Origin: Candidatus Bathyarchaeota archaeon
Lineage (GTDB): Archaea; Thermoproteota; Bathyarchaeia; Bathyarchaeales; Bathycorpusculaceae
Length of the DNA: 64,000 nucleotides
Reading direction: 5' to 3'
Assembly: GCA_963775685.1 (NCBI GenBank)
Contig: CAVZJV010000014.1
Coordinates: forward strand, 32,001 to 96,000
Below the pieces are notes generated by a model. The model was not told the origin of the DNA. It did not search any database and was given only the letters and a program-made list of their open reading frames with translations. Positions 1 to 64,000 of this stretch are shown here, in pieces. Position 1 is the first letter of the stretch, and each line of letters opens with the position of its first letter. A program made the translations under genes and the position numbers.

Positions 1-127
1 CTGACGTGAACGCCATCGAAGTTGCGATGCTTGTAAATATGTTGGTTTCGTACGCTTTTATGGGAAAGAAGACATACGACAATGCTAAGATTACACAAAG
101 TGCTACAATGATATTTCTGCATTTCAT
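1..127 (-). CDS. Partial secreted/membrane protein (runs off the left edge)
   Basis: ATG at 127, MKCRNIIVALCVILALSYVFFPIKA signal-like N-terminus, open to position 1; TATA-like TTAAGTA upstream. Confidence 0.6.
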   Translation of the reverse strand, partial: MKCRNIIVALCVILALSYVFFPIKAYETNIFTSIATSMAFTS

Positions 128-199
128 TGTTGTTACCTCTTGCTTTTGACACAATACACTGATGTGGGGCGGTACTTAATGCGATGTTTTAGAACGAAC

Positions 200-217
200 T
201 GTTCTTTTTTTAGAACA
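200..217. promoter_or_regulatory. Palindromic operator TGTTCT-N6-AGAACA
   Basis: Perfect palindrome; related copies at 618-635 and 5981-5998, half-sites at 2894, 4582 and 6002. Confidence 0.6.
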
Positions 218-241
218 TGCTTTACTAGAGGAAGTCATTAT

Positions 242-574
242 CTACCGATTAATTTCCTTCTTGAGGCTTCTTTCTGAAAATAACAAAAGAGCAGCAACTA
301 TCGCAACTACTATAGCGGCAACAGCAAAAAGAATTGAAACTATATTGCCACTTAATGGGGTAGTTTGCGCCACTGGGGGTGATGTCGGCAAGGGCGTCAT
401 TGTAGAATTAGGATTTGAGGTAGGTTGAGGGTTTGGGGGACCTTGCGAAGCATCTTGGGGCAAAAAACTTACCGATCCTGCAAGCAATAAGGCTAATGCG
501 ATTGCAAGAATGGGCGCGAACAGCATTTTCTTTCGGAGCAGGCTCATAATTTCAACCTTACCTACGATACTCAT
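242..574 (-). CDS. Small membrane protein with Pro/Thr linker and C-terminal TM
   Basis: N-terminal hydrophobic segment, P/T-rich spacer, C-terminal TM with basic tail. Confidence 0.7.
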   Translation of the reverse strand: MSIVGKVEIMSLLRKKMLFAPILAIALALLLAGSVSFLPQDASQGPPNPQPTSNPNSTMTPLPTSPPVAQTTPLSGNIVSILFAVAAIVVAIVAALLLFSERSLKKEINR

Positions 575-617
575 GAAAACACGCAGTCGGTTATTTAATG
601 CTATATTTTATTGAAGG

Positions 618-635
618 TGTTCTAATTTTCGAACA
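618..635. promoter_or_regulatory. Operator copy TGTTCT-AATTTT-CGAACA in divergent promoter
   Basis: Between divergent genes 574(-) and 706(+). Confidence 0.55.
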
Positions 636-705
636 GGCTACATGAGTAACTGTTGAGGGTAGCTCTTAAATTATTGTTGCGCTTTGTTTTGGCATGTGAA
701 AGAGT

Positions 706-1128
706 TTGGTTGACGATGACCCCAAAGAAGTGCTAAGAGGAACTACTCTTGAAGTTTACCGTTTTCTGTTAAAAAGCAACAAGCCTATTGGAACAAGGGA
801 ACTTCAAAGAGCTCTAAACCTTAGCAGTTCCTCGGTAGCCACGTACCATCTATCTAAACTTGAAGATGCCGGGCTTCTAAGAAAGGAGCCTGGCGGTTTC
901 ACCGTTAGCAAATTCCTTTTGGAAAACAGCATCAAAATAAATCGTTTTCTAGTTCCAAGATACTTTTTTTATGCGATATTTGCCATAGCAATTCTCATAA
1001 TAGAATTGACAATTATGAAGCCGGCTGTTCTTTATCGTGAATACGTTTTTTCGTTGGTTGCAACCGTTATACTCACCTTTTTCTTTTGTTACGAAACACT
1101 AAAAACTTGGCGACGGGGCAATTTGTAA
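706..1128 (+). CDS. Membrane-tethered winged-helix (ArsR-like) transcription regulator
   Basis: wHTH motif GTRELQRALNLSSSSVATYHLSKLEDAGLL followed by two TM helices. Confidence 0.8.
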   Translation: MVDDDPKEVLRGTTLEVYRFLLKSNKPIGTRELQRALNLSSSSVATYHLSKLEDAGLLRKEPGGFTVSKFLLENSIKINRFLVPRYFFYAIFAIAILIIELTIMKPAVLYREYVFSLVATVILTFFFCYETLKTWRRGNL

Positions 1129-1162
1129 TAGATATCAGGTCACAGGCAAATATTACTAAACC

Positions 1163-2818
1163 CTACCTTCTATTTATCACTGAAGATCGCCGTCTCCTTT
1201 TTGCTCTAATGACAATGATAGTTACTGCGGCTATGATTGCGGCTGCAACTAATAGTCCGATTATAAGTGGAGTTGAAAAGGAAGTGGCTGACTGGTTCCA
1301 ATAGTATATTTGGCTGTATTTTTCAGTGATGTTATAGGCTGGGTCGTCATAGACTATGTCTAGTTTTGAGCCGTATTGCGCCAGTTTGTTTTGGAGCTGG
1401 TTCCAGATTTGCTGTGACGTATCATTTGGTTTCCACAATCCCCAAATCGTGTCGTTTGTATGCCTCATGCCCCATCCATAGTCTTGGGGTAAAACCAATG
1501 CTGCTTCACCTGTAATTCCGCCATGGACAACCTTGGGGTTTTGCACTACATCGTTCCAGAAGCGCTGGAGAGCTTGGAAATGCTCAGTCTGTAATGTTCC
1601 ATAGGGATCAGTCATGTTTTCAGCGTAATTAAAAACCACAACATACTGAGCGCCACACTCATAAGACAAGTGCATTTGATCATACATTTCATCTCCGCTG
1701 GGTAAATAGGGCGGCTGATTGTATTTCCAATCTATGATAGTGCCCCAATTTTTACCCTGCAAATTCGCCGATCCTCTTACAAGACCGATTTCTTGGGCAA
1801 CAGTATTATTCCAGCCTAATTCAGCAAAGACTGTATCATAGCCAATTTGGTAGTCCCACCAATAAAGAACATAGTCAGAAGTGAAAAGCTTAACGTCATC
1901 TCGATTAGCTATCCAATCTGTTGTCGCTTGCTGGTTTTTTAAATAAGACGCGGCTACTGCGGATAAATCATCCATTGTTTGGAATGGACGTGAATCCCAA
2001 AGTTGTCGGTAGGGTTCAAACTGGGAAATATTACCCATATCCGTCACCGCTACAAAAAAGGGTTTATTTAACAATTGGTTGAGAACAGTTCCAGTTGTTC
2101 TCCAAGAGTCATTATTTGCGTTCGGAGAGCTTGTTTGTTTGAGCACGGTTCCATTTGTCAAGTAAATCACATATTCATTGTTTTTTGCAAGAGCGATGGT
2201 TCCATTCGGAAAATAGTTAATCATCGTGTAATTGCCTGCCGCCAAGTCAGCATACTGTACATTAATCTGTCCTGAAAAGTCAGGACTATAAAGGAATGAT
2301 TTACTCGTCATGATTGAGCCAGAGGTTTGGCTGACGGTGAGGTCATGGCTGCTTACCGACACATTGCCTATATTGGGTACGTTATCCAAGCGCATGATTC
2401 CATCGAATGCTTTTCCGCTAGCTTCATCTCCATAGTATATTCCCAAGAAGTGGTTGCCCCATCGTTCCTGCGCTGTATCGATAAAGGCAGCGGTTTTATC
2501 CCTATTTGTCTCGTATGAACCGAAATAAACGATGATATCTAACCCTGATTTAACAGCATAATCGCAAGTTTTAACCAATTCGTCGATATTACCCTGTAGG
2601 GGACCTGAAGCTACAACAAACAGGTTAGTATAATCTTTAACTTTATCAATCAGTATTTTCGCATCGGCGGCGTTGTCCCCGCCGAACGTTACGCCAACAT
2701 GAAACGGCTGGCTATCTTGTGCGTTTGCATTACCTACGCTGTTAACTGCAAAAATATTTACTATAAAAATGGCTATTAAAAGCACTGCAAACGCCGAAAA
2801 TAGTTTTGCTCTTTTCAT
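1163..2818 (-). CDS. Secreted, C-terminally anchored protein, possible glycoside-hydrolase-like TIM barrel
   Basis: Signal peptide, GIYYGDE and FAELGWN acidic motifs, C-terminal TM plus RRRR; fold is inference. Confidence 0.65.
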   Translation of the reverse strand: MKRAKLFSAFAVLLIAIFIVNIFAVNSVGNANAQDSQPFHVGVTFGGDNAADAKILIDKVKDYTNLFVVASGPLQGNIDELVKTCDYAVKSGLDIIVYFGSYETNRDKTAAFIDTAQERWGNHFLGIYYGDEASGKAFDGIMRLDNVPNIGNVSVSSHDLTVSQTSGSIMTSKSFLYSPDFSGQINVQYADLAAGNYTMINYFPNGTIALAKNNEYVIYLTNGTVLKQTSSPNANNDSWRTTGTVLNQLLNKPFFVAVTDMGNISQFEPYRQLWDSRPFQTMDDLSAVAASYLKNQQATTDWIANRDDVKLFTSDYVLYWWDYQIGYDTVFAELGWNNTVAQEIGLVRGSANLQGKNWGTIIDWKYNQPPYLPSGDEMYDQMHLSYECGAQYVVVFNYAENMTDPYGTLQTEHFQALQRFWNDVVQNPKVVHGGITGEAALVLPQDYGWGMRHTNDTIWGLWKPNDTSQQIWNQLQNKLAQYGSKLDIVYDDPAYNITEKYSQIYYWNQSATSFSTPLIIGLLVAAAIIAAVTIIVIRAKRRRRSSVINRR

Positions 2819-2907
2819 TCAACAGCTCTCCTTTAGCTTCTAATTACCGGTAAATACAGCATTAGGCTTCTTATTTTTATCCCTAATTCGAAGTGTTCTA
2901 ATCTTTA

Positions 2908-3882
2908 GTGCAGTCTTGGTTAAGAAACCTTGACGAATGCACTTATATCTTTAATGAGTGCCTAACAAATTGTAGAGATGATGATGTGAACAAGCATTGG
3001 GTTCTGCCAATCAGCCTTGCCTTTCTTTTGTCCATGGTTGCCACTATTCCAGTTATCAATGCACAATCAGTTGGCAATATAGTGATCAACTCCGACGGCG
3101 CCTTCACAGGGACAGATGCCATTAACCGCAAGGGTAACACCTACACTTTAACGGCAAACATTTCAGGCAACATACAAATTCAGAGGAGCAACATAATAGT
3201 AGACGGCGCAGGGTATTCGCTTAACCAAGGTGGAATAGACCTAACAAACGGAATAGGGCAAGACCCAACACGTTCTACCATTATCAATGTAACAATCGAA
3301 AACTTGTATGTCGAAAGCGGCAGCATAGGCACTAATGGGGGTGGAAATTACACTTTCTACGATGACTACATACCTTCTATCCAGTTTTTAGGAGACTGTA
3401 TTAACAATAACATAACTTTCTGCACCGTTGAAGCAGTATCATTTGATTACGGAGGAAACGCAACATTAACTGAAAATAACCTCGGTAGCGTCTTAGTATG
3501 GTTAAGCTTTGGCGGAGTTGCTGACAGAAACTATTGGAGTGATTATTTAACAAAATATTCTAATGCTACAGAAATAGACAGCACGGGAATAGGTAACACG
3601 CCCTATGTATATTCTATAGTAGAAACACAGACGCCCTTAATCTATAAGGACAATCATCCGTTAATGAAGCCAGTTGCAATTCCGTTGATGGGTTCAAATA
3701 CTTTAAGCCCATTAACCCCAACACCTACTATAACACAGCTTCCTACAGTTAATACTGGTGCAGAAACACCACAGACAGAGTCTATAATTATTGTCGCTAT
3801 TACCTTTGTAATCGCATTAGCGGTGGCTGCTGGTTTGTTTTACTATTTCAGGAAACAGAAGCATGGAGCTGTACAAGGATGA
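2908..3882 (+). CDS. Right-handed beta-helix (NosD/pectin-lyase-like) membrane-anchored protein; true start probably ~2986
   Basis: YTLTANISGNIQIQRSNIIVDGAGYSL, NYWSDY...GIGNTPY...DNHPLM motifs, C-terminal TM. Confidence 0.75.
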   Translation: MQSWLRNLDECTYIFNECLTNCRDDDVNKHWVLPISLAFLLSMVATIPVINAQSVGNIVINSDGAFTGTDAINRKGNTYTLTANISGNIQIQRSNIIVDGAGYSLNQGGIDLTNGIGQDPTRSTIINVTIENLYVESGSIGTNGGGNYTFYDDYIPSIQFLGDCINNNITFCTVEAVSFDYGGNATLTENNLGSVLVWLSFGGVADRNYWSDYLTKYSNATEIDSTGIGNTPYVYSIVETQTPLIYKDNHPLMKPVAIPLMGSNTLSPLTPTPTITQLPTVNTGAETPQTESIIIVAITFVIALAVAAGLFYYFRKQKHGAVQG

Positions 3883-4559
3883 AAAGAACAAAATTGGCGG
3901 TAATAGTCATTTTAGCGCTAGTAATTTCAGTGCCAGCGCTTCTACAAGTTAATTTGGTAAGAGCGCATTATTATCCACCGCCCTCCATTGAAATCTTTTC
4001 GCCAATCCCTGCTCCCGACGTTCATTCAACTGCATCTGTTCCACTTCAGGTTCGTGTTAACGTCTTAACAGACGACGCTGCCATTACTTTCATCCGTTAT
4101 AGTCTGGATGGAGGAGCCAACGTTACACTTACCGATTTAACAAGAGAAGACGGGCTTTATTATTGGACTACTACAAAAGGCGTTTTTGCACATGGCAATG
4201 CTTTCAGTACACAAGCCTCTTTGGACAACGTAGACGAAGGCAATCATACGCTTATCGTGTACTCGCACGCTGCTGATGGTAAAGAAATGTCGCGAACACG
4301 AGAGTTTAAAGTGGACTACAACTATGTGCCGCCTCAACTACCACCTTTAACATTGCCCAATGGCACATCAATGCAACCAGCGACTTCATCAGCCCAAACT
4401 GAAACACCCATAACAACAAACGCAGATAGTTTCCAACCCTTCGAAGACCCTGCATTATTCATAATTATAGCTTGCATTTCGGTATCGCTGTTAGCAGGAA
4501 TACTGTTCTTCAGAAAAAAACCTAAAGGTTTTATGAAATTGAAGGACAAAGAAAATTGA
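3879..4559 (+). CDS. Ig-like domain surface protein with C-terminal TM
   Basis: Signal peptide, PSIEIFSP...YSLDGGANVTL...EGNHTLIVY, TM plus RKK. Confidence 0.75.
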   Translation: MKRTKLAVIVILALVISVPALLQVNLVRAHYYPPPSIEIFSPIPAPDVHSTASVPLQVRVNVLTDDAAITFIRYSLDGGANVTLTDLTREDGLYYWTTTKGVFAHGNAFSTQASLDNVDEGNHTLIVYSHAADGKEMSRTREFKVDYNYVPPQLPPLTLPNGTSMQPATSSAQTETPITTNADSFQPFEDPALFIIIACISVSLLAGILFFRKKPKGFMKLKDKEN

Positions 4560-4643
4560 GTGTACCAAAACGTTGGTCGCTTGTTCTAAACTGTAGCATT
4601 AAATATCACTTTAAAGCTTAGATAGACTGGGAATGCCACCTAA

Positions 4644-5177
4644 ATGAAAATAACTCGAAAGCATACGCTATTACTAGTTGTTATTCTTTTAATTGCCCTT
4701 TTCTTAGTCTTAACCGTTTTTTTGGCGAGTAATCAACCAGTGGCCTCTTCTCCCCAATCAGAAGGTAGTGTCTATCTTCATTTTCCAAGTGATTACCAAG
4801 GAGGCGAAGAAACCAAGGCTTACTTGATTGACTCACAACTTTATTATGGAAATTACAACCAAAGCTTCACCCGCTCAGGCGCCACAGGCTCTTATTCTAT
4901 TAACAATGGCGATGCGTGCGTTATCATAAATGGAACAATTAGAAATGACTACTCCAAAGATTACTATTTCAGCATAACAGCAAATGTTTACAATTCTACA
5001 AACCAAAAAATCGGACCAATTCTTACCGCAAACTCGCCACAGCCAGGTTTCACCATTACTAAAGTGAGCAACAGTTCAATAGGAACATTTGAAATACAAA
5101 TACCATACGACAGAAAAGACATCGCAAACTACGACCTTCTTCTCGCATTCGAACCAACCGAAACCCCACCCCCTTAG
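4644..5177 (+). CDS. Hypothetical N-anchored extracellular protein
   Basis: N-terminal TM, beta-rich domain (IINGTIRNDY...ITANVYN). Confidence 0.7.
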   Translation: MKITRKHTLLLVVILLIALFLVLTVFLASNQPVASSPQSEGSVYLHFPSDYQGGEETKAYLIDSQLYYGNYNQSFTRSGATGSYSINNGDACVIINGTIRNDYSKDYYFSITANVYNSTNQKIGPILTANSPQPGFTITKVSNSSIGTFEIQIPYDRKDIANYDLLLAFEPTETPPP

Positions 5178-5298
5178 GAGATTTGACTTGAAAAGCCCAA
5201 GCGTCCAACCAAATAATGCAACTGTTAACGCGATTCCTATAGCGCTAGCAATAGTTACGGTTGCTGGTTTGTTGGCGTACTCCAAAAAACATAAGCCG

Positions 5299-5934
5299 AT
5301 GAAGTTAAGTGAGCTGAGTAAAGGTTTGGCTTTAGCTTTTGTTCTAACATTGGTTGTGTCAAGCCTAATGATGGTTGAATCTGCAGTCGCTCAGACACCT
5401 ACACCTGTTGCAACTTTGACACAGTCAGAACCAACTGTTTCTTTTGCTCTTTGGCATACAAATTCATCTGTTATTCAGCCACCAGCAGATGAACTTGAAC
5501 ATATTCCTCCAATCTGTGAAATAGTGTTTCCTGAAAATCAAACTGTGTTGCAAGCAAGCAACTTTACATTAACAGTAGATGTGGCTTCGTATTTTTGGAC
5601 GATTGATAGTGTTTATTACCAAGCGGATTGGCAAGACGGTATTCACCAGCTTTTTGGTATTCAGACTAATTATGTAAACTCATTAAACGCCTCAATTGTC
5701 GCAACGTTTCAACAGATTCCTTTCGGTAATCATACATTGACCGTTTATGCTAATACCCATGATAACTCCCATAGCAATGCCACAGTTACATTTTCAACCG
5801 AAAGGTTCACAGAAAAACCTCAGCCTTCTTCGTCTTTTTCCGTCGTAGCTGTTGTTGCTGTCATCTTAGTAGTTTTCGGAATAAGTGTAGGTTTTATGCT
5901 TTATAGAAGGCATCGAAAAACCGCTAACCCCTGA
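5299..5934 (+). CDS. Ig-like surface protein with C-terminal TM (ORF track start 5089 probably too long)
   Basis: Signal peptide from MKLSELSKGLAL; PPICEIVFPENQT...GNHTLTVYAN; TM plus RRHRK. Confidence 0.7.
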   Translation: MKLSELSKGLALAFVLTLVVSSLMMVESAVAQTPTPVATLTQSEPTVSFALWHTNSSVIQPPADELEHIPPICEIVFPENQTVLQASNFTLTVDVASYFWTIDSVYYQADWQDGIHQLFGIQTNYVNSLNASIVATFQQIPFGNHTLTVYANTHDNSHSNATVTFSTERFTEKPQPSSSFSVVAVVAVILVVFGISVGFMLYRRHRKTANP

Positions 5935-5980
5935 ATTAAGGCCTTTTCTCAATCAAATTTATAATCACCCAATCGCTTGC

Positions 5981-5998
5981 TGTTCTTTTAGCGGAACA
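5981..5998. promoter_or_regulatory. Operator copy TGTTCT-TTTAGC-GGAACA
   Basis: Same half-sites and 6-nt spacer, upstream of ORF 6094. Confidence 0.5.
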
Positions 5999-6093
5999 GA
6001 TTGTTCTCTAAGGAGAGCTAAAAGTAACTCTAGCATACTCTATTTTGAGCAGAAATAAAGAAAGCTCTGTAACTAAGGGGAAATGATGACTAA

Positions 6094-6546
6094 ATGAAAA
6101 CCAAAGTAAAAGTTTTAGCTATAATAATTTCAGCAATAGTCATAGCAACCATTGGATTTACTGTTGAATTTAGTGTTATACCAACCGAAACACAGTCTAT
6201 TTCTTCACTAATAACAACGCCAACGAAACCTATAACAAATAATGTGACAGTCTCAGGTTTAATTATTAGCCACGGCTTAACTGTCCCACCTACCGAAGTG
6301 CAATTCATAAACACAGAAACCCATGAGGTTTACAAAGCGCCAATAAGTCAGCCACAATATTCCTATGCTATATCTCTTCCAGTTAATCAAACGTATGGTA
6401 TAGAAGGCGACTGGAACGGCAGGACATTTAACGCTACTGGAATACCGATGGGTGCCATAACAATGAGATGTGACAATGGTTTACCAATTCTAAATCTATA
6501 CAACGCCAACAGCACAATGATACAAAATCTTGTCGTTGGGCAATAA
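6094..6546 (+). CDS. Hypothetical N-anchored protein
   Basis: N-terminal TM, 150-aa ORF. Confidence 0.6.
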   Translation: MKTKVKVLAIIISAIVIATIGFTVEFSVIPTETQSISSLITTPTKPITNNVTVSGLIISHGLTVPPTEVQFINTETHEVYKAPISQPQYSYAISLPVNQTYGIEGDWNGRTFNATGIPMGAITMRCDNGLPILNLYNANSTMIQNLVVGQ

Positions 6547-6881
6547 GAGTAAGTAAACCTTTTCCCACGGCTAGAATACACTTTCATTTTAAGGCATGCT
6601 GTTTAGTGGTCCCTTTGCCTGCGACTGGTGAAAAGCATATTTCTCTAATTATGGACGCAGTTGCGGAAAAAGCTCTCATCAGTCTCCAGCTTAATATCCC
6701 CTGTCTTGAGCTTCAGCGTTGACTATATGTTAATTCTTATAAAGTGGCTTGGTGATAGGCCTATTTTGTGTAGGCCGCTCTGTGGAAAGCGGTAAGTTTC
6801 AATCTCTTCCCGGGGCTGCGGGCTTGCTAGTTTACTTCAAGAAACGCAAATACTACAGTCAATAGCAAAGAAACAAAACAG

Positions 6882-7102
6882 AACCCTTGGCATTCACCCG
6901 CTTATCCGCACGGATTCTACAGAGTATAACATGCGGCTGGCAGGAATGCTTTCTCCAAAGGAATGCGTCTCAAGTACAGTCGAGGCCTAATTAAAGATGA
7001 CAAAGTAATCTCAGGAGTGGACAAGAAAGAAGTATTCACCGCTTTATAATTGACCTGCCCTTTGCCACATGATCGCGAGATATTAGAAACAAACCTCTTT
7101 GG
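6882..7102 (+). pseudogene. Decayed family X DNA polymerase (thumb) fragment
   Basis: Translates LGIHPLIRTDSTEYNMRLAG/FSKGMRLKYSRGLIKD...EVFTAL*LTCPLPHDRE, matching the intact PolX at 22621-23205 with a frameshift and a stop. Confidence 0.8.
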
Positions 7103-7134
7103 CAAAAATAGAACCCAAGCGACAACTGATTTGG

Positions 7135-7555
7135 TTAACGGTATTGTTTGGTCTTCTTGTATTCATCGTATTTGTAGAGGGTTTCGGATATTTGGCTGCG
7201 TATAAATTGCTCTGGACTGCGGAAAGGTGAACCCATTTCTTTTAGGGCTTCATCGAGCTCATCATACTGCTCACGAGAAACTTCTAGGAATTCGTTATCG
7301 TTTTTCAATCGTTCTAGTCGGTAGCGTATGGCATCACGGACAAAGTCCTCTTTGTTGGTGAAGCCTATGTCTTTGTTTTCTTCAATGAAGTTTTCCACTT
7401 TGGCAATGACTTCAGACGGAAGAATAACCGACTGCTGCTAGGAGAGCGTTTATAGCGTCTTGGTAAGTTTGCATTTTGTTAGTCTCAGCGGTGAGCTCGC
7501 CTAGGAGACCGGTTAGTTTGCTATGGATGTCGTCTGAGATTTTTATTGCTTTCAT
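7135..7555 (-). pseudogene. Frameshifted RHH/CopG-like regulator (paralogue of 23695-24045)
   Basis: MKAIKISDDIHSKLTGLLGELTAE..MQTYQDAINALL from 7555, one-base shift ~7435, then SVILPSEVIAKVENFIEENKDIGFTNKEDFVRDAIR. Confidence 0.75.
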
Positions 7556-7660
7556 GCCGTATTTCTCCTGTGAACAGAAGTATGATTAGTAGGATTAGAT
7601 TTATAAGGTTTCTCATAGTAACGGAGTTAACTAAGTTAACCATAAGGGGAATTGTGAGAA

Positions 7661-7873
7661 ATGAAAGCAAAAGTCGCCTTCACTATCGATCAAGAGGTTC
7701 TAAAAGAAATAGACGCCTTAAGGGACCTAGCAACGCGAAGCGCTTTCGCCAATGAAATCCTCAAACAAGGACTCAAAGCATACAAGGCAACTCATAAGCG
7801 ACCTAAGGCGCCATTTCCAGCCGTGACCTTTGATACGGCTGAGGAAACAGCGTTAGCGAGGGAGAGACCATGA
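7661..7873 (+). CDS. Ribbon-helix-helix DNA-binding protein
   Basis: KVAFTIDQEVLKEIDALRDLATRSAFANEILKQGL RHH pattern. Confidence 0.75.
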   Translation: MKAKVAFTIDQEVLKEIDALRDLATRSAFANEILKQGLKAYKATHKRPKAPFPAVTFDTAEETALARERP

Positions 7874-8109
7874 CGGAGCGACATAAGGTTTGCCCCTTAG
7901 CCGCAGCCCATCCTCAACAGGAAAACAGCGATTGCCTAGGCGAAGCGTGCGCATGTCACGTAAAAATGCAAAAGCCCCGCTTAATGCAGACAGGCAATAC
8001 CAGCATTGTTGATCCAGAGAGTTTCTATCGCTATGTCGGATGCGGACTGGTAGCACACATTCCTTGGGAACTTGTCAACTTCGAAAAGATTCCAGAACTA
8101 AACAAGTAA
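7870..8109 (+). CDS. Small Cys-rich protein of integrative element
   Basis: ATGA overlap with RHH gene; CPL...C..EAC.C...CGL. Confidence 0.65.
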   Translation: MTERHKVCPLAAAHPQQENSDCLGEACACHVKMQKPRLMQTGNTSIVDPESFYRYVGCGLVAHIPWELVNFEKIPELNK

Positions 8110-8153
8110 ACTAACCAATCACAAGAAACTGAAATAACAAAGGGTGGGAGGGA

Positions 8154-9423
8154 ATGGTTGGATATTCAGGCGGGGTTAAGTCTTCTGACGTTTTTGGCAC
8201 CTTCTCCAGCATGCCCGCTTGTGGATCCACGCTTCAAGAAAGCATCCCCCTAAACCCACCTTGCCCTCAATGTAACTCAAAACGGCTATGGCGAGACTCC
8301 AAACGTTACACAGCCGCAGGAGACGAAATACAAAGATGGCTCTGCCGAGACTGTGGCTTACGTTTTAGCGATCCAATGGACCTCAAAAACTCATGGACCA
8401 ATAAGGAAAGGGCGCATCGGACCAATCAACCCAATGAATTAAAAACGGCACAGGGAATACTATATCTCAAGCCAAATATGCGCAATCGAGACGAAAAATT
8501 TGGATGCAGAACAACAGACCACTGGAGTTCTGCGGAGCAACAATCAAGCAGACATCAAAGGCAAAATCATTGAACACGCTTTCTGGATGCAAAAAGAAGG
8601 ATACGCCGAAGCAACAATCTCACGCCGCATACGGTTCCTAAAAACAATGATGAACAAAGGAGCCAACCTAGCAGACCCCGAATCACTCAAAGAAATGATA
8701 GCCAGACAACAAAACTGGCAAGTCAAAACAAAAGACATCGCCGTCGAAACATACAGCCTCTTCCTAAAAATGCAAGGCTTAACCTGGAACCCACCAAAAT
8801 TCAAAAGCGTCAAAAAACTGCCATTTATCCCAACAGAGCAAGAAATCAACAGCCTAATCGCCGGCAGCAACAGAAAAACCGCAACCTTCCTACAGCTACT
8901 CAAAGAAACAGGAATGCGATGCGGAGAAGCCTTCATGCTCAAATGGACCGACTTCAACTTCGAAAACAGAACCGTCGACATAACCCCCGAAAAAGGCAGC
9001 GAACCAAGACAACTACCAATCTCAAATCAGCTAATAGCAATGCTAAACAGCCTACCAAGAGACCACGAACAACCCTACGGATGCAGCGAAAGACATTTCG
9101 CAAGAGCCTTCCGCCTACAAAGAAGCAGAATAGCATTCAACCTCAAAAACGACCGCTTAAAAAAAATCCACTTCCACACCCTACGCCACTGGAAAGCCAC
9201 CACTGAATACGCCAAAACCAAAGACATCTTACACGTCATGAAAATACTCGGCCACAGAAACATCCAAAACACCTTACTCTACACACAGCTCATAACTTTC
9301 AAAAACGACGAATTCCACACCGCAACCGCCAAAACCGTAGAAGACGCACAAAAACTCGTTGAAGCAGGATTTGAATACGTATGCGACTTTGGAGAAGTAA
9401 AACTATTCAGGAAGCGAAAGTAA
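8154..9423 (+). CDS. Zn-ribbon-tyrosine integrase, split by a +1 frameshift at ~8443-8470 (ORFs 8154-8573 and 8500-9423)
   Basis: CPQC...WLCRDCGLRFSDP; alternative frame QICAIETKNLDAEQQ matches the intact paralogue; TGMRCGE, HTLRH, LGH, Y catalytic motifs. Confidence 0.9.
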
Positions 9424-9473
9424 AATGACTAAAAAATCGAACAAAATCATCGCCAATGGGGCCACTGGAAATG

Positions 9474-9552
9474 TGGTGAGGCCGCTGGGATTTGAACCCA
9501 GGATCGCATACGCCCCAGGCATGTATCCTGAACCATGCTAGACGACGGCCCC
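9474..9552 (-). tRNA. tRNA-Pro(GGG), CCA encoded
   Basis: GGGGCCG/CGGCCTC acceptor stem, CATGC-CTGGGGC-GTATG anticodon arm, GGTTCAAATCC T-loop. Confidence 0.95.
9533..9550. repeat. att-like 18-bp direct repeat (tRNA 5' region), partner at 44467-44484
   Basis: CCATGCTAGACGACGGCC identical at both sites. Confidence 0.85.
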
Positions 9553-9632
9553 ATGTCCATGCTTTTTCGCTAGATGACGGTCCTACTATCTTCGTGGAGA
9601 TGCTGCGACCGCATTGAATTATTGCCCGTTGT

Positions 9633-10940
9633 TTATTTAGCTTTTCTGAAATAGTGGACGCCTCCATCGTTGATATTAAGCACTGGATCATAACCTTTTT
9701 GCAGTAGCATTCTGATTCTCGGTTTGTCATTGTCGTCGGCTTCTTGCACGTCAAATTCTTGATTGTTACCAAAGTAATCGACGCTTAATCTGGCGTATAA
9801 TCCGACGTAACTTAGCGACGTGTGGCCTAACAGGTATTGAACGCTGTCTGGGTTGCCTTTTTTGTGTCTTTCCTCGGTTGCTCGCCAGTATCGGCAGGTG
9901 TAAAAGTGTATTTTGCGAAGTTCTTGGTTGCCTGTCTTTGCGATTGCTCGTTTGCGCATTCTTCGGAATCCTTTTTCAGCATATTGATATTCTCCGTAGG
10001 AAAACACCAGTTTTCCCTTTCTTGGTAACTGCTGGAGCATGCTAATTAGATCGTCGCTTACTCTGATGGCGCGTGTATTGTTGCCTTTAGCTGGATGATT
10101 GATGGCTATTTTTTTGTTTGCGAAGTCTATGTCGTTCCATTCTATTCTAAGCGCTTCAACGGGTCTGGCAGCTGTATCTTTGAGGGTAAAGCAAAAGCAA
10201 GTCATCTGTTGGCTGAAGCTGTTAAACAGCTGTGCAAGATGCTCAGTTGGTGGTAAGTAAGGGTCTTTTCGTCGGGCACATTTGTATTTAGGCAGTTTAC
10301 AATCGATTTTGCGGTAGTTAAGAAAGCTTTGGTATGCTTTTGCTAAACAGTATTTGTGGGTTTCTGAGAAGCTGCTTAAGGCAAGGGTTTCTTTGAATGA
10401 TTCTGGATTAAAGAGGTTTACTCCATTTGTTGATAGCTGATTTAATGAATGCCGGTAACTTCTGATTGTTCCTTCTGCTTTATTTTCTTTCTTCAGGTGC
10501 CATAGGAAGTCAAGGATTGCGCCGTTTTGGTCCATCTCACTTTTCTGCGGAACTTTTACGATTTGTTGTTCCGCTTCCAAATTTTTCGTCTCCGTAACGC
10601 ATATTTGGCGAGTAAATACTTTGTCTTCGGCGCTTTTTAATGACTTCGTTTCAATCATTTCAACTGTTGCAACAGCTTTCTTAGCCTGCAATAGGTCGTT
10701 AGGGTCTGAAAATCGTAGGCCACATTCTCGGCAGAGCCACCGTTGGATTGATTCACCAAACATTAGGGAACGAGTGCCGTCTCGCCAGACTTTTTTTGAG
10801 CTGCATTGTGGGCATTGGGGGCAGGTGCCGGCAAAGGCTTGGGCAGACTCTGACTTACAAGATTTAGAAACAGCTTTAGTGTCAAATACGTATTCTTCTG
10901 TCGAGATGCCATGACTAGCCTGTCCTTGCCCATCAATCAA
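9633..10940 (-). CDS. Tyrosine recombinase/integrase with N-terminal Zn ribbon
   Basis: CPQC...LCRECGLRFSDP; TAARPVE, HFYTCRY, LLGH..SYVGLY. Confidence 0.9.
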   Translation of the reverse strand: MIDGQGQASHGISTEEYVFDTKAVSKSCKSESAQAFAGTCPQCPQCSSKKVWRDGTRSLMFGESIQRWLCRECGLRFSDPNDLLQAKKAVATVEMIETKSLKSAEDKVFTRQICVTETKNLEAEQQIVKVPQKSEMDQNGAILDFLWHLKKENKAEGTIRSYRHSLNQLSTNGVNLFNPESFKETLALSSFSETHKYCLAKAYQSFLNYRKIDCKLPKYKCARRKDPYLPPTEHLAQLFNSFSQQMTCFCFTLKDTAARPVEALRIEWNDIDFANKKIAINHPAKGNNTRAIRVSDDLISMLQQLPRKGKLVFSYGEYQYAEKGFRRMRKRAIAKTGNQELRKIHFYTCRYWRATEERHKKGNPDSVQYLLGHTSLSYVGLYARLSVDYFGNNQEFDVQEADDNDKPRIRMLLQKGYDPVLNINDGGVHYFRKAK

Positions 10941-11203
10941 TAGTGCGAAGCCCCCTTTTTGCGAGCTCCATACTTCATATCTGGGTTGTCAATTATCATG
11001 GGCTTAACTTGAACCAAAACAAACGGTTGTCCATCAAGAAAAGTGCCCTCAAACCGATAGCCTTCTTCTAGAAATATAAGGATCCAATCAAGATCAAGCT
11101 CCTCACCAGGAATAGCGATACAATCACCCAAGCCCTCAACGGGCAAAGCAGCGAATTTCTGCTTGAGATAATCAAATGAAATCATAGGCGGCGCCCTCCG
11201 CAC
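10937..11203 (-). CDS. Hypothetical protein coupled to the integrase
   Basis: Stop overlaps the integrase start. Confidence 0.55.
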   Translation of the reverse strand: MRRAPPMISFDYLKQKFAALPVEGLGDCIAIPGEELDLDWILIFLEEGYRFEGTFLDGQPFVLVQVKPMIIDNPDMKYGARKKGASHY

Positions 11204-11391
11204 TTACCTTCATAACTTAATGAACAAACGAGCAAACAAACAAGCCCAAGAGGTGAGGTGTTCTTGTTTAGGAAGCTTTTTGAATTGGGGAGAGGGGTTT
11301 CAAAAACTGTCAGAAGGCCTCTATCATGGTGCCTAAACTTGCGAACCTTTCTGAATGCAAAACTTAATGCAAGCTTTTTCCCCAAGAACAC
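11182..11391 (-). CDS. Hypothetical small protein
   Basis: GAGG just upstream of GTG, operon position; coding signal otherwise weak. Confidence 0.35.
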   Translation of the reverse strand: MFLGKKLALSFAFRKVRKFRHHDRGLLTVFETPLPNSKSFLNKNTSPLGLVCLLVCSLSYEGKCGGRRL

Positions 11392-11398
11392 TTGCCTC

Positions 11399-11554
11399 TT
11401 AGGTTGGTGAGGGTTGGTATTTTTCTGAGAGTCTTCGTAGTGCGTCTTTTAGGACGTCGGCTCTGCTTGAGTAGCCGTGGGTTCCGACTAGTGGGTCGAG
11501 TACTTCGTTGACTATGTTGCTGGGTAGTTTTATGGTGACGTATTCGTGTGTCAT
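11399..11554 (-). CDS. 51-aa RHH regulator (not in ORF track)
   Basis: MTHEYVTIKLPSNIVNEVLDPLVGTHGYSSRADVLKDALRRL; AGGTGA RBS; paralogue of the 11706 N-terminus. Confidence 0.85.
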   Translation of the reverse strand: MTHEYVTIKLPSNIVNEVLDPLVGTHGYSSRADVLKDALRRLSEKYQPSPT

Positions 11555-11705
11555 TTATTCACCTATTATTAATTGGTTCATATCGACTATATTGAATTTA
11601 AGGTTTTATTGTAGCCTATTAGTAATCTATGGCGTCTTGATATGTGATAAATTGCCAAAAATACTTAAACAAGCACGTTACTAATACATTACTAAAGGGT
11701 AAAAA

Positions 11706-12098
11706 TTGCCAAGAAAAATAGAAAAAGAACCAACCGAAGGCGACTACACAACCATAAAACTTCCAAACGACCTAGTCTGCTCCATGGACAAATTAATCGG
11801 CACCTACGGCTTTAAGAGCCGCGCAGAAATCGTAAAAGAAGCCCTCCGCGAACTATTAAACAAATACAAACCCCCCCTGCCACGCTATGACCACTTCAAC
11901 ATGGGAGTGCATGGCGTGCGAATCACCGATCGGCAGCTCCACCGAATAGCCGACATCCGCTTTAGGCCAGAGGGAATCTATTGCGAATTAGACGAGAGTG
12001 AGACCTGTGGACACATAGAATTTGCCTTAACGGTTCCGGAAATCAAAGAAATAATCCGCAACAAAAGAAAAGAAGGCTGGAAACTCCCAGACATCTAA
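11706..12098 (+). CDS. RHH/CopG regulator with C-terminal putative metal-binding domain
   Basis: YTTIKLPNDLV..MDKLIGTYGFKSRAEIVKEALR; CELD...CGH. Confidence 0.8.
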   Translation: MPRKIEKEPTEGDYTTIKLPNDLVCSMDKLIGTYGFKSRAEIVKEALRELLNKYKPPLPRYDHFNMGVHGVRITDRQLHRIADIRFRPEGIYCELDESETCGHIEFALTVPEIKEIIRNKRKEGWKLPDI

Positions 12099-12153
12099 GA
12101 TCTTATATAAACCCCTGACCTTTCGAAGTTTCATATTTTTTCAATTGGCAAAA

Positions 12154-12414
12154 TCATTGGTAGACGTTTTTCCTTGGACCTATAGCTATAGCATAGACAC
12201 CTTTGTCTTCCTCAGAAACGGTATATATTAATCGTAGTTTTCCAACACGCAGACTAAAGTTCTCTTTCAAGTCTCCGTGAAGCTTCTTTCCAGCATACGC
12301 ATCCTCTTCTAAACTAATCAAGCACGCTCGAACGTTTATTTTGTCTTTTCCCTCTAACTTTTTGTAGAAACGCTCAGTTTGCCTTGATAAAACAACCTTG
12401 TACTTAGGCTTCAA
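12154..12414 (-). CDS. relE: RelE/ParE family toxin (TTG start at 12414)
   Basis: YKVVLSRQTERFYKKL...KKLHGDLKENFSLRVGKLRLIY...IGPRKNVY. Confidence 0.85.
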   Translation of the reverse strand: MKPKYKVVLSRQTERFYKKLEGKDKINVRACLISLEEDAYAGKKLHGDLKENFSLRVGKLRLIYTVSEEDKGVYAIAIGPRKNVYQ

Positions 12415-12637
12415 CGTGCTCTTCCTTAAGAAGGGAACGCAAATCCTTGACTCTTCCAGCCTTAATGTCATCTTGACCTTGCTTGATAGCTTTCATCATT
12501 TCTGGATCACTTAAAACATCGATGGTTTCCATAAGTTCACTCATCAGCTTAGTAGCTTCATCTAGCTTTTGTTTGGTTTCAAAAAGAAGTTTACGGTCTT
12601 CTTCATCTAAATACGCAGTTTTAGCCATCAAACCCAC
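12404..12637 (-). CDS. Antitoxin of type II TA pair
   Basis: LMETIDVLSDPEMMKAIKQGQDDIKAGRV; overlaps the toxin start. Confidence 0.8.
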   Translation of the reverse strand: MGLMAKTAYLDEEDRKLLFETKQKLDEATKLMSELMETIDVLSDPEMMKAIKQGQDDIKAGRVKDLRSLLKEEHVEA

Positions 12638-12798
12638 CGAACTAGTGAAATAATATTGATGCAGATGGCACTAATAAATTTGAACATGCCATTACATAAT
12701 CAGACCAAACTTATGCTCCTTTAAGACAGGTAAACTTTTGTCTACAGCATCATTCCAATAAGCTTAACTATTTTCGCTCTTTTTGTGCATCCGCGTTT

Positions 12799-13233
12799 TT
12801 AATGAAGTTTGTTTTGTCGGATGTTTCCGTTAGCTGACGCAGGTCTTTGATTGTTGGATGCGGGATGAGGGTTTGGTGTAAAAATTATGGTTATGGTTAC
12901 GGTTACGTTTTCTTTGGCGTTCCAGTCGAAGTCTTTGTCGGTATAGGTTTTATCTTTTTTTTGGTAGGCTGTGTCCAGTCTTTTTACGAGACGTTTTAGC
13001 TCTCTTTTATCCTTATCTAAATAGAAGAGTTCAATGATTTCATCTCTTCTTTTCTTCTCTTGAAAGGGACAATTTGTAAGACGTGTAAATATGTATTCTT
13101 TAATTTCTGTGCATTCGTCACACAAACTAATTTCACTTTTATGGTGGTCTTTACAATATATGGTCACCATGTATGCTACCGATTTTTTCTCTCGGTCCAA
13201 CATTTTATTGTAGGTTGACCGTGGTTGCGTCAT
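12799..13233 (-). pseudogene. Chimeric ORF: YgbA (nitrous oxide-stimulated promoter family) N-terminus fused to an unrelated C-terminus
   Basis: REKKSVAYMVTIYCKDHH..LCDEC..RLTNCPF then a segment homologous to 22228-22283. Confidence 0.6.
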
Positions 13234-13243
13234 CGTAAGAGTC

Positions 13244-14143
13244 CTATTGAGTGATTGCTTTTTTGGTCTTGGATCTCAACTTGATTATTGCTATGCCCAG
13301 GATTGGAAGGGTTATCATCCAGAAATCAGTTAAATACAAAAAAGAACTGTACACTGGAACCCAAATTGAAACCAAATCATAAATAATAAAATAACTTCCA
13401 AACAAAATTAAGGCAGTACCAACTAAGCATTTGTTCATTTTTTTCTTTTGGTAAAAAGTATAGCAAGCGACCGCTGTCAGTATTCCTGCAACCAGCAGAG
13501 TTAACATGGCATTTGCAGCCCCCACTGTACTCATTAATGTAGCTTGTTTGGGTCCTAACGGTAAAAGCGCATCCAGCCACAAAAACAAATACTTCAACCA
13601 AAATCCAAAAACAAATAAAAGCGCAGCAATAGCTATCCATTTTAAAATTGAAGCATGCTTCTGGGGTTTTCTAAGATTATGACTGAGTATCAGAAAAGGC
13701 GGTACAATGAGCAGTGCTTGTAGCAGAAATGAAAGCCCAACGTACATATCAACGTAAGTCCATGAAAGAACGACCCCTAAAAGATGATGGATACCAGATG
13801 GAATTAGCAGGATAAAAAAAAGTGCCTCAAAAAGAAAAGCTTTGCCAAGTCTGTCACGATATTTTTCGTCATTTTTTGTGAATAGGACGATGGATTGAAT
13901 AGCAAATACGGAACCAATTAGCGCCAGAAAATAGCCAACTGAGGCGCCATACTCCTGGACAAGTAGAACTCCAAATTCCAGAGTGTCTCCCCCTCCAAAC
14001 AAAGTAGTGCCCGCTGCGAACCATGTATTGATATTGATTGTAAGATGGTAAATCCAAAATACGCTATATGCTGTCCAATAGATACTGTATGCCAAAAAAG
14101 AAATAGCAATAAGGAATAGAGAAGTCTTTAGATAAATTGGCAA
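13244..14143 (-). CDS. Multi-pass membrane protein
   Basis: ~8 TM segments; similar to 14873-15781. Confidence 0.75.
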   Translation of the reverse strand: MPIYLKTSLFLIAISFLAYSIYWTAYSVFWIYHLTININTWFAAGTTLFGGGDTLEFGVLLVQEYGASVGYFLALIGSVFAIQSIVLFTKNDEKYRDRLGKAFLFEALFFILLIPSGIHHLLGVVLSWTYVDMYVGLSFLLQALLIVPPFLILSHNLRKPQKHASILKWIAIAALLFVFGFWLKYLFLWLDALLPLGPKQATLMSTVGAANAMLTLLVAGILTAVACYTFYQKKKMNKCLVGTALILFGSYFIIYDLVSIWVPVYSSFLYLTDFWMITLPILGIAIIKLRSKTKKAITQ

Positions 14144-14872
14144 ATTTTTCTCAGAATTTATTTCTTATCAGCCTTCGAGGTAGATATCGTCATTTTCATC
14201 AAGCCAATAGGGTTATTTTTGTTTTGAGTGTTGCTCAGGAGATATATCTTTTTGTTACTTGAAAAAATGTCGGGCGATGAGGACCTTGACTCCAACATTT
14301 GTTTTAGCTCTTTTTCTATTAAGTACCCTGCTGAGTTTTGGACATTCATCGAGACTGGTTATCCAAGTCAATGGGAATCGCCTGAGATTTTTAGCAAAAA
14401 ATCAAGGAATACCCTATACGTTCTGCTATCTTAATAACTGTAACCTTGTTTTGCTTTTAGCACCAATATTTTTTGAAAGACTAGAATACCGCTAAATGCT
14501 ACTTTTTGTCGAATTATTTTTCTTTGATGAAACTGCAAGGATAATAACAGCAAAAATAAGTATCAAAAGAATAGAACCAAAAACGATAAGCGGGATTTTA
14601 AATGCGGGCTCAGAGTGCAAAACGGTAGTTGAAGGAGTCATAAACATGCCACCCAGGTAAGCTGCTAAGAAAATGCCCACGAAAACGGCGCCTACACCTT
14701 CAAGAGCAAATAGTAAGGTATGAGTTATCTTATTGGTCTGTTCCAGAGCAAACCCTCATCAAATAATAACAACTAGCTTAAATATTTAAAACTTTAATTC
14801 ACCTCAGGCGATACACCGAAAGTATAATATATCCAACTATCCGATTGTTTTTCAACCAACGGTTGCTTCTAT

Positions 14873-15781
14873 ATGGCAGATAATAAAACAATTACTCCGC
14901 TAAAAGTAGGCTTACTGATAGTTGTTGCCTCATATTTCTTATTCACTTTGCATGCGATGTTTACGCTTCAATGGTGGGGTGAATGGAACATCAGAGGATC
15001 ATTCAACTTTGGCGTATTCATAACGGATATATCGGCTCTCCCTGGGCTCATAGTCCGGTTAATAGGCAGCCTAATTGCTTTTGTCACTGTCTCTCTCGCT
15101 TTAACCAAAAAAACTCTGCCCCAATCCTTGGCCTACAAACTTCTCAAGATAGTTCTAGTCTTGGAAGCTTTCTACTGGATAAGCCTCTTGCCCTCAGGAA
15201 TATGGGGCATCTTGCCAACAGCACAAGGTTTTAGTACAAGCCTTTTAGTGTCGACAGGGCTACCCTGCCTTGTAGGATCTATAGGCATTCCTATTGCCTT
15301 GTTTGTGCTTGTTAGAAATCTGGGAGTAGACAAGCCTCAAAAGGGGGCAATCAAATGGTCGATGATTGCAGGCATATTCTACCTTTTGTCTTTCTGGCTC
15401 AACAATAGTGGTATGTGGACAGTTACGGTTATGCAAAAAGGGTTTGGATACGTCCTTGGTACACCTCAATACTTGCTAAGTTTTTCAGCTACTTTGTTTG
15501 GATTACTTGGCCTTGCAATTTACACAGTCTACTTTGCCAAGAAATCGTTAGAAACCATACAAGTGCATGATCTTCGTATTCGAGCAGTTGGCGCCATCGT
15601 TACCTCATTAGGTATTTACTTTTTATGGAATTATTTAACTTGGATTTTCTTTGGTGGCTGGAACCAATGGTACGCATGGATTCTTGGCCACAACTTGGAT
15701 TTATGGATGCTATCACTTCCGCTAGTTGGGTTACCCCTGCTCTTTGGGAGCAAACCCATTAAACAAACCGCTGAAACCTAA
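14873..15781 (+). CDS. Multi-pass membrane protein
   Basis: ~8 TM segments; shared LEA.(Y/F)...L(I/L)PSGI and D(L/F)WM..LP motifs with 13244-14143. Confidence 0.8.
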   Translation: MADNKTITPLKVGLLIVVASYFLFTLHAMFTLQWWGEWNIRGSFNFGVFITDISALPGLIVRLIGSLIAFVTVSLALTKKTLPQSLAYKLLKIVLVLEAFYWISLLPSGIWGILPTAQGFSTSLLVSTGLPCLVGSIGIPIALFVLVRNLGVDKPQKGAIKWSMIAGIFYLLSFWLNNSGMWTVTVMQKGFGYVLGTPQYLLSFSATLFGLLGLAIYTVYFAKKSLETIQVHDLRIRAVGAIVTSLGIYFLWNYLTWIFFGGWNQWYAWILGHNLDLWMLSLPLVGLPLLFGSKPIKQTAET

Positions 15782-16025
15782 GCAGACCATTAATGTTTTT
15801 TAACAAAACGTTGAGCTGGCCTATGAATTCTGAGCCGCCTTTATATTTTAGCGGTCTTGTTTTTCAAGCAGTGTTTTTGTGTTATTCTAGTTAGTTTGGA
15901 GCGTGCTCCGCTAATCTAACAGGATTTATCCATGGGTATTCATCATCTTTGCTGATTTAGCACAAGTCTTATATAATTATTGCAAGAGAATTGAAAACAT
16001 TGAACAGGTACAAATCTTTCAAAGT

Positions 16026-18665
16026 TTGTTTCTGTTCAATTATGACTTAATGGAGAAAAGAAAAATGCAAAATAAGAATAAAACTTTAGCTATTATGATT
16101 GCTTTACTTCTAACAATTTCGATGGCAACTACAATTGTACTAATACCAGAAACTAGCGCACATACGCCACCTTGGACTGTTCCAACATATGCATACATAA
16201 ATGTTGCACCTAACCCAATAGGCGTCGGACAGCAAGTATCCCTAAATGCTTGGCTTGACAAAGTACCACCAGGGGCAGTTGGCCAATGGGGTATGCGATG
16301 GGAGAACATGAAGATCGAAGTAACAAAGCCCGATGGAACAACTGAAACAAAAGGACCATATACTTCTGATCCTGTGGGAGGAGCTTGGGATTGGTATACA
16401 CCTACTCAACAGGGCACCTACAAGTTTGTGTTCAGTTTCCCAGGACAAGTAGCAGCGTCGAAAAATCCCTATCCTTATGGACCACAAGCAGGAACAGACT
16501 TCTACAATGACACTTACTTAGCAAGCACCAGCACACCGTTCTACCTAACTGTACAAGCTGACCCAATATCAACCGCTTATCCTGCCAATCCACTTCCAAC
16601 TGAGTACTGGACTCGTCCAATTAACTCAATGAACAGAGAATGGTCAACGATAGGCGGAAACTGGCTTGGACTTGCCTCAACACAATTTGGATACACTGGA
16701 ATGTACGCTAACACTGGAAACTTTGCTCCCTACACTACAGCACCCGACAGCGCTCACGTAGTATGGACAGAACCATATGCTTTCGGAGGACAAATTGGAG
16801 GCGAATCAGGCTCGCTTGACACAAGCATCTATAATACAGGAACTGCTTATGAAGCTAAATTTGGACCGGTAATTCTTAACGGCATACTTTATTACACTGA
16901 ATATCCAGGCGCTGCCAGTAATCCTACAGGCTTAAAAGCCTTAGACATACGCACTGGAGAAACCTTATGGGAAAAAGACATGACAAGTAATTGGCAAACA
17001 CTGAAATGTGGTATGATATACAACTTCATAACTGGTGACCAATACGGCGCACATGCCTACCTATTTACAGCAACAACAGCCCAAGGGTTCGTTAATACAC
17101 AAGAACCATCACGCTGGTCTATGTATGACGCTATGACTGGAGACTGGATACTAGATATTGCAAACGCAACAGCCGGAACGCTAGTAGTAGGTGATAACGG
17201 GGAAATCTTGAGCTACCGTGTTGCAGGGGGTCAGTTAAGCCTATGGAACATGAGTAAATGCATCGCAGTCGGATCGGGAAAGAATCTGACTTTTGCAAAC
17301 TATAGTCCTGCAGAAATCTGGAGACCCCCACAAGGAGCCACCATTAACTGGAATGACGGGTACGAATGGACAACGCCTATAGCAACAAACATAAGTGGAG
17401 TACCTATTAGTCCCTCTCTTGCTATTTCAGCTGTTTCTGATGGCGTAGTGCTTACAATTGGACAAGACACATCAACTCCTGGAAGATTCCAAACCGGATA
17501 TACTATATACGCAGGCTACAGTGCAGTTGACGGGCATCCAATTTTCGGTCCGAATAATTTAACACTTCCTGCATTCACTGGGACAGTATTGCGTTCTGGA
17601 GAAGGAGTTTACGCAGAATACAACAGGAACCTGATGTCATGGACCGGCTACGATATTCATACAGGCCTAAAGCTTTGGGGTCCGACTCAGTCTGCTAATA
17701 GCAGCTGGGCCTACTATGACTTCACTGCTCCAAGCATTATCGGCTATGGCAACCTATATAGTTGGGGCTTAGCTGGAGAAGTTTACTGCTATGACGTTAA
17801 AACAGGGGATCTAAAATGGTCTTACAACACGGGAAGTTCAGGTGTTGACAGTCCTTTTGGCTCATGGCCTTTAGGAACTTGGTGGCAACATCATATCTTA
17901 GCTGATGGCAAGCTTTATGTCCGCGCAGGTCACGACTACACGCCGCCAGTATTCAAAGGCGCAAAATTATACTGCTTGAATGCTACTACAGGTGAAGAAA
18001 TCTGGAGTTCTTTGAACTTTGGTGTTGTCGGAGGAGTTGCGGTTGCTGACGGCTACATGATTTGGCCAAATGGCTATGACAACCAACTGTATTGTTACGG
18101 ACAAGGACCAACCAAGCTTACTGTTACAGCACCGGCAGTCGGCGTTACAACCTCTGCTCCCATAACAATTAGCGGCACAATAACTGACATTTCTGCAGGC
18201 GCAAAGCAGCAAGCAGTAGCCGCAAACTTCCCCAATGGACTTCCATGTATATCTGACGACAGCATGAGCTCATTTATGGAAGCAGTCTACCAGCAACAGC
18301 AAATGCCACTTGATGCAAGCGGTGTTCCAATTTCCTTAAATGTTGTTGACGCAAACGGTAACTACAGAACAATTGGAACTGCAATAAGCAACATCTATGG
18401 AACCTACAGCTACACATGGACACCTGACATCTCAGGAGACTACACAGTAATCGCAAACTTCGCAGGCACGAACTCATATTATCCATCAACAGCCTCGACA
18501 GCATTCACTGCAAGCGAGCTATCTCAAACAACTGCGCCAACAGTTGCAACTCAATCAAACCTTGCAACCACAACAGATGTTATGATGTACATAGCCATCG
18601 CAGCAGTTGGAATAATCATCGCAATCGCCATAGTGGGTATTCTGATGCTTAGAAAGCGACCATAA
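16026..18665 (+). CDS. PQQ-like (BamB-type) beta-propeller surface protein; start probably 16065
   Basis: Signal peptide plus AHTPPW, repeated YCYDVKTGDLKW/LNATTGEEIW blades, Ig-like C-domain, TM plus RKRP. Confidence 0.85.
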   Translation: MFLFNYDLMEKRKMQNKNKTLAIMIALLLTISMATTIVLIPETSAHTPPWTVPTYAYINVAPNPIGVGQQVSLNAWLDKVPPGAVGQWGMRWENMKIEVTKPDGTTETKGPYTSDPVGGAWDWYTPTQQGTYKFVFSFPGQVAASKNPYPYGPQAGTDFYNDTYLASTSTPFYLTVQADPISTAYPANPLPTEYWTRPINSMNREWSTIGGNWLGLASTQFGYTGMYANTGNFAPYTTAPDSAHVVWTEPYAFGGQIGGESGSLDTSIYNTGTAYEAKFGPVILNGILYYTEYPGAASNPTGLKALDIRTGETLWEKDMTSNWQTLKCGMIYNFITGDQYGAHAYLFTATTAQGFVNTQEPSRWSMYDAMTGDWILDIANATAGTLVVGDNGEILSYRVAGGQLSLWNMSKCIAVGSGKNLTFANYSPAEIWRPPQGATINWNDGYEWTTPIATNISGVPISPSLAISAVSDGVVLTIGQDTSTPGRFQTGYTIYAGYSAVDGHPIFGPNNLTLPAFTGTVLRSGEGVYAEYNRNLMSWTGYDIHTGLKLWGPTQSANSSWAYYDFTAPSIIGYGNLYSWGLAGEVYCYDVKTGDLKWSYNTGSSGVDSPFGSWPLGTWWQHHILADGKLYVRAGHDYTPPVFKGAKLYCLNATTGEEIWSSLNFGVVGGVAVADGYMIWPNGYDNQLYCYGQGPTKLTVTAPAVGVTTSAPITISGTITDISAGAKQQAVAANFPNGLPCISDDSMSSFMEAVYQQQQMPLDASGVPISLNVVDANGNYRTIGTAISNIYGTYSYTWTPDISGDYTVIANFAGTNSYYPSTASTAFTASELSQTTAPTVATQSNLATTTDVMMYIAIAAVGIIIAIAIVGILMLRKRP

Positions 18666-18731
18666 AAAAGCCAAACAAACAAAAACTATCTTTCCCCTTT
18701 TTTAGTTACGAAAAAAATAGAAGAAAAATGG

Positions 18732-18821
18732 GCTGAGAAGGCTCTGAATAAAATCAAAGATGAAATATTCCCAATTATGTTGTGTTCTTTTCTCCCCTTG
18801 TCCCAGAAGCCTCAGCAAACC
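18732..18821 (+). repeat. Conserved stem-forming non-coding element downstream of the propeller gene
   Basis: GCTGAGAAGGCTCTG...CAGAAGCCTCAGC inverted arms; homologue at 40979-41072. Confidence 0.55.
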
Positions 18822-19091
18822 GTTCGAACAATATGAAAGAAGTAGTCAAGCAAAAAAGAAAAAGAATTGTAAGAAAACAAAGCAAGAAAATCGATTGAGG
18901 AAAAATCAAAAAACACTTGACCACAAAAGATGTCTATGACCGTTTTCTTTTTGGCTTGAGAGGCAGTTCAACCCAAAAAGCGACACTTCATTGTTCATGC
19001 TTGATTAAATCTATCATGCATCAGACACAACGATTTTTTCGATAAGGCCTTTAGTAGAAAACTATTTAAATTATCCAAAAAAACTATAACT

Positions 19092-19130
19092 AGTCGTGAA
19101 TAGCACTTTTAAGGCGCACTTTTCACGACT
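19092..19130. promoter_or_regulatory. 9-bp inverted repeat in the 5' leader
   Basis: AGTCGTGAA-N21-TTCACGACT between TATTTAAA and the AGGAGA RBS. Confidence 0.45.
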
Positions 19131-19151
19131 TAAATTCTTAGGAGAATAAAA

Positions 19152-21755
19152 ATGAAAAAATTAAACAAATTCTTTGCAATTGGCATTACAATGCTTTTTA
19201 TGCTCTCTTTACCCACTTCAATAATGCTTCTTCCAACCACTAGTGCACACACGCCTCCATGGCAAGTTCCAACCTATGCCTTTATGGTTGTTGCACCAAA
19301 CCCAATAGGAGTTGGACAACAGACAACTGTCGCATTCTGGCTTGATAAAGTTCCAATTGGAGCCGAAGGCCAATGGGGCTCAAGATGGCACAACATGAAA
19401 GTCACCGTAACAAAGCCTGACGGAACAAATGAAACGCTGGGAAGTTTCAACTCAGATGTTAACGGCGGAGCTTCAACACGATATACACCTACTGTCGCTG
19501 GAACGTACAAATTTTACATTGAATATCCAGGGCAAGTGGCTCTAAATGAGAATCCCTATCCTTTCGGTGCTGGCTTTGTTCCTCTTGGGCTTGATTACTT
19601 AAATGATACTTATCTGGCTAGCAGTGCAAGCGCAACGCTTACAGTTCAGCAAGATCCAATAAGCCTGACATATACACCTAATCCGCTTCCAACCAATTAC
19701 TGGACACGTCCAATAAGCTCAATGAATAGAGAATGGGCTTCAATCAGTGGTAATTGGCTTGGACTTGGAGCAACTAACTTTGGCGCAACGGGACTATATG
19801 CAAACAACGGCAATTATGATCCATACACAACAGCTCCCAATAGCGCCCACGTTATGTGGACTCTGCCAGAAGCTTTCGGCGGTCAAATTGGAGGAGAATT
19901 TGGAAGTTCCGAAACTGGTCTTTACGCTACAGGAACCGCTTATGAAACCAAGTTTGGCGCAGTTATTCTCAACGGAATCCTCTACTACACTGAATATCCA
20001 GGCGCTGGAAACAATCCGACAGGTTTGAAAGCTGTGAATATGCGAACTGGCGAAACTGTTTGGGAAAGAAATATCACCACACCACTAAAATGCGGAATGA
20101 TACTTAACTTCATAACAGGCGATCAATACGGAGGCCACGCCTACTTGTTCTGTGCACCTGCGACGATTGGATTCATTCCTTATCCGCCTGGAAGCAACTG
20201 GGAAATGTACGATGCTATGACTGGAGCTTGGATACTCAATATAGCCAACGTAAGCTCTGGAACGCTTGTTGAGGGTCCAAACGGCGAAATACTAAGTTAC
20301 ACTGCAGCAAACGGAATGTTGAACATGTGGAACTCAACCAAATGCATTGCAGCTGGATCTCAGAAAAACCTGTATTATTTGACCTATAGCTCTGCTGAAA
20401 TCTGGCGACCTCCCCAAGGAGCAACAATCGATTGGAATGACGGATACCAATGGAGTATACCCTTAGCCACCAATATTAGCGGTGTACCAATAATCCCTGG
20501 ACTAGCCGTATCTAAAGTTACAGATGATGTAGTGCTGACAACCGCAATCCCAGGAGGAATATTCACAGGACCACCTGGAGGCGCTCAATTGGGGTATGAA
20601 ATTGACGCTGGCTACAGTGCAAGCACAGGACAACTGCTATGGGGACCAGTGAACAGAACACTAACACCCTTTACCACTGTTGTCATACAGGCAGGTGAAG
20701 GCAAATACGCTGAATACTCTCAACAGACTATGACCTGGACTGGTTATGACATAACGACAGGCGAGAAACTATGGACAACTCCATCAGAAAACAGTTCATG
20801 GGGTTACTATGATTTCAGCGGCAACGGCGCATTTGGCAATGGCAACTTCTACACTTGGGGACTAGGCGGCGCAGTATATTGTTATGATGCTACAACTGGG
20901 ACCCTTAAGTGGTATTGGACATCAGGTAATGCTGGAATTGACACACCATATGGCACCTGGCCATTAGGTACTTGGTGGTCACACTACATTATTGCAGACG
21001 ATAAAATTTACGTAAGAGCTGGACACGACTATACGCCACCGGTGTTTAAAGGTGCAAAACTCTACTGCCTAAATGCTACAACTGGCGACTTAATCTGGGA
21101 TAGCTTAAGCTTTGATATTGGCAGCTCACCCGCTGTTGCTGACGGCTATATGGTTTGGTTTAACGGCTATGACAATCAAATATACTCCTATGGTAAAGGA
21201 CCAAGCAAATTGACAGTCACAGCCCCTAATATTGGTGTGACAACTTCAACAGCCATAACCATCAGCGGTACAATAACCGACATTTCCGCCGGCACAAACC
21301 AAAATGCAGTAGCAGCTAACTTCCCCAATGGTTTACCATGTGTATCTGATGCAAGCATGAGTCAATTCATGGAAACAGTATATCAGCAGCAACCAATGCC
21401 AACAAACGTTACCGGTGTTCCAGTGACCATAAACGTTATTGATTCAAATGGAAACTTTAGACAAATAGGAAGCACAACCAGCGACGTAAGTGGTACATTT
21501 GCATTAACTTGGACTCCTGATATCTCTGGCGACTTTACTGTGATTGCTAACTTTGCAGGTTCAGAATCATATTATCCGTCATCTGCTGAGGCACACTTTA
21601 ACGCTGCAAATCTAGCGCCAACCGCGGCGCCAGTTGCTACTGAAGCACCATCGATGGCTGACCAATACTTTGTTCCATCAGTTGTAGCCATAATCGTTGT
21701 CATCATCATAGTCGGCGTAGTGCTAGCATTGTTAATGCTCAGAAAACGACCATAA
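19152..21755 (+). CDS. PQQ-like beta-propeller surface protein (tandem paralogue)
   Basis: Closely similar to 16026-18665 along its length; same termini. Confidence 0.88.
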   Translation: MKKLNKFFAIGITMLFMLSLPTSIMLLPTTSAHTPPWQVPTYAFMVVAPNPIGVGQQTTVAFWLDKVPIGAEGQWGSRWHNMKVTVTKPDGTNETLGSFNSDVNGGASTRYTPTVAGTYKFYIEYPGQVALNENPYPFGAGFVPLGLDYLNDTYLASSASATLTVQQDPISLTYTPNPLPTNYWTRPISSMNREWASISGNWLGLGATNFGATGLYANNGNYDPYTTAPNSAHVMWTLPEAFGGQIGGEFGSSETGLYATGTAYETKFGAVILNGILYYTEYPGAGNNPTGLKAVNMRTGETVWERNITTPLKCGMILNFITGDQYGGHAYLFCAPATIGFIPYPPGSNWEMYDAMTGAWILNIANVSSGTLVEGPNGEILSYTAANGMLNMWNSTKCIAAGSQKNLYYLTYSSAEIWRPPQGATIDWNDGYQWSIPLATNISGVPIIPGLAVSKVTDDVVLTTAIPGGIFTGPPGGAQLGYEIDAGYSASTGQLLWGPVNRTLTPFTTVVIQAGEGKYAEYSQQTMTWTGYDITTGEKLWTTPSENSSWGYYDFSGNGAFGNGNFYTWGLGGAVYCYDATTGTLKWYWTSGNAGIDTPYGTWPLGTWWSHYIIADDKIYVRAGHDYTPPVFKGAKLYCLNATTGDLIWDSLSFDIGSSPAVADGYMVWFNGYDNQIYSYGKGPSKLTVTAPNIGVTTSTAITISGTITDISAGTNQNAVAANFPNGLPCVSDASMSQFMETVYQQQPMPTNVTGVPVTINVIDSNGNFRQIGSTTSDVSGTFALTWTPDISGDFTVIANFAGSESYYPSSAEAHFNAANLAPTAAPVATEAPSMADQYFVPSVVAIIVVIIIVGVVLALLMLRKRP

Positions 21756-22230
21756 GAATGCCATACAAAAAACTATCTTTCCCCTTTTTTAGTTTTAAAA
21801 AGACATTTGAGAAAAAGATGTGAGGCTAAGGAAATTCCTTTGGGCAAGCATCAGTTCAAATTTCTTTATAACTTAAATTTCTCAACAACCTTCTTGTGCA
21901 GCGGAGAGTTGAGTAAAAGTGAAATGATGTTCTTTCTGGTTTTAATGAAACTTGGAGGTTAATTGTAAGGTAACATCATTTGAGTAACTCTGTTCTTAAA
22001 AAAAATAAGGCGGACTCCTCTTTTATCCTGGCGAAAAACCTGCTTCTCTGTTAGGAAGGGGCTTCGGTTTATGTGAGGATATTTTTGAGGTTATTTAGAT
22101 GTCCGCTGAATTGGATATGTAATTTCAAGAAAATAAACTGTTGTGGTTGCCTTAAAGCAGTAACATACCTTTATGTTTCGATGGTTTTGCTCTTTTTTTG
22201 GTTGATGGTCTATTATTTTGATGATGTGTT

Positions 22231-22548
22231 TTAGCTCCTTTTTTCCTTACCTGAATAGAAGCGGTCAATGATTTCATCCCTTCCTTTCTCTGTTAACTTC
22301 AACAAAACCTCTGAGCCACCCTTGGGGTCATTAACAACGCTCCAAGAGTCACCCTTCTGTAACTCTTTAAGAAAAGTTTCACGGTCCCCTTTAGGATCCA
22401 AATGGTCGAAAAGAGAAGAGAACCTAATCCCAATATGGCGTGCAAGTGTATATTTGACGGCGACCCTGTAAATCGGAGGGTTTTTCTCAAGAAACTCTAG
22501 TAGCTCTTCCTTAGGATTCTTTGCTTTGTAAACATTACTTTTTTCCAT
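22231..22548 (-). CDS. Hypothetical protein, probably truncated by a 1-nt deletion
   Basis: GAGGT RBS; homologous copy at ~12993-13049 reads through as KRELK. Confidence 0.55.
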   Translation of the reverse strand: MEKSNVYKAKNPKEELLEFLEKNPPIYRVAVKYTLARHIGIRFSSLFDHLDPKGDRETFLKELQKGDSWSVVNDPKGGSEVLLKLTEKGRDEIIDRFYSGKEKRS

Positions 22549-22620
22549 TTGTGTTACCTCGCTTCTTCTCCTTTCTCTGCAGTCTTGATATTGATCTTTA
22601 TCGGCTAGCTTGATGGAATG

Positions 22621-23205
22621 TTACAGTTTTTCAGGAGGCATCCAAACGGTTTTGCCGTTCACTATCTCCCGCTCGGAGGGTAAAGGATAGGGCAAGCCTA
22701 AGGCTTTAAACACGCCCTGCTCGTTTTCTCCAGCGACTGCCACGCCGTCTTTGATTAGACCTTCACTGTATTTGAGCCGCATACCTTTTGATAACGCATG
22801 CCCAGCCAGCCACATGTTGTGGTCAGCTGAACCAGTACGGACTAACAGGTGAATTCCGAAGGTTGATGGTTTAGCTCTGTAGAAATCAACTTGAAAGAGG
22901 CCTTCCTGGCAGGGTATATAGGCTTTAATTACGCTGTTACCAGCACAGCTGGGTTTAGCTTTTAGTTGCTTGAGTTTTTCATTAATCTTCAGCCAATCCG
23001 TGTCGCTTTTTGAAACAACCACGAAGTCAATATCGTGTACCTTGGTTTTTTGTCGTCTTATGCTGCCTGCAACTTCAATCAAATCGCACAGAGTTTCCAC
23101 TGATGCTTTTACTTGGGCTGCTATTGTTTCGGCTTCAGATAAGTTTAATTCAGCGACAATCTTTATTGCGTCTTGAGGAAATAATGTGGACTGTTTTTTC
23201 ATCAT
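22621..23205 (-). CDS. Minimal family X DNA polymerase (palm+thumb only)
   Basis: AGSIRR..KVHDIDFVV, QVDF, LVRTGSADHN, EQGVFKALGLPYPLPSERE. Confidence 0.9.
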   Translation of the reverse strand: MMKKQSTLFPQDAIKIVAELNLSEAETIAAQVKASVETLCDLIEVAGSIRRQKTKVHDIDFVVVSKSDTDWLKINEKLKQLKAKPSCAGNSVIKAYIPCQEGLFQVDFYRAKPSTFGIHLLVRTGSADHNMWLAGHALSKGMRLKYSEGLIKDGVAVAGENEQGVFKALGLPYPLPSEREIVNGKTVWMPPEKL

Positions 23206-23694
23206 GTTTATTCACTTACTGTTGAGGTTCCCTATTAGGTTCCGCTGAAGAGCAGTTCGGTTAGTTTTTGTCGGCCTTTTTCTGTTAGGGCACAAGAGGC
23301 TCCTCATCTATCGATGGGTCAAAGATTATCTTTACTAAGCCATGTTGCTGCAGTTTCCCTAAAAGCGGAGTAATTTCGAATGCCCTCTTGAATCCATGGT
23401 TTATTTTGGATAGCCTAATTCCTCGCTCCATTTTACTGCAACAACATATTTTGAAGTTTGAGTTCAAGCTTCCGTGTTCTTTTTTGTTGTCTATAGAAGA
23501 ATACTCATTACCATTGGTTCGAAGATTATTGGGTTTGTAGTATTGCTGCTTTCTGAGGCAAAAGTCCTGTACATATTCATCATCTCGTCGAATGCTTCCA
23601 GATCTTTATCTCTCCTCGATGCTTTCTAAAACCCTACACGTACCAATCTCACTTCCAACGCCACCCTAAAAGACTCAACAGACTTACACATCAA

Positions 23695-24045
23695 CTAAGC
23701 TTCTGTTAGGCTTTGAATTTTGGAGTTTTCGGCGTCTTCCTTTTCTTGGCTTGCCTCATGTTTTGGGTGTATCTTATGCTTTCTGTTTAGTTCCTCCATT
23801 AACCAGCGTGCTGCTCCTCTCAAAAAATCCTCTTTGGTCAAATAACCCAACTGTTTGTTGCTCTTAACAAACTCCTCAACTTCTGTTAGAAGGCCAGGCG
23901 GCAAAATTACGGACCGGTGAATAAGCGCCTCTATCGCGTCTCCGTATGTTTTCATTTGGCATGATTCTGCTATCAGCTCTCCAACAATAGGTACCAATTC
24001 TGCATGAATTTGATCTGACACTTTTACTGCTTTCACTTGCATCAT
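23695..24045 (-). CDS. RHH/CopG-like regulator
   Basis: KAVKVSDQIHAEL... and SVILPPGLLTEVEEFV..GYLTKEDFLRGAAR. Confidence 0.7.
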   Translation of the reverse strand: MMQVKAVKVSDQIHAELVPIVGELIAESCQMKTYGDAIEALIHRSVILPPGLLTEVEEFVKSNKQLGYLTKEDFLRGAARWLMEELNRKHKIHPKHEASQEKEDAENSKIQSLTEA

Positions 24046-24402
24046 CTCGAGATTTACACTCTACGCTCTAACAGCTTAAATAGAAGCTGAAGAAACGTAC
24101 GTTGCGAGTAGGGGAGAGAGTTGATTAAAAATGAAGTTCAATCCGCTATAGCACCTCCAGCGGTTAATCTCTTCCTCCAATGCCATCCTGAAAGATTCAA
24201 CAGTCTTACCCATAATTATCAAGCCTCAAAACAACTTTAGCAAATTGCTTCCATAGCTAATCCCTCGGAGCACATGCATCAGATCAAGTACAAAATAAAA
24301 CAAACTCTCAAACGACTTAGCAAGAAATAGAGAGTAATCAAGGAAGCAATTAACAAATGGTATTATGTTGCAAACATTAGTGTTTTGGTAATTATTATGG
24401 AA

Positions 24403-25089
24403 TTAGCTAAGAACGCCTACTTGTTTTAATTTTCCAAATACTTCATTCCCGTGCGGCGCAGATTTAATGTCCTTTGTGAGGTCCTTACCTGCATTGTGAG
24501 CGCCCATATGATAGCCAGTCTGCCATAAGCTGCTGTTTGAAGAATCGTAAACTTTTCCTTCAAACGCAAAGTAAACTGGTTTTCCTCCCGATCCGTTGTA
24601 TTGTTTGAGTTCTTCTAAAGTGAACTTTTTGAGCTCTTGTCCCGAAACGCTAACATTCTTACTCGAGTTGTTAACTATTGTCTGAAGCTCCGCAAGACGC
24701 GTTTGGAGTGTTTTGAGTAATTCTTTCCTCAGCTCCTCATCAGAAAGCCCTGAGGAAATTTTGTCTATCCTCAATGCTAATTCTTGATCACCTAAAGTGG
24801 TTTGCACCCAATTTTGGAAATCACGACGCTGAAAATGAAATTTAACAGACTGCAAATCTATAGTTCTGAGCTCTATGTAAAAACTGAATAAGTTAATTGC
24901 GGTTTCCAAAGTAAACTTGCCCTCTTCTGTAGCAAAATGAAATCCTTGGTCAAAAGATACGGAACGTAAGATTTTTTCAGCTCCATCATTCTCGATTGAT
25001 GTCTTCTGAGTTTTGTTTAATTGCATAATAAAGCCTATCGTTAAGGTGTTGCAAAGGATGCCTAAATGTCTATGTGATAGCATATTCAC
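24403..25089 (-). CDS. DUF5752-like domain fused to a cytochrome b5-like heme/steroid-binding domain
   Basis: GFHFATEEG..SVKFHFQRRDFQNWV..LGDQELA; FTLEELKQYNG..GKVYD..H.AGKDLT..APHG. Confidence 0.8.
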   Translation of the reverse strand: MNMLSHRHLGILCNTLTIGFIMQLNKTQKTSIENDGAEKILRSVSFDQGFHFATEEGKFTLETAINLFSFYIELRTIDLQSVKFHFQRRDFQNWVQTTLGDQELALRIDKISSGLSDEELRKELLKTLQTRLAELQTIVNNSSKNVSVSGQELKKFTLEELKQYNGSGGKPVYFAFEGKVYDSSNSSLWQTGYHMGAHNAGKDLTKDIKSAPHGNEVFGKLKQVGVLS

Positions 25090-25353
25090 AACAACAAAAT
25101 CGTCATCTGGGTTTTTACTTCCTGACTTCAGGATTGCAGCGATATTGGTATTCTTTGTGACAGGGTTTTTTGTGGAGAGGTATAGCTTTCTTGTTAGTTA
25201 CTCTGCATATTATATGGGTGAGTCCACCAAGCTCTTGCAAAGTCACTCTAGTTAAACTCTCCTCTGTATCTCACAGTGGATGAGTAATAATCTTCCCCAC
25301 TTAAGTGATAAGGATCGCGTTATCTCTGAAATATTCCAGGGTTTTTCTTTTAA

Positions 25354-25581
25354 TCAAGTTTCAGCGGATTTTCCAATAATACAGTAATATGTCTGCTTTA
25401 ATCCATATTTGATGGAGACTGGACATGCAGGGCAAGGGCAAGAAACACTTTTTACTGGTTCTTTCGCTTTTCCTCTGGCACAGAAAAGTGTTCCAGTTAG
25501 GTTCGAGTTCGTGTAAGTTGGACAAGCTGGGCATATGCAGCTTTTTTGGTTTTCTTCATTATCTGGTATTGAAATTGTCAT
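25354..25581 (-). CDS. DUF2769-like Cys-rich protein
   Basis: CICPACPTY..LFCARGK..CPCPACPV..YYC. Confidence 0.75.
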   Translation of the reverse strand: MTISIPDNEENQKSCICPACPTYTNSNLTGTLFCARGKAKEPVKSVSCPCPACPVSIKYGLKQTYYCIIGKSAET

Positions 25582-25607
25582 ATTAATTTCTCAAGTTTCT
25601 TTTTTTG

Positions 25608-25955
25608 CTATGAACACTCTCTGAAGGTATATTTGCATTTTGTGCATCTTAGGAATTGAGTTGATGATTCGTCGGCGCCTCTTGTCTGGACTTGCCACGC
25701 ATAAGCATTTTTATTTCCACATTTTGAACATGTCACCTTAATGGTAGGTAGAGTGCTTAACTGAAGTGCTTTGTCTATTACTGAAACCAGCTGTTTGGGA
25801 CTGTGTTTTATGACTTTGCTGTAGATTTTAGTTTCACTTGATTGGTTTGTTTTTTGACCGCATTTGCTGCAGGCAAGTATGAGTATTGCTTGATGACCTG
25901 ACTTGACCTTTTTTGGTTCAAGACGGGATCCGCATTCTTTACAAAAATCCATCAT
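25608..25955 (-). CDS. tfs: Transcription factor S (TFS/RpoM-like)
   Basis: FCKECGS..CSKCG; CSKCGN..WQVQTRGADESSTQFLRCTKC. Confidence 0.9.
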   Translation of the reverse strand: MMDFCKECGSRLEPKKVKSGHQAILILACSKCGQKTNQSSETKIYSKVIKHSPKQLVSVIDKALQLSTLPTIKVTCSKCGNKNAYAWQVQTRGADESSTQFLRCTKCKYTFRECS

Positions 25956-26103
25956 TTCAACCCTTTCCAGACTAAAGCACCATGGAACAATAAATAATCA
26001 TGGTACTACACGCCGGACACAACAGAAGGGTAATTTTGGCAAAATTTTATATATCTTACAACCGCTAAATCATTAAAATAGTGGGCGTACAGAGGGGGAA
26101 CAC

Positions 26104-26322
26104 TTGAACAGACTTGAAGCGATGGCTATGTTGAAAGAGTTGGTGGCAAATAATTTAGTTGATCCTTCGTTTGTACATATTTGCGAAAGAAAGCCTAAAA
26201 ATTACCAGATTCAAATTAAATGTGATTATAATAGATTGGAAATAGAAGAGCATGCAAAAAAATACGGATTAACGATTGAAGAAGATAAAGAGAGAAAATA
26301 TTTACTGATTTTCAAGCCATAG
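26104..26322 (+). CDS. Hypothetical small protein
   Basis: GGGG RBS, TATA upstream, coding-like composition. Confidence 0.6.
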   Translation: MNRLEAMAMLKELVANNLVDPSFVHICERKPKNYQIQIKCDYNRLEIEEHAKKYGLTIEEDKERKYLLIFKP

Positions 26323-26611
26323 AAAATGGCCTTTCCCAAAAATAAAAACCAGATTTCTTGTTTAGGGGGAGAAGGGGTGATTGAGTGGATTTAGCCGTGT
26401 GCCAACATCGGGCAAGATGAAAAGGGTAATTATGTCTTGCCTGATTTTGGCAGCCAGACCCGCCCAACAGTTTAAAGCACTATGTCTGATCACATATTAC
26501 CGATTGAAAATAATATAAAATAATGCTGTCACAAACTGAAACAACAAAAATTACAACGATCTATGGCAATTTTAAAAAAGGTCTATCCTCTTAAGAATAG
26601 TGAAGTTGTTT

Positions 26612-27579
26612 ATGCGTTTTTATAAGCCGATGCTTGCCAAATCTGTTCCAAAGCCTTTTTCTGGTAAGATTGGATTTTTGAGATAAAGTGGGATGGTTTT
26701 CGAGCGATAGCTTACGTGGACGACTTCTTCACGATCCAAAGCCGAAATGCAAAAGAACTCAAAACCTTCTTTCCCGAACTAGAGGAACTTAGGCAGCTTG
26801 CAAAGAATGTGGTTGTTGACGGCGAAATCGTCACCATGAAACAAGGAAAAGTAGACTTCCACTCACTCCAAGAAAGAGGTCACGTAATTTCGGCAAGAGA
26901 AGTCGAGGGTTTGCGGCAAAAGTCGCCAGCCACTTTCATACTTTTTGACATCCTAGAGAAAAAAGGTCAGCCTCTAATTGACTTACCATTAATAGAAAGA
27001 AAAGTCATCCTAAAAGAGTCAGTCAAGGAAGGCTCCCACATAATCATCAACGACTATGTCGAGGATAAAGGCGAACAATACTATCAAGTAATCTTGCAGC
27101 AAGACTTGGAGGGGATGGTTGCCAAACGCAAGGACAGCCTATATGAACTAGGCCTCAGGACGGGCAGTTGGTTAAAAATTAAGAACATTAAAAGTTGCGA
27201 CTGCGTAATCTTTGGGTATTCAAAGGGCGAGGGTGCTCGAGAGTCAACTTTTGGCGCTTTAGTCGTTGGCCTTTACGATAAAGAGGGAAAACCAGTCTAC
27301 ATTGCTCACGTTGGCACTGGGTTCACCCAACAATTACTCGAGGATCTTATGAGAGATTTCAAAAAACTCAAACGATCTTTGGCACCTTTTATCGCTAGAG
27401 ACATGGAAGCAATAACGTGGATTGAGCCTAAGCTTGTCTGCGAAGTCATCTACCAAGTAGTTACGAGTGATTGCCGGTTAAGGATGCCGCGCTTACACGC
27501 TTTAAGAATCGATAAAGAACCTGGCGAATGCACCCTCGACCAAATAGAAGGCAAAGGCAAATGCTTTTCTGGCAGATGA
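26612..27579 (+). pseudogene. ATP-dependent DNA ligase (LigD ligase-domain type), 1-nt frameshift at ~26667
   Basis: MRFYKPMLA.. then shifted DWIFEIKWDGFRA (motif I), DGEIV, FDIL, EGMVAK, WLKIK, VGTGF. Confidence 0.85.
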
Positions 27580-28445
27580 AAATCAAATATACAACTTGAT
27601 CAACAAAGCAAACTATGGAATTCTGGTTTTCAATCCAAGAGACGCTATTCTTAGAATTCAAACTCTCAAACGGCTCCGGATGGCTAACCAACAACCGCCT
27701 AATCATTGTGGAACATAAGCCAGGCCAGCTCAACAAAGGAAAGCGTAAAGACTATTGTTTAAAAACTTTGAAAAAACCCAAATAAAAAACACACCCAATC
27801 TTCTTCTCTTTCTAAACATAAAATTGATTTATCCAAAACTCTTAAGGGTCGATTTAGGGACAAAGCGGCGCGCTAATCTTTCCATTGCAGATAATTTAAT
27901 TAAATATCTCGCAAACAATATAGAAATATATTGGATTGACAATCAAAGAGATTCTGGGCTAATTTTTAGGGCTTAAGGGTAGATAGCGATAGAGAATAGT
28001 AACGATGGGTAAAAATTTTTTTTGCTCGCATTTAAGTGGTTAAAGAAATACTGAGACAATTAGGCATCGGGGCGTTTAATTTGCTTAAGGAGAAATAATC
28101 CAGCCAATAAAATTGCCATAAATATTGGGATTGTATAGAAAGGAACTTCAGGTACTGTTGGTGAAGGAACAATGGTGGACTCACTTATTTGAGGGGAAGC
28201 AGTTGGTGAGGAAGTAGTGGTTTGTGTTGGAGGATTTGTTGGCGGAGCTGTTGTTGTTGGTAGGTTCAATTCTAATCTGCCCCAACTAAAGGCGGCGTCG
28301 ACGCCCACCAATTTAATCAATTGCAGATTGGCTTGTGTGCTTTTTCTGTAATGTCCATTATCGTTTGGTAATCGTCAAATGTGTGTGTGGGGATTAAAAT
28401 TTAATCCCCAAACCGAATCATTGACCACAAAAGTTTAAGCTATCT

Positions 28446-28898
28446 TTGGTTGATGTATTTTGCAGTGATTTAATGGTTGACCTGCAAGAGTTCGCACTTG
28501 ACCTAAGAAACTACTTTAAATGCTGCCCAATTTGTTTTGCATCAGCTAAAGGAACGTTAAAAGTTCACTTAACTTTAGGCGAGAGAGATACCCTTACATG
28601 CAGTATTTGTGAAGCTAAGTGGCATATCTACATCGTGCCTTTCGCTGGTTTCCAATGGGCAGAACTTGATTCAACAGCTAAAGATGGAAGAGGCCAAGAG
28701 CTGCTTAACAGACGCTTGGATAAAAAGGAAGTTCTCTCGATGACTCAAAATGCAAGTCGTGACCAAAACAACCAACCAGTTCCAACAAAGGAAATCATTA
28801 AAGAGAAAGAGGTCATAACAAGAGTTCGTTGCCCTTATTGTCATGGCGCTTACAATGAAAATTTTAGATAAATGTCCACATTGCGGAGCAAAAGCTTA
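28446..28898 (+). CDS. Zn-finger protein; last CxxC pair frameshifted
   Basis: CPIC, CSIC, CPYC then shifted DKCPHCGAKA*. Confidence 0.65.
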
Positions 28899-29046
28899 AA
28901 GGATTATGACTGCAAAATGCCAAATTTTGCCTCAATTCTGTGTAAAATTGAAGAATGTTAACTAATTACTTTCACTCAACTCTCTACTGTTTGACAATGT
29001 TCTTCGAAGGTTTGTATTTTAAGGCTAAAGACAGGTATGTTATTCT

Positions 29047-29253
29047 ATGACTTTTTTTGATTATTTCGATTTAAGCAAGCCTTGTGATGCGTGCGGTCAC
29101 ATGGTTGGTGGTGGCGTTTATTGGTGTCCTAAATGCAAAATCTGCTTCTGCTCTAACTGCTATAGCAGCTTGGTATCAGAGCAAGTTCTAAAAGACCTAA
29201 AAAAAATACATTTACACTGCCCCATGTGTGGGACCCAATTTGAATCCCCTTAG
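29047..29253 (+). CDS. Small Cys-rich Zn-binding protein
   Basis: Four CxxC pairs. Confidence 0.65.
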   Translation: MTFFDYFDLSKPCDACGHMVGGGVYWCPKCKICFCSNCYSSLVSEQVLKDLKKIHLHCPMCGTQFESP

Positions 29254-29926
29254 TTCTTATACATCCAACTTAGTTATAAAAAACTAACTGTAATGAGCGC
29301 ACAGTTAAATTGAACAAGTATGAATTGCGGATCTTACAATTTGCCGCTAAATACAATAATCCAGATGAATTTATTTCGATAATTATTTTAAAAAGTTCGC
29401 TTTTTAGCTAAATATTTGCGATTTTTTCCACTATTGACGCTTCCTAAAAAGTTGCTTTCAGTACTCCCCTAATCGAAAGCTAAGCGAATGTATCTTAAAT
29501 TGCTCATAATTACTCAATTTATGGAAATTTCTGAAGAACTATGAAATAACTTGAAGAAGAATATTCTAAGTGGAGTGATAGCCAAAACTACTTTGAGCCT
29601 CAAACTATATTTCTTCAGATTAGCTTCTCAATTAATAGGCTTCTGCGAAGCATTCAAACCAATCGACAGTTTGTTTTTGAAGACGCAGACAAAAAGCAAA
29701 CGACGGATTAAAATCTGGACAATTTTTGCAAAAGCGGATTTTCGAATTTTCTCTCACTCTATTTTGTTCTATCATTGCAATACTCAATGTATTCAATGAA
29801 ATCGACTTAAGAAGGATTATTTCCAGAAACGCATTATTCCCAAAAAAACGATCTTTTTGAATTTACAGCAATATTTAAAAGTAGTTTGTTTAATATCATT
29901 TTTAACTGCTTGATCACGGGATTTCA

Positions 29927-30415
29927 ATGGTGACTTGGGGAAGGGCTTGGAGAGCGGCTGGGACTTGGTTAGTATGGAGCCTTATATGGGGGTTTATTGG
30001 CATTATACTAATTGGAATTGGCATTTTTGTAATCTCCCGTTCTTCATATAATTTGGGAGCACTATTGTTTGGAAGTTCCGCTTCTTACGCTACTGAATTA
30101 ATTGGCGGTTTGATCTTGATAGTCATTGGAGTTATTATTCTAGGATTTGGGGCAATTGCATCTTTCTTTAAGATAAACTCTGAGGTCATCGCTGAAGAAA
30201 TTTACCATGCACGCGATTTTGACGCAATTCTGACCGAAAATGACAACTTTACTTGTCTTTTGTGTTGTGAGCACAATTTTACAGGCGATGCGGGAAGAAT
30301 TGTCGAGCACATAGAGCAAATGCACAATATCGATATTGATTACCAGGCGATTAAGGGTTGGAACGATGGCTTTGAAAATGAAGCAGAAATCTACCTAAAA
30401 AAACAAAAAAGATAA
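29927..30415 (+). CDS. Two-TM membrane protein with C-terminal C2H2-like motif
   Basis: TM helices; CLLC...HIEQMH. Confidence 0.65.
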   Translation: MVTWGRAWRAAGTWLVWSLIWGFIGIILIGIGIFVISRSSYNLGALLFGSSASYATELIGGLILIVIGVIILGFGAIASFFKINSEVIAEEIYHARDFDAILTENDNFTCLLCCEHNFTGDAGRIVEHIEQMHNIDIDYQAIKGWNDGFENEAEIYLKKQKR

Positions 30416-31156
30416 GGTTAAAAAGTCAAATGGGGGTTTCTTACCTTTTGTTTTATCATTTCTCTTTCTTAACAGCGCTCTATCGCTTCTAAGCTGATTT
30501 ATCAACAGTTCAATTTTTTCAAAAAGCAACTTGTTGTACTCATCGCTATAATGGCATTTTTTAGCCGCGTCTTTTTCACGCATTCTATATATCGGGTTTG
30601 CGAAGAAAGCCTAAAACAATTCATCGCTTTCCCATTTTTTTAATCGCTAATCATATTCTATGGAAAGCTTCAGCTCCCAAAGACTAAAGCTCAAAACATC
30701 ATGCAAATCACTGTCTGTTAGTCTGTCTAATTGACTTGCCGATAACTTGCTATAAAATTCTTTTTCATCAAATTTAATAGTCTAAGGGTAGATTATCGGC
30801 TTCTTGGAGCTTAATATAATTCCTTAAATCGCCTTCAGATCCTAGCCACATACTTCTAAACCGGAAAAGTCAAAATCCAACTCCCAATTTATGCCCCCAC
30901 CCTACTCTAGAGATCAAAAACTTCACAGAAGAGTTCGCAAAATACTGTAACAAACCTAAAAAGGAGAGGCCAGACTTCAATGAAAGAAATTGGTTTTTGG
31001 CGAAATACGCACCCTTAAAGTAATACTTTCGCAAAAGAACCATCTTCCAAAGCTCATTCGCACTACGGTTGTTACCGCCCGAACATATTTTTTTCAATTA
31101 TTGATGGTTTACTGTTTTGGCATGTAATTATTTTTTGTTGTCTTGTGTAGGTTTTC

Positions 31157-31789
31157 TTAAATTAAAGAATCTATTTCGAGCTTGGGCATAGAATGGGTAT
31201 TTGATGAATATTTGACTTGTTGAGTGCGGTTGCAAGAGTTGGTTGTTTTTTGTTTTGGTACTTTCTTGGGAAGCATCACTTCTAAAACGCCTTCTGATAA
31301 GTTGGCTGTGACTTCGTCTGCTTTTATCTCTTCAGGTAAATCGACCACTCTGTAAAACGATTTGCAAGCTCGCTCTTTGCAAATGTATTCATGTTCTTTC
31401 TTGTCGTATTTCCACCCTACCTCGCCAGCTATTACTACAAGGTTGTCTTGCACTTCGATTTCGATGTCTTCTTTTTTAAAGCCGGGCATTTCCGCCTTCA
31501 ACCGGTAGTCTTTTTCTCGATCTTCCAAATCAACTACTGGAACTCTTGTTTCAGGCATAAAAGAAAAAGCGTCAACCCAATTTGCTGGAAATAGGATTTC
31601 TTCAAAATCGTTTCTGAATCCTGCGAAGGTGTCGTCAAATGCTTGCCAAAGATCTGAAGATGTTGCTGGAGCTAAGGCTGATGTCTTCTTCGAGGGCTTG
31701 CTAATTGCTGCTGTTTTCTTTTTTGTGATTGCCCTTTCAGTTTTTTAGGAGTCTCTTCTGCTTTCGCGGGTTTTTTTATTTTCGCTCAC
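31157..31789 (-). pseudogene. Hsp20/alpha-crystallin small heat-shock protein, frameshifted
   Basis: VDLEDREKDYRLKAEMPGFKKEDIEI...SFYRVVDLPEEI...LSEGVLEVMLPK; N-terminal part (DLWQAFDDTF) in another frame. Confidence 0.8.
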
Positions 31790-31950
31790 TAAAATTACAT
31801 CGTATCCGCTTAACGCAGCTAGATCAACAGCATGTGCTCTCGTATTCGAACGGGAAAAAGCTACTTTCGCAGGGAATACTTCAATTCTCCCTTTTCAGAC
31901 TTCAATAGGTAAGAAGGGAAATTGAAGCGCGTTAATTTAGACTTATTGGC

Positions 31951-32259
31951 TTATTTTAGCAAGTTTATGCTCTCTTCCAGATTCATGGCAAGCTTGATTT
32001 CGTTGGTGTTCCAAGCCATCCATTTTACCATGTCGGGTTCCATAGAGAATTTCCGCAGTGATTCCGAATTTGGGGCTTCATACACCCAAACAGTCAAATG
32101 TTCAGGAATCACCGTCCACGCCCCAATCCTCTTGATTCCGTGCTTCTTCTCTAAGGCGCCCAATTTTTCTGGTAACTGCAATGTTATTTTTTTCATTTTC
32201 TCATTGTTTATTGGACAATTCTCAGGTGAATGCCTTGAAACTATCAAAAATAAAGCCAT
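31951..32259 (-). CDS. Small ferredoxin-like-fold protein (DUF3303/GYD-like)
   Basis: MALFLIVSRHSPENCP...PEHLTVWVYEAP. Confidence 0.6.
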   Translation of the reverse strand: MALFLIVSRHSPENCPINNEKMKKITLQLPEKLGALEKKHGIKRIGAWTVIPEHLTVWVYEAPNSESLRKFSMEPDMVKWMAWNTNEIKLAMNLEESINLLK

Positions 32260-32574
32260 AAATAACGACGCTCTAAAAGGGTTAATACTCAAAACTGAAA
32301 TATAAACCATCTTTGACTTAGAGGGGAATTACCTAAGAATTAGTGATCGTACGGTTGATTTAGTCTTGTAGGCTATGAGGTTTGATTTTGTTATTGAACA
32401 ACCGCTAAATCATGTTTTTTAGTGATTTCTCTAATCTATTGTCTACATTCATTGTCGAAAACTGTTTTTATCATAATTTTGTAACCGGTCGATAAAGTAT
32501 CTTCGAGGTTAGGCTCCATTAGAACAAATGAACTATACTCCAATTTACATTCAGTTAATAATTCCTATCGCGTG

Positions 32575-35500
32575 CTAAGTCATTTGCCGTTCAGCTCTTG
32601 GGGGGGGCAACCGTACAATAAAAGTTGTTCCTTTGCCCTCTTGGCTCTCAAATGTTACGGTGCCGCATAATGCTTCAGTCATCCGCTTGATTACTGCTAG
32701 ACCAAATCCTTGGCCTTTGGCTTTTGTGGTGAACATTGGAGTAAACAACTTGCCTTTCACTGCTTCAGGAATGCCGACACCTGTATCCTTAACAGATATG
32801 ACGGTATCATTTGCTTCTTTGTATGTGCGAATGGTTAGTTTGCCGCCCTTTGGCATGGCTTGAACAGAATTATTCACCAAATTGTACAATATGCGATTTA
32901 TGAAAGTGGAGTCAGCCACAACTTTTGCAGTATCTACTTTAACACTTACTTTAACATTCTCTGGCAAACCGTTCTTTGATAGCAAGTCATCAATTATAAG
33001 TTTCAAATCAGTTTCTTCAGCATTTGGCTTAAGAGGCCTTGCAAAATCTTGCAAATCAGCAACAATTTTGTTAATGTAATCTATATTCTTTTCAATTTCT
33101 GTTAGGCTTTCTTGGATATTATTTTTCTCTTCCCCTTCAGGAATTGAATCCAACTCTGTTTTAGCCAAATAAACATCCCCAATAATAGCCTGCAGTGGAT
33201 TTCGGATATCATGACCCACCATACCCGCAGTAGCTCCTATAGCTGCTAAACGTTCAGCATCCTTCAACTGCACGGCTCTTTGATTAGCAAGCTCCTCCAT
33301 CTGATTAGCATACTCTTCAAGAAGGACAGCTGATTCTTCAAGCTTTAGTTGCATTTGAATTCGTTCAGTAACATCAACATTCGACTCCAACACCTCCACT
33401 ATTTTGCAGTCAGATCCAAATTTTCCCAACCAATAACTTTGCACAACCAACCTACTGCCATCTTTACAAATGTGGACAATTTCTCCTGACCACTTCCCCT
33501 TGGTTCTGAGTTCATTTTGAATCTTCTTAAGCGATTGTGGCAATTGGGTCTTCAACAACAAATTAGCATCTTGCCCTATGGCTTCTTCTTTTGTCCAACC
33601 GTAAAGTCTCTCAGCACCTTTACTCCATAAAGTAACAGTACCCTCAAGCTTTCTGACAATTATAGCGTCGGGACTAAGATCAATAAGCTCAGCCTGCCTT
33701 GCCACAGCTTCCTCAGCTTTCTTGCGTTCAGTAATATCTCGAACTACTGAAACTGATCCAGTAATGGAACCATTCTTATTTCTGATGGGAACAGAACTGA
33801 CTATGCGGGTCTTCAACTCTCCACTCCCGGGAGTTCTTACCATTTCCTCTTGATTTTTTACGATTTCTCCGCTCAGTGCACGCAGAGGTGGAGCTTCCTC
33901 AACAGGTCTTGGGCTGCCATCAGGACGATACACTTCCGAAGATGCAGCTAAGTTTTCAACGTCTGTATTTGAAGAGGCATTTAACTTGAACTCTTTAACC
34001 GCCGACGGATTAGCTAAAGTAAACTTTTTTTCTGCTGCATCAGCAAACCAAATCTCGTCCATTATACCGTTCAACACCGATGACAGCTTATCTCTCTCTT
34101 GCTGCGCTACATCTTTTTGGTGTTCCAACTCCGCTTCAGCTTTCTTGCGCTCAGTAATATCCACAGAAAAACCGATTACACCAATGATATTGCCCTCTGC
34201 GTCCCGGTATGGAATTTTGTCAGTTAGAACCCACCTCTGCCCCTGCGCGGATTGCATCTTTTCTTCAATGCCGACCTTAGCTTTGCCCGATGCAATGACT
34301 TGTTTGTCGTCACTCCAGAAGGCTTCCGCCTCTTCCTTAGGATATATCTCGAAAAGCGACCGCCCTTCAAGCTGCTCTTTAGGCAACCCCATAATCTCGG
34401 CAAACGACTTGTTTACCCGGATGAAATGGTTTTCGAGGTCCTTGTAAAAAATTAACCCTTGGGATGAGTCAATTATTGTTTGCAGTTCATCCTGCTTTTT
34501 CGACAAAGCTTCTTCAGCTTTCTTGCGCTCAGTAATATCAACGAATGCTCCAAGGCAACCACGCACGTTTCCAGCGTCATCCAATAGGGGTTTGGCATTC
34601 CCAAGAATCGTAATCTTTCTGCCACTGGGAACTATTACTTCTAGCTCAGAGTTTTTGATTTCGATGTTTTTTGCGGCTGCTTCCTGCATAGGAAGCTCTT
34701 GGGGCATCAATTCTTTTCCATTCCGGAAAAACCGCCTAGTAGTATCTTGTGCGCTTCCACTTGCTGGTCCAGCTGAAACGTTCTCCTCACCCTCTGCTTC
34801 GTAGAAAGTGTTTGCAGCCTGATTACCAACAATTACTTTGCATTTTGGGTCCTGGGATACCCAAACAGCGGCAGGAATGATATCCATAAGTTTTCGTAGT
34901 TCTTCAGCACTCTGACGAGCGTGTTCCATACTTCTTTTGAGCTCTTCTTCGGCTTTCTTGCGCTCGGTGATGTCCTGAACCATCCCAATTGAACGAATAA
35001 TTTTGCCAGTTTTGTCTCGAACATGATCACATTTTTCGTAGACAACTCTTATTTCACCGGTTGATTTTCTAACCACTCGATGTTCAATTTCATAAGTATC
35101 TCTACCCTCACGTAAAGATCCCAAGTATGCAGAGTCTACGGCTTCACGGTCACTTGGATGAACCGCCTGCAGAAATGCTTCGTACGTTGCGTCGAATTCT
35201 TGAGGTTTCAAACCAAAGATTCGGTAAATTTCATCTGACCACGACAACTTATTTTTTACTAAGTCAAGTTCCCAACTTCCAAGATGTGCAATCTTCTGAC
35301 TCCTTTTTAGACTTCTCTCACTTTCCAGCAAATCTTCTTCGGCTTTTTGGCGTTTAGTAATATCTCGGAAAATTAGTACTACTCCGGTTGTTTTGCCGTC
35401 TTTATCTTTTATAGGTGCTCCGCTATCGTCAATTGGAATTTCCGACCCATCTTTTCGTATCAAAACGGTGTGGTTAGCCAAGCCTACAGCTATACCTTCC

Positions 35501-36171
35501 CTAAGAACTTTAGCGATGGGGTTTTCAACCTCCAAACGAGTTTGCTCGTTTACGATGTTGAAGACTTCTTTCACGGGCTTCTGCACACTTTCGCTCAATG
35601 TCCAACCGGTTAATTCTTCAGCCACGCGGTTCATGAACACTGTTTTGCCTGATGTGTCTGTTGCGATTACGGCATCGCCAATACTAAATAATGTTGTTGA
35701 CCAACGCTGCTCACTTTCCTGCAGCGCTTCATCAGCATTCTTACGCTCTGTGATATCTCGTCCTATGCCAACAATTATTTGTTTTTCAGTTAGCGGATGA
35801 GAGTTCCATGATATCCACCTGTACGAGCCATCTTTGCATCGGTATCTGTTTACGAAGAGAACTGCGTTCTTGCCTGTTTCGTGAGCTCTAAACACAGCTT
35901 GAGTTTTTTCAATGTCGTCTGGATGAAGAAAATCATAAAACGGCTTTGAGATTACCTCTTGTTTTGTCCAGCCTAAAATTCTTTCAAACGAGGGATTTAC
36001 TTGTTTAAAACGGTTGTCAAATCCAACAAGAACTAGCAAATCCAGAGAGTAATCGAAAAACAAGTCAAGTTCAAGTTCTGTTGGCTTGCTTTCAAAGGTT
36101 GCAGGATTACTTTCTTTACTTTCAGGCAAAGAATTCACCAGATCAGCATGAAGTAACCTGTGCGCACGCAA
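32575..36171 (-). CDS. Soluble multi-PAS (about 7) sensor histidine kinase
   Basis: Seven D(I/V)T(E/K)R PAC ends; H-box VGHDIRNPL; N, DTGVGIP, FTTK, GFGL boxes; no TM. Confidence 0.92.
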   Translation of the reverse strand: MRAHRLLHADLVNSLPESKESNPATFESKPTELELDLFFDYSLDLLVLVGFDNRFKQVNPSFERILGWTKQEVISKPFYDFLHPDDIEKTQAVFRAHETGKNAVLFVNRYRCKDGSYRWISWNSHPLTEKQIIVGIGRDITERKNADEALQESEQRWSTTLFSIGDAVIATDTSGKTVFMNRVAEELTGWTLSESVQKPVKEVFNIVNEQTRLEVENPIAKVLREGIAVGLANHTVLIRKDGSEIPIDDSGAPIKDKDGKTTGVVLIFRDITKRQKAEEDLLESERSLKRSQKIAHLGSWELDLVKNKLSWSDEIYRIFGLKPQEFDATYEAFLQAVHPSDREAVDSAYLGSLREGRDTYEIEHRVVRKSTGEIRVVYEKCDHVRDKTGKIIRSIGMVQDITERKKAEEELKRSMEHARQSAEELRKLMDIIPAAVWVSQDPKCKVIVGNQAANTFYEAEGEENVSAGPASGSAQDTTRRFFRNGKELMPQELPMQEAAAKNIEIKNSELEVIVPSGRKITILGNAKPLLDDAGNVRGCLGAFVDITERKKAEEALSKKQDELQTIIDSSQGLIFYKDLENHFIRVNKSFAEIMGLPKEQLEGRSLFEIYPKEEAEAFWSDDKQVIASGKAKVGIEEKMQSAQGQRWVLTDKIPYRDAEGNIIGVIGFSVDITERKKAEAELEHQKDVAQQERDKLSSVLNGIMDEIWFADAAEKKFTLANPSAVKEFKLNASSNTDVENLAASSEVYRPDGSPRPVEEAPPLRALSGEIVKNQEEMVRTPGSGELKTRIVSSVPIRNKNGSITGSVSVVRDITERKKAEEAVARQAELIDLSPDAIIVRKLEGTVTLWSKGAERLYGWTKEEAIGQDANLLLKTQLPQSLKKIQNELRTKGKWSGEIVHICKDGSRLVVQSYWLGKFGSDCKIVEVLESNVDVTERIQMQLKLEESAVLLEEYANQMEELANQRAVQLKDAERLAAIGATAGMVGHDIRNPLQAIIGDVYLAKTELDSIPEGEEKNNIQESLTEIEKNIDYINKIVADLQDFARPLKPNAEETDLKLIIDDLLSKNGLPENVKVSVKVDTAKVVADSTFINRILYNLVNNSVQAMPKGGKLTIRTYKEANDTVISVKDTGVGIPEAVKGKLFTPMFTTKAKGQGFGLAVIKRMTEALCGTVTFESQEGKGTTFIVRLPPPRAERQMT

Positions 36172-36902
36172 GACTAAAAGACTTTTCCAATTAAGCGGTG
36201 ATTTTCACGTATCAAAAGAGTCCTGCACTTTTAGGGCAGAATAATAATTAAAAAGTCGGCATTATTGTTTCTGAATTATTTCCTCATGGAAAAATAAGAT
36301 CAATTAATTTCATCTTTATTTCTTCCCCACGCTTCAAGTGCAAAACTTGTCAATGCCCAATGCCAGCCTCTTTTCTATGCGACACAATAACAATCGGCAA
36401 ATAATCTGAGGCTCAGGTTAAAGTGCGCAAACACCCCGTAGCATAGCCCAATCAAACCACGTCTTAGAGAAAATAGACAAAGAAGCCATAAAACAGAAAA
36501 GGTCAAGAAGCGAATACGTGGAACTGCATTTTGAAGATGTTTTGCCAAGCAATGAAGAATAGAGTAATGAAAACTTTCTACAAACCAAGTATGTTGCTTG
36601 GGGAGTTTATGTTTAAAGTTGCTATTTCAAGCGACTCTAATATGAAGCTATAATTGACAGGTATTTTTAAGCTTCTAAAGAATTAATGTTGGGATTTCCC
36701 TCGATAATAATTCTATAGGCTTGCTTATTTTTTTAACGCCGTGTCTTAAGGATACTATAGTTTACCTATAAATGCAACGCTAAATTCTCGCAGTTTCGAC
36801 TTGAACAGACTCTTTTACTTATTCACATATTATTTTTTTGATTTTTCCAAGAACTTGCTTATATTCTCACGATTCTCAATTAAATAAAGCTGAGATTAAG
36901 TT

Positions 36903-37892
36903 ATGCACACTCTTGACGAAATTGACGTCAAAATTCTCGTAGAGCTTCTTAAAGATGGCCGAAAAAGCTTCACAGATATCGCGAAGCAATGTAACAAGTC
37001 AAAAGACGTCATCTGTAACCATTATAAGGAATTAAAAAATGCCGGCATAATTGTTGGCTCAACGATTCAATTTAACTATTCAAAATTTGGCTACAGCGCT
37101 GTTGCAGTAATAATGCTCAGTTTAGACTCACAGTACATACCTGAAACTCTTGAGCATCTTAAGACAATTCCTAATATCTTCAGCTTTTGCAATTACAACT
37201 CCCCCCCCTACAGCATTATAGTAATTTCTACGTTAAAGGATTTGAGAGATTTAGATTATGCCAAAGAAATAATGAGCAAACAAAATCAAACAAATGAAAT
37301 TAAAACTAGTCTTTGGACAGATGTAAGGAATATCCCTGAAAATGTTTTGGAAGGCGACTTTGAGAAAGAGACCAAAAACGCTGATGAGAAAGGTTCTCAT
37401 GCCCAAATCGATATCGATTTTCACGATATTTTAGTAAAGATTGATGAAATCGATTTGCAAATAGTTGAAAGACTATCGCAAAATGGTCGAATGCCTTTTA
37501 GTAAAATTGCTCAAGAGATAGGTGTCTCAACTGATAACATATCTAGAAGATATGAAAAACTAGTGAAAAACAATTTTATAAAAGTTTCAATTCAGTTTAA
37601 CCCTGTAAAATTGGATTATCAGTGTATTTTAGCAATAAACGTTGCAGTTGCTGATCAGAGAGAAACAAACAAAATAGTTGATAAGTTATCTAAAATTAAA
37701 GGTGTATCCTACATTGTTAAACTAAGTGGGAATTATGACTTGTCACTTGTGGCTTTGGTGAAAAGCAGCGAGGAAATTATTGAAATTAACGAAAAAATAA
37801 CAGAAATCCCTAATATTAAAAAAATAGAAGCATCACTTAGAAAAATTCCTCTGTTTTGGCCTGGTCCACGTCAGTATATCTCAACATTTTGA
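36903..37892 (+). CDS. Tandem (double) Lrp/AsnC regulator
   Basis: Two LDEID..I...L..(D/N)GR..F..IA HTH plus RAM units. Confidence 0.88.
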   Translation: MHTLDEIDVKILVELLKDGRKSFTDIAKQCNKSKDVICNHYKELKNAGIIVGSTIQFNYSKFGYSAVAVIMLSLDSQYIPETLEHLKTIPNIFSFCNYNSPPYSIIVISTLKDLRDLDYAKEIMSKQNQTNEIKTSLWTDVRNIPENVLEGDFEKETKNADEKGSHAQIDIDFHDILVKIDEIDLQIVERLSQNGRMPFSKIAQEIGVSTDNISRRYEKLVKNNFIKVSIQFNPVKLDYQCILAINVAVADQRETNKIVDKLSKIKGVSYIVKLSGNYDLSLVALVKSSEEIIEINEKITEIPNIKKIEASLRKIPLFWPGPRQYISTF

Positions 37893-38048
37893 TACTTTTT
37901 TCTCTGAGAGTTTTTCTGCGCTCGCGCTTTAGTTTATTTGGTGGTGAAAGGTTAACTGTTAGCTAAGAAGTTTGGTGGTTACTCTAATACGATAGGGTTG
38001 AGAGAAATAGCATATATTCACAACTATTTATTATTTTAAACCTATTTT

Positions 38049-40925
38049 TTGAAAAGCTATATACACCTTTTTCTTTTTCAGACTTACTCAATAAAGGAAA
38101 GAAATGAAATGAAAACACTAAAAAATAAAATGACAGCCATTTTAATCACGGCACTTTTAGCAATTTCAGCCGGAGCTACAGTGACGCTAATACCAACTGC
38201 TGCGGCACATACCCCCGGATGGGAGATACCAACATATGCTTACATTGTTGCTGCACCTAATCCTATAGGTGTCGGACAAACTCAGCACATATACATGTGG
38301 CTTGATTGCGTTTTCGGAGCGGCTGGCGGAACATCAGTTCTCAACGGAAATGTTTCGGCAGTAAGCGCAGCATTACTACAAAACAACTACAGATTCCACA
38401 ACTATCATCTCACTATTACGGCTCCTGATAATACAGTAACAACACAAACCTTTGACGTCATCTCAGACTCAACATCATCACAATATTTAAAATTCGTTCC
38501 CACCCAAGTTGGTACGTATACTCTCAACTTCACTTTCCCAGGGCAAGCTTATGATGAATATGACCATTATGAGAAATCGTCACTTATCAACGATACTTAT
38601 TTGCCAAGCTCTGCTTTAACAACGTTTGTTGTCCAGCAAGAACCAATCCCTGATCCTATAAACAGCTATCCACTTCCAGAGCAGTACTGGACGCACCCAA
38701 TCTACGGTGAAAACACCGACTGGTGGACAATCTCATCCAACTGGCTGGGTCTAAATTCACCCGCCCCAGGAGGAGCCAGTACACTCGCTTCAGGCAATGG
38801 ACCAATGTACCGAAATGACGTTATAGGGCCTCAAACTTCCCATGTGATGTGGACAAGACCCCTTCAATTTGGAGGGGTTGTCGGAGGAAACCCATTCCTC
38901 GCCGGTGGCTCTAATCCTAACGGAGCAGTTCAAGGCGTTCAGTACTATGAGGGATCATCATATACCCCGCGATTCGTCAACCCTATAATAATCAACGGAT
39001 ACCTATTCTACACTGAACCAGTATCATTTACCGGAACAGTCAGTGGACCAACTGACGCCATCGACCTTCGCACGGGACAAGTCCTTTGGTCTCGTACAGA
39101 CGTTCCAGCGTTATCTTTTGCCTATTTATACAACGAATGGAATCCAGATCAGCACGGCACTTTCCCACCAATATTGTTCACAAACAACTTTGCACAAGCT
39201 TTTGATGCGTATACAGGAAATCCAATGTTCAATGTCACCGGTGTACCCTCAGGTACTTCAGTTATGGGTCCAAGCGGTGAAATACTGCGGTATGTCTTCA
39301 CAAACCTTGGCACAGCAACAAATCCCTACTGGATTTTGGCTCAATGGAACTCATCTAGACTTTGGCAATGGGTTGGAAATCCGTACCCTGGAGGTGGAAC
39401 GTATATACCTTCAGTAATAAATGCAAGCAACGGTCTTCTTATTGGAACAATCCCTGTTCCGATTACAGGCACATCTGGCACAACACCATCTGGTAGCTCT
39501 GCTCCAGTACCCTACGGATCCTCTATCATAGTTAATGCAAACGTTCCTCTGACTTCGACTAGTAGTATACTTAGCACCTATGATTGGAATACCACTGTGC
39601 CTTTCACAGGTTCATCCGCAACTGTTCTAACTGCTGACTACGGGGACATCATGGTTTGCATGAACGGCTCGCTGCCATCTGGTTTTGCGCAAACAGGATC
39701 AGGCACATCCCAGGGTCCCTTTACATTCTTCGCTGTCAACCTTAACGCATCTAAAGGCGCAATCGGCCAAATACTTTGGACACAAACATATAATCCTCCG
39801 ACAGGTAACCTCACTCTTGTACAAGGCCCATTTGATTTCCAGAACCGCGTCTTCACTTTCAACTACGTCGAAACTCAACAATGGGCAGGATACAGCATGG
39901 ATACCGGCAAATACCTATGGACAACTCCACCCGAAACAGACACTACACCCTTTAACTACTATGACTGGCGTGGATACAATCCAGGTGTAATTGCTTATGG
40001 CAATCTCTACAGCGGCGGATTCGGCGGAGTTCTCTACGCTTTTAACGATTTGACCGGACAAATAGAATGGACCTATGGAAACGGAGGTGAAGGTAACAGT
40101 ACCAACGCTGGCTTGAACGTCTCCTACGGTAACTATCCCTCCTTTGTACAAGCTATCGGCAACGGCGTCGTATACTTTGTTGCAGAAGAGCACACCATTC
40201 CAAACCCCCTCTACAAAGGAACTTTAGCAAGGGCTATTAACGCCACCACAGGACAAGAAATATGGACTCTCTCAGGCTACGATAGCACATGGGCCTACAG
40301 TGGAAGTGAATGGGCTATAGCAGATGGCTATGCCACTATGATGAACGGACTTGACAACAACATCTACAGCGTAGGCAGAGGACCAAGCGCTTTGACAGTC
40401 TCGGCTTCAAAGGTACAGACAATCGGAGAGAATGTAGTTATAGATGGAACAGTTACTGACATTTCTGCAGGCACAAAGCAAACTCAGCAAGCAGCTGACT
40501 TCCCCAACGGTGTTCCTGTGGCATCTGATGCAAGCATGAAAGACTGGATGGGCTATGTTTACCAACAGAAACCGCTTCCAACTAATTTTACAGGCGTTGA
40601 CGTATCAATAAATGTCTTAGACTCAAATGGTAACTTCAGAAATATAGGAACCACCACGACCGATAAAAGCGGATACTTCACTCTTACATGGACTCCTGAC
40701 ATTACAGGCGACTACAAGGTTATTGCAACTTTTTCTGGCACAAACGGTTACTGGCCATCCAATTCTGAAACCTCATTTAATGTAATGGATGCACATGCCA
40801 CTCCAACACCAATTGCCTCAATAATAGCGTCAAACAATGACACATACATAATGGGTTCAGCAATTATTGTCGTAGTTATCATCGTCGGTGCCATAATAGT
40901 GCTGATGCAACGAAAAAGGCCGTAA
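38049..40925 (+). CDS. PQQ-like beta-propeller surface protein; start probably 38109
   Basis: AHTPGWEIPTYAY, blade repeats, C-terminal TM plus RKRP. Confidence 0.87.
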   Translation: MKSYIHLFLFQTYSIKERNEMKTLKNKMTAILITALLAISAGATVTLIPTAAAHTPGWEIPTYAYIVAAPNPIGVGQTQHIYMWLDCVFGAAGGTSVLNGNVSAVSAALLQNNYRFHNYHLTITAPDNTVTTQTFDVISDSTSSQYLKFVPTQVGTYTLNFTFPGQAYDEYDHYEKSSLINDTYLPSSALTTFVVQQEPIPDPINSYPLPEQYWTHPIYGENTDWWTISSNWLGLNSPAPGGASTLASGNGPMYRNDVIGPQTSHVMWTRPLQFGGVVGGNPFLAGGSNPNGAVQGVQYYEGSSYTPRFVNPIIINGYLFYTEPVSFTGTVSGPTDAIDLRTGQVLWSRTDVPALSFAYLYNEWNPDQHGTFPPILFTNNFAQAFDAYTGNPMFNVTGVPSGTSVMGPSGEILRYVFTNLGTATNPYWILAQWNSSRLWQWVGNPYPGGGTYIPSVINASNGLLIGTIPVPITGTSGTTPSGSSAPVPYGSSIIVNANVPLTSTSSILSTYDWNTTVPFTGSSATVLTADYGDIMVCMNGSLPSGFAQTGSGTSQGPFTFFAVNLNASKGAIGQILWTQTYNPPTGNLTLVQGPFDFQNRVFTFNYVETQQWAGYSMDTGKYLWTTPPETDTTPFNYYDWRGYNPGVIAYGNLYSGGFGGVLYAFNDLTGQIEWTYGNGGEGNSTNAGLNVSYGNYPSFVQAIGNGVVYFVAEEHTIPNPLYKGTLARAINATTGQEIWTLSGYDSTWAYSGSEWAIADGYATMMNGLDNNIYSVGRGPSALTVSASKVQTIGENVVIDGTVTDISAGTKQTQQAADFPNGVPVASDASMKDWMGYVYQQKPLPTNFTGVDVSINVLDSNGNFRNIGTTTTDKSGYFTLTWTPDITGDYKVIATFSGTNGYWPSNSETSFNVMDAHATPTPIASIIASNNDTYIMGSAIIVVVIIVGAIIVLMQRKRP

Positions 40926-40978
40926 AAACAACAATTTCCCTATTTCTTTTTTTTAGTTACAAGCACAGAAAAAATGTG

Positions 40979-41072
40979 GACTGAATAGCTCTGAATAAAT
41001 CTAACGTTGAAGCTGAATGAAAGAGGTTTTGCATTTGCTCTTTTCTCCTAAAAGCCGGAGTCTCAGCAAACC
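40979..41072 (+). repeat. Second copy of the conserved downstream stem element
   Basis: CTGAATAGCTCTGAATAAA...TCTTTTCTCC...CGGAGTCTCAGCAAACC. Confidence 0.55.
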
Positions 41073-41134
41073 CATGATTCTTCAGCAAAAATGTTCTTTG
41101 AACCCGTTTTTTAAAGCATAAAAGTGTACTGGTA

Positions 41135-41149
41135 GGATTTGAACCCAGG
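41135..41149 (-). repeat. tRNA T-arm fragment identical to 9488-9502
   Basis: GGATTTGAACCCAGG 15/15 match. Confidence 0.55.
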
Positions 41150-41377
41150 CGAAAGTGGAGATATCACCCGAAGACTTAACTATTAATTTGTTTTTTGAAT
41201 AATATGATGTACCGTTTATAAGTGTGGTTTTTCAGGAAAAATAGCTTCGTAACGCTCCTAAAAGTAACAACTATTCTGAAGCGTGTGCGCTATCAAATAT
41301 CAGCATTAGAATTGTGAAGTTCGCCAATTCTGCAGTTTGCATTTCCGAAGCAGGCAGAAATTTTGCTAAATATAGAA

Positions 41378-41574
41378 TTAGGTGGTAGGTCTCTGGGTTT
41401 TGAGCCCGTTGACAAACTCTAAATCAGCTCTCGCGCGCTCCAGTTTCTTTAAGGCTTTTTTCTTGAACGTGTTACGTTGGGTGTTTCCATCTTTAGCTTG
41501 CGAGCAATTCTGTAATCGGTCGCTCCGTCTGCTTTCAAATGTAGGATTTTCCATTCGCGCTCAGTCAAAGTCAA
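41378..41574 (-). pseudogene. Small Tfx/sigma70-r4-like HTH protein, frameshift in an A-run (not in ORF track)
   Basis: MTLTEREWKILHLKADGATDYRIARKLKMETPNVTRSRK/ALKKLERARADL. Confidence 0.7.
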
Positions 41575-41669
41575 GACTAACAGGTCTCCTTTTTACCTTC
41601 CGCGCCTTTCTCATCACCGAAAAATGCTCTCTCCCAATCTTGCCTCCATTGCCCACTCCATGAAAAAAT

Positions 41670-42005
41670 TCAGCAGGTCGCCATTTGACTATAGTAATCA
41701 ACAAAATTAACGGGCAAACACACATTCAGTCTCCTCAGCAAACGCTTATAATTAAGACGAACTGAAATCATGCTAACACCGCAAGACTTAGCCAACCTAG
41801 ACTGGGTCGCCTTCTCTTCTCTAAAAACGCATGCAATATACAGTGCAGCCGCCGCTAACGCAGGAGGGCTACGACCGCCAGTAGGCCTAAAACGTCTAGC
41901 ATCCTTCAAAACCTCCTTTGCCAACCTTACCGAAGCATCTGAAAGGCTAAGGTCTTTGGCAATTTCGTCAGCCAACCAATAATAGTCAGCCCTAGGCAAA
42001 CCCAA
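41670..42005 (-). CDS. Stand-alone TFB/TFIIB C-terminal cyclin repeat
   Basis: GRSPPALAAAALYIAC...TQSRLAKSCGVSMISVRLNYKRL. Confidence 0.85.
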   Translation of the reverse strand: MGLPRADYYWLADEIAKDLSLSDASVRLAKEVLKDARRFRPTGGRSPPALAAAALYIACVFREEKATQSRLAKSCGVSMISVRLNYKRLLRRLNVCLPVNFVDYYSQMATC

Positions 42006-42666
42006 ACCCTAAACCTCCCTTTTTAGATGTTTCTATGTCCCCAGATCTATTACTTAGTAAATCTCTATTGTAGTTGCCATAGACTTCAAACGCAAACCTA
42101 GTCAATGTCCACTTATGCCCGCGCTTTTCAAACAGCAGCTTGCAAGTTTCAAAATGAAGTTTCTTATTCAACCGCACCAAACGGCGAGCGACATCGTAAC
42201 GCTTCAAAGCATAACCGCCCCGCTTGTTTACCTCTGCAGCCACATCTTTGGGTAAGGAGCCATTCACACCGACTTCAAGAAGCCTCTGCAAGATTTCTTT
42301 GTCGACTGCATCCATAGCCGCAAAGTGCACAAGGTCCTCTTTGGAGTAGTCAGCCTCACCTATCCGATCCAGCTTATTGCGAACCCACCGCATTTCCGTC
42401 TTAAGGTCCTCAATTCCCTCTAGAGCGGACTTGAGCAAATGCTGATTCCACTTATGGCGACCTACTTTTTGTGCTTGGCTACGCCTTTTCTTAGGCTTTT
42501 CTGCAACTTGCATATGGGTTTGAACAGCTTTTTCCTCTAAACCTTGTTTGTTTTGTTCAGTCAAGACATTTCGCTCCATCAACAATAACAAGAAAACGGT
42601 GTCCGCAATCAGGGCTAACCGGTACCAAAAAACCCAAACCTGAAAGCATGGAAAAAGACCATACAA
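41992..42666 (-). CDS. Coiled-coil plus winged-helix protein (start probably ~42579)
   Basis: DKEILQRLLEVG...LPKDVAAEV...LFEKRGHKWTLT. Confidence 0.65.
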   Translation of the reverse strand: MYGLFPCFQVWVFWYRLALIADTVFLLLLMERNVLTEQNKQGLEEKAVQTHMQVAEKPKKRRSQAQKVGRHKWNQHLLKSALEGIEDLKTEMRWVRNKLDRIGEADYSKEDLVHFAAMDAVDKEILQRLLEVGVNGSLPKDVAAEVNKRGGYALKRYDVARRLVRLNKKLHFETCKLLFEKRGHKWTLTRFAFEVYGNYNRDLLSNRSGDIETSKKGGLGFGFA

Positions 42667-42782
42667 TAAGACGGCTAAAACACCCCCTAAAAACGTTTGA
42701 ACAACCTTTCACTGACAAAAGGGCATTCTGTGGAAACTTAAAGGCTCCTGTAGACGTCAGGGAGGCTATTTGGCAGGCAATC

Positions 42783-43736
42783 TTAAGCAACATAACTCTT
42801 ATCTCCTGAGCTTTTGTTGCCCGCTTGTCTGTCAGGTTCAACCTGGATAAGGTTAGACAGAAGCCCTGTTATCTTTGCAAGGGCTAAAGCGTTTTTGTCC
42901 CCGCTCTTTTCTAGGCGTTCAAGCTTTTCTAAAGCGCCATCGATAACTTCAGTGAAGCTGGCGATAACTTCAACTGCATCTGGATGTGTCCGGTCGCCAA
43001 CTTTTATCACGATGCCGTGGCTCTGTTCAAAATCGCGAATCACCATGTACGGCAACCGCTCTCCAGAACTGTAAGGAAAATGGCCGCTCTTTGGTCGAAT
43101 CCGCTCCAGCACCGGATTTAGAATCTTGAAGTCCGTTAGTAATCCAGTGTTAACAAAGGCGTCACAGAAGAGCTGCTTAGCCTTCCCCAGATTGCCCTGA
43201 CGTCGAACATGCAAAGTTACATTGCCGCTTTCAAACCAAACCACGCGACCAAGCTTGCATTTCCAAACAAAAAAATGTTTCTTCGCCTTGCTAGGCTTCC
43301 AGCCAAACCCAACGCCTCGCTTTTCAATCTCAGATTTAACAACCTGCCGCAAAGACTGACTTATTGGCTGATCGAGCTTTACTTTGGCTTTGAAGCAGTG
43401 GAAGTTTGAACACTTTGAACCTCGTTCATTTTTGTAGTAATACTTCCATTCCCACTTGGTTTTAGAGACGTAGTTGTGGTAGTGTTTATAGTCTATTTCT
43501 AAGAGTTTGCAGATTTGTTTGGGTGTTAGCAATGGGTTAGTTTGGCCTTCGCCGTCTAGGAGGTCAAAGATTTGTTTGCGCAGATTATTACTATTACTAC
43601 TCTTACTGTAAGAGTGCAAGGTGCCTGCAGTGGTAGTCGGTTGGTTAGCCAAAAAAACTACCTCCAAGCTTGCTCCTTTTTGTTTTTTAGCTTTTCGAGG
43701 CGAGTTGGGCAGTTTCCCACATCTTTGGGTTTTCAA
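42783..43736 (-). CDS. N-terminal HTH protein of mobile element (possible replication protein)
   Basis: LRKQIFDLLD..LTPKQICKLL HTH, long basic domain, C-terminal coiled coil; function is inference. Confidence 0.6.
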   Translation of the reverse strand: MKTQRCGKLPNSPRKAKKQKGASLEVVFLANQPTTTAGTLHSYSKSSNSNNLRKQIFDLLDGEGQTNPLLTPKQICKLLEIDYKHYHNYVSKTKWEWKYYYKNERGSKCSNFHCFKAKVKLDQPISQSLRQVVKSEIEKRGVGFGWKPSKAKKHFFVWKCKLGRVVWFESGNVTLHVRRQGNLGKAKQLFCDAFVNTGLLTDFKILNPVLERIRPKSGHFPYSSGERLPYMVIRDFEQSHGIVIKVGDRTHPDAVEVIASFTEVIDGALEKLERLEKSGDKNALALAKITGLLSNLIQVEPDRQAGNKSSGDKSYVA

Positions 43737-43932
43737 AAATTCTTGGGGGACAAAACGTGTTATCTGCTAAACAATACCGTCCCTCGCAGATAGGGTAAAT
43801 TAAGCTTCCAACAAAGTCACAGCAAGACTTAGCAATATCCTGATTTTTTGCTGGAGATGGAATGTTAACTTTTGACTTAGAAGCAAAGCGATTTTCTCGA
43901 TTAACGTCCCAAAGAGGTCTCCACTCAGTCAT
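43687..43932 (-). CDS. Small Cys-containing hypothetical protein
   Basis: GGAGG RBS, directly after the upstream stop. Confidence 0.5.
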   Translation of the reverse strand: MTEWRPLWDVNRENRFASKSKVNIPSPAKNQDIAKSCCDFVGSLIYPICEGRYCLADNTFCPPRIFENPKMWETAQLASKS

Positions 43933-44076
43933 TTAAGGCTCCTCCGTCTCGACTTCAAGCAAGGCTCTTTTGGTGATTTCTGCAAGCTCATGATAGTTAG
44001 CATTAAAATTAATAGCTAAGCCAGCAAGAAAAATCCTAATCATAATTGCCGCAGCCTCAATTTCTTTCTGCTTCAA
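43933..44076 (-). CDS. 47-aa hypothetical protein (not in ORF track)
   Basis: GGAGG then TTG; MKQKEIEAAAIMIRIFLAG...EEP*; TAA abuts the next ATG. Confidence 0.55.
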   Translation of the reverse strand: MKQKEIEAAAIMIRIFLAGLAINFNANYHELAEITKRALLEVETEEP

Positions 44077-44126
44077 CTATGAAACCTCCAAGCTGCTACA
44101 AAGAAAAAAAATGAAAGTTAGCGAAA

Positions 44127-44345
44127 TTAAGAGGGATCTGAAAATCTTAGAGCGCAGTCTCTGCAGAAATATAGCTGAATTACACCGGATGGCACATGGC
44201 TTTTTCCATTTTTCCAATTCTTTGTGCTTCCGCACCCCGGGCACTTGACTATTTTGTTGCTTGTTGTGTTCTGTTTTTCCCAAAGATCTTTTGAAATTAT
44301 TTTGCCGCAGTGAGGACAGTTTAATAATTTTTTCATTCTTTTCAC
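44127..44345 (-). CDS. Stand-alone Zn-ribbon protein homologous to the integrase N-terminus
   Basis: CPGCGSTKNWKNG...IQLYFCRDCALRFSDP. Confidence 0.8.
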   Translation of the reverse strand: MKRMKKLLNCPHCGKIISKDLWEKQNTTSNKIVKCPGCGSTKNWKNGKSHVPSGVIQLYFCRDCALRFSDPS

Positions 44346-44466
44346 CTTCTGCCAATTTTCGTCTCAGAGGTCTTTTACAAAAAGAAAAAAGGGAAGAATC
44401 TGCAGAAAAGTGAGAATTGTACATCGCCACCCTGATGGTTCCGAATGACTCCAGCTGAAACTTATT

Positions 44467-44484
44467 CCATGCTAGACGACGGCC
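44467..44484. repeat. att-like direct repeat of the tRNA-Pro 5' region
   Basis: Identical to 9533-9550; adjacent CCATGCTT also shared. Confidence 0.85.
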
Positions 44485-44858
44485 ACATTTGCCCCATGCT
44501 TAACTTTTAGGGTTCAGAGTTTTTCAATACATCAAGTAAACTTAAAGCTTCTGGAAAAGCCAGATCACCTTAATATGCGCCTTCCTATAAAAACGCTAAA
44601 ACAAGGGAACTGCAAAAGCGCGATGAGCTTCTTTTTAACAAAGTTAAAACAAGCCAAGATAAAAAAAAACAAAAAGGATTTGTTAGATATTCATAACCAA
44701 CTGTGTTAAAACGCTTAATATGATACTTGTCCATTCCTGATTTGTGTGTTGTTGTCTCTACACAGTCACGTATGTTAATACGGCCATGTTTCTAGATATT
44801 TCCAGTAAGTCAATCAGTTACTTGGGTCTCTGATAATTTTGGTTTGGAGGTGATTTTC

Positions 44859-45023
44859 ATTACGGAAAAAAATAAGAAAGGGGTGTTTGTCGCTGAGCAG
44901 AAGAAAAAGAGACGCGAAATAATTCAAGAAGGTAAAAAGCAAGTGGCTATTCCGCCAGATGTTGGAGATGTAGAAAAGAAGGCTTTAGCCCAAACAGGCG
45001 ATGATGCAACTTCAGGATGGTGA
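44859..45023 (+). CDS. Small charged peptide ending TSGW (ATT start, or GTG at 44883)
   Basis: GGAGGTGA RBS, open frame ...KALAQTGDDATSGW*, T-rich terminator after. Confidence 0.5.
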   Translation: MTEKNKKGVFVAEQKKKRREIIQEGKKQVAIPPDVGDVEKKALAQTGDDATSGW

Positions 45024-45182
45024 AAAGAATCTGTTTAAAGATCCACTCTTTTTTAATTTCTTATGACAATCAGTCCATAATCATTACCATTTTATTACAT
45101 AAAACCACAATTTAACTAATTTTTTTTAGATACACAAAACTTTTATTGCCATAACAACAAATCTTAGCAGGAGGTTTAGCGC

Positions 45183-45440
45183 TTGGAAGAAGTTATAATT
45201 GAAATAGGGCAAGTCATACATTTCTTCTCAAAAATCAACGTTGCCATAGTCGAATTAACGTTGCCCCTCTCCATCGGCGACCGCATCCTCATAAAAGGTC
45301 CCTCAACAGATTTTGTCCAAATCGTTACTTCGATGCAGATAGATCGCAAAGAAATTAAAAGAGCCGAAGGCGGACAAAGTGTAGGATTGAAGACGATTCG
45401 GCAGCCGCGGGAAAAAGACGTTGTTTATAAGCAACTTTAA
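45183..45440 (+). CDS. Translation elongation factor-like beta-barrel protein
   Basis: IGQVIHFFSKINVAIVEL...GDRILIKG.STDF.Q.V.SMQID. Confidence 0.8.
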   Translation: MEEVIIEIGQVIHFFSKINVAIVELTLPLSIGDRILIKGPSTDFVQIVTSMQIDRKEIKRAEGGQSVGLKTIRQPREKDVVYKQL

Positions 45441-46567
45441 GGTATGATTTCAGCGCCGTTATATTTTAGGTAATCAAAGTCTTTTATCCCAACGGTTCCT
45501 TTCCCTATTAGTCTTCGGATACGTGGAACTTCGCTTGCTACCGCTTTGATTAGTTGTTCTACTGTGTAGCAAACTTTATTGTACGCATCGTTACTCCAGC
45601 GTTTGGCTATGTTTGTGTAGAGGCATCTGCCGCCGCAAATATCTAGAATTTTGCAATCCACACAGGGTTTTTCGTTAACAAAGATTTTTTCAAGTTTCAA
45701 AGGGTTGGTATCTTTTATGTGCCCAAGATAGTATTCTTTCATCCCCCACATTGTTGGGCATGGAATAATGTATCCGTCAGTTTGGATAGCGTAATTTATC
45801 CAGCCGCCTCCGCAACGCAGCAAGCAATCTTTTTCTTCATGTAAAAGCGAGTTGGCTATGCCCAAAATTGGGTAGAGCTTAAGCACAGTGCCCTCCTCTT
45901 GGATTTGGTCAACCCAAAAATGCACCAGCTTCTCAATGCCTGGAATGTAGCTGGTTTTGGTCCACTCTTCAAAGTTGCGTCTTTGATAGTCATTGCCCCA
46001 AAAACCAGCATTCAGTTGCCAATGAATCGAAGTAAACGAAAAATCAGGGTTATCCAGGAGATATCTGACTTGTTTTTCTATGTCGGTTTGCTCCATTATG
46101 GTCATGCGAGCAATCAATTCTCCAGCAAACCCATTTTTCCTGATTAATTTTAGGTTGTTGACGACGTTCTGGTAAGTTCCTGCCCCGCGGTAGGCATCCG
46201 TTAAAGTTTCTTGTCCATCAATAGAGACAAGGATGGTGTGGAAACGGTTAACGTATTTTGGCTCCAGTTTGTCAAGAAGTAAACCGTTTGTTTGCACCAT
46301 GTACTGTTTAGGTGATACTTTATCCATGATTTGCCTAAGCTTATCTATCTGCAGCAGTGGTTCTCCACCATAGAAGGTCAAAACGCAATCAGGGTCCTGG
46401 CGGCAGAACTTATCAAGCAGCGCTAAATCGTAGCTGAGCCTACGTGGCAAATCATAATCAACTTCAATGTCGTCGCCAAAGTCCTCATCGAAATCATCAA
46501 GGCTCTCGCCAAAGCAGTATTTGCACTGCAGGTTGCAGTCACTTGTCAATATGACATGGAAGAACAT
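45437..46567 (-). CDS. Radical SAM/SPASM protein (AF0577-like putative peptide-modifying family)
   Basis: CNLQCKYC, GGEPL, CGGG...GYIIPCP, CVDC...CGGRC SPASM cysteines. Confidence 0.88.
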   Translation of the reverse strand: MFFHVILTSDCNLQCKYCFGESLDDFDEDFGDDIEVDYDLPRRLSYDLALLDKFCRQDPDCVLTFYGGEPLLQIDKLRQIMDKVSPKQYMVQTNGLLLDKLEPKYVNRFHTILVSIDGQETLTDAYRGAGTYQNVVNNLKLIRKNGFAGELIARMTIMEQTDIEKQVRYLLDNPDFSFTSIHWQLNAGFWGNDYQRRNFEEWTKTSYIPGIEKLVHFWVDQIQEEGTVLKLYPILGIANSLLHEEKDCLLRCGGGWINYAIQTDGYIIPCPTMWGMKEYYLGHIKDTNPLKLEKIFVNEKPCVDCKILDICGGRCLYTNIAKRWSNDAYNKVCYTVEQLIKAVASEVPRIRRLIGKGTVGIKDFDYLKYNGAEIIP

Positions 46568-46591
46568 GCTTTAGATGAGCACATGGGTTGT

Positions 46592-47905
46592 TTAATAGTA
46601 TTTTTCTGCAAGTTCCTCAGCTTTCTTATATTCTTCACTTTTTTCTTGCTCGGGCTTGTTCTTTTGATGTTTCTTGGTTTTTTCCTCTTCGTTCTGAGCA
46701 ATTCTCTGAGCCTTCTCAATATACTTTTTCAGCTCCATATCTTTCATGCGTTTTTCAGGCAAGGTTTCAGGCGCATACAGCAAGGGTAAGACAGCTAAGA
46801 AAAGAAATACGCTTGCAAAAGAGAATATGGGTATTTGACTTATGTCAGGTACATAGAATGCAAAAACTTTGGTTAGGAAACTGGAGAATACATAAGGTAA
46901 AGCGCCTAAGAAGTATAATTTATCGCTGTTTCTGGCTTGAGATAGGTCGCCCCATATTATGAGCAGAAATACTATATTGAATATTCCCCATGCAATTCCG
47001 TCTGATACCACGTAAAAGTATCCAGCCAAGTTTATATCTGGAAAAAGTCCTAAGATAGCATATCCGATTCCTAACATAATGAAGCCTACAATCGTTAAGC
47101 GTTTGCGACCGAAAAGGTCAGCAACAAATCCGCATGTGACAGCAGTGACTGCCATAATGATGTTTTCTAAAACGTAAATTAGAAAATTGTAAGTTGGACC
47201 AGATCCTAAAAGGTGGTTCTGAATTGGAACCGTCATATAATTTACAAGGGACACCATACACCATGAAACAAAGTAGAAAATAAACGACCTGTTAGACAGA
47301 ATATCTTTGAATTTAACCTTGTAAGTTTCTTTGCTACTTGGTTCTTCCACATTAAATCCACAAAAGACTAAAAATCCAAATAATCGTATAGCGGAAAGAA
47401 CGACGCAAGCTAAAACAACATCGCTTATTATAAATGCGCCAAGCACAGAGAAAAGCAAGCCCATTAACAGAAGAGTAATCCCGCTAATTTTTGCACGGTT
47501 CTCTACCATAGTGTGGCTGGAGAAATACCCCATAACTACAGGCATTCCGACTCCAAAATAGGCTCCAAAAACACTTGAAATCACAAGAGTGCCAGTTACG
47601 CTTGATAGATCCATTGCGAGAGGTAGAAATGAAAGAAAAACACCGCTTAACATCCATAAACTGAGGAAGTTAGTTCGTTTTTTTAATTTGTCAACTGCAA
47701 ATGAACCTACGAATGCTAAAATTGCTATTGAAACTGCGTTCACGCCAAAAACGATAAGTGTTAAGGGGCCAGTATTCGGATCTATTTTATCCGTTAGAAT
47801 CTTGAGGGTTTTGAAAACTAGCAAATACCAAACAAAGGCGTTTCCTACTAAGAAAACATTTGTCGTAGTTAGTTTTAGAGTTGGCTTAACATCTCCCAGA
47901 GGCAC
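46592..47905 (-). CDS. MFS transporter-like protein
   Basis: ~12 TM, GFVADLFGRKR motif A, PET plus charged tail. Confidence 0.88.
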   Translation of the reverse strand: MPLGDVKPTLKLTTTNVFLVGNAFVWYLLVFKTLKILTDKIDPNTGPLTLIVFGVNAVSIAILAFVGSFAVDKLKKRTNFLSLWMLSGVFLSFLPLAMDLSSVTGTLVISSVFGAYFGVGMPVVMGYFSSHTMVENRAKISGITLLLMGLLFSVLGAFIISDVVLACVVLSAIRLFGFLVFCGFNVEEPSSKETYKVKFKDILSNRSFIFYFVSWCMVSLVNYMTVPIQNHLLGSGPTYNFLIYVLENIIMAVTAVTCGFVADLFGRKRLTIVGFIMLGIGYAILGLFPDINLAGYFYVVSDGIAWGIFNIVFLLIIWGDLSQARNSDKLYFLGALPYVFSSFLTKVFAFYVPDISQIPIFSFASVFLFLAVLPLLYAPETLPEKRMKDMELKKYIEKAQRIAQNEEEKTKKHQKNKPEQEKSEEYKKAEELAEKYY

Positions 47906-48050
47906 TTGCTGGACATCCTTAAAGTTGTAACTTTCTAGGTGTTTTTGATAATTAAGTATTAAGGATTGGTAAAATTGATTTGAAATATAGTTTATGTAGG
48001 TAACCTTTTAAGCATATTTGTACAACACATCTACTTCGAGGAAGGTTGCT

Positions 48051-48095
48051 ATGAAGGCAAACAACAAAGTAACTCGTTCAAGTGGATGGGTTTAA
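48051..48095 (+). CDS. 14-aa micro-peptide MKANNKVTRSSGWV (candidate prenylated-Trp precursor)
   Basis: TTTTAAG TATA-like box at 48006, GAGGAAGG RBS, same SSGWV end as 49182-49241. Confidence 0.7.
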   Translation: MKANNKVTRSSGWV

Positions 48096-49108
48096 GAAAA
48101 CCCGTTCGCAAAAAAAGCAAAGGGAGCGGAAAGCAATATTTTTAGCTCCTCCCATTTTTCTTCTTCTAAGCTTTTCTGTAAGATCCCAACAATACAATTA
48201 GCTGATACGTTTAATTCTTCAAGAAATTCCTGAACTTCAGGGGTCTCAAAAACTAAATCGATTATTTTTTCTTGTGCAGAATTATCAGATAAGTCCTGGC
48301 TCAAAAGAGGAAGAAGCATCTTTCTAGTTTGCAAATTCTGCAACGCATAGATTAAAGGTAAAGGTAGGCATCCATTTTTCAGCCGATTAGCCACTTCCAA
48401 AGGGTCAAAAATGTCTGCGCACTCATCAGATACAAGCGAAACAACCCCGTAACTTCTACCAAATTCACCTAACTCTTCCACCAAATCTTGTTCTGCCCCC
48501 CCAACGATGGCACCGATTTTCATAGTTAATTCAGGAACAACTGCCTTCAACCTGATTATGTCATAAAATTCATTTGGAGACAAATCCAACCGAGCTTTCA
48601 AGCTAGCCTCTAAGGTTTCTGCCATGGAAATCTCCAATATTGCCTCAGATATCAAACTTCTAATTTGCTTGCCCTGACCTTTGGGAAGCTTATCGCATTC
48701 ATTATGCAATTGCGTTAACCCTTCAGCCAAAAGAATGTCGCCAGCTAATATTGCTGCGGTTTCGCCGAATTTGCCAAAGACAGTTGGCTTGGGACCTTTA
48801 AAGGTTGACTTATCGATAACGTCATCGTGTAAATCAGCGGCTCCAGTTATTAGTACGATTGCTTTTCCAAAAGGAATTGCCTGTTTAACGTTTCCTCCTA
48901 CTGCTTTGCATGAGATGACTATAAGTGCAGGAAAAACAGGCATGGTGTTATGAAGAGTTATTTTTGAGAAGTGCCTTAGTGATTGAGAAATAATGCTCTT
49001 GTCTTTGTTTGCTGAGATTATTTGCTGTCTCGCTTGTTTTAGGGCAAGACCACCGTTTTCCCTAAAAATCTTTTTCATTTTCCGAATTAGAGCCTGATTG
49101 GAGGGCAT
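48092..49108 (-). CDS. Divergent polyprenyl-synthetase-fold prenyltransferase (ComQ-like candidate)
   Basis: FARM HDDVID, AILAGD, LK retained; SARM is DECAD; GKxxR and RRG motifs absent. Confidence 0.85.
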   Translation of the reverse strand: MPSNQALIRKMKKIFRENGGLALKQARQQIISANKDKSIISQSLRHFSKITLHNTMPVFPALIVISCKAVGGNVKQAIPFGKAIVLITGAADLHDDVIDKSTFKGPKPTVFGKFGETAAILAGDILLAEGLTQLHNECDKLPKGQGKQIRSLISEAILEISMAETLEASLKARLDLSPNEFYDIIRLKAVVPELTMKIGAIVGGAEQDLVEELGEFGRSYGVVSLVSDECADIFDPLEVANRLKNGCLPLPLIYALQNLQTRKMLLPLLSQDLSDNSAQEKIIDLVFETPEVQEFLEELNVSANCIVGILQKSLEEEKWEELKILLSAPFAFFANGFS

Positions 49109-49181
49109 TTGTATCAGGGTTTAATTGTTTTGAGTAAATATTTGGTTTTTGGAAAAAAATGAGGCGTTGGAAAGGGTTTTT

Positions 49182-49241
49182 TTATACCCATCCCGATGAG
49201 ATTGGTTTACCGCGGATATTTTTGCCATTTTTGCTTACCAT
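49182..49241 (-). CDS. 19-aa micro-peptide MVSKNGKNIRGKPISSGWV (candidate prenylated-Trp precursor)
   Basis: GAGGTGA RBS 6 nt before ATG; between the protease and prenyltransferase genes, same strand. Confidence 0.75.
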   Translation of the reverse strand: MVSKNGKNIRGKPISSGWV

Positions 49242-49266
49242 ATTTTTTCACCTCACATTTGCTAAT

Positions 49267-50118
49267 TTAATTTAAGAAACTTTGTATCCAGGTTAAGATA
49301 CTCTGTGTATCTATCCTAGTGTGATATGTTATTCCTGCACAGTTTGCATTACGTACGTACGCGTTAATGGCAAGGACAATGTCTTGAGTGCCGCCGTTAT
49401 AGATTACTGGGCCGCCTGAGTCTCCAAATGCCACGCCGCCTTTGCCTTGGCTGGGGTTGGCTGTTAATTTGAGGTATTTGTCACTTCCAGCAAAGTTCCC
49501 AGATACTATTTTGGCTTGTGCGGAGTTGCATGATAATGTTCCAACCAACGAGTTAACAACGCCGTTGTCTTTGGGAGTCGCTTGGAATTGAAGACCATAA
49601 CCTACCTCCTTCAAGATAGTTTTATTATCCAACATATCAGAGAAACCTGCTCGAGGTAAAGCTGGAAAATCTTCAACACCTGCAACTGCTTGAACAAGTT
49701 TTATTAATCCTATGTCGCTTGTTTCAAATTCGTTATTGCCTGAAAAAGAGGGGTTATACAGCGGATAGATTATTGGAAAACCATCATAAATTGTATTTGC
49801 ACCATAATAGGTGATTTTTCCCTTCTCAAGAGTATAGCTAATTGGTCCCTTATCAAAACAAACGCTGACTGCTTGCACACCGACCAGACTGTGACCTGCC
49901 GTCACCATAACTGTTGACGAAATCAAGAAGCCTGAACAATAACCAATCGGGTTAGTTTTCGCTTCGTCACTAAAAAGCACGACTACCCCAGTATACGGAG
50001 TTGAATCTGGGCGAATGTTTCCTGTTATTCCGTATACTGTGCCAGTAAATAGAGCCAAAGATGCCAAGATTGGCAGGATGGTTAACGTGATAGCTTTGGT
50101 TGTTTTCAAATTATCCAC
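49267..50118 (-). CDS. Secreted trypsin-like (S1) serine protease
   Basis: Signal peptide; CSG, TAGH, DIGL, GDSGGP triad motifs. Confidence 0.9.
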   Translation of the reverse strand: MDNLKTTKAITLTILPILASLALFTGTVYGITGNIRPDSTPYTGVVVLFSDEAKTNPIGYCSGFLISSTVMVTAGHSLVGVQAVSVCFDKGPISYTLEKGKITYYGANTIYDGFPIIYPLYNPSFSGNNEFETSDIGLIKLVQAVAGVEDFPALPRAGFSDMLDNKTILKEVGYGLQFQATPKDNGVVNSLVGTLSCNSAQAKIVSGNFAGSDKYLKLTANPSQGKGGVAFGDSGGPVIYNGGTQDIVLAINAYVRNANCAGITYHTRIDTQSILTWIQSFLN

Positions 50119-50274
50119 CTTATCTGACTTACACTTGTATCGTAAGACGTAATATATAAACGTCCTGTGTAAGATGCCTCAGCCGAGCAATGCCCAACAA
50201 AACGACAGTCCAACACAACTACACATGCCAGCAAGCAAAACTCTTAAAAGCCAAAGCTATAATCACAAGGTTTC

Positions 50275-53157
50275 ATGAGCCAAACCAAGCAAATAGAGCA
50301 GAAATGGCGAGAGAAATGGGAAGCCGCCCACCTTTTCGAAGCTGACCCTGACCCGAAAAGACAGAAAAAGATGGTAACCTTTCCCTACCCATATATGAAT
50401 GGCCCATTGCACGTTGGACACACTTTCACAGCTTCACGAGTGGATGTTTATGCTCGGTTTAAACGTATGCAGGGTTACAATGTACTTTGGCCTTGGGGTT
50501 GGCACTGGACAGGTCAACCTTTGCTTGGAGCCAGTCAACGCGTAGCCCGGGGTGATGAAGCATTCATTAAAGTCTTAAGAGAAATCGATGGAGTGCCTGA
50601 GTCGGAACTCAAAAAATTCGTTGACCCTCTCTACATGGCTCAATACTACACAAATGAAGGTCGAATAGCTGTCAAAAATATCGGGTTTTCAGTAGATTGG
50701 CGACGCGAATTTACTTCCATAATGCCAACTTACCAGAAGTTCATAGAGTGGCAATACAAGAACCTTAAAGAAAAAGGCTACGTTACACGTGGCACACACC
50801 CAGTGGTTTGGTGCCCTAAAGACAAGAGTCCAACAGGAGACCATGACCGCCAAAGCGGCGAAGGTATCACCGCCGAAGAATACACACTAATAAAGTACAA
50901 GCTAGATGAAAAAACGTTTTTGCCAGCAGCAACTTTCCGTCCCGAAACCATCTATGGCATTACTAACCTGTGGATTAACCCCGATGCAGTCTATGTGGAG
51001 GCATACGTTAACGGCGAAAAATGGATCGTCAGCCAAGAAGCAGCAGATAAACTCAAAGAGCAGGAAAGAAAAGTTGAAGTAAAACGCAGTTTTCAAGGCA
51101 AAGAACTCATAGGCAAATGGTTTGAGAATCCAATCACAAAACTCAAGTTTCCTATCTTGCCCGGCTGGTTTGTCGACCCTAAAACCGCGACTGGCGTGGT
51201 GTACAGCGTTCCAGCCCATGCACCCTACGATTGGTTAGCGCTTCGAGACCTACAGCTGAAACCCGAAGTCCTTTCACAGTTCGGCATGGGCCCTGACGAA
51301 GTTATGCAAATTAAGCCTATCTCAATTATCAAGGTGGAAGGATATGGCGAGTTTCCAGCAGTTGAAATCGTTGAGAAAATGGGCATAAAAGACCAAAACG
51401 ACCCTAAAGCTGACCAAGCCACCAAAGAACTGTACAAAAAAGAATTTCACGGTGGCGTGCTGAAACCCAATTGTGGACCATACGCTGGAAAAACTATCCG
51501 AGAAGCCAAAGACATTTTGATAGTTGACTTCCTCAAACTTGGCGTAGCAGACTTCATGTATGACTTAGCTGAACCCGTAGTTTGCCGCTGCATGACGCAA
51601 TGCATCGTAAAAATTCTTTCTGACCAATGGTTCCTAAACTACTCTGATCCTGAATGGAAAGAAAAAGCCAAAGAAGTTGTCGCACAAATGACGATTTATC
51701 CCGATTCCGCAAAACAGAACTTCTATACTGTTATTGATTGGCTTCGTGAGTGGGCTTGTGCAAGAACCACGGGTTTTGGAACTCCGCTCCCGTGGGGCAA
51801 AGGTTGGATAATTGAAACGCTCAGTGACTCAACTGTGTATATGGCCTTTTACACAATAAACAAGCATATAAAACAGAACAACATTAAAGCTGAATTGTTG
51901 ACACCAGAAGTTTTCGATTTTCTTTTCTACGGTAAAGGCAATGCAAACGAACTTGAAATCACTACTGGATTAAGTGCCAATTTGCTCAATGACATGCGAA
52001 CTGAATTTCTTTACTGGTATCCGTTTGACTTGCGAAATTCTGCAAAAGAACTCGTACCAAACCACTTATCCTTCTGTATTTTTCACCATGCTGCGCTTTT
52101 CTCACCTGAACACTGGCCCAAAGCAGTAGGCGTTAATGGTATGCTTATGATTGAAGGACAAGGAATGCACAAGAGCAAAGGAAACTTTATAACAATGAAA
52201 GGTGCCGTGGAAAAATACGGTGCTGACGCAACGCGCTGCGGATTGCTGTTAGGCGCCGAAGGCATGGATGATCCCGATTGGCGTGCTGAAAACGTAAGCG
52301 ACTTGCAAAGTAAGTTTGAGGCATTAATTGGGTTTACAAGCGGCATAATAGCTTCAGCCAAAAACCTGGAAGAATCGGACCTAGAACGGTGGCTTACTAG
52401 TAAGATTCAATATCGAATAAGAGAGGTCACCGCAAGCTTAGATGTACTTAAAACCCGAACTGCCCTGCAAGTGGCGTTGTTTGAGACTTGGAATGATCTG
52501 CGCTGGTACATCCAACGAAAAGGCAATACAGAAGCCAAAGCGCTGGGTGATGCGGTGAAGGTTTGGTTAAAGATGCTTACGCCTTTTGCGCCGTTTATTT
52601 GCGAGGAGCTTTGGAGCCAAACTGGCGAAGAAGGATTTATCAGTATTGCAAAGTGGCCAGTCTTTGATGCGGGCAAGCTTGATGTAGCCGCTGAAGAGCA
52701 GGAGACTCTAATTACAGATCTAATGACTGACACAACAAACATCGTAAAAGCCACGAAGATATCGCCAAAACACATATGTTTCTATACGGCTGCACCATGG
52801 AAATGGCAAGTTTACCTCAAAATCATAGACAAAACTATTGTTGGCGAAGTAAAAATCAACGAGTTAATGAAGGAATTCGCCGCCGACAAAGACCTAAAAC
52901 CACGCATGAAAGACATAGCGGCCATGGTTCCAAGAATCACTAAGGCTTTAACTAAAGTTTCATGCGAACGCAAATCCAACATGAAGCAAATCAAAGTGAT
53001 CAATGAGCAGGCGATTTTGAATAGTGCTGTGGCGTTTTTGGGACAACGCTTCGCTGCTAAAGTAACCATTTTTAGAGAAGATGACATCGAACGTTTTGAC
53101 CCAAAGAAACGTGCAACGATGGCTATGCCGTATCAACCAGCAATCTACATCGATTAG
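50275..53157 (+). CDS. leuS: Leucine--tRNA ligase (archaeal type)
   Basis: FPYPYMNGPLHVGH, ATFRPET editing domain, ETLSDST, GMHKS (KMSKS equivalent). Confidence 0.96.
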   Translation: MSQTKQIEQKWREKWEAAHLFEADPDPKRQKKMVTFPYPYMNGPLHVGHTFTASRVDVYARFKRMQGYNVLWPWGWHWTGQPLLGASQRVARGDEAFIKVLREIDGVPESELKKFVDPLYMAQYYTNEGRIAVKNIGFSVDWRREFTSIMPTYQKFIEWQYKNLKEKGYVTRGTHPVVWCPKDKSPTGDHDRQSGEGITAEEYTLIKYKLDEKTFLPAATFRPETIYGITNLWINPDAVYVEAYVNGEKWIVSQEAADKLKEQERKVEVKRSFQGKELIGKWFENPITKLKFPILPGWFVDPKTATGVVYSVPAHAPYDWLALRDLQLKPEVLSQFGMGPDEVMQIKPISIIKVEGYGEFPAVEIVEKMGIKDQNDPKADQATKELYKKEFHGGVLKPNCGPYAGKTIREAKDILIVDFLKLGVADFMYDLAEPVVCRCMTQCIVKILSDQWFLNYSDPEWKEKAKEVVAQMTIYPDSAKQNFYTVIDWLREWACARTTGFGTPLPWGKGWIIETLSDSTVYMAFYTINKHIKQNNIKAELLTPEVFDFLFYGKGNANELEITTGLSANLLNDMRTEFLYWYPFDLRNSAKELVPNHLSFCIFHHAALFSPEHWPKAVGVNGMLMIEGQGMHKSKGNFITMKGAVEKYGADATRCGLLLGAEGMDDPDWRAENVSDLQSKFEALIGFTSGIIASAKNLEESDLERWLTSKIQYRIREVTASLDVLKTRTALQVALFETWNDLRWYIQRKGNTEAKALGDAVKVWLKMLTPFAPFICEELWSQTGEEGFISIAKWPVFDAGKLDVAAEEQETLITDLMTDTTNIVKATKISPKHICFYTAAPWKWQVYLKIIDKTIVGEVKINELMKEFAADKDLKPRMKDIAAMVPRITKALTKVSCERKSNMKQIKVINEQAILNSAVAFLGQRFAAKVTIFREDDIERFDPKKRATMAMPYQPAIYID

Positions 53158-53361
53158 TAATCCTTCATAGAAAGGTTAACTCATCTAAATGAATAAATAG
53201 ACGAAAATTAATGCTAACAGTTTTTCGGCATCAGAACACGTTGAATATAATTGCTGGCGGCCTAAATTGCTTTTTGGGCCACTTGCTTCGCATAGGCAAA
53301 GCCTAACGTAAACAGAATATAACCCAGGATAGTCGTAAACTGCTCATAGAATGTTGAGCTC

Positions 53362-53769
53362 TTAATGGCTCACTCTAGCGGGTTCTTCATGGTTCTTAAG
53401 CTTCTCTTCTAAAAGAACCAGCAATTCCTGAGGTTTCACGGGCTTAACCAAATAAGCGTCTGCGCCTTCATCAAGAGCTTTAACGCCAGTTTCAAGTGAC
53501 GGGAACCCCGTAATCATTATTTTGACGGTGTGTTGGAGTTGCTTTTTGAGTTTCGCTAATAACTCGGTGCCATCCATATCCGGAAGTCTGATGTCTACCA
53601 ACGCTAAGTCAAAATGGTCGTTTCCCGCTTTTTCTATGGCTTCTTTACCTGTTTCCGCAGTTTCAATCTCATAACCGCTTTTTTGGAGAATGCGTGTGAA
53701 GGTTCGAAGTATTGATTTGTCATCGTCAACAACAAGTATTGTTTTTTTATGTGCAGCCAATTCTAACAT
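53362..53769 (-). CDS. Single-domain response regulator
   Basis: ILVVDDD, LVDIRLPDMDG, ITG, YLVKP. Confidence 0.92.
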   Translation of the reverse strand: MLELAAHKKTILVVDDDKSILRTFTRILQKSGYEIETAETGKEAIEKAGNDHFDLALVDIRLPDMDGTELLAKLKKQLQHTVKIMITGFPSLETGVKALDEGADAYLVKPVKPQELLVLLEEKLKNHEEPARVSH

Positions 53770-54029
53770 ACCTCTTTTCCATAAATCCCGCTTTTTTGAA
53801 CCTCGTATGTCAAAAAAGCCACCAACTTCTCTGCATCAACAAACCATAATAACAGTTGGTTTGCTATCAACAAAGAACTTCCTATCTTTTTAGCTGTTTC
53901 TAACAATGTTTTCCGAGATTAATAAACGCTATCCCATCTGGATTATTTGAAGGCAGCCCTGTTAACAATAAAGTTATAACTGAGAAAAACCAAAATGTAT
54001 TAGCGAATAGTTGGTTTTGAGGCGCAAAG

Positions 54030-55490
54030 GTGTCTGCTCCATTTTCTTACGAAATAAAAACTGATGTTCCCCCACTCTACTTTGGGAAACTATTTGACTT
54101 CATTTATACACAATTCCTTGCTCCTCAAAAGCAAAGATTCACAAGCTTATCTAAAGAGATAGCACAGTTAAGGAACAAAATCTCATACGTTGTTCTCGAT
54201 ACACAAGGGAGACAAATCCTTAAAGTTGAAGTAATTGCCACAGACACTGTAAATGCAACTATAACACCATTGGAAATGGATGTTCTGGAAGCAACAGTCA
54301 ACGAAGCAAGACAAGATTTACTAATTGCTACAGAATTGTTTCAGGAAAAAGCCCGCAAAGTTACATGGTATTTTGCGTGGCGAGAGGGAGAAGAAATCAT
54401 ACCTGAAAAAGTAACGCTTCACGAAAAAAGTTTCAACCGCCTTTTCTTGGAAACACAAGTCCTATTAACTTTTGTATTTATTGGGCTCGGACTGGGGTTG
54501 TTTGTTGTTGTGTTAACTTTTTATCCAGCCTACTTCTGGTCTGTCCCAATAATTTTAATTGTTTCCCAATTCGTATTTGTTTTCTATTCTAACAAGATTA
54601 TTGCACGGTCGGGTGATTGGTCAATCACTAAGGACAGCCCTATCATACACTTCTTAGAGTATCAGCCTCCAATTGGCTCTTTGGGCACGCTTGATGATTA
54701 CAAGCAAATTCCGCCCGAGCAGTTGGTGGCATTAAAGAAAGAAGTCTACGAGGAAATAATAGCGAAGCATGGGGCAATTGACTGTCAGGAAGCAGAAAAA
54801 ATCTTTACAAAATATAATGTATCTTGCAAACTTGGCAGTTTATCAGCCAAGAAAATCAACGTTTATGAACTTGTAAAGAAAGTCGCTGATCGCTTCGGGT
54901 ACAAAGTGCCTAAAATCGTGATTTCAAATACGATGGTTCCTAACGCGGCCGCTTCTGGTCCGAGCCCTAGCCGAGGCATCGTTTTGATAACGACTGGGCT
55001 ACTTGTTCAGTTGGAAGAGCCTGAAGTCGTAAGCGTTTTGGGGCATGAGTTTGGGCATCTTAGAGGCAGAGACCCTCTAATTTTGTTTGGGCTGTTGAGT
55101 GCGGAGTTTCTGTTCAGGTTTTATGTTTTGCTTGCTTTGCTTCCATTCATATTCACATCTTTCTTGTTCTTTGTCTACTTCTTCGCGGTCATGACTCTTA
55201 TATTCTTCATAGCGAAATTCTTTGAAGCCCGCGCAGACCTAACATCAGCCATAATGATGGGGCAACCCAAAGTCATGGCAAGATCATTGGAAAAAATCGG
55301 GTTCCACAGGCTTCTTTTCGAGCGAACTCCAAGTTTCCGCCTGCAAGAATGGGTTGGTTTAGATTCGCACCCGCCTATTTACTTTAGAGTGGCCCGATTA
55401 GAGAAGCTTGGAGATGATCAGGTTAAATATCCACTGCTTCAATCAATCGAAGATGTAATAAAAGGATTTTTTGCTACCCTAAAAAGTTAA
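54030..55490 (+). CDS. M48 (HtpX-like) membrane zinc metalloprotease with N-terminal extension
   Basis: PNAAASG, ITTGLL, HEFGH, EARAD, SHPP..R. Confidence 0.88.
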
Positions 55491-55699
55491 AAACCATAGT
55501 AAAAAAACAGACGAAAATCGAACCTGGACCAAATTTTCTACCCCAATTGAACAACCGAAGTCCAGCTTGTAAACACAACCGGTACTCTCCATTGAATCGT
55601 AGGATAAGATTGACAGGATTCTTTTCCTGAAGGAACAAGAATTTAACGCAAAAAATAATAACCTAACCGAGTAAGCTCTAACGAGACGAGGCAAACAAT

Positions 55700-56977
55700 T
55701 TGAAACTAATCTTCGTTGCAATAGACGGTATGGGCGATTTACCTATCGAATCTTTAGGTAACAAAACTCCTCTTGAAGCAGCAGAAACTCCCAACATGGA
55801 TGCGCTTGCCAAGGCGGGAAAAACTGGTTTAATGTATTCGGTCAAGAAGGGTGTCGCGCCTGAGAGCGATGTTGCTGTTATTTCACTTTTAGGCTATGAC
55901 CCCTTCAAATACAGCACAGGCAGAGGTGTCATCGAAGCATCTGGCGTTGGCTTGAACATGCAGGATGGAGATTTAGCGTTGCGTTGCAATTTTGCTACTT
56001 TAGGCGCGGGCAAAACTATTCTTGACCGACGAGTAGCTCGAACTCTGAGCACAGAGGAAGCGAATGAGCTAACTGAAGCCGTCAACAAAGAAGTGAAACT
56101 CAACTCATACCCAGCCACTTTTGAGTTTCGCAATACTTTGGGCCATAGGGCTGTTTTGCTCATTAAGAGTAAAGCTAAACCGCTATCAAGCAACATAACC
56201 AACAGCGATCCCGCCTACATAATAGTTAACGGCATTGGCGAAGCCAAATCAGATGTCGAGATGGTGCTTAAAACTTGTGAACCAACCGAAAAAACAGAAG
56301 CCGCGAAAGTCTCCGCCAGGTTGGTTAACGAGTTTATCGAAAAGTCACATATATTTTGGGAAAATCATCCTATTAACGTAAAGCGTGCCGCGGAAGGCAA
56401 ACTCAAAGCAAACGTAGTTTTGACCCGAGATGCGGGGCACTTGCTTCCTAAATTCTTCAACATAAACGAACGCTACCATGTCAACTTTGCCTGCTTAGCG
56501 GACATGCATGCTGAGCGCGGAATCGCTCAACTGGCTGGTATGGAGTCGTCGCTGCTTCCGCCTCCATCAGGAAATTTGCAGAAAGACTGCGAAGTCAGAG
56601 TAAAAGCCCTCCTTGAAGCCCTGCCAAAACACGATTGCTTCTATATTCACCTCAAAGGACCCGACGAACCAGGACACGATGGCAACTGCAACTTAAAAAC
56701 CCAGATCATCTCTGCTATCGACAAGTACTTCTTTGGTCCATTGCTTAAACAGATATCTTTAGAAGACAACCTCCTTTGCATAACCACTGACCACGCGACG
56801 CCCTGTACCTTGAAAGTTCACAGTGATACACCCGTTCCGATGCTCATCTCAGGCGACCACGTTAGCAGCGGCAAAACAGACAAGTTCTGCGAGAAAGAAT
56901 GTGCAAAAGGCAGCCTTGGCACTCTAGAACGCGGATGCGAATTAATGCCAAAACTCATGCAGATACTAAAAAAATAA
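55700..56977 (+). CDS. apgM: 2,3-bisphosphoglycerate-independent phosphoglycerate mutase
   Basis: IDGMGD, KTPLEAAETPNMD, PESD, HLKGPDEPGHDG, TDHATP, HS. Confidence 0.92.
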   Translation: MKLIFVAIDGMGDLPIESLGNKTPLEAAETPNMDALAKAGKTGLMYSVKKGVAPESDVAVISLLGYDPFKYSTGRGVIEASGVGLNMQDGDLALRCNFATLGAGKTILDRRVARTLSTEEANELTEAVNKEVKLNSYPATFEFRNTLGHRAVLLIKSKAKPLSSNITNSDPAYIIVNGIGEAKSDVEMVLKTCEPTEKTEAAKVSARLVNEFIEKSHIFWENHPINVKRAAEGKLKANVVLTRDAGHLLPKFFNINERYHVNFACLADMHAERGIAQLAGMESSLLPPPSGNLQKDCEVRVKALLEALPKHDCFYIHLKGPDEPGHDGNCNLKTQIISAIDKYFFGPLLKQISLEDNLLCITTDHATPCTLKVHSDTPVPMLISGDHVSSGKTDKFCEKECAKGSLGTLERGCELMPKLMQILKK

Positions 56978-57138
56978 CTTACCAATTATCAATTCCGAAA
57001 ATGATACAACAAGCAAGTATCAATAGATTTTTTTTCAGATATATTTAGTGCGATCGCCTCTTGGGATAGCTACAGAAATATCCTATCGCTTAACAGTTTA
57101 AATAAGCCGCAACTAAACTGGCTAGAAGTGAAAACTCG

Positions 57139-58005
57139 ATGATTCAGCGTCTTATGGTTTATTCTGATGGTGGTGCAAGAGGTAACCCTGGGCCGGCAGC
57201 CATTGGTTTCGTAGCTTTAAATGAACAAGGTGAAATTGTAAAAGCAGATTCAAGATTTATAGGCATCCATACCAACAACCAAGCGGAATACGAAGCGCTT
57301 CTTTTGGCTATGCAGTTTGCAGTTGAGGTTGGTGCGGAAGAAGTAGTTTGCCACCTTGACAGCGAACTTGTTGTGAGGCAGCTAAACGGCCAGTACACCG
57401 TGAAAGACCCAGAACTGCAACGACTTTGGAGGAAAGTGGGGCAAATGAAAGGGTGCTTTAAAAAAATCGGGTTTGCTCACGTAGCCAGAGAACATGAAAA
57501 GATTCAAGTTGCGGACGAACTGGTGAATGAAACGTTAGACCAACAAACCAATCAACTCAAAGCCACCGGATTAGTAACAAGCCCTCCATTAGTTACTAGT
57601 AATTATGGGCTGAAAGTCATGTTTGTCCACATAAGCATTCGCACAAGCAACATGGAGCGGTCTATCAATTTTTACTCCAAGTTCTTAGGTTTAAAACTTC
57701 AAAGCCGCCGGGAAATCATGCAAACAAACGCTGAAATTGCCTTCCTGCAAGATGCAGAACACAAAGGTTGCACGCTGGAGTTGACTTATTACCGAAATCA
57801 GAAACAGTTTGTTCAACCTGAATATGAAATGCGACTGTTTGACCATTTAGGGTTCGAAGTCGCAGACATAAACAAAACACTCGATGCAATGCGCAGAGAA
57901 AACGTTTTGGTAACGGATAAACCCTTCAAGTTTAACGAAAAAACAACAATTGCATTTGTCGAGGATCCAGATGGGACCCTCATTGAATTGATTGAGCGCA
58001 AATAA
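57139..58005 (+). CDS. rnhA: Ribonuclease HI fused to a VOC/glyoxalase domain
   Basis: SDGGARGNPGP, TNNQAEY, DSELVV, ADELVN; HISIRTSNMERS..DHLGFEV..FVEDPDGTLIELIE. Confidence 0.85.
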   Translation: MIQRLMVYSDGGARGNPGPAAIGFVALNEQGEIVKADSRFIGIHTNNQAEYEALLLAMQFAVEVGAEEVVCHLDSELVVRQLNGQYTVKDPELQRLWRKVGQMKGCFKKIGFAHVAREHEKIQVADELVNETLDQQTNQLKATGLVTSPPLVTSNYGLKVMFVHISIRTSNMERSINFYSKFLGLKLQSRREIMQTNAEIAFLQDAEHKGCTLELTYYRNQKQFVQPEYEMRLFDHLGFEVADINKTLDAMRRENVLVTDKPFKFNEKTTIAFVEDPDGTLIELIERK

Positions 58006-58079
58006 ACTGTTACTTATAGAATTTGGGTCTGCCTCCAGTTGATGTTTTCCCCGATGACTGGACTCTTTCATTTTCTTCT

Positions 58080-58770
58080 TTAGTTAGCCTTTTGGCTTCA
58101 GAAAAAATAGATAAAAAAAATACTTCCATTTAGCGACTATTATCCGCCAGTTAGCTCTCATTGCACCTCCGACTCGAGGTTTTCCTCGTCTATGTGGAGC
58201 TTCTTAAACCAACTCGCCAATTTTGAATCCATTTTTCTTGGCGACAACAAGCAGTTCACCGCCGAAGGTTTCTCCGCCCTTCAAGTTAATGTTTACGAGT
58301 GTTTCTTTTTTGTAAGCTCTAAAATTAGAATAGAAATCTGAAACTCCACATTTTTTGCATAAAGTTTTGGCAGCCCAACGCTCAGAAAAACGGGGCACAA
58401 GTGTCCGCGAAACTACTATCGCAGCGTAAATGCGCAAGTTTCTCAACAAGGCTGGGATGAGTTCGGGATTGTTCTCCAAGTCTGAATCGATTGTTACTAT
58501 TTTGGGAGACTTTGCCAGTTTTGCTCCGTACAGTAAGCCTTTGGTTTGTCCTTCCCGAATTTTACTAACCGCTAAATCCGCATGCTGTTTGGCAACTTCG
58601 AGGGTGCCATCGATGGAGTTGTCATCCACAACGATTGTTTCATGGGGAACATCGCTAAGGGTTTTCTGTATTCACAGGATTAGTTCCCTGATGTTTTCTT
58701 TCTCATTCCATGTCGTTATAACCACCGAAATGCCCTGATCTGTTGCTTTGCTTTTATTATGATCAGTCAA
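58080..58770 (-). pseudogene. GT2 glycosyltransferase with two in-frame stops
   Basis: ISVVITTWNEKENIRELIL*...VVDDNSIDGT...IDSDLEN...ELV*EAPHRRGKPR; stops at 58672-58674 and 58204-58206. Confidence 0.75.
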
Positions 58771-58975
58771 TATCTTTTAGAAGTTATAAGCTCTCTTTAT
58801 ATTGTCAAAGACATTAAACAATTAGTTTTCACAGTTAATTTTCGGGTTTAAATGTAGTTTGTGGGGGTTTCTACTTATCTTTCAAGCTGAAAGAACATCA
58901 TAAACTTAAAATAATCGGAAGGACTGATGTGTTAACGAATTCACAAAATTAGGTAAATTAATAGAGGATGAAAAA

Positions 58976-60280
58976 ATGAGCAAAAGCGATAAACCCCACT
59001 TAAACCTCATAATCATGGGGCACGTTGATGCCGGAAAATCAACATCAACCGGGCACCTACTATATTTAGCAGGCGCAATCGACGAAAGAACAATCAAATC
59101 ATACCAAGAAGAAGCCGAAAAAATGGGCAAAGGCACATTTGCGTTCGCTTGGGTTCTAGACAACCTGAAAGAAGAACGCGAAAGAGGTGTCACAATTGAC
59201 CTTCGATTCCTACAATTCCAAACCAAGAAATTCAATTACACAGTCATCGATGCACCAGGACACAGAGACTTCGTCAAAAACATGATTACAGGCGCAAGCC
59301 AAGCTGACGCAGCAGTACTTTTCGTTTCAGCCAAAAAAGGTGAGTTTGAAGCAGGTATCGGTGCGGGTGGCCAAACACGAGAACACGCCTTTTTAGCATT
59401 CACTTTAGGTATTCGCCAAATCATTGTTGCAATTAACAAACAGGATGATATATCTGTTAACTATAGCAAAGAAAGGTTTGACGAAATAAAGAATGAAGTT
59501 TCAAGAATGCTCCGTATGGTCGGCTTTAAAATTGAGAAGATCAATTTCGTGCCAGTTTCAGGTTGGACAGGCGAGAACCTGCTCAAAAAAAGCGACAAAA
59601 TGCCCTGGTATACGGGTCCAACATTGATGGAGGCGTTCGACCTGTTAGAAATTCCAGCTAAACCAACTAACAAACCGTTGCGTGTTCCAGTCCAGGACAT
59701 TTACAGCATTACAGGTATAGGCACCGTTCCCGTAGGCAGAGTAGAAACAGGTACCCTCAAACCGGGACAGAGCCTTATCTTCATGCCATCAAACAAAACC
59801 GCTGAGGTCAAATCCATAGAAATGCACCACACACAAATCCCCTTCGCGGAACCAGGCGACAACATTGGAATGAACGTTCGTGGCATTTCAAAAACTGATG
59901 TTCACCGTGGAGACGTTGCAGGTCCAGTTGACAATCCACCAACAGTTGCAAAAGAATTCATTGGTCAAATCATAGTCATCTATCATCCAACAGCCATTGC
60001 AGCAGGATATACCCCGGTACTCCACTACCACACAGGACAAATCGCTGTTAAGTTCACCGAACTCATAAAGAAAATCGACCCGCGCACAGGACAAGTATCT
60101 GAAGAGCACCCAAGCTACCTCAAAACAGGCGACGCTGCATGGGTTCGCATGGAACCACTTCACCCAATTGCAATCGAAACCTTCCAAGACTTCCCCGAAC
60201 TTGGTCGATTCGCAATTCGAGACATGGGTACCACCGTTGCAGCAGGCGCAGTTAAAGAAGTCACCAAAAAGGGTCCTTAA
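58976..60280 (+). CDS. tuf: Translation elongation factor EF-1alpha
   Basis: GHVDAGKST, EERERGVTI, DAPGHRDF, NKQD, GRFAIRDMG. Confidence 0.97.
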   Translation: MSKSDKPHLNLIIMGHVDAGKSTSTGHLLYLAGAIDERTIKSYQEEAEKMGKGTFAFAWVLDNLKEERERGVTIDLRFLQFQTKKFNYTVIDAPGHRDFVKNMITGASQADAAVLFVSAKKGEFEAGIGAGGQTREHAFLAFTLGIRQIIVAINKQDDISVNYSKERFDEIKNEVSRMLRMVGFKIEKINFVPVSGWTGENLLKKSDKMPWYTGPTLMEAFDLLEIPAKPTNKPLRVPVQDIYSITGIGTVPVGRVETGTLKPGQSLIFMPSNKTAEVKSIEMHHTQIPFAEPGDNIGMNVRGISKTDVHRGDVAGPVDNPPTVAKEFIGQIIVIYHPTAIAAGYTPVLHYHTGQIAVKFTELIKKIDPRTGQVSEEHPSYLKTGDAAWVRMEPLHPIAIETFQDFPELGRFAIRDMGTTVAAGAVKEVTKKGP

Positions 60281-60879
60281 CCCTTTTCATTTTGTTTTTA
60301 TTTTATATTTAAAATATAGTTTTTGATAAAATTTGTGCTAATTTAGTGTAAATATATCTAATATTGGATCTTTTGCGTAGATAATGGCTTATGTTTTTGT
60401 TTTGTGTTGGTTACTTGTGACAGTCACAAGTATTCTTATGATAAGTTCACATGTGGCTTAAAGTAGGGTGGAGACGTTTGGACTATCAAAGTGATTCTGC
60501 TTGTTTGATAAAGAAGGATTCTGAGAAGGTTGATGAATCTATTTGTCTGAGCGATGTGCCTTTGGAAGTTAGAAAAAGAGAAGCAAGAAAACCTCTGTTC
60601 TTAGTAAGGTATGAGTAATCAGAAGTTGTTATGTTGAACTATGCTATTTGTAAGTGTAGATGTTGTGGTATTGGGTTGGCTGTGGGAAATTAGCTTCGGC
60701 GAAAACCATATTCGCCTTTATTATACCTGAGAGCTGTGGTTTAGTCAAGAGAAATCCGACTTTTTTAGAATGACCCGCAATTTTTGTTTTATTATCTATT
60801 GTTTTTTGGAAAAGCGAACTCTTCAGAGGAGAAAACAACATTAGTTGCTTTTACAATAGCGCAAGTCCTGAGGATTAGA

Positions 60880-61605
60880 ATGTCTGGAACGGAAACGCTT
60901 CTTCCTTTTGTGGGTGAAAAAAAGAAACCTGGTGAAGAACCGATCATCATCATGGATAGCCGTGAAGCTAGCAGCGCCAAAAAAATCGCCCTTGGGCTTG
61001 CGGAGAAAGGAGCAAAAGTGAAAACGGAGATTTTGGAGAAAGGCGACTACATCCTCTCAGACCAATGTGCTGTGGAACGGAAAACGGTTAACGACTTCGT
61101 CTACACGCTTACAAGAAGGTATCTTTTCGAGCAGCTCTTCCGCTTAAAAGAAGTTTATCCAAAATCCCTAATCGTGCTTGAAGGTTACTTGCCAATAATC
61201 TACAAGTATAGCAGCATTTCGTCTGCTTCAATTTGGGGTGCTATGTTTAACCTGGCCAAAAACGGTATCGCAATGGTCAACACTGCGTCCCAGAAGGAGA
61301 CGGTTGATTTTCTCTACACTGCGGCACGGCAAGAACAGATTGTTGAGAAAAGAAGTGCTGTGGTTCATGCTTTCAAAAAATGTGATACCCTCTCAGATGC
61401 CCAAGTATATTTTATAGCTAGTTTACCTAGCATAGGACGCGAAAAAGCAACAGCTATTCTTGATTCTTACCAGACGCCTCTTAATGCTTTGATTAATGTG
61501 GCTGATTGGGAGAAGGCAGTTCATGGGTTGGGTCCTGTGATAACGAATCGTGTGAAGGATGTTTTGAGTAGGCCTTATAAGGATAAGGAATGCTCTGAGA
61601 CTTGA
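60880..61605 (+). CDS. xpf: Short XPF/ERCC4 structure-specific endonuclease
   Basis: MDSRE, GDY, ERKTVNDF, C-terminal HhH (LPSIGREKA, GLGP). Confidence 0.85.
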   Translation: MSGTETLLPFVGEKKKPGEEPIIIMDSREASSAKKIALGLAEKGAKVKTEILEKGDYILSDQCAVERKTVNDFVYTLTRRYLFEQLFRLKEVYPKSLIVLEGYLPIIYKYSSISSASIWGAMFNLAKNGIAMVNTASQKETVDFLYTAARQEQIVEKRSAVVHAFKKCDTLSDAQVYFIASLPSIGREKATAILDSYQTPLNALINVADWEKAVHGLGPVITNRVKDVLSRPYKDKECSET

Positions 61606-61699
61606 TTGTTTTATTGGCATCAAGATAACGGAAGAGTCAACCTTGTCATAGAAAATATTAATGCTGTAGTTGCCGGCGTAGAGTTTCATCTGGATAGTT

Positions 61700-62372
61700 T
61701 TGATGTGGGGTCAATTCAGCTTCCACAGAGATTTCAATAAGTCGAATCATCAACTGGATAGGAGTTGCCGCTGGAATCACAACGTTACTGTTGGTCGATG
61801 TATCCTTTTTTGTTCCCTGGTGGATTCTAACTGTCGGCGATAACCTGCTCCAAGTTAATGCCTCACCTGTTAACACTAATTTTGGCTTGTCGGGAGCTGC
61901 GTTTGCTGTGCCGTTGATTTTGGCGTTAAACTTCATATGCGTACTAATATTAGTTGCCTGCGGAGCAGTATGCTTCTCTACTCATGTATTCCAACAAAAT
62001 CTTACGCTAAAGACTTGCTTGGATTTTCCTACAAAAAGCCTCTTTACGTTTTAATTTTTTTCGTCCTTGGTTTAATCGTGACTGTTTCGATCGCGGGAGT
62101 ATTTGATTTAAGTATTCCATTGATGGGAACATCAAACGCTAGTTTACCTTCAAGTTTACTTATGGGTGCAAGCATTAACGCGCCAGTTTCAGCGAGTTTT
62201 CTCTTTTGCCGTTTTGGCTAGCGATAGTTGCTGTGGGACTCTGTGTTGCTGCTCGGCTTTATCATGGACACTTTTTTGCCAAAAAACTAATCTCTGTAAC
62301 GTTGCAAGTTGCCCACGATCTGTCTCCGTCTTCACCGCAGATTTAGTGGTTTTCAACATTTGTTTGCCTTAG
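61700..62372 (+). pseudogene. Membrane protein broken into three frames
   Basis: Consecutive hydrophobic ORF pieces 61791-62054, 61937-62221, 62166-62372. Confidence 0.5.
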
Positions 62373-63063
62373 AAAATCGCAAACATTGCCTTGATTTCCT
62401 TTTATTTTTTCTATAAGCAATAAGTGTTAGGGGCTTCAAGAGCGGTGCAAAGAATTAAAATTTCTTTTCTTACTTTGCCGAAGGTAGAGGTTGAGGCTAT
62501 TTGGAAATATTTGTTATCTGATAAAAGAACAACATCAGTTGAATTTTGCAAAATTAGATCGGTTTGTTTTGGGTTGGTTTTGTTGTTTAGGCTTTGGATA
62601 GGCTGCAGGTTAGGGTCTAAAATGGAATGCTAGTAATGGATAGAAATGGCAATTGTTCTAGTTGTTCAGTAGGTTATCTATTTGTGGGGTTGATGTGCTT
62701 TTATGGGCGTTGTTTTAGAGTATAAGATGACGAAATGTTGTTTGCAGATTTTTTTGGGCTTGTTTGGGGTGCTTGATTTTGTTTGGGGTTGGGGTTGTGG
62801 TGTTTGCAGGTTGCGTCTGGAAAAGTCACAGAACGTCACAAAAAGGCAATTAGTTTTATGTGGATACAACAACATTTGTCGTCCACTGAGAAAATAAATT
62901 TTAAGACACGGTCACACACACCTCTTGCCTCAAATATGTCTAATCAGAGCCACCTCAAATCCCCCACTAACCTGTTTCAAAATAAATCGGAATCACCAAA
63001 GTTTAAAGCCAAGCCAACATTTATCTAAAGAACACTCAAAAACACCTATAAAACAAAATGTAT

Positions 63064-63141
63064 GGGGCCGTCGGCTAGTTTGGTCCAGGCTTGTAGCCTC
63101 GGGCGCTATAGACCCCGGTTCAAATCCGGGCGGCCCCACCA
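63064..63141 (+). tRNA. tRNA-Pro(CGG), CCA encoded
   Basis: GGGGCCG/CGGCCCC, GTAGC-CTCGGGC-GCTAT, GGTTCAAATCC. Confidence 0.95.
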
Positions 63142-63327
63142 CAACACTCTAGGCGCCTACACGAGAGAAACAGTCGGCTTAAGTTTTGCCATTGTTTAAT
63201 CCTGCTGAAGTCATATAATTGCGGTTGTGTTTAGGGGTTATCTGTGTTTGTATGCAATTGTAAGCAAACGTTATATTTTCAATTCGCTGAGTATTGTTAA
63301 ACCTTCGAAGTTGGCAGGGTTGTAAAC

Positions 63328-63931
63328 ATGTCCGGAGCTCTTTGTCCTCTCCTTAAATTACACTGCAAGGAACAAGCTTGCGTCATGTTCCAAGGTGAAC
63401 ATTGCATCTTAGTCAAATTCTTCTCAGAATTCTTTAGCGAGGGTCGTCCTAATGATTTAGAAACTTCTGTACGATCAGATTTAGATGAAATAACTTCAAA
63501 AGTCGACCGAACTCCTGGTCTCTCCCAAGAAGAAATTAAAAACCATAATTGCCCTCACTCAGATTATTTGGAAATTCCTGAGAGGTTAAAGAAGCGAACC
63601 CCCCGTAGAACTAAAAGAAGATATTTTAGAATATGCGAAAAAAGAATTCGTTGATCAAGACTTGGATGTCCCTTATTTCGTTAGCGAGCTTTTCTTGTTT
63701 TATGAAGAAGAAATAGAACTTTGTCGATTGCCTTTTGAATTCTTTTCCAAGCTAGAACTCACTGAGGCACTTGCTCGAAGGGAAATAAAAAAAGCAGAAA
63801 AAGAGAAATTCCAAAAATTACAGTCTATACGTGCATCAACTATATCTCCAGTTGTTGAACAAATTAATTTGGAAAATCAAATTGACCATGACTGCCCAGC
63901 TGATGAAAAGAGGAATAGTCTTATTCAATAA
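63328..63931 (+). CDS. Hypothetical protein with N-terminal Cys motif, probably split (63328-63654, 63662-63931)
   Basis: CPLLKLHCKEQACVMFQGEHC; downstream acidic helical ORF. Confidence 0.45.
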
Positions 63932-64000
63932 GTTTGAGTTAGGGATTCATACCGTGTAGGGGTTAAGCCCGGTACTGCACATTTCTATAGTTATTTTGCG

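Follow-up and report, generated by a model that had tools for sequence, protein, structure and literature searches.

Described Trp-peptide prenylation systems and the archaeal cassette

To our knowledge, the characterised peptide prenyltransferases that resemble trans-isoprenyl-diphosphate synthases (IDS) always use Trp as the acceptor. In Bacillus subtilis, the trans-IDS-fold enzyme ComQ adjoins the short comX gene, which encodes a peptide with the acceptor Trp close to its C-terminus, and a basic 11-residue peptide is described as a sufficient substrate for ComQ (PMC5331326). PalQ of Paenibacillus alvei is described as prenylating the C-terminal Trp of PalX, with a histidine kinase in the cluster (PMC10853753, PMC13290415), and the latter states that it needs a C-terminal Trp and prefers a Gly before it. 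StheQ of Sphaerobacter thermophilus is described as an IDS-fold enzyme with a Mg site bound by the first Asp-rich motif (FARM), which prenylates the penultimate residue of StheX, a Trp (10.64898/2026.08.29.745113). The review and the StheQ preprint both stress a conserved Gln just upstream of a repurposed second Asp-rich motif (PMC13290415), represented in StheQ by Q212 and N215-D216-D219 (10.64898/2026.08.29.745113).

The cassette described here lies in a 64,000-nucleotide stretch of DNA from an uncultured Candidatus Bathyarchaeota archaeon, hereafter the window. On its minus strand, a trypsin-like (S1) serine protease gene (49267..50118; 283 aa, hydrophobic N-terminal segment, Pfam Trypsin 44.7 bits) is followed by the peptide 2 micro-ORF (49182..49241; MVSKNGKNIRGKPISSGWV, 19 codons, 'KP' class), a divergent trans-IDS homologue (48092..49108; 338 aa, here called the prenyl gene), an MFS transporter gene (46592..47905; 437 aa, MFS_1 47.4 bits) and, after a 24-nt gap, a radical SAM/SPASM (rSAM) gene (45437..46567; 376 aa). 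The peptide 1 micro-ORF (48051..48095; MKANNKVTRSSGWV, 14 codons) is read from the plus strand, divergently from the MFS gene and convergently with the prenyl gene, with which its stop codon shares 2 nt. No receptor gene is found in the window's own cassette. Comparison of related loci shows that the micro-ORFs are tied to the IDS homologue and the MFS transporter, and the best reading of the whole is a putative peptide-lipidation cassette of Bathyarchaeia. Our literature searches found no archaeal equivalent of a Trp-peptide prenylation cassette, in agreement with the preliminary description of this DNA, which had known of none.

The resemblance to ComQ/ComX, which holds at the level of the superfamily, lies in the pairing of a trans-IDS-fold enzyme with an adjoining short gene bearing a Trp near its C-terminus, in the membrane histidine kinase that adjoins the enzyme at a subset of archaeal loci (kinase-type), and in an enzyme and a peptide that are highly variable between conserved flanks, much as in the pherotype polymorphism of the comQXPA quorum-sensing system. 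However, the host is an archaeon, the Trp is last or second from last rather than third or fourth from last, the main peptide gene is convergent whereas comX lies downstream on the same strand, and an MFS transporter takes the place of kinase and regulator at most loci. The archaeal precursors, with 10-20 residues, also fall far below the lengths of all those described for enzymes of this class (53-73 residues for ComX, 69 for StheX). PalQ, StheQ and ChrPC, the bacterial systems beyond ComQ, fit the archaeal peptides better than ComX does. Trp is the last residue, as in PalX, in 16 of the 64 equivalents of peptide 1 described below, many of which end in GW or GGW, and it is second from last, as in StheX, in 44/64 and in both window peptides. 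PalQ loses activity if residues follow the Trp, whereas these 44 peptides and both window peptides have one such residue; the leader domain of PalX is moreover of the nitrile-hydratase type, and the annotation of PalQ is terpene synthase. The stheX gene differs in its position, downstream of its enzyme gene and on the same strand.

Trp-ended micro-ORFs as genes

The preliminary description had claimed two micro-ORFs, each with a ribosome-binding site, that encode identical SSGWV ends by different codons, and the sequence and its translations bear out each of these points, including the location of both. Peptide 1 has the Shine-Dalgarno (SD) site GAGGAAGG (48038..48045, plus strand) 5 nt 5' of its ATG and peptide 2 has GAGGTGA (49248..49254, minus strand) 6 nt 5' of its start, while their ends read TCA AGT GGA TGG GTT and TCA TCG GGA TGG GTA, respectively. 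A promoter precedes peptide 1 (48004..48026, plus strand), made up of a BRE/TATA-like element (CCTTTTAAG, 48004-48012) and a TGTACAAC box (48019-48026), and the combined TATA-like and box motif occurs only once in the 3.06-Mb genome, at peptide 1. This genome yields 224,665 stop-to-stop segments with a minimum length of 5 aa, of which 10 end in GWV and four in SGWV; two of the four are peptides 1 and 2, with 1.1 kb between them. The remaining two look like chance occurrences, one being antisense within a 425-aa gene (window position ~56105) and the other non-basic (C14:1276178).

Scanning the surroundings of prenyl-gene homologues for Trp-terminal micro-ORFs, the check proposed in the preliminary description, gave a positive result. 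The rule applied to related loci from Bathyarchaeia MAGs called for a basic micro-ORF of 10-20 codons with Trp in its final four residues, antisense and within -30 to +80 nt of the prenyl gene stop. A positional equivalent of peptide 1 was found in 64/77 related loci, a count that overstates independence because the loci stem from related genomes, and these loci share with ComQ, PalQ, StheQ and the P domain of ChrPC the trait of a cognate short gene with Trp at or near its C-terminus. By comparison, control windows matched the rule in 0-10 of 75-79 loci on the antisense strand and in 3-15 of 75-79 on the sense strand, and shuffled sequences did so in 195/3850 cases (5%). A stricter rule applied to 22 prenyl-homologue genes from relatives, a set that is not an independent sample of these genomes from the 79-locus set, gave 12/22 against 1/22 for the control strand, with 0.084 expected per region. 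Under a loose rule, 9/79 loci have no W-tail micro-ORF on either side of the prenyl gene, and a few loci carry W-less variants (L092, and a same-genus genome beside an assembly gap). The equivalents are 10-20 codons long, most often 14; they are rich in Lys and Arg, have Gly directly before the Trp in 29/64 cases, and mostly end in R-x-x-G-W-x or in GW or GGW. This comparative evidence is decisive support for the micro-ORFs as observed.

Expression signals recur along with the peptides. A TATA-like motif lies 45-65 nt 5' of the start in 50/53 equivalents (15% in controls), the TGTACAAC box accompanies 31/53 (9% in controls), and an SD-like site is present in 44/53 equivalents of peptide 1 as against 11% of random positions. 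Same-strand equivalents, those of peptide 2, have GAGGTGA 5' of every peptide listed, located 5-8 nt from the start in L031, L032, L035, L044, L045 and L047. At the level of the genome sequence, the 10-20-residue Trp-ended micro-ORFs are shown to be separately promoted protein-coding genes.

An alternative, which we regard as very improbable, is that the micro-ORFs are untranslated and that what is conserved is a promoter with an antisense or small RNA through which the transcript of the prenyl gene is controlled at its 3' end. The very well conserved promoter would suit such an RNA, as would the convergent position of a peptide gene that overlaps the prenyl stop (the 2-nt stop-codon overlap recurs in 13/79 loci by our reading of the locus listing) and the 11/64 equivalents that have no ATG, GTG or TTG start in the allowed range. 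However, synonymous codons turn over at conserved positions, with three different codons in use for the conserved Gly before the Trp and all six Arg codons in use for the nearest Arg upstream of it (present in 62 of 63 distinct peptides). Kinase-type loci have a 3-nt indel within the micro-ORF, which keeps the frame, and a 2-nt indel just upstream. The correct spacing of the SD sites and the same-strand second copies with a shared tail also argue against an RNA, as does the result of an Rfam search, which returned no match. At two-peptide loci, the final five residues of the same-strand and antisense peptides agree in at least 4/5 positions in 12/20 loci, in comparison to 12/380 pairs (3.2%) for peptides of different loci.

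The isoprenyl-diphosphate-synthase homologue

The product of the prenyl gene belongs to the Polyprenyl synthetase superfamily (PF00348; 79.9 bits versus a cut-off of 27, residues 60-285). It matched 15 NCBIfam equivalog families, all below cut-off, with IdsA_Meth as the best (95.6 versus 468 bits, 3e-27), and none of these 15 is a ComQ family (filed in InterPro as IPR033965). A profile search of the PDB gave the archaeal GGPPS 1wy0 as the best match (2e-41) and, more weakly, the indole prenyltransferase Ord1 (9v4g-j, ~5e-28). Homologues in public databases are named geranylgeranyl or heptaprenyl diphosphate synthase.

Seven residues (D92, H94, D95, D96, D99, K104 and T109) are invariant in 70/70 homologues, including the three that form the FARM (D95, D96 and D99). 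The second Asp-rich motif takes the form (D/E)(E/D)FxD, which is acidic and not DDxxD (D32/E32/N5/H1, then E57/D13, x, x, D67/N3 over the 70 homologues). A canonical GGPPS is retained elsewhere in the genome, adjoining an IPP isomerase-like gene, and has GGKRWRP and MRRGRP; the homologues have no K/R in region I, where GGKRxRP is deleted or replaced, and position 105 is G/Y/D/E. The basic residues of the IPP site, namely the Lys/Arg of GGKRxRP and the second Arg after the FARM, are absent from the homologues. We take Lys57, Arg60 and Arg113 of human FPPS to map onto the GGKxxR and post-FARM Arg motifs. These three residues are described as the direct ligands of IPP (PMC4106277).

The homologues also lack the marks described for ComQ-type enzymes, because no Gln stands one turn upstream of the second motif (S/M/L and T/I/S at positions 224/225) and the motif keeps three acidic positions. 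Compared by description, StheQ has a pseudo-motif N-D-x-x-D with an upstream Gln, whereas the archaeal proteins have (D/E)(E/D)FxD and no Gln. The core of the ComQ-like system put forward in the preliminary description is supported at the level of sequence, in that an IDS-like protein without IPP-site residues has conserved Trp-ended micro-ORFs beside it.

The closest relatives by sequence are archaeal GGPPS/IdsA proteins such as 1wy0, which share the Pfam family and the first Asp-rich motif. The prenyl gene could be taken to encode an isoprenoid synthase, ordinary or specialised, for whose product the MFS transporter serves as exporter, leaving the cationic peptides unmodified (acting, for example, as regulators, chaperones or antimicrobials), a reading that its public names, a GGPPS as best PDB match and a still acidic second motif would favour. 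We nevertheless find it unlikely, as the homologue has lost the IPP-binding basic residues, a canonical GGPPS is retained elsewhere in the genome, and all scores fall far under the NCBIfam equivalog cut-offs. The homologues further differ from GGPPS/IdsA in their altered second motif and in forming a long, separate and monophyletic branch when set against the GGPPS of this genome, and in their fixed peptide and MFS context. An isoprenoid synthase would also leave unexplained the near-terminal Trp, which is the sole constant of the peptides and often follows Gly, and the co-variation of tails within loci. We consider it rather probable that the homologue is a Trp prenyltransferase like ComQ, PalQ and StheQ, acting on micro-precursors that are later exported. 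Such an enzyme would no longer elongate IPP; its intact FARM would bind an allylic diphosphate, likely GGPP or FPP given an archaeal host, and the indole of the Trp near the C-terminus would receive the prenyl chain from it, in the manner of its bacterial counterparts.

Transporter, protease, kinase and radical SAM genes

In 71/79 loci an MFS gene comes immediately downstream of the prenyl gene, and the identities of the two genes are correlated (rho 0.54, n=71), both of which support the transporter as part of the module. Prenyl transfer would take place in the cytoplasm and the MFS protein, the proposed exporter of the modified peptide, would then carry out a cationic lipopeptide serving as a signal or an antagonist. 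The protease is an accessory member, found in a subset of cassettes: a homologue lies beside the prenyl gene in 15/79 loci, its identity to the window gene and the corresponding value for the prenyl gene vary together (rho 0.68, n=14), and 14 of these 15 loci have, by our reading of the locus listing, a family-like peptide on the same strand in the interval separating the two genes. Trimming of the peptide is something that we purely infer; where present, the secreted trypsin-like protease may cut after the conserved Arg/Lys.

Five species among the 79 loci (L059, L061, L064, L066 and L074) have no MFS gene and show the order kinase, prenyl gene, antisense peptide. At these kinase-type loci, a predicted six-helix membrane histidine kinase (444 aa, six hydrophobic segments, HisKA 28.6 bits, HATPase_c 83.2 bits) is in place of the MFS transporter, in an order like that of ComP/ComQ/ComX. 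A linked membrane histidine kinase, as ComP and PalP are, is confined to these 5/79 loci and is absent from the window cassette. A signalling role is favoured for this sub-type. More broadly, the recurrence of the cassette in relatives suggests a peptide with a lipid tag, used as signal or weapon, such as has not yet been described in archaea. Tentatively, Bathyarchaeia might possess a widespread, allele-switching peptide-pheromone system based on a prenylated near-terminal Trp, MFS export and, in some lineages, kinase readout. In such a system, a leaderless precursor of 10-20 residues would be geranylgeranylated or farnesylated on this Trp, the enzyme for this being an independent recruit from archaeal GGPPS, the co-evolving MFS transporter would export it, and a dedicated six-helix histidine kinase would read it in some lineages. 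If true, archaea would thereby have a first case of signalling between cells by means of peptides.

The rSAM/SPASM protein, whose gene the preliminary description had paired with the MFS gene, is not supported as part of the cassette and behaves as conserved genomic background. It is a TIGR04084 member (308.4 bits versus a cut-off of 225) and the sole copy above cut-off in the genome, and its next-best matches are peptide maturases (e.g., PapB, 9e-30). As a maturase, it might cross-link the Trp to an upstream Arg/Lys in the manner of streptide, with the prenyl homologue as an auxiliary or second modifier. An Arg four residues before the Trp in 26/62 peptides would agree with this role, as Lys and Trp of streptide are spaced in a similar way, and so would the position of the gene 24 nt after the MFS gene in the window and its adjacency in 43/58 loci with enough flank, 16 of them without LeuRS upstream. 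This role nonetheless seems improbable to us. The rSAM protein has a median identity of 70%, whereas the prenyl and MFS genes reach 38%. Co-divergence of rSAM and the prenyl gene is lacking (rho -0.05, n=45), and the identity of the latter is correlated with neither that of rSAM nor that of LeuRS; rSAM instead follows LeuRS (rho 0.55, n=26). A genome that has two cassettes holds one rSAM copy, secondary and kinase-type cassettes have none, and cassette-free genomes contain the gene at 37-51% identity among unrelated neighbours. Its CxxxCxxC motif begins at residue 10, too close to the N-terminus for a peptide-recognition domain to precede it. The rSAM/SPASM gene is probably a neighbour and no cassette member, with a product that would stand outside the pathway. 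At one fixed chromosomal site, between LeuRS and the rSAM gene, at least eight peptide-tail types occur within a single genus, much like Bacillus pherotypes.

Micro-ORFs beside a synthase homologue

The minus strand of the locus carries, by both the sequence and the ORF lists, a trypsin-like protease gene (49267-50118; Pfam Trypsin, 44.7 bits), a 19-codon ORF for peptide 2 (MVSKNGKNIRGKPISSGWV; 49182-49241) with GAGGTGA ahead of its start, a homologue of polyprenyl synthetases (48092-49108; PF00348, 79.9 bits), an MFS transporter (46592-47905) and a radical SAM/SPASM protein (rSAM, 45437-46567; 308.4 bits for TIGR04084, whose cut-off is 225), in that order. On the plus strand, the 14-codon ORF of peptide 1 (MKANNKVTRSSGWV; 48051-48095), with GAGGAAGG ahead of its start, converges on the synthase gene, the stop codons of both overlapping by 2 nt. 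The two peptides share an SSGWV tail in which the Ser and Val codons differ. Protease, peptide and synthase with MFS and rSAM beyond is the layout claimed in the preliminary description, and the two micro-ORFs that it had reported, with SSGWV ends in different codons and SD sites, agree with the sequence and the ORF lists. Of the 224,665 stop-to-stop segments in the whole genome, just 4 have an SGWV end, and two of these belong to this locus. The other two were dismissed as chance matches, one (around 56105 of the window, minus strand) lying antisense inside a 425-aa gene and the other (C14:1276178) being neither basic nor placed in any such context. Neither Rfam, at E values up to 1, nor a tRNA search gave a match between 44 and 51 kb. 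A search of sequencing runs listed no RNA run containing the locus, and one DNA run contained 7% of its sequence words.

Judged by sequence scores in 41 related genomes, the relatives of the synthase homologue form a paralogue family clearly separate from the housekeeping GGPPS (E of 1e-40 to 1e-99 against around 1e-11). When the surroundings of 22 family members in relatives were screened under a strict rule (start ATG, GTG or TTG; 10-25 codons; three or more K/R; no more than one D/E; W within the last four residues), an antisense micro-ORF just downstream turned up in 12, compared with 1/22 on the control strand and an expectation of 0.084 per region from the genome's own density. One genome per species was then considered, giving 236 confirmed relatives, of which the best 79 loci, almost all from MAGs titled Bathyarchaeota or Bathyarchaeia, were compared under a looser rule in matched windows. 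The scan for Trp-ended short ORFs around synthase homologues, as proposed in the preliminary description, was positive: a micro-ORF stop lay within -30 to +80 nt of the synthase stop in 64/77 loci, counts that overstate independence because related genomes supply the loci and because the set of 22 genes and that of 79 loci were not sampled independently. Controls were low, with 0-10 of 75-79 in seven other antisense windows, 3-15 of 75-79 in sense windows and 195/3850 in shuffles. Nine of the 79 loci had no W-tail micro-ORF on either side by the loose rule; among those inspected, one had an acidic W-ended variant, one a W-less ORF, and several nothing recognisable. A few loci that have the full archaeal cassette (synthase and peptide genes with their partners) belong to MAGs whose titles name Sulfotelmatobacter, Limnocylindrales, Nanoarchaeia, Baldrarchaeota or Crenarchaeota (L066, L070, L082, L076 and L068), and one protein-search match is titled Ignavibacteria; binning or labelling errors are the most likely source of these titles, rather than transfer.

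The equivalents of peptide 1 carry the marks of genes. A canonical start giving 10-20 codons (mode 14) is present in 53/64, and among these 53 a TATA-like GCTTTTAAG-type motif lies 45-65 nt upstream of the start in 50, a TGTACAAC-type box occurs in 31 and an SD-like site in 44, against 15%, 9% and 11% at random positions, respectively. In the window's genome, the combination of TATA-like motif and box is found only at this locus. The conserved Gly before W is written with three codons across the peptides, and for the conserved Arg further upstream all six Arg codons occur. In five species whose loci have a membrane histidine kinase instead of the MFS (kinase-type loci), an indel of 3 nt falls inside the ORF and one of 2 nt immediately ahead of the SD. 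The same-strand 'KP'-class peptides, to which peptide 2 belongs, all have GAGGTGA 5-8 nt before the start. Where a locus encodes both classes, at least four of the last five residues agree in 12/20 loci, against 12/380 cross-locus pairs, the shared tails including SSGWV, QAGWI, SMGWW, WSGWL, VVGWL and SFGGW. That two tails encoded apart from each other vary together speaks for one common partner reading the tail. By this comparative evidence, the micro-ORF observation is real and strongly conserved.

Several features of the peptide promoters and starts deserve mention. A TGTACAAC(A) box sits between the TATA-like motif and the SD (window 48019-48026; loci L053-L130) and is repeated in L037 and L038, and an AATACA motif lies about 20 nt before the start; these elements could mark the region where transcription starts, or form the operator of some regulator. 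No ATG, GTG or TTG is available in the second cassette of L032, in L039 and L040, or in L033, L034, L059, L061, L064 and L074. A conserved ACG stands just after a GGAGGAA-type SD in three start-less loci, and a conserved ATA 7-8 nt after GGTGGGG in kinase-type loci, the fifth species of which (L066) has ATG at that place. ACG and ATA may serve as non-canonical start codons.

Module members and neighbours

Among the best 79 loci, an MFS gene follows the synthase gene in 71 and a protease gene precedes it in 15. We measured co-divergence as the correlation (rho) of identities to the window's proteins across loci, which was 0.54 for synthase and MFS (n=71), 0.68 for synthase and protease (n=14), -0.05 for synthase and rSAM (n=45), 0.18 for synthase and LeuRS (n=33) and 0.55 for rSAM and LeuRS (n=26). 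Median identities to the window's proteins were 38% for the synthase, 39% for the MFS, 57% for the protease, 70% for rSAM and 81% for LeuRS. Comparative sequence evidence establishes a module of peptide, enzyme and MFS, and the membership of the MFS, as in the preliminary description, is upheld by its recurrence and its co-divergence with the synthase.

The rSAM gene, which the preliminary description had paired with the MFS, behaves differently. It is adjacent in 43/58 loci having enough flank; it is also single-copy, missing from secondary and kinase-type cassettes, and found with unrelated neighbours in genomes that have no cassette. Its occurrence without the cassette, its single copy and the lack of co-divergence with the synthase led us to reject it as a core member, and it is probably a bystander, a piece of conserved background beside a variable insert. 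That it also acts on the peptides we regard as improbable. At the LeuRS-rSAM site within one genus, the cassette synthases are only 29-51% identical between flanks of 70-89%, and at least eight different peptide tails occur. The comQXP locus is known for its polymorphism, which this variable cassette between conserved flanks recalls. Beside the rSAM gene, an 85-aa ORF (45183-45440, plus strand) that is convergent with it and overlaps it by 4 nt has no Pfam or NCBIfam match and is kept there in relatives at 56-74% identity.

The spread of the cassette was gauged in an evenly drawn sample of the class, 151 genomes of 80% completeness or more, in which synthase scores were bimodal and cassette-type matches (E below 1e-50) occurred in 28. 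Most of the 28 belong to the window's order, with 14/20 genomes of the window's family, 6/6 of a sister family and 0/6 of another family of the order giving such matches. The cassette is common in the class. Annotation presents its enzyme as an ordinary GGPP synthase, and no annotation of the peptide genes was seen.

Additional copies and variants were also seen. The window's own genome has a second cassette (L051, G000 C14:1058000-1068000), in which a frameshift divides the synthase homologue between two ORFs that overlap (5183-5593 and 4561-5265, minus strand). With it go an MFS gene on the minus strand (2969-4231) and, on the plus strand, a divergent gene for a trypsin-like protease (5772-6920; Trypsin_2, 55.6 bits) and a basic ORF of 15 codons (4312-4359) that reads FGW and then four residues ending in WR; the conserved promoter is absent from this micro-ORF. 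In a same-genus genome (L136, about 1600-1680), a basic micro-ORF of 14 codons, preceded by the family promoter, lies upstream of an MFS and rSAM pair and ends in VVG with no Trp, and a run of N (assembly gap) occupies the expected place of the synthase; this may be a decayed or mis-assembled cassette. Next to LeuRS, L032 has two cassettes 3 kb apart, a tandem duplication, and L036 has two tandem synthase genes of which only the second precedes a peptide gene and MFS.

The synthase-like enzyme and its proposed substrates

Public sources name the synthase homologues GGPP or heptaprenyl diphosphate synthases. All NCBIfam equivalog scores of the homologue are far below cut-off; in the tree, the family is one long branch relative to GGPPS. 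In human FPPS, the allylic site consists of the DDXXD motifs with Arg112, Lys200 and Lys257, and Lys57, Arg60 and Arg113 hold IPP directly (PMC4106277). An alignment of 70 family members has D92, H94, D95, D96, D99, K104 and T109 invariant, so the first Asp-rich motif is kept, together with a Lys aligned with the first Arg after it. Relative to the motifs of the genome's own GGPPS (GGKRWRP, MRRGRP, FQMQDDILD and EGKRS), the first is deleted or without a basic residue in the family, the second Arg of MRRGRP is gone, the second Asp-rich motif reads (D/E)(E/D)FxD with no preceding Gln, and the last Lys, that of EGKRS, is replaced by Cys. If Lys57, Arg60, Arg113 and the allylic residues of human FPPS correspond to these motifs, the allylic donor site would be kept and the IPP site lost.

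Such an enzyme would prenylate the micro-peptides on their near-terminal Trp. The characterised synthase-like peptide prenyltransferases ComQ, StheQ and PalQ all act on Trp: ComQ on one at the third or fourth position counted from the C-terminus, an 11-residue basic peptide being accepted (PMC5331326), StheQ on one second from the end (preprint 10.64898/2026.08.29.745113) and PalQ on a C-terminal one, with Gly before it preferred (PMC10853753, PMC13290415). The archaeal peptides fit these substrates closely, W being last in 16/64 and second from last in 44/64, with Gly directly before it in 29/64. In contrast, the Gln and pseudo-motif marks of the bacterial enzymes, compared by published descriptions, are absent in the archaeal family, and in the PDB it is matched best by an archaeal GGPPS (2e-41), the indole prenyltransferase Ord1 following at about 5e-28. 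Taken together, the family probably works like ComQ, PalQ or StheQ and was probably recruited separately; it is not read here as a demonstrated ComQ-family member. On these sequence grounds, the mechanism with the best support is prenylation of the micro-peptides on Trp, which we hold with moderate confidence.

The host class comprises abundant, mostly uncultured archaea of sediment and soil. To our knowledge, Trp peptide prenylation by synthase-like enzymes is limited to a handful of bacterial systems, and we know of no ribosomal lipopeptide or peptide pheromone described in archaea. In keeping with the earlier statement that no archaeal equivalent was described, searches of the main articles on Bathyarchaeota/Bathyarchaeia and archaeal RiPPs found no paper describing such a system; those on TIGR04084 / AF0577 gave only irrelevant matches, and the main text of an archaeal RiPP survey (PMC12144867) contains none of the terms prenyl, tryptophan, Bathyarchae, radical SAM, polyprenyl or MFS. 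Should the mechanism prove right, the cassette would be a new archaeal version of a system type known from bacteria, one whose precursors are unusually small: the peptides, of 12-19 residues and without a leader, would be very small natural substrates for enzymatic peptide lipidation. The case also warns that what 'housekeeping-looking' paralogues do may be understood through micro-ORFs.

Kinase-type loci and receptor candidates

In the five kinase-type species (L059, L061, L064, L066 and L074), the MFS is absent, and the gene directly upstream of the synthase gene encodes a protein of 444 aa that has HisKA and HATPase_c as well as six hydrophobic segments. Their antisense peptides end in KPSGWY or KYSGWY, and their synthases nest inside the window's own clade in the tree. 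The order of receptor kinase, enzyme and peptide is that of Bacillus and Paenibacillus clusters, which is the main reason why a signalling role is favoured, at least in these loci. Through the cassette, chemical communication or antagonism among archaea could be approached by direct tests. In the window itself, a histidine kinase of 1198 aa, rich in PAS-like repeats (32575-36171, minus strand), was not accepted as a receptor, since only its catalytic half matches the kinase of the kinase-type loci (54% identical) and it lies 12 kb away. A single-domain response regulator is encoded at 53362-53769 (minus strand; Response_reg, 104 bits).

Follow-up and report, generated by a model that had tools for sequence, protein, structure and literature searches.

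What is known about enzymes with a trans-isoprenyl-diphosphate-synthase (trans-IDS) fold that prenylate peptides? The characterized ones all modify tryptophan, and a Gln one turn ahead of the SARM, conserved in ComQ, PalQ, ChrPC and Ord1, has been tied to indole recognition, as stated in the available part of a review (PMC13290415). Ord1 is described as catalyzing indole prenylation rather than chain elongation (PMC13290415; bioRxiv 10.64898/2026.08.29.745113; both as far as accessible). In StheX of Sphaerobacter, the second-last Trp carries the modification, and in a docking model Asp82 of StheQ lines the peptide C-terminus (accessible text of bioRxiv 10.64898/2026.08.29.745113). The pal cluster of Paenibacillus pairs an IDS-fold enzyme with a kinase (PMC10853753), and in a census running to 2013, comQXPA was confined to Firmicutes (PMC4008528), in both cases according to the accessible sections of these papers.

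Among the matches listed in our literature searches, which covered mainly freely accessible papers and their main texts, none described an archaeal ComQ-like or prenylated-peptide system, and nothing relevant appeared on TIGR04084/AF0577, on pseudo-IDS proteins or on GGPP and lipids in Bathyarchaeia. To our knowledge, whether and how archaea count their neighbors is largely open. Bathyarchaeia are abundant in sediment and hard to culture.

The locus described here lies in a 64,000-nucleotide stretch of DNA from a Candidatus Bathyarchaeota archaeon, analyzed over its whole length and called the window below. Its cassette comprises the following features:

45437..46567, minus strand: TIGR04084 radical SAM/SPASM protein, following the MFS gene at a distance of 24 bp, possible member of the system
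46592..47905, minus strand: MFS-family membrane protein (MFS_1), proposed peptide exporter or importer
48006-48012, plus strand: putative TATA-like box TTTTAAG of precursor A
48019-48035, plus strand: TGT-N3-ACA-N4-TAC, putative regulatory element upstream of precursor A
48038-48045, plus strand: putative Shine-Dalgarno-like sequence GAGGAAGG in the precursor A leader
48051..48095, plus strand: 14-aa precursor A, MKANNKVTR-SSGWV; its gene runs convergent to that of the enzyme and divergent from the MFS gene
48092..49108, minus strand: enzyme ORF, 338 aa, PF00348, trans-IDS fold, proposed peptide tryptophan prenyltransferase
49182..49241, minus strand: precursor B, 19 aa, MVSKNGKNIRGKPI-SSGWV, upstream of the enzyme
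49254-49248, minus strand: Shine-Dalgarno-like GAGGTGA of precursor B
49267..50118, minus strand: S1 (trypsin-fold) serine protease with a signal-peptide-like N-terminus and an intact His-Asp-Ser triad

We consider it likely that the enzyme is a peptide Trp prenyltransferase which makes a prenylated pentapeptide x-x-G-W-x, here SSGWV, with transport by the MFS protein and proteolytic release. The prenylated pentapeptide would most likely serve as a strain-specific signal.

A trans-IDS fold with an altered IPP site

In the domain search, the enzyme ORF at 48092-49108 matches PF00348, and its predicted structure (pLDDT 94) has the all-alpha trans-IDS fold. Among solved structures, 1wy0, a GGPP synthase from Pyrococcus, comes closest (Z 32.0, rmsd 2.7, 313 residues aligned), at about 20% identity in the structural alignment. 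No curated NCBIfam cutoff is reached; the top score, for IdsA, is 95.6 bits versus a cutoff of 468.

The IPP-binding motifs (IBMs) were taken as defined in Table 1 of PMC10108439, in the part of that paper available, and the residues of the enzyme were placed by alignment to 1wy0 and by their distance from the first FARM Asp. The FARM reads HDDVID (residues 94-99), and the Lys of RLKA is K188. At the position of GKxxRP (IBM-1) stands TMPVFP, with MPVFP at 56-60. In IBM-2, the Glu, His/Gln and Leu are replaced by Val85, Thr88 and Asp92. The RRG of IBM-3 corresponds to K104-G105-P106, the first Arg having become Lys and the second being lost. Toward the C-terminus, the Phe-Gln ahead of the SARM is Ser224-Leu225, the SARM itself is DECAD (228-232), a deletion has removed the post-SARM GK loop, and the C-terminus lacks a basic tail. 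In sum, IBM-1, -2, -3, -5 and -6 and the FQ ahead of the SARM are all altered: almost all IPP contacts have changed, and the metal and allylic-diphosphate side is retained.

An earlier note, made from the sequence of this stretch, had anticipated much of this. Its HDDVID FARM and RLKA Lys are present, with the His and Asp residues of the FARM and K188 invariant or nearly so among the 120 closest proteins, its MPVFP in place of GKxxRP is found at 56-60 with F59 in 120/120 of them, and DECAD is indeed the SARM. It had also read RRG as replaced by FKG; the loss of RRG holds, but the register was off by one relative to the true counterpart K104-G105-P106. The changes in IBM-2, on either side of the SARM and at the C-terminus go beyond its list. 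Alignment with an archaeal GGPP synthase, proposed there as a check and made here with 1wy0, bears out the replacement of the IPP motifs.

How widely are these changes shared? We considered a close set, the 120 best of 226 homologues, and a wider set of 147 representative rows from which one bacterial fusion was dropped. P57, F59, D92, H94, D95, D96, D99, K104, E238 and R242 occur in 120/120 proteins of the close set, K188 in 119/120 and G105 in 104/120. As the same residues are fixed across the 120 closest proteins, the IPP-motif changes are not the drift of a single gene. The metal- and diphosphate-binding residues are invariant despite an overall identity of 25-35%, with counts in the wider rows of 129/130 for D95, 128/130 for D96, 131/131 for D99, 137/141 for D232 and 138/141 for R242. 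The GK of IBM-1 is missing from all 112 wider rows scored, its Arg is retained in 48/114, and a loose DDxxD...RR pattern is matched by 6/147. Of 129 wider rows, 94 have D92; the SARM begins with Asp or Glu (Asn in 8/141); and Leu, Ile, Val and Thr predominate at position 225, where Gln is outside the seven commonest residues (143 rows).

By record labels and Atlas clusters, this conserved enzyme family belongs to the Bathyarchaeia. Two loci labelled bacteria (L014, L021) and one labelled Baldrarchaeota (L025) fall within the Bathyarchaeia on the enzyme tree, and the gene order of L014 matches Bathyarchaeia loci; these three labels are probably wrong. Plasmid and phage collections yielded only distant enzyme matches, at about 31% identity or less and none spanning 80% of the protein. 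A longer, fused form of the enzyme was not found, which counts as weak evidence.

Two mini-genes sharing one core

Our neighborhood comparison covers 44 loci, 43 fetched ones and the window. Enzyme and MFS gene are separated by about 150-260 bp, and within this gap an opposite-strand mini-gene is found, precursor A, whose stop codon in the window overlaps that of the enzyme. A peptide gene candidate accompanies 44/44 complete enzyme copies, 35 by a strict mini-ORF rule and 9 by eye. The strict rule matched 39/44 regions, versus a mean of 1.1/44 in shuffles, and 8/384 regions behind other genes; four of the 39 matches (L014, L035, L037, L038) turned out to lie in the wrong frame, and candidates chosen by eye took their place. 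A first, looser mini-ORF test (34/34 versus 16.9 shuffled) was discarded as too permissive. The candidates chosen by eye are at the usual place in L013, L014, L039, L041 and L042, upstream of the enzyme in L021, and between protease and MFS gene in L035, L037 and L038. The shifts of position and strand in the latter four are what one expects if the product acts in trans. A second filter, for TATA box, Shine-Dalgarno sequence and short basic ORF, is independent of the strict rule; it gave 40 matches, spread over 36 loci, in the roughly 54 kb lying no more than 300 bp from an enzyme end, whereas the other roughly 720 kb yielded 11, all unrelated. The TGT-N3-ACA-N4-TAC element occurs in 26/44 downstream regions versus 0.07 in shuffles, appears just once in the 64 kb window and is missing from the kinase-type loci described below.

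The precursors are 8-22 aa long, basic and devoid of a hydrophobic signal segment. Trp is second-last in 39 of the 44 candidates, third in 3 and fourth in 1, which is frameshifted; in the remaining one, Tyr replaces it. Two candidates are frameshifted at the start, L006 and the second copy in L005. Across the 39 rule matches, Arg is encoded by all six codons and Gly by three, and the stops are TAA in 20 and TAG in 19; this synonymous variety argues for selection on the peptide. Of two further explanations of the mini-gene, a cis-acting Trp attenuator was rejected, since precursor A is oriented away from the MFS gene and differs in position among loci, and a structured RNA found no support: no Rfam match was obtained in 40000-56000, and codon use indicates protein-level selection.

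Two side observations concern individual precursors. Apparent ATA or ACG starts follow a strong Shine-Dalgarno-like run at L005:7774-7815, L008:8163-8213 and relatives. The precursor at L039:11028-11096 (minus strand) terminates in Tyr-Val, not Trp-x, alongside a long-branch enzyme; judged by this ending, it is a possible tyrosine-prenylating variant.

Precursor B emerged from the second filter. It lies 25 bp after the protease stop and 73 bp ahead of the enzyme start, and its type turned up in 17 loci, among them 13 of the 16 that carry the protease; in the other three, a precursor lies directly behind the protease. We compared the 15 loci in which, by a fixed rule, both precursors end in G-W-x. 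An earlier version of this pair test had included chance upstream ORFs (11/21 with the same last residue) and was redone. The pentapeptide is identical between precursors A and B in 11/15 loci, and the variable core positions match in 41/45 cases, against a mean of 11.0 and a maximum of 28 in 200,000 permutations, which overstate independence because the loci are related. Different codons encode the matching residues in 7/14, 11/15 and 10/14 cases at the three positions, and 14 different cores are found among the 15 loci. The identity stops sharply at Trp-4, the sixth residue from the end (0/15): there, the A type has Arg in 15/15 and the B type Ile, Ala, Met or Val in 15/15, preceded by Pro in 13. 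The precursor leaders cluster by type, not by locus; therefore, the A/B duplication predates these genomes and the cores track each other at the protein level. From this we infer that the mature product is the pentapeptide, recognized by something strain-specific. The earlier note had named SSGWV, and both mini-genes flanking the enzyme in the window indeed terminate in it; its proposal of an acceptor other than IPP, as in ComQ, gains support from these two genes and from the co-variation of the cores across the 15 loci.

The protease occurs in 16/44 loci, in every one of which a precursor follows directly, and is broken in L012. In the window it lacks Asp189 and has Val at 216; Asp189 is missing in 16/16 proteases, and 216 is Val or Thr in 14/14 scored. 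S1 proteases with these features favor a small aliphatic P1 residue, which fits the junction of precursor B and not the Arg of precursor A. We thus propose the S1 protease as the processing enzyme of precursor B; an Arg-specific protease for precursor A was not found.

The cassette and its possible function

Which genes accompany the enzyme? The MFS gene is present in 38/44 loci. The radical SAM/SPASM gene, whose product scores 308 bits versus a cutoff of 225, is present in 29/44, with a gap to the MFS gene of 5-42 bp in 22 of the 28 loci measured; whether it is part of the peptide system is uncertain. In L008, L010, L013, L014 and L023, a membrane histidine kinase gene is found directly upstream of the enzyme. 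These five loci form one clade in the enzyme tree and hence count as a single event. MFS and kinase are mutually exclusive neighbors across the 44 loci; L027, which has neither, is cut by a contig end. The sensor domain of the kinase matches only unnamed or MASE-like bacterial clusters, and these matches show no link to ComP. The enzyme in the window has no adjoining histidine kinase gene, and a receptor gene was seen neither in the 38 MFS-type loci nor in the 64 kb window. LeuRS is encoded in 23/44 loci, a PadR-family protein in 7/44, and a cis-prenyl synthase in 2. In L005, two enzyme-MFS pairs coexist, the MFS gene having been duplicated along with the enzyme.

Further observations concern these neighbors. 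A geranylgeranyl-reductase-family gene lies inside the cassette in 3/44 loci (L029:8910-9953, L040:12537-13628, L043:9386-10477), where, going by its family, its product possibly saturates the prenyl chain. The divergent PadR-family gene pair found close upstream of the enzyme in L020, L026, L029, L030, L034 and L039 is a candidate for the regulator that acts at the TGT/ACA element. The C-terminal part of the MFS protein (window 46592-46750, minus strand) has a tail, APETLPE...R.L..Y...A, strongly conserved across 37 copies, and the homologue search returned 948 proteins for MFS as compared to 226 in the case of the enzyme, so that the larger family may be that of the MFS protein. Beside the cassette, at window 41670-44430, a cluster of small ORFs (a single TFIIB-repeat protein, a weak DUF7646 match, a zinc ribbon) looks like an integrated element. 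Elsewhere in the window are two adjacent tyrosine integrases (8500-10940) after several unannotated ORFs (1163-6546); three large beta-propeller proteins of PQQ type that are probably exposed at the surface (16026-18665, 19152-21755, 38049-40925); a PolX palm/thumb protein (22621-23205) and a small ATP-dependent DNA ligase (26716-27579), possibly an end-joining set; and a 288-aa ORF in which an RNase HI-like domain is fused to a glyoxalase/VOC domain (57139-58005, plus strand).

How might the cassette work? Mg at the FARM would ionize an allylic diphosphate, which is probably C15-C20 or longer, since the positions -5/-4 before the FARM are Ala-Ala. What captures the resulting carbocation would be not IPP but the indole at the second-last Trp of a short and basic precursor of ribosomal origin. 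Asp92 would occupy the site of the IPP tail, probably helping to position the C-terminal end of the peptide. As the Gln and Asn of ComQ-type pockets are missing, the acceptor chemistry must differ from the ComQ type. Having no hydrophobic signal peptide, the precursor would probably be exported via the MFS protein. Five residues from the end, precursor B would then be cut after Pro-Ile/Ala/Met/Val by the neighboring protease and precursor A after Arg by another protease, and the released product would be a prenylated x-x-G-W-x pentapeptide differing in sequence between strains. In favor of this prenyltransferase reading stand the invariant catalytic residues beside replaced IPP residues, the peptide gene candidate at every complete enzyme copy and its changes of place and strand, the core shared by two precursors, the precedent of Trp as acceptor, the kinase in 5 loci and the geranylgeranyl-reductase-family gene in 3. 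Several findings count against it: the conserved pre-SARM Gln is missing, the SARM starts with Asp/Glu rather than Asn, no receptor gene was seen in the window or at the MFS-type loci, the five kinase loci reduce to one event, the protease is present in only 16/44 loci, and none specific for Arg was found for precursor A.

We see an even chance that the Bathyarchaeia possess peptide quorum sensing of their own, with pherotypes. It would consist of an enzyme derived from a GGPP synthase independently of ComQ, a prenylated pentapeptide, two differently regulated precursors, the MFS protein, a protease of its own, and either a kinase or a receptor acting on TGT-N3-ACA. The modification in such a system might be geranylgeranylation, possibly followed in some lineages by reduction to phytanyl.

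The same chemistry could instead yield a weapon, a surfactant or a membrane-active lipopeptide, which we regard as unlikely, although our estimates for this use and for the prenyltransferase reading overlap. The cationic precursors, the efflux-type MFS neighbor and the lack of a linked receptor at most loci would suit such a product. Once the basic leader is removed, however, the core is short and mostly uncharged; it varies between strains and yet is matched between the two genes of one strain, implying a specific recognizer, and in one clade a sensor kinase adjoins the enzyme.

Less probable still is an unmodified, Phr- or arbitrium-like signal, processed outside and re-imported by the MFS protein, with the IDS-fold protein acting as its receptor or as a peptide-gated isoprenoid enzyme. 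A C-terminal pentapeptide cut from a short precursor is a Phr-like trait, as proposed for these precursors; the mutual exclusion of MFS and kinase would fit two modes of sensing, and the Gln that recognizes Trp is missing. Against this, the metal- and diphosphate-binding residues stay invariant at 25-35% overall identity, basic precursors of 8-22 aa with no hydrophobic segment require non-Sec export, a prenyl-chain reductase is part of the cassette in three loci, and the enzyme carries no DNA-binding or other output domain, the failure to find a fused form adding weakly to the latter point.

Could the radical SAM/SPASM protein link Arg to Trp in the R-x-x-x-W of precursor A, in the manner of streptide, besides or replacing prenylation? 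Lys-Trp cross-links in KxxxW are described in the accessible part of PMC13361665. R-x-x-x-W is found in 22/28 copies with a radical SAM gene nearby versus 0/12 without one, but this reduces to three independent pairs on supported branches of a quick tree, the sign test is not significant, and the radical SAM gene is perhaps a mere marker of the ancestral chromosomal site. Moreover, precursor B shares the core and never has Arg at this position (Ile, Ala, Met or Val in 15/15 pairs), for which reason the Arg of precursor A looks like a cleavage site. We hold such a cross-link to be quite improbable.

Very little probability attaches to an IDS-derived terpene synthase as in insects, or an allylic-diphosphate hydrolase, from which the MFS protein would export a free terpene or prenol, the mini-genes being unrelated. 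Loss of the IPP motifs with an aromatic residue, here Phe59, is the signature of the insect IDS-type enzymes (PMC10108439, accessible part), and disrupted IPP motifs with intact metal motifs, the terpene synthase criterion, are found here; this combination is shared by prenyltransferases and hence does not discriminate. A Trp mini-gene at every complete enzyme copy, its moving with the enzyme to new chromosomal sites and the co-variation of the precursors would all be left unexplained.

A divergent but ordinary GGPP or polyprenyl synthase, or a non-catalytic subunit of a heteromeric one, is the least credible reading, for although such synthases are the top sequence and structure matches and the IBM-1 Arg persists in 48/114 wider rows, the enzyme scores under all curated cutoffs (95.6 versus 468 bits for IdsA), its IBM-1, -2, -3, -5 and -6 and pre-SARM FQ are altered, neither a partner subunit nor a mevalonate-pathway gene is among the 54 recurrent neighbors annotated, and L005 holds two cassettes together.

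Comparison with known systems

Returning to the peptide prenyltransferase, what would follow from it? Each genome is given one concrete candidate molecule, prenyl-SSGWV in the present case, and one enzyme-substrate pair; the calculated masses are 534.24 Da for SSGWV and 806.49 Da for its geranylgeranylated form. By our prediction, a few hundred proteins that carry a GGPP or polyprenyl synthase label would be mis-annotated, a point that bears on reconstructions of lipid pathways. If active, the enzyme would represent a further, probably independent route from a chain-elongating synthase to a peptide prenyltransferase, and its different acceptor pocket, with Asp for Gln, and possibly long donors would be useful for peptide lipidation.

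Archaeal IdsA (PDB 1wy0), the top match by sequence, profile and structure, is likely the scaffold of origin; it differs from the enzyme in that the latter has the IPP-binding motifs replaced and small residues before the FARM. The insect IDS-type terpene synthases have likewise lost the IPP motifs with an aromatic substitution, but their products are free terpenes, and no peptide gene is linked to theirs. Ord1 (PDB 9v4g-j), a free-tryptophan farnesyltransferase, has the same fold and, of the solved structures, ranks second by sequence (E 1.4e-14); unlike the present enzyme it is bacterial, uses free Trp as acceptor and has Gln216 and Asp219. In the streptide-type KxxxW RaS-RiPPs, a basic residue stands four before Trp in every precursor, which is not the case here, as precursor B shows.

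The Paenibacillus system PalQ/PalX/PalP is closer, with an IDS-fold peptide Trp prenyltransferase, an Asp-containing SARM, a preference for Gly before Trp and a kinase in the cluster. However, PalQ has the Gln and requires a C-terminal Trp, and PalX has an NHLP leader, whereas here Trp is second-last (39/44) and the leader consists of few, basic residues.

The nearest parallels are Bacillus ComQ/ComX/ComP and Sphaerobacter StheQ/StheX, which share the trans-IDS fold, the intact FARM and a strain-variable core. As in both, a short gene adjoins that of the enzyme and encodes a Trp near its C-terminus (43/44 copies, Tyr in 1), second-last as in StheX. Asp92 matches Asp82 of StheQ by spacing, both being Asp three before the FARM (FARM-3), the role of Asp82 coming from the docking model in the accessible text. 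A membrane kinase next door, as in comQXPA, is found in 5/44 loci, all of one clade, and not beside the enzyme gene of the window. In contrast, ComQ and StheQ have a pseudo-SARM NDxxD where the present enzymes have D/E-E-x-x-D, the Gln one turn before the SARM of ComQ is Leu225 here, and StheX has 69 aa as compared to 8-22 aa. Further differences from comQXPA are the archaeal host, the two precursor genes with one core, one of them on the opposite strand with its own putative promoter, and the MFS protein and dedicated protease inside the cassette. No ComQ-named model is among the 23 families matched by 120 members, in a library that may hold none. The comparison with ComQ drawn in the earlier note is supported as regards the predicted ComQ-like working. 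The best reading of the sequences is that the enzyme would work like ComQ but stands outside the ComQ family, having neither the Gln nor the pseudo-SARM Asn.
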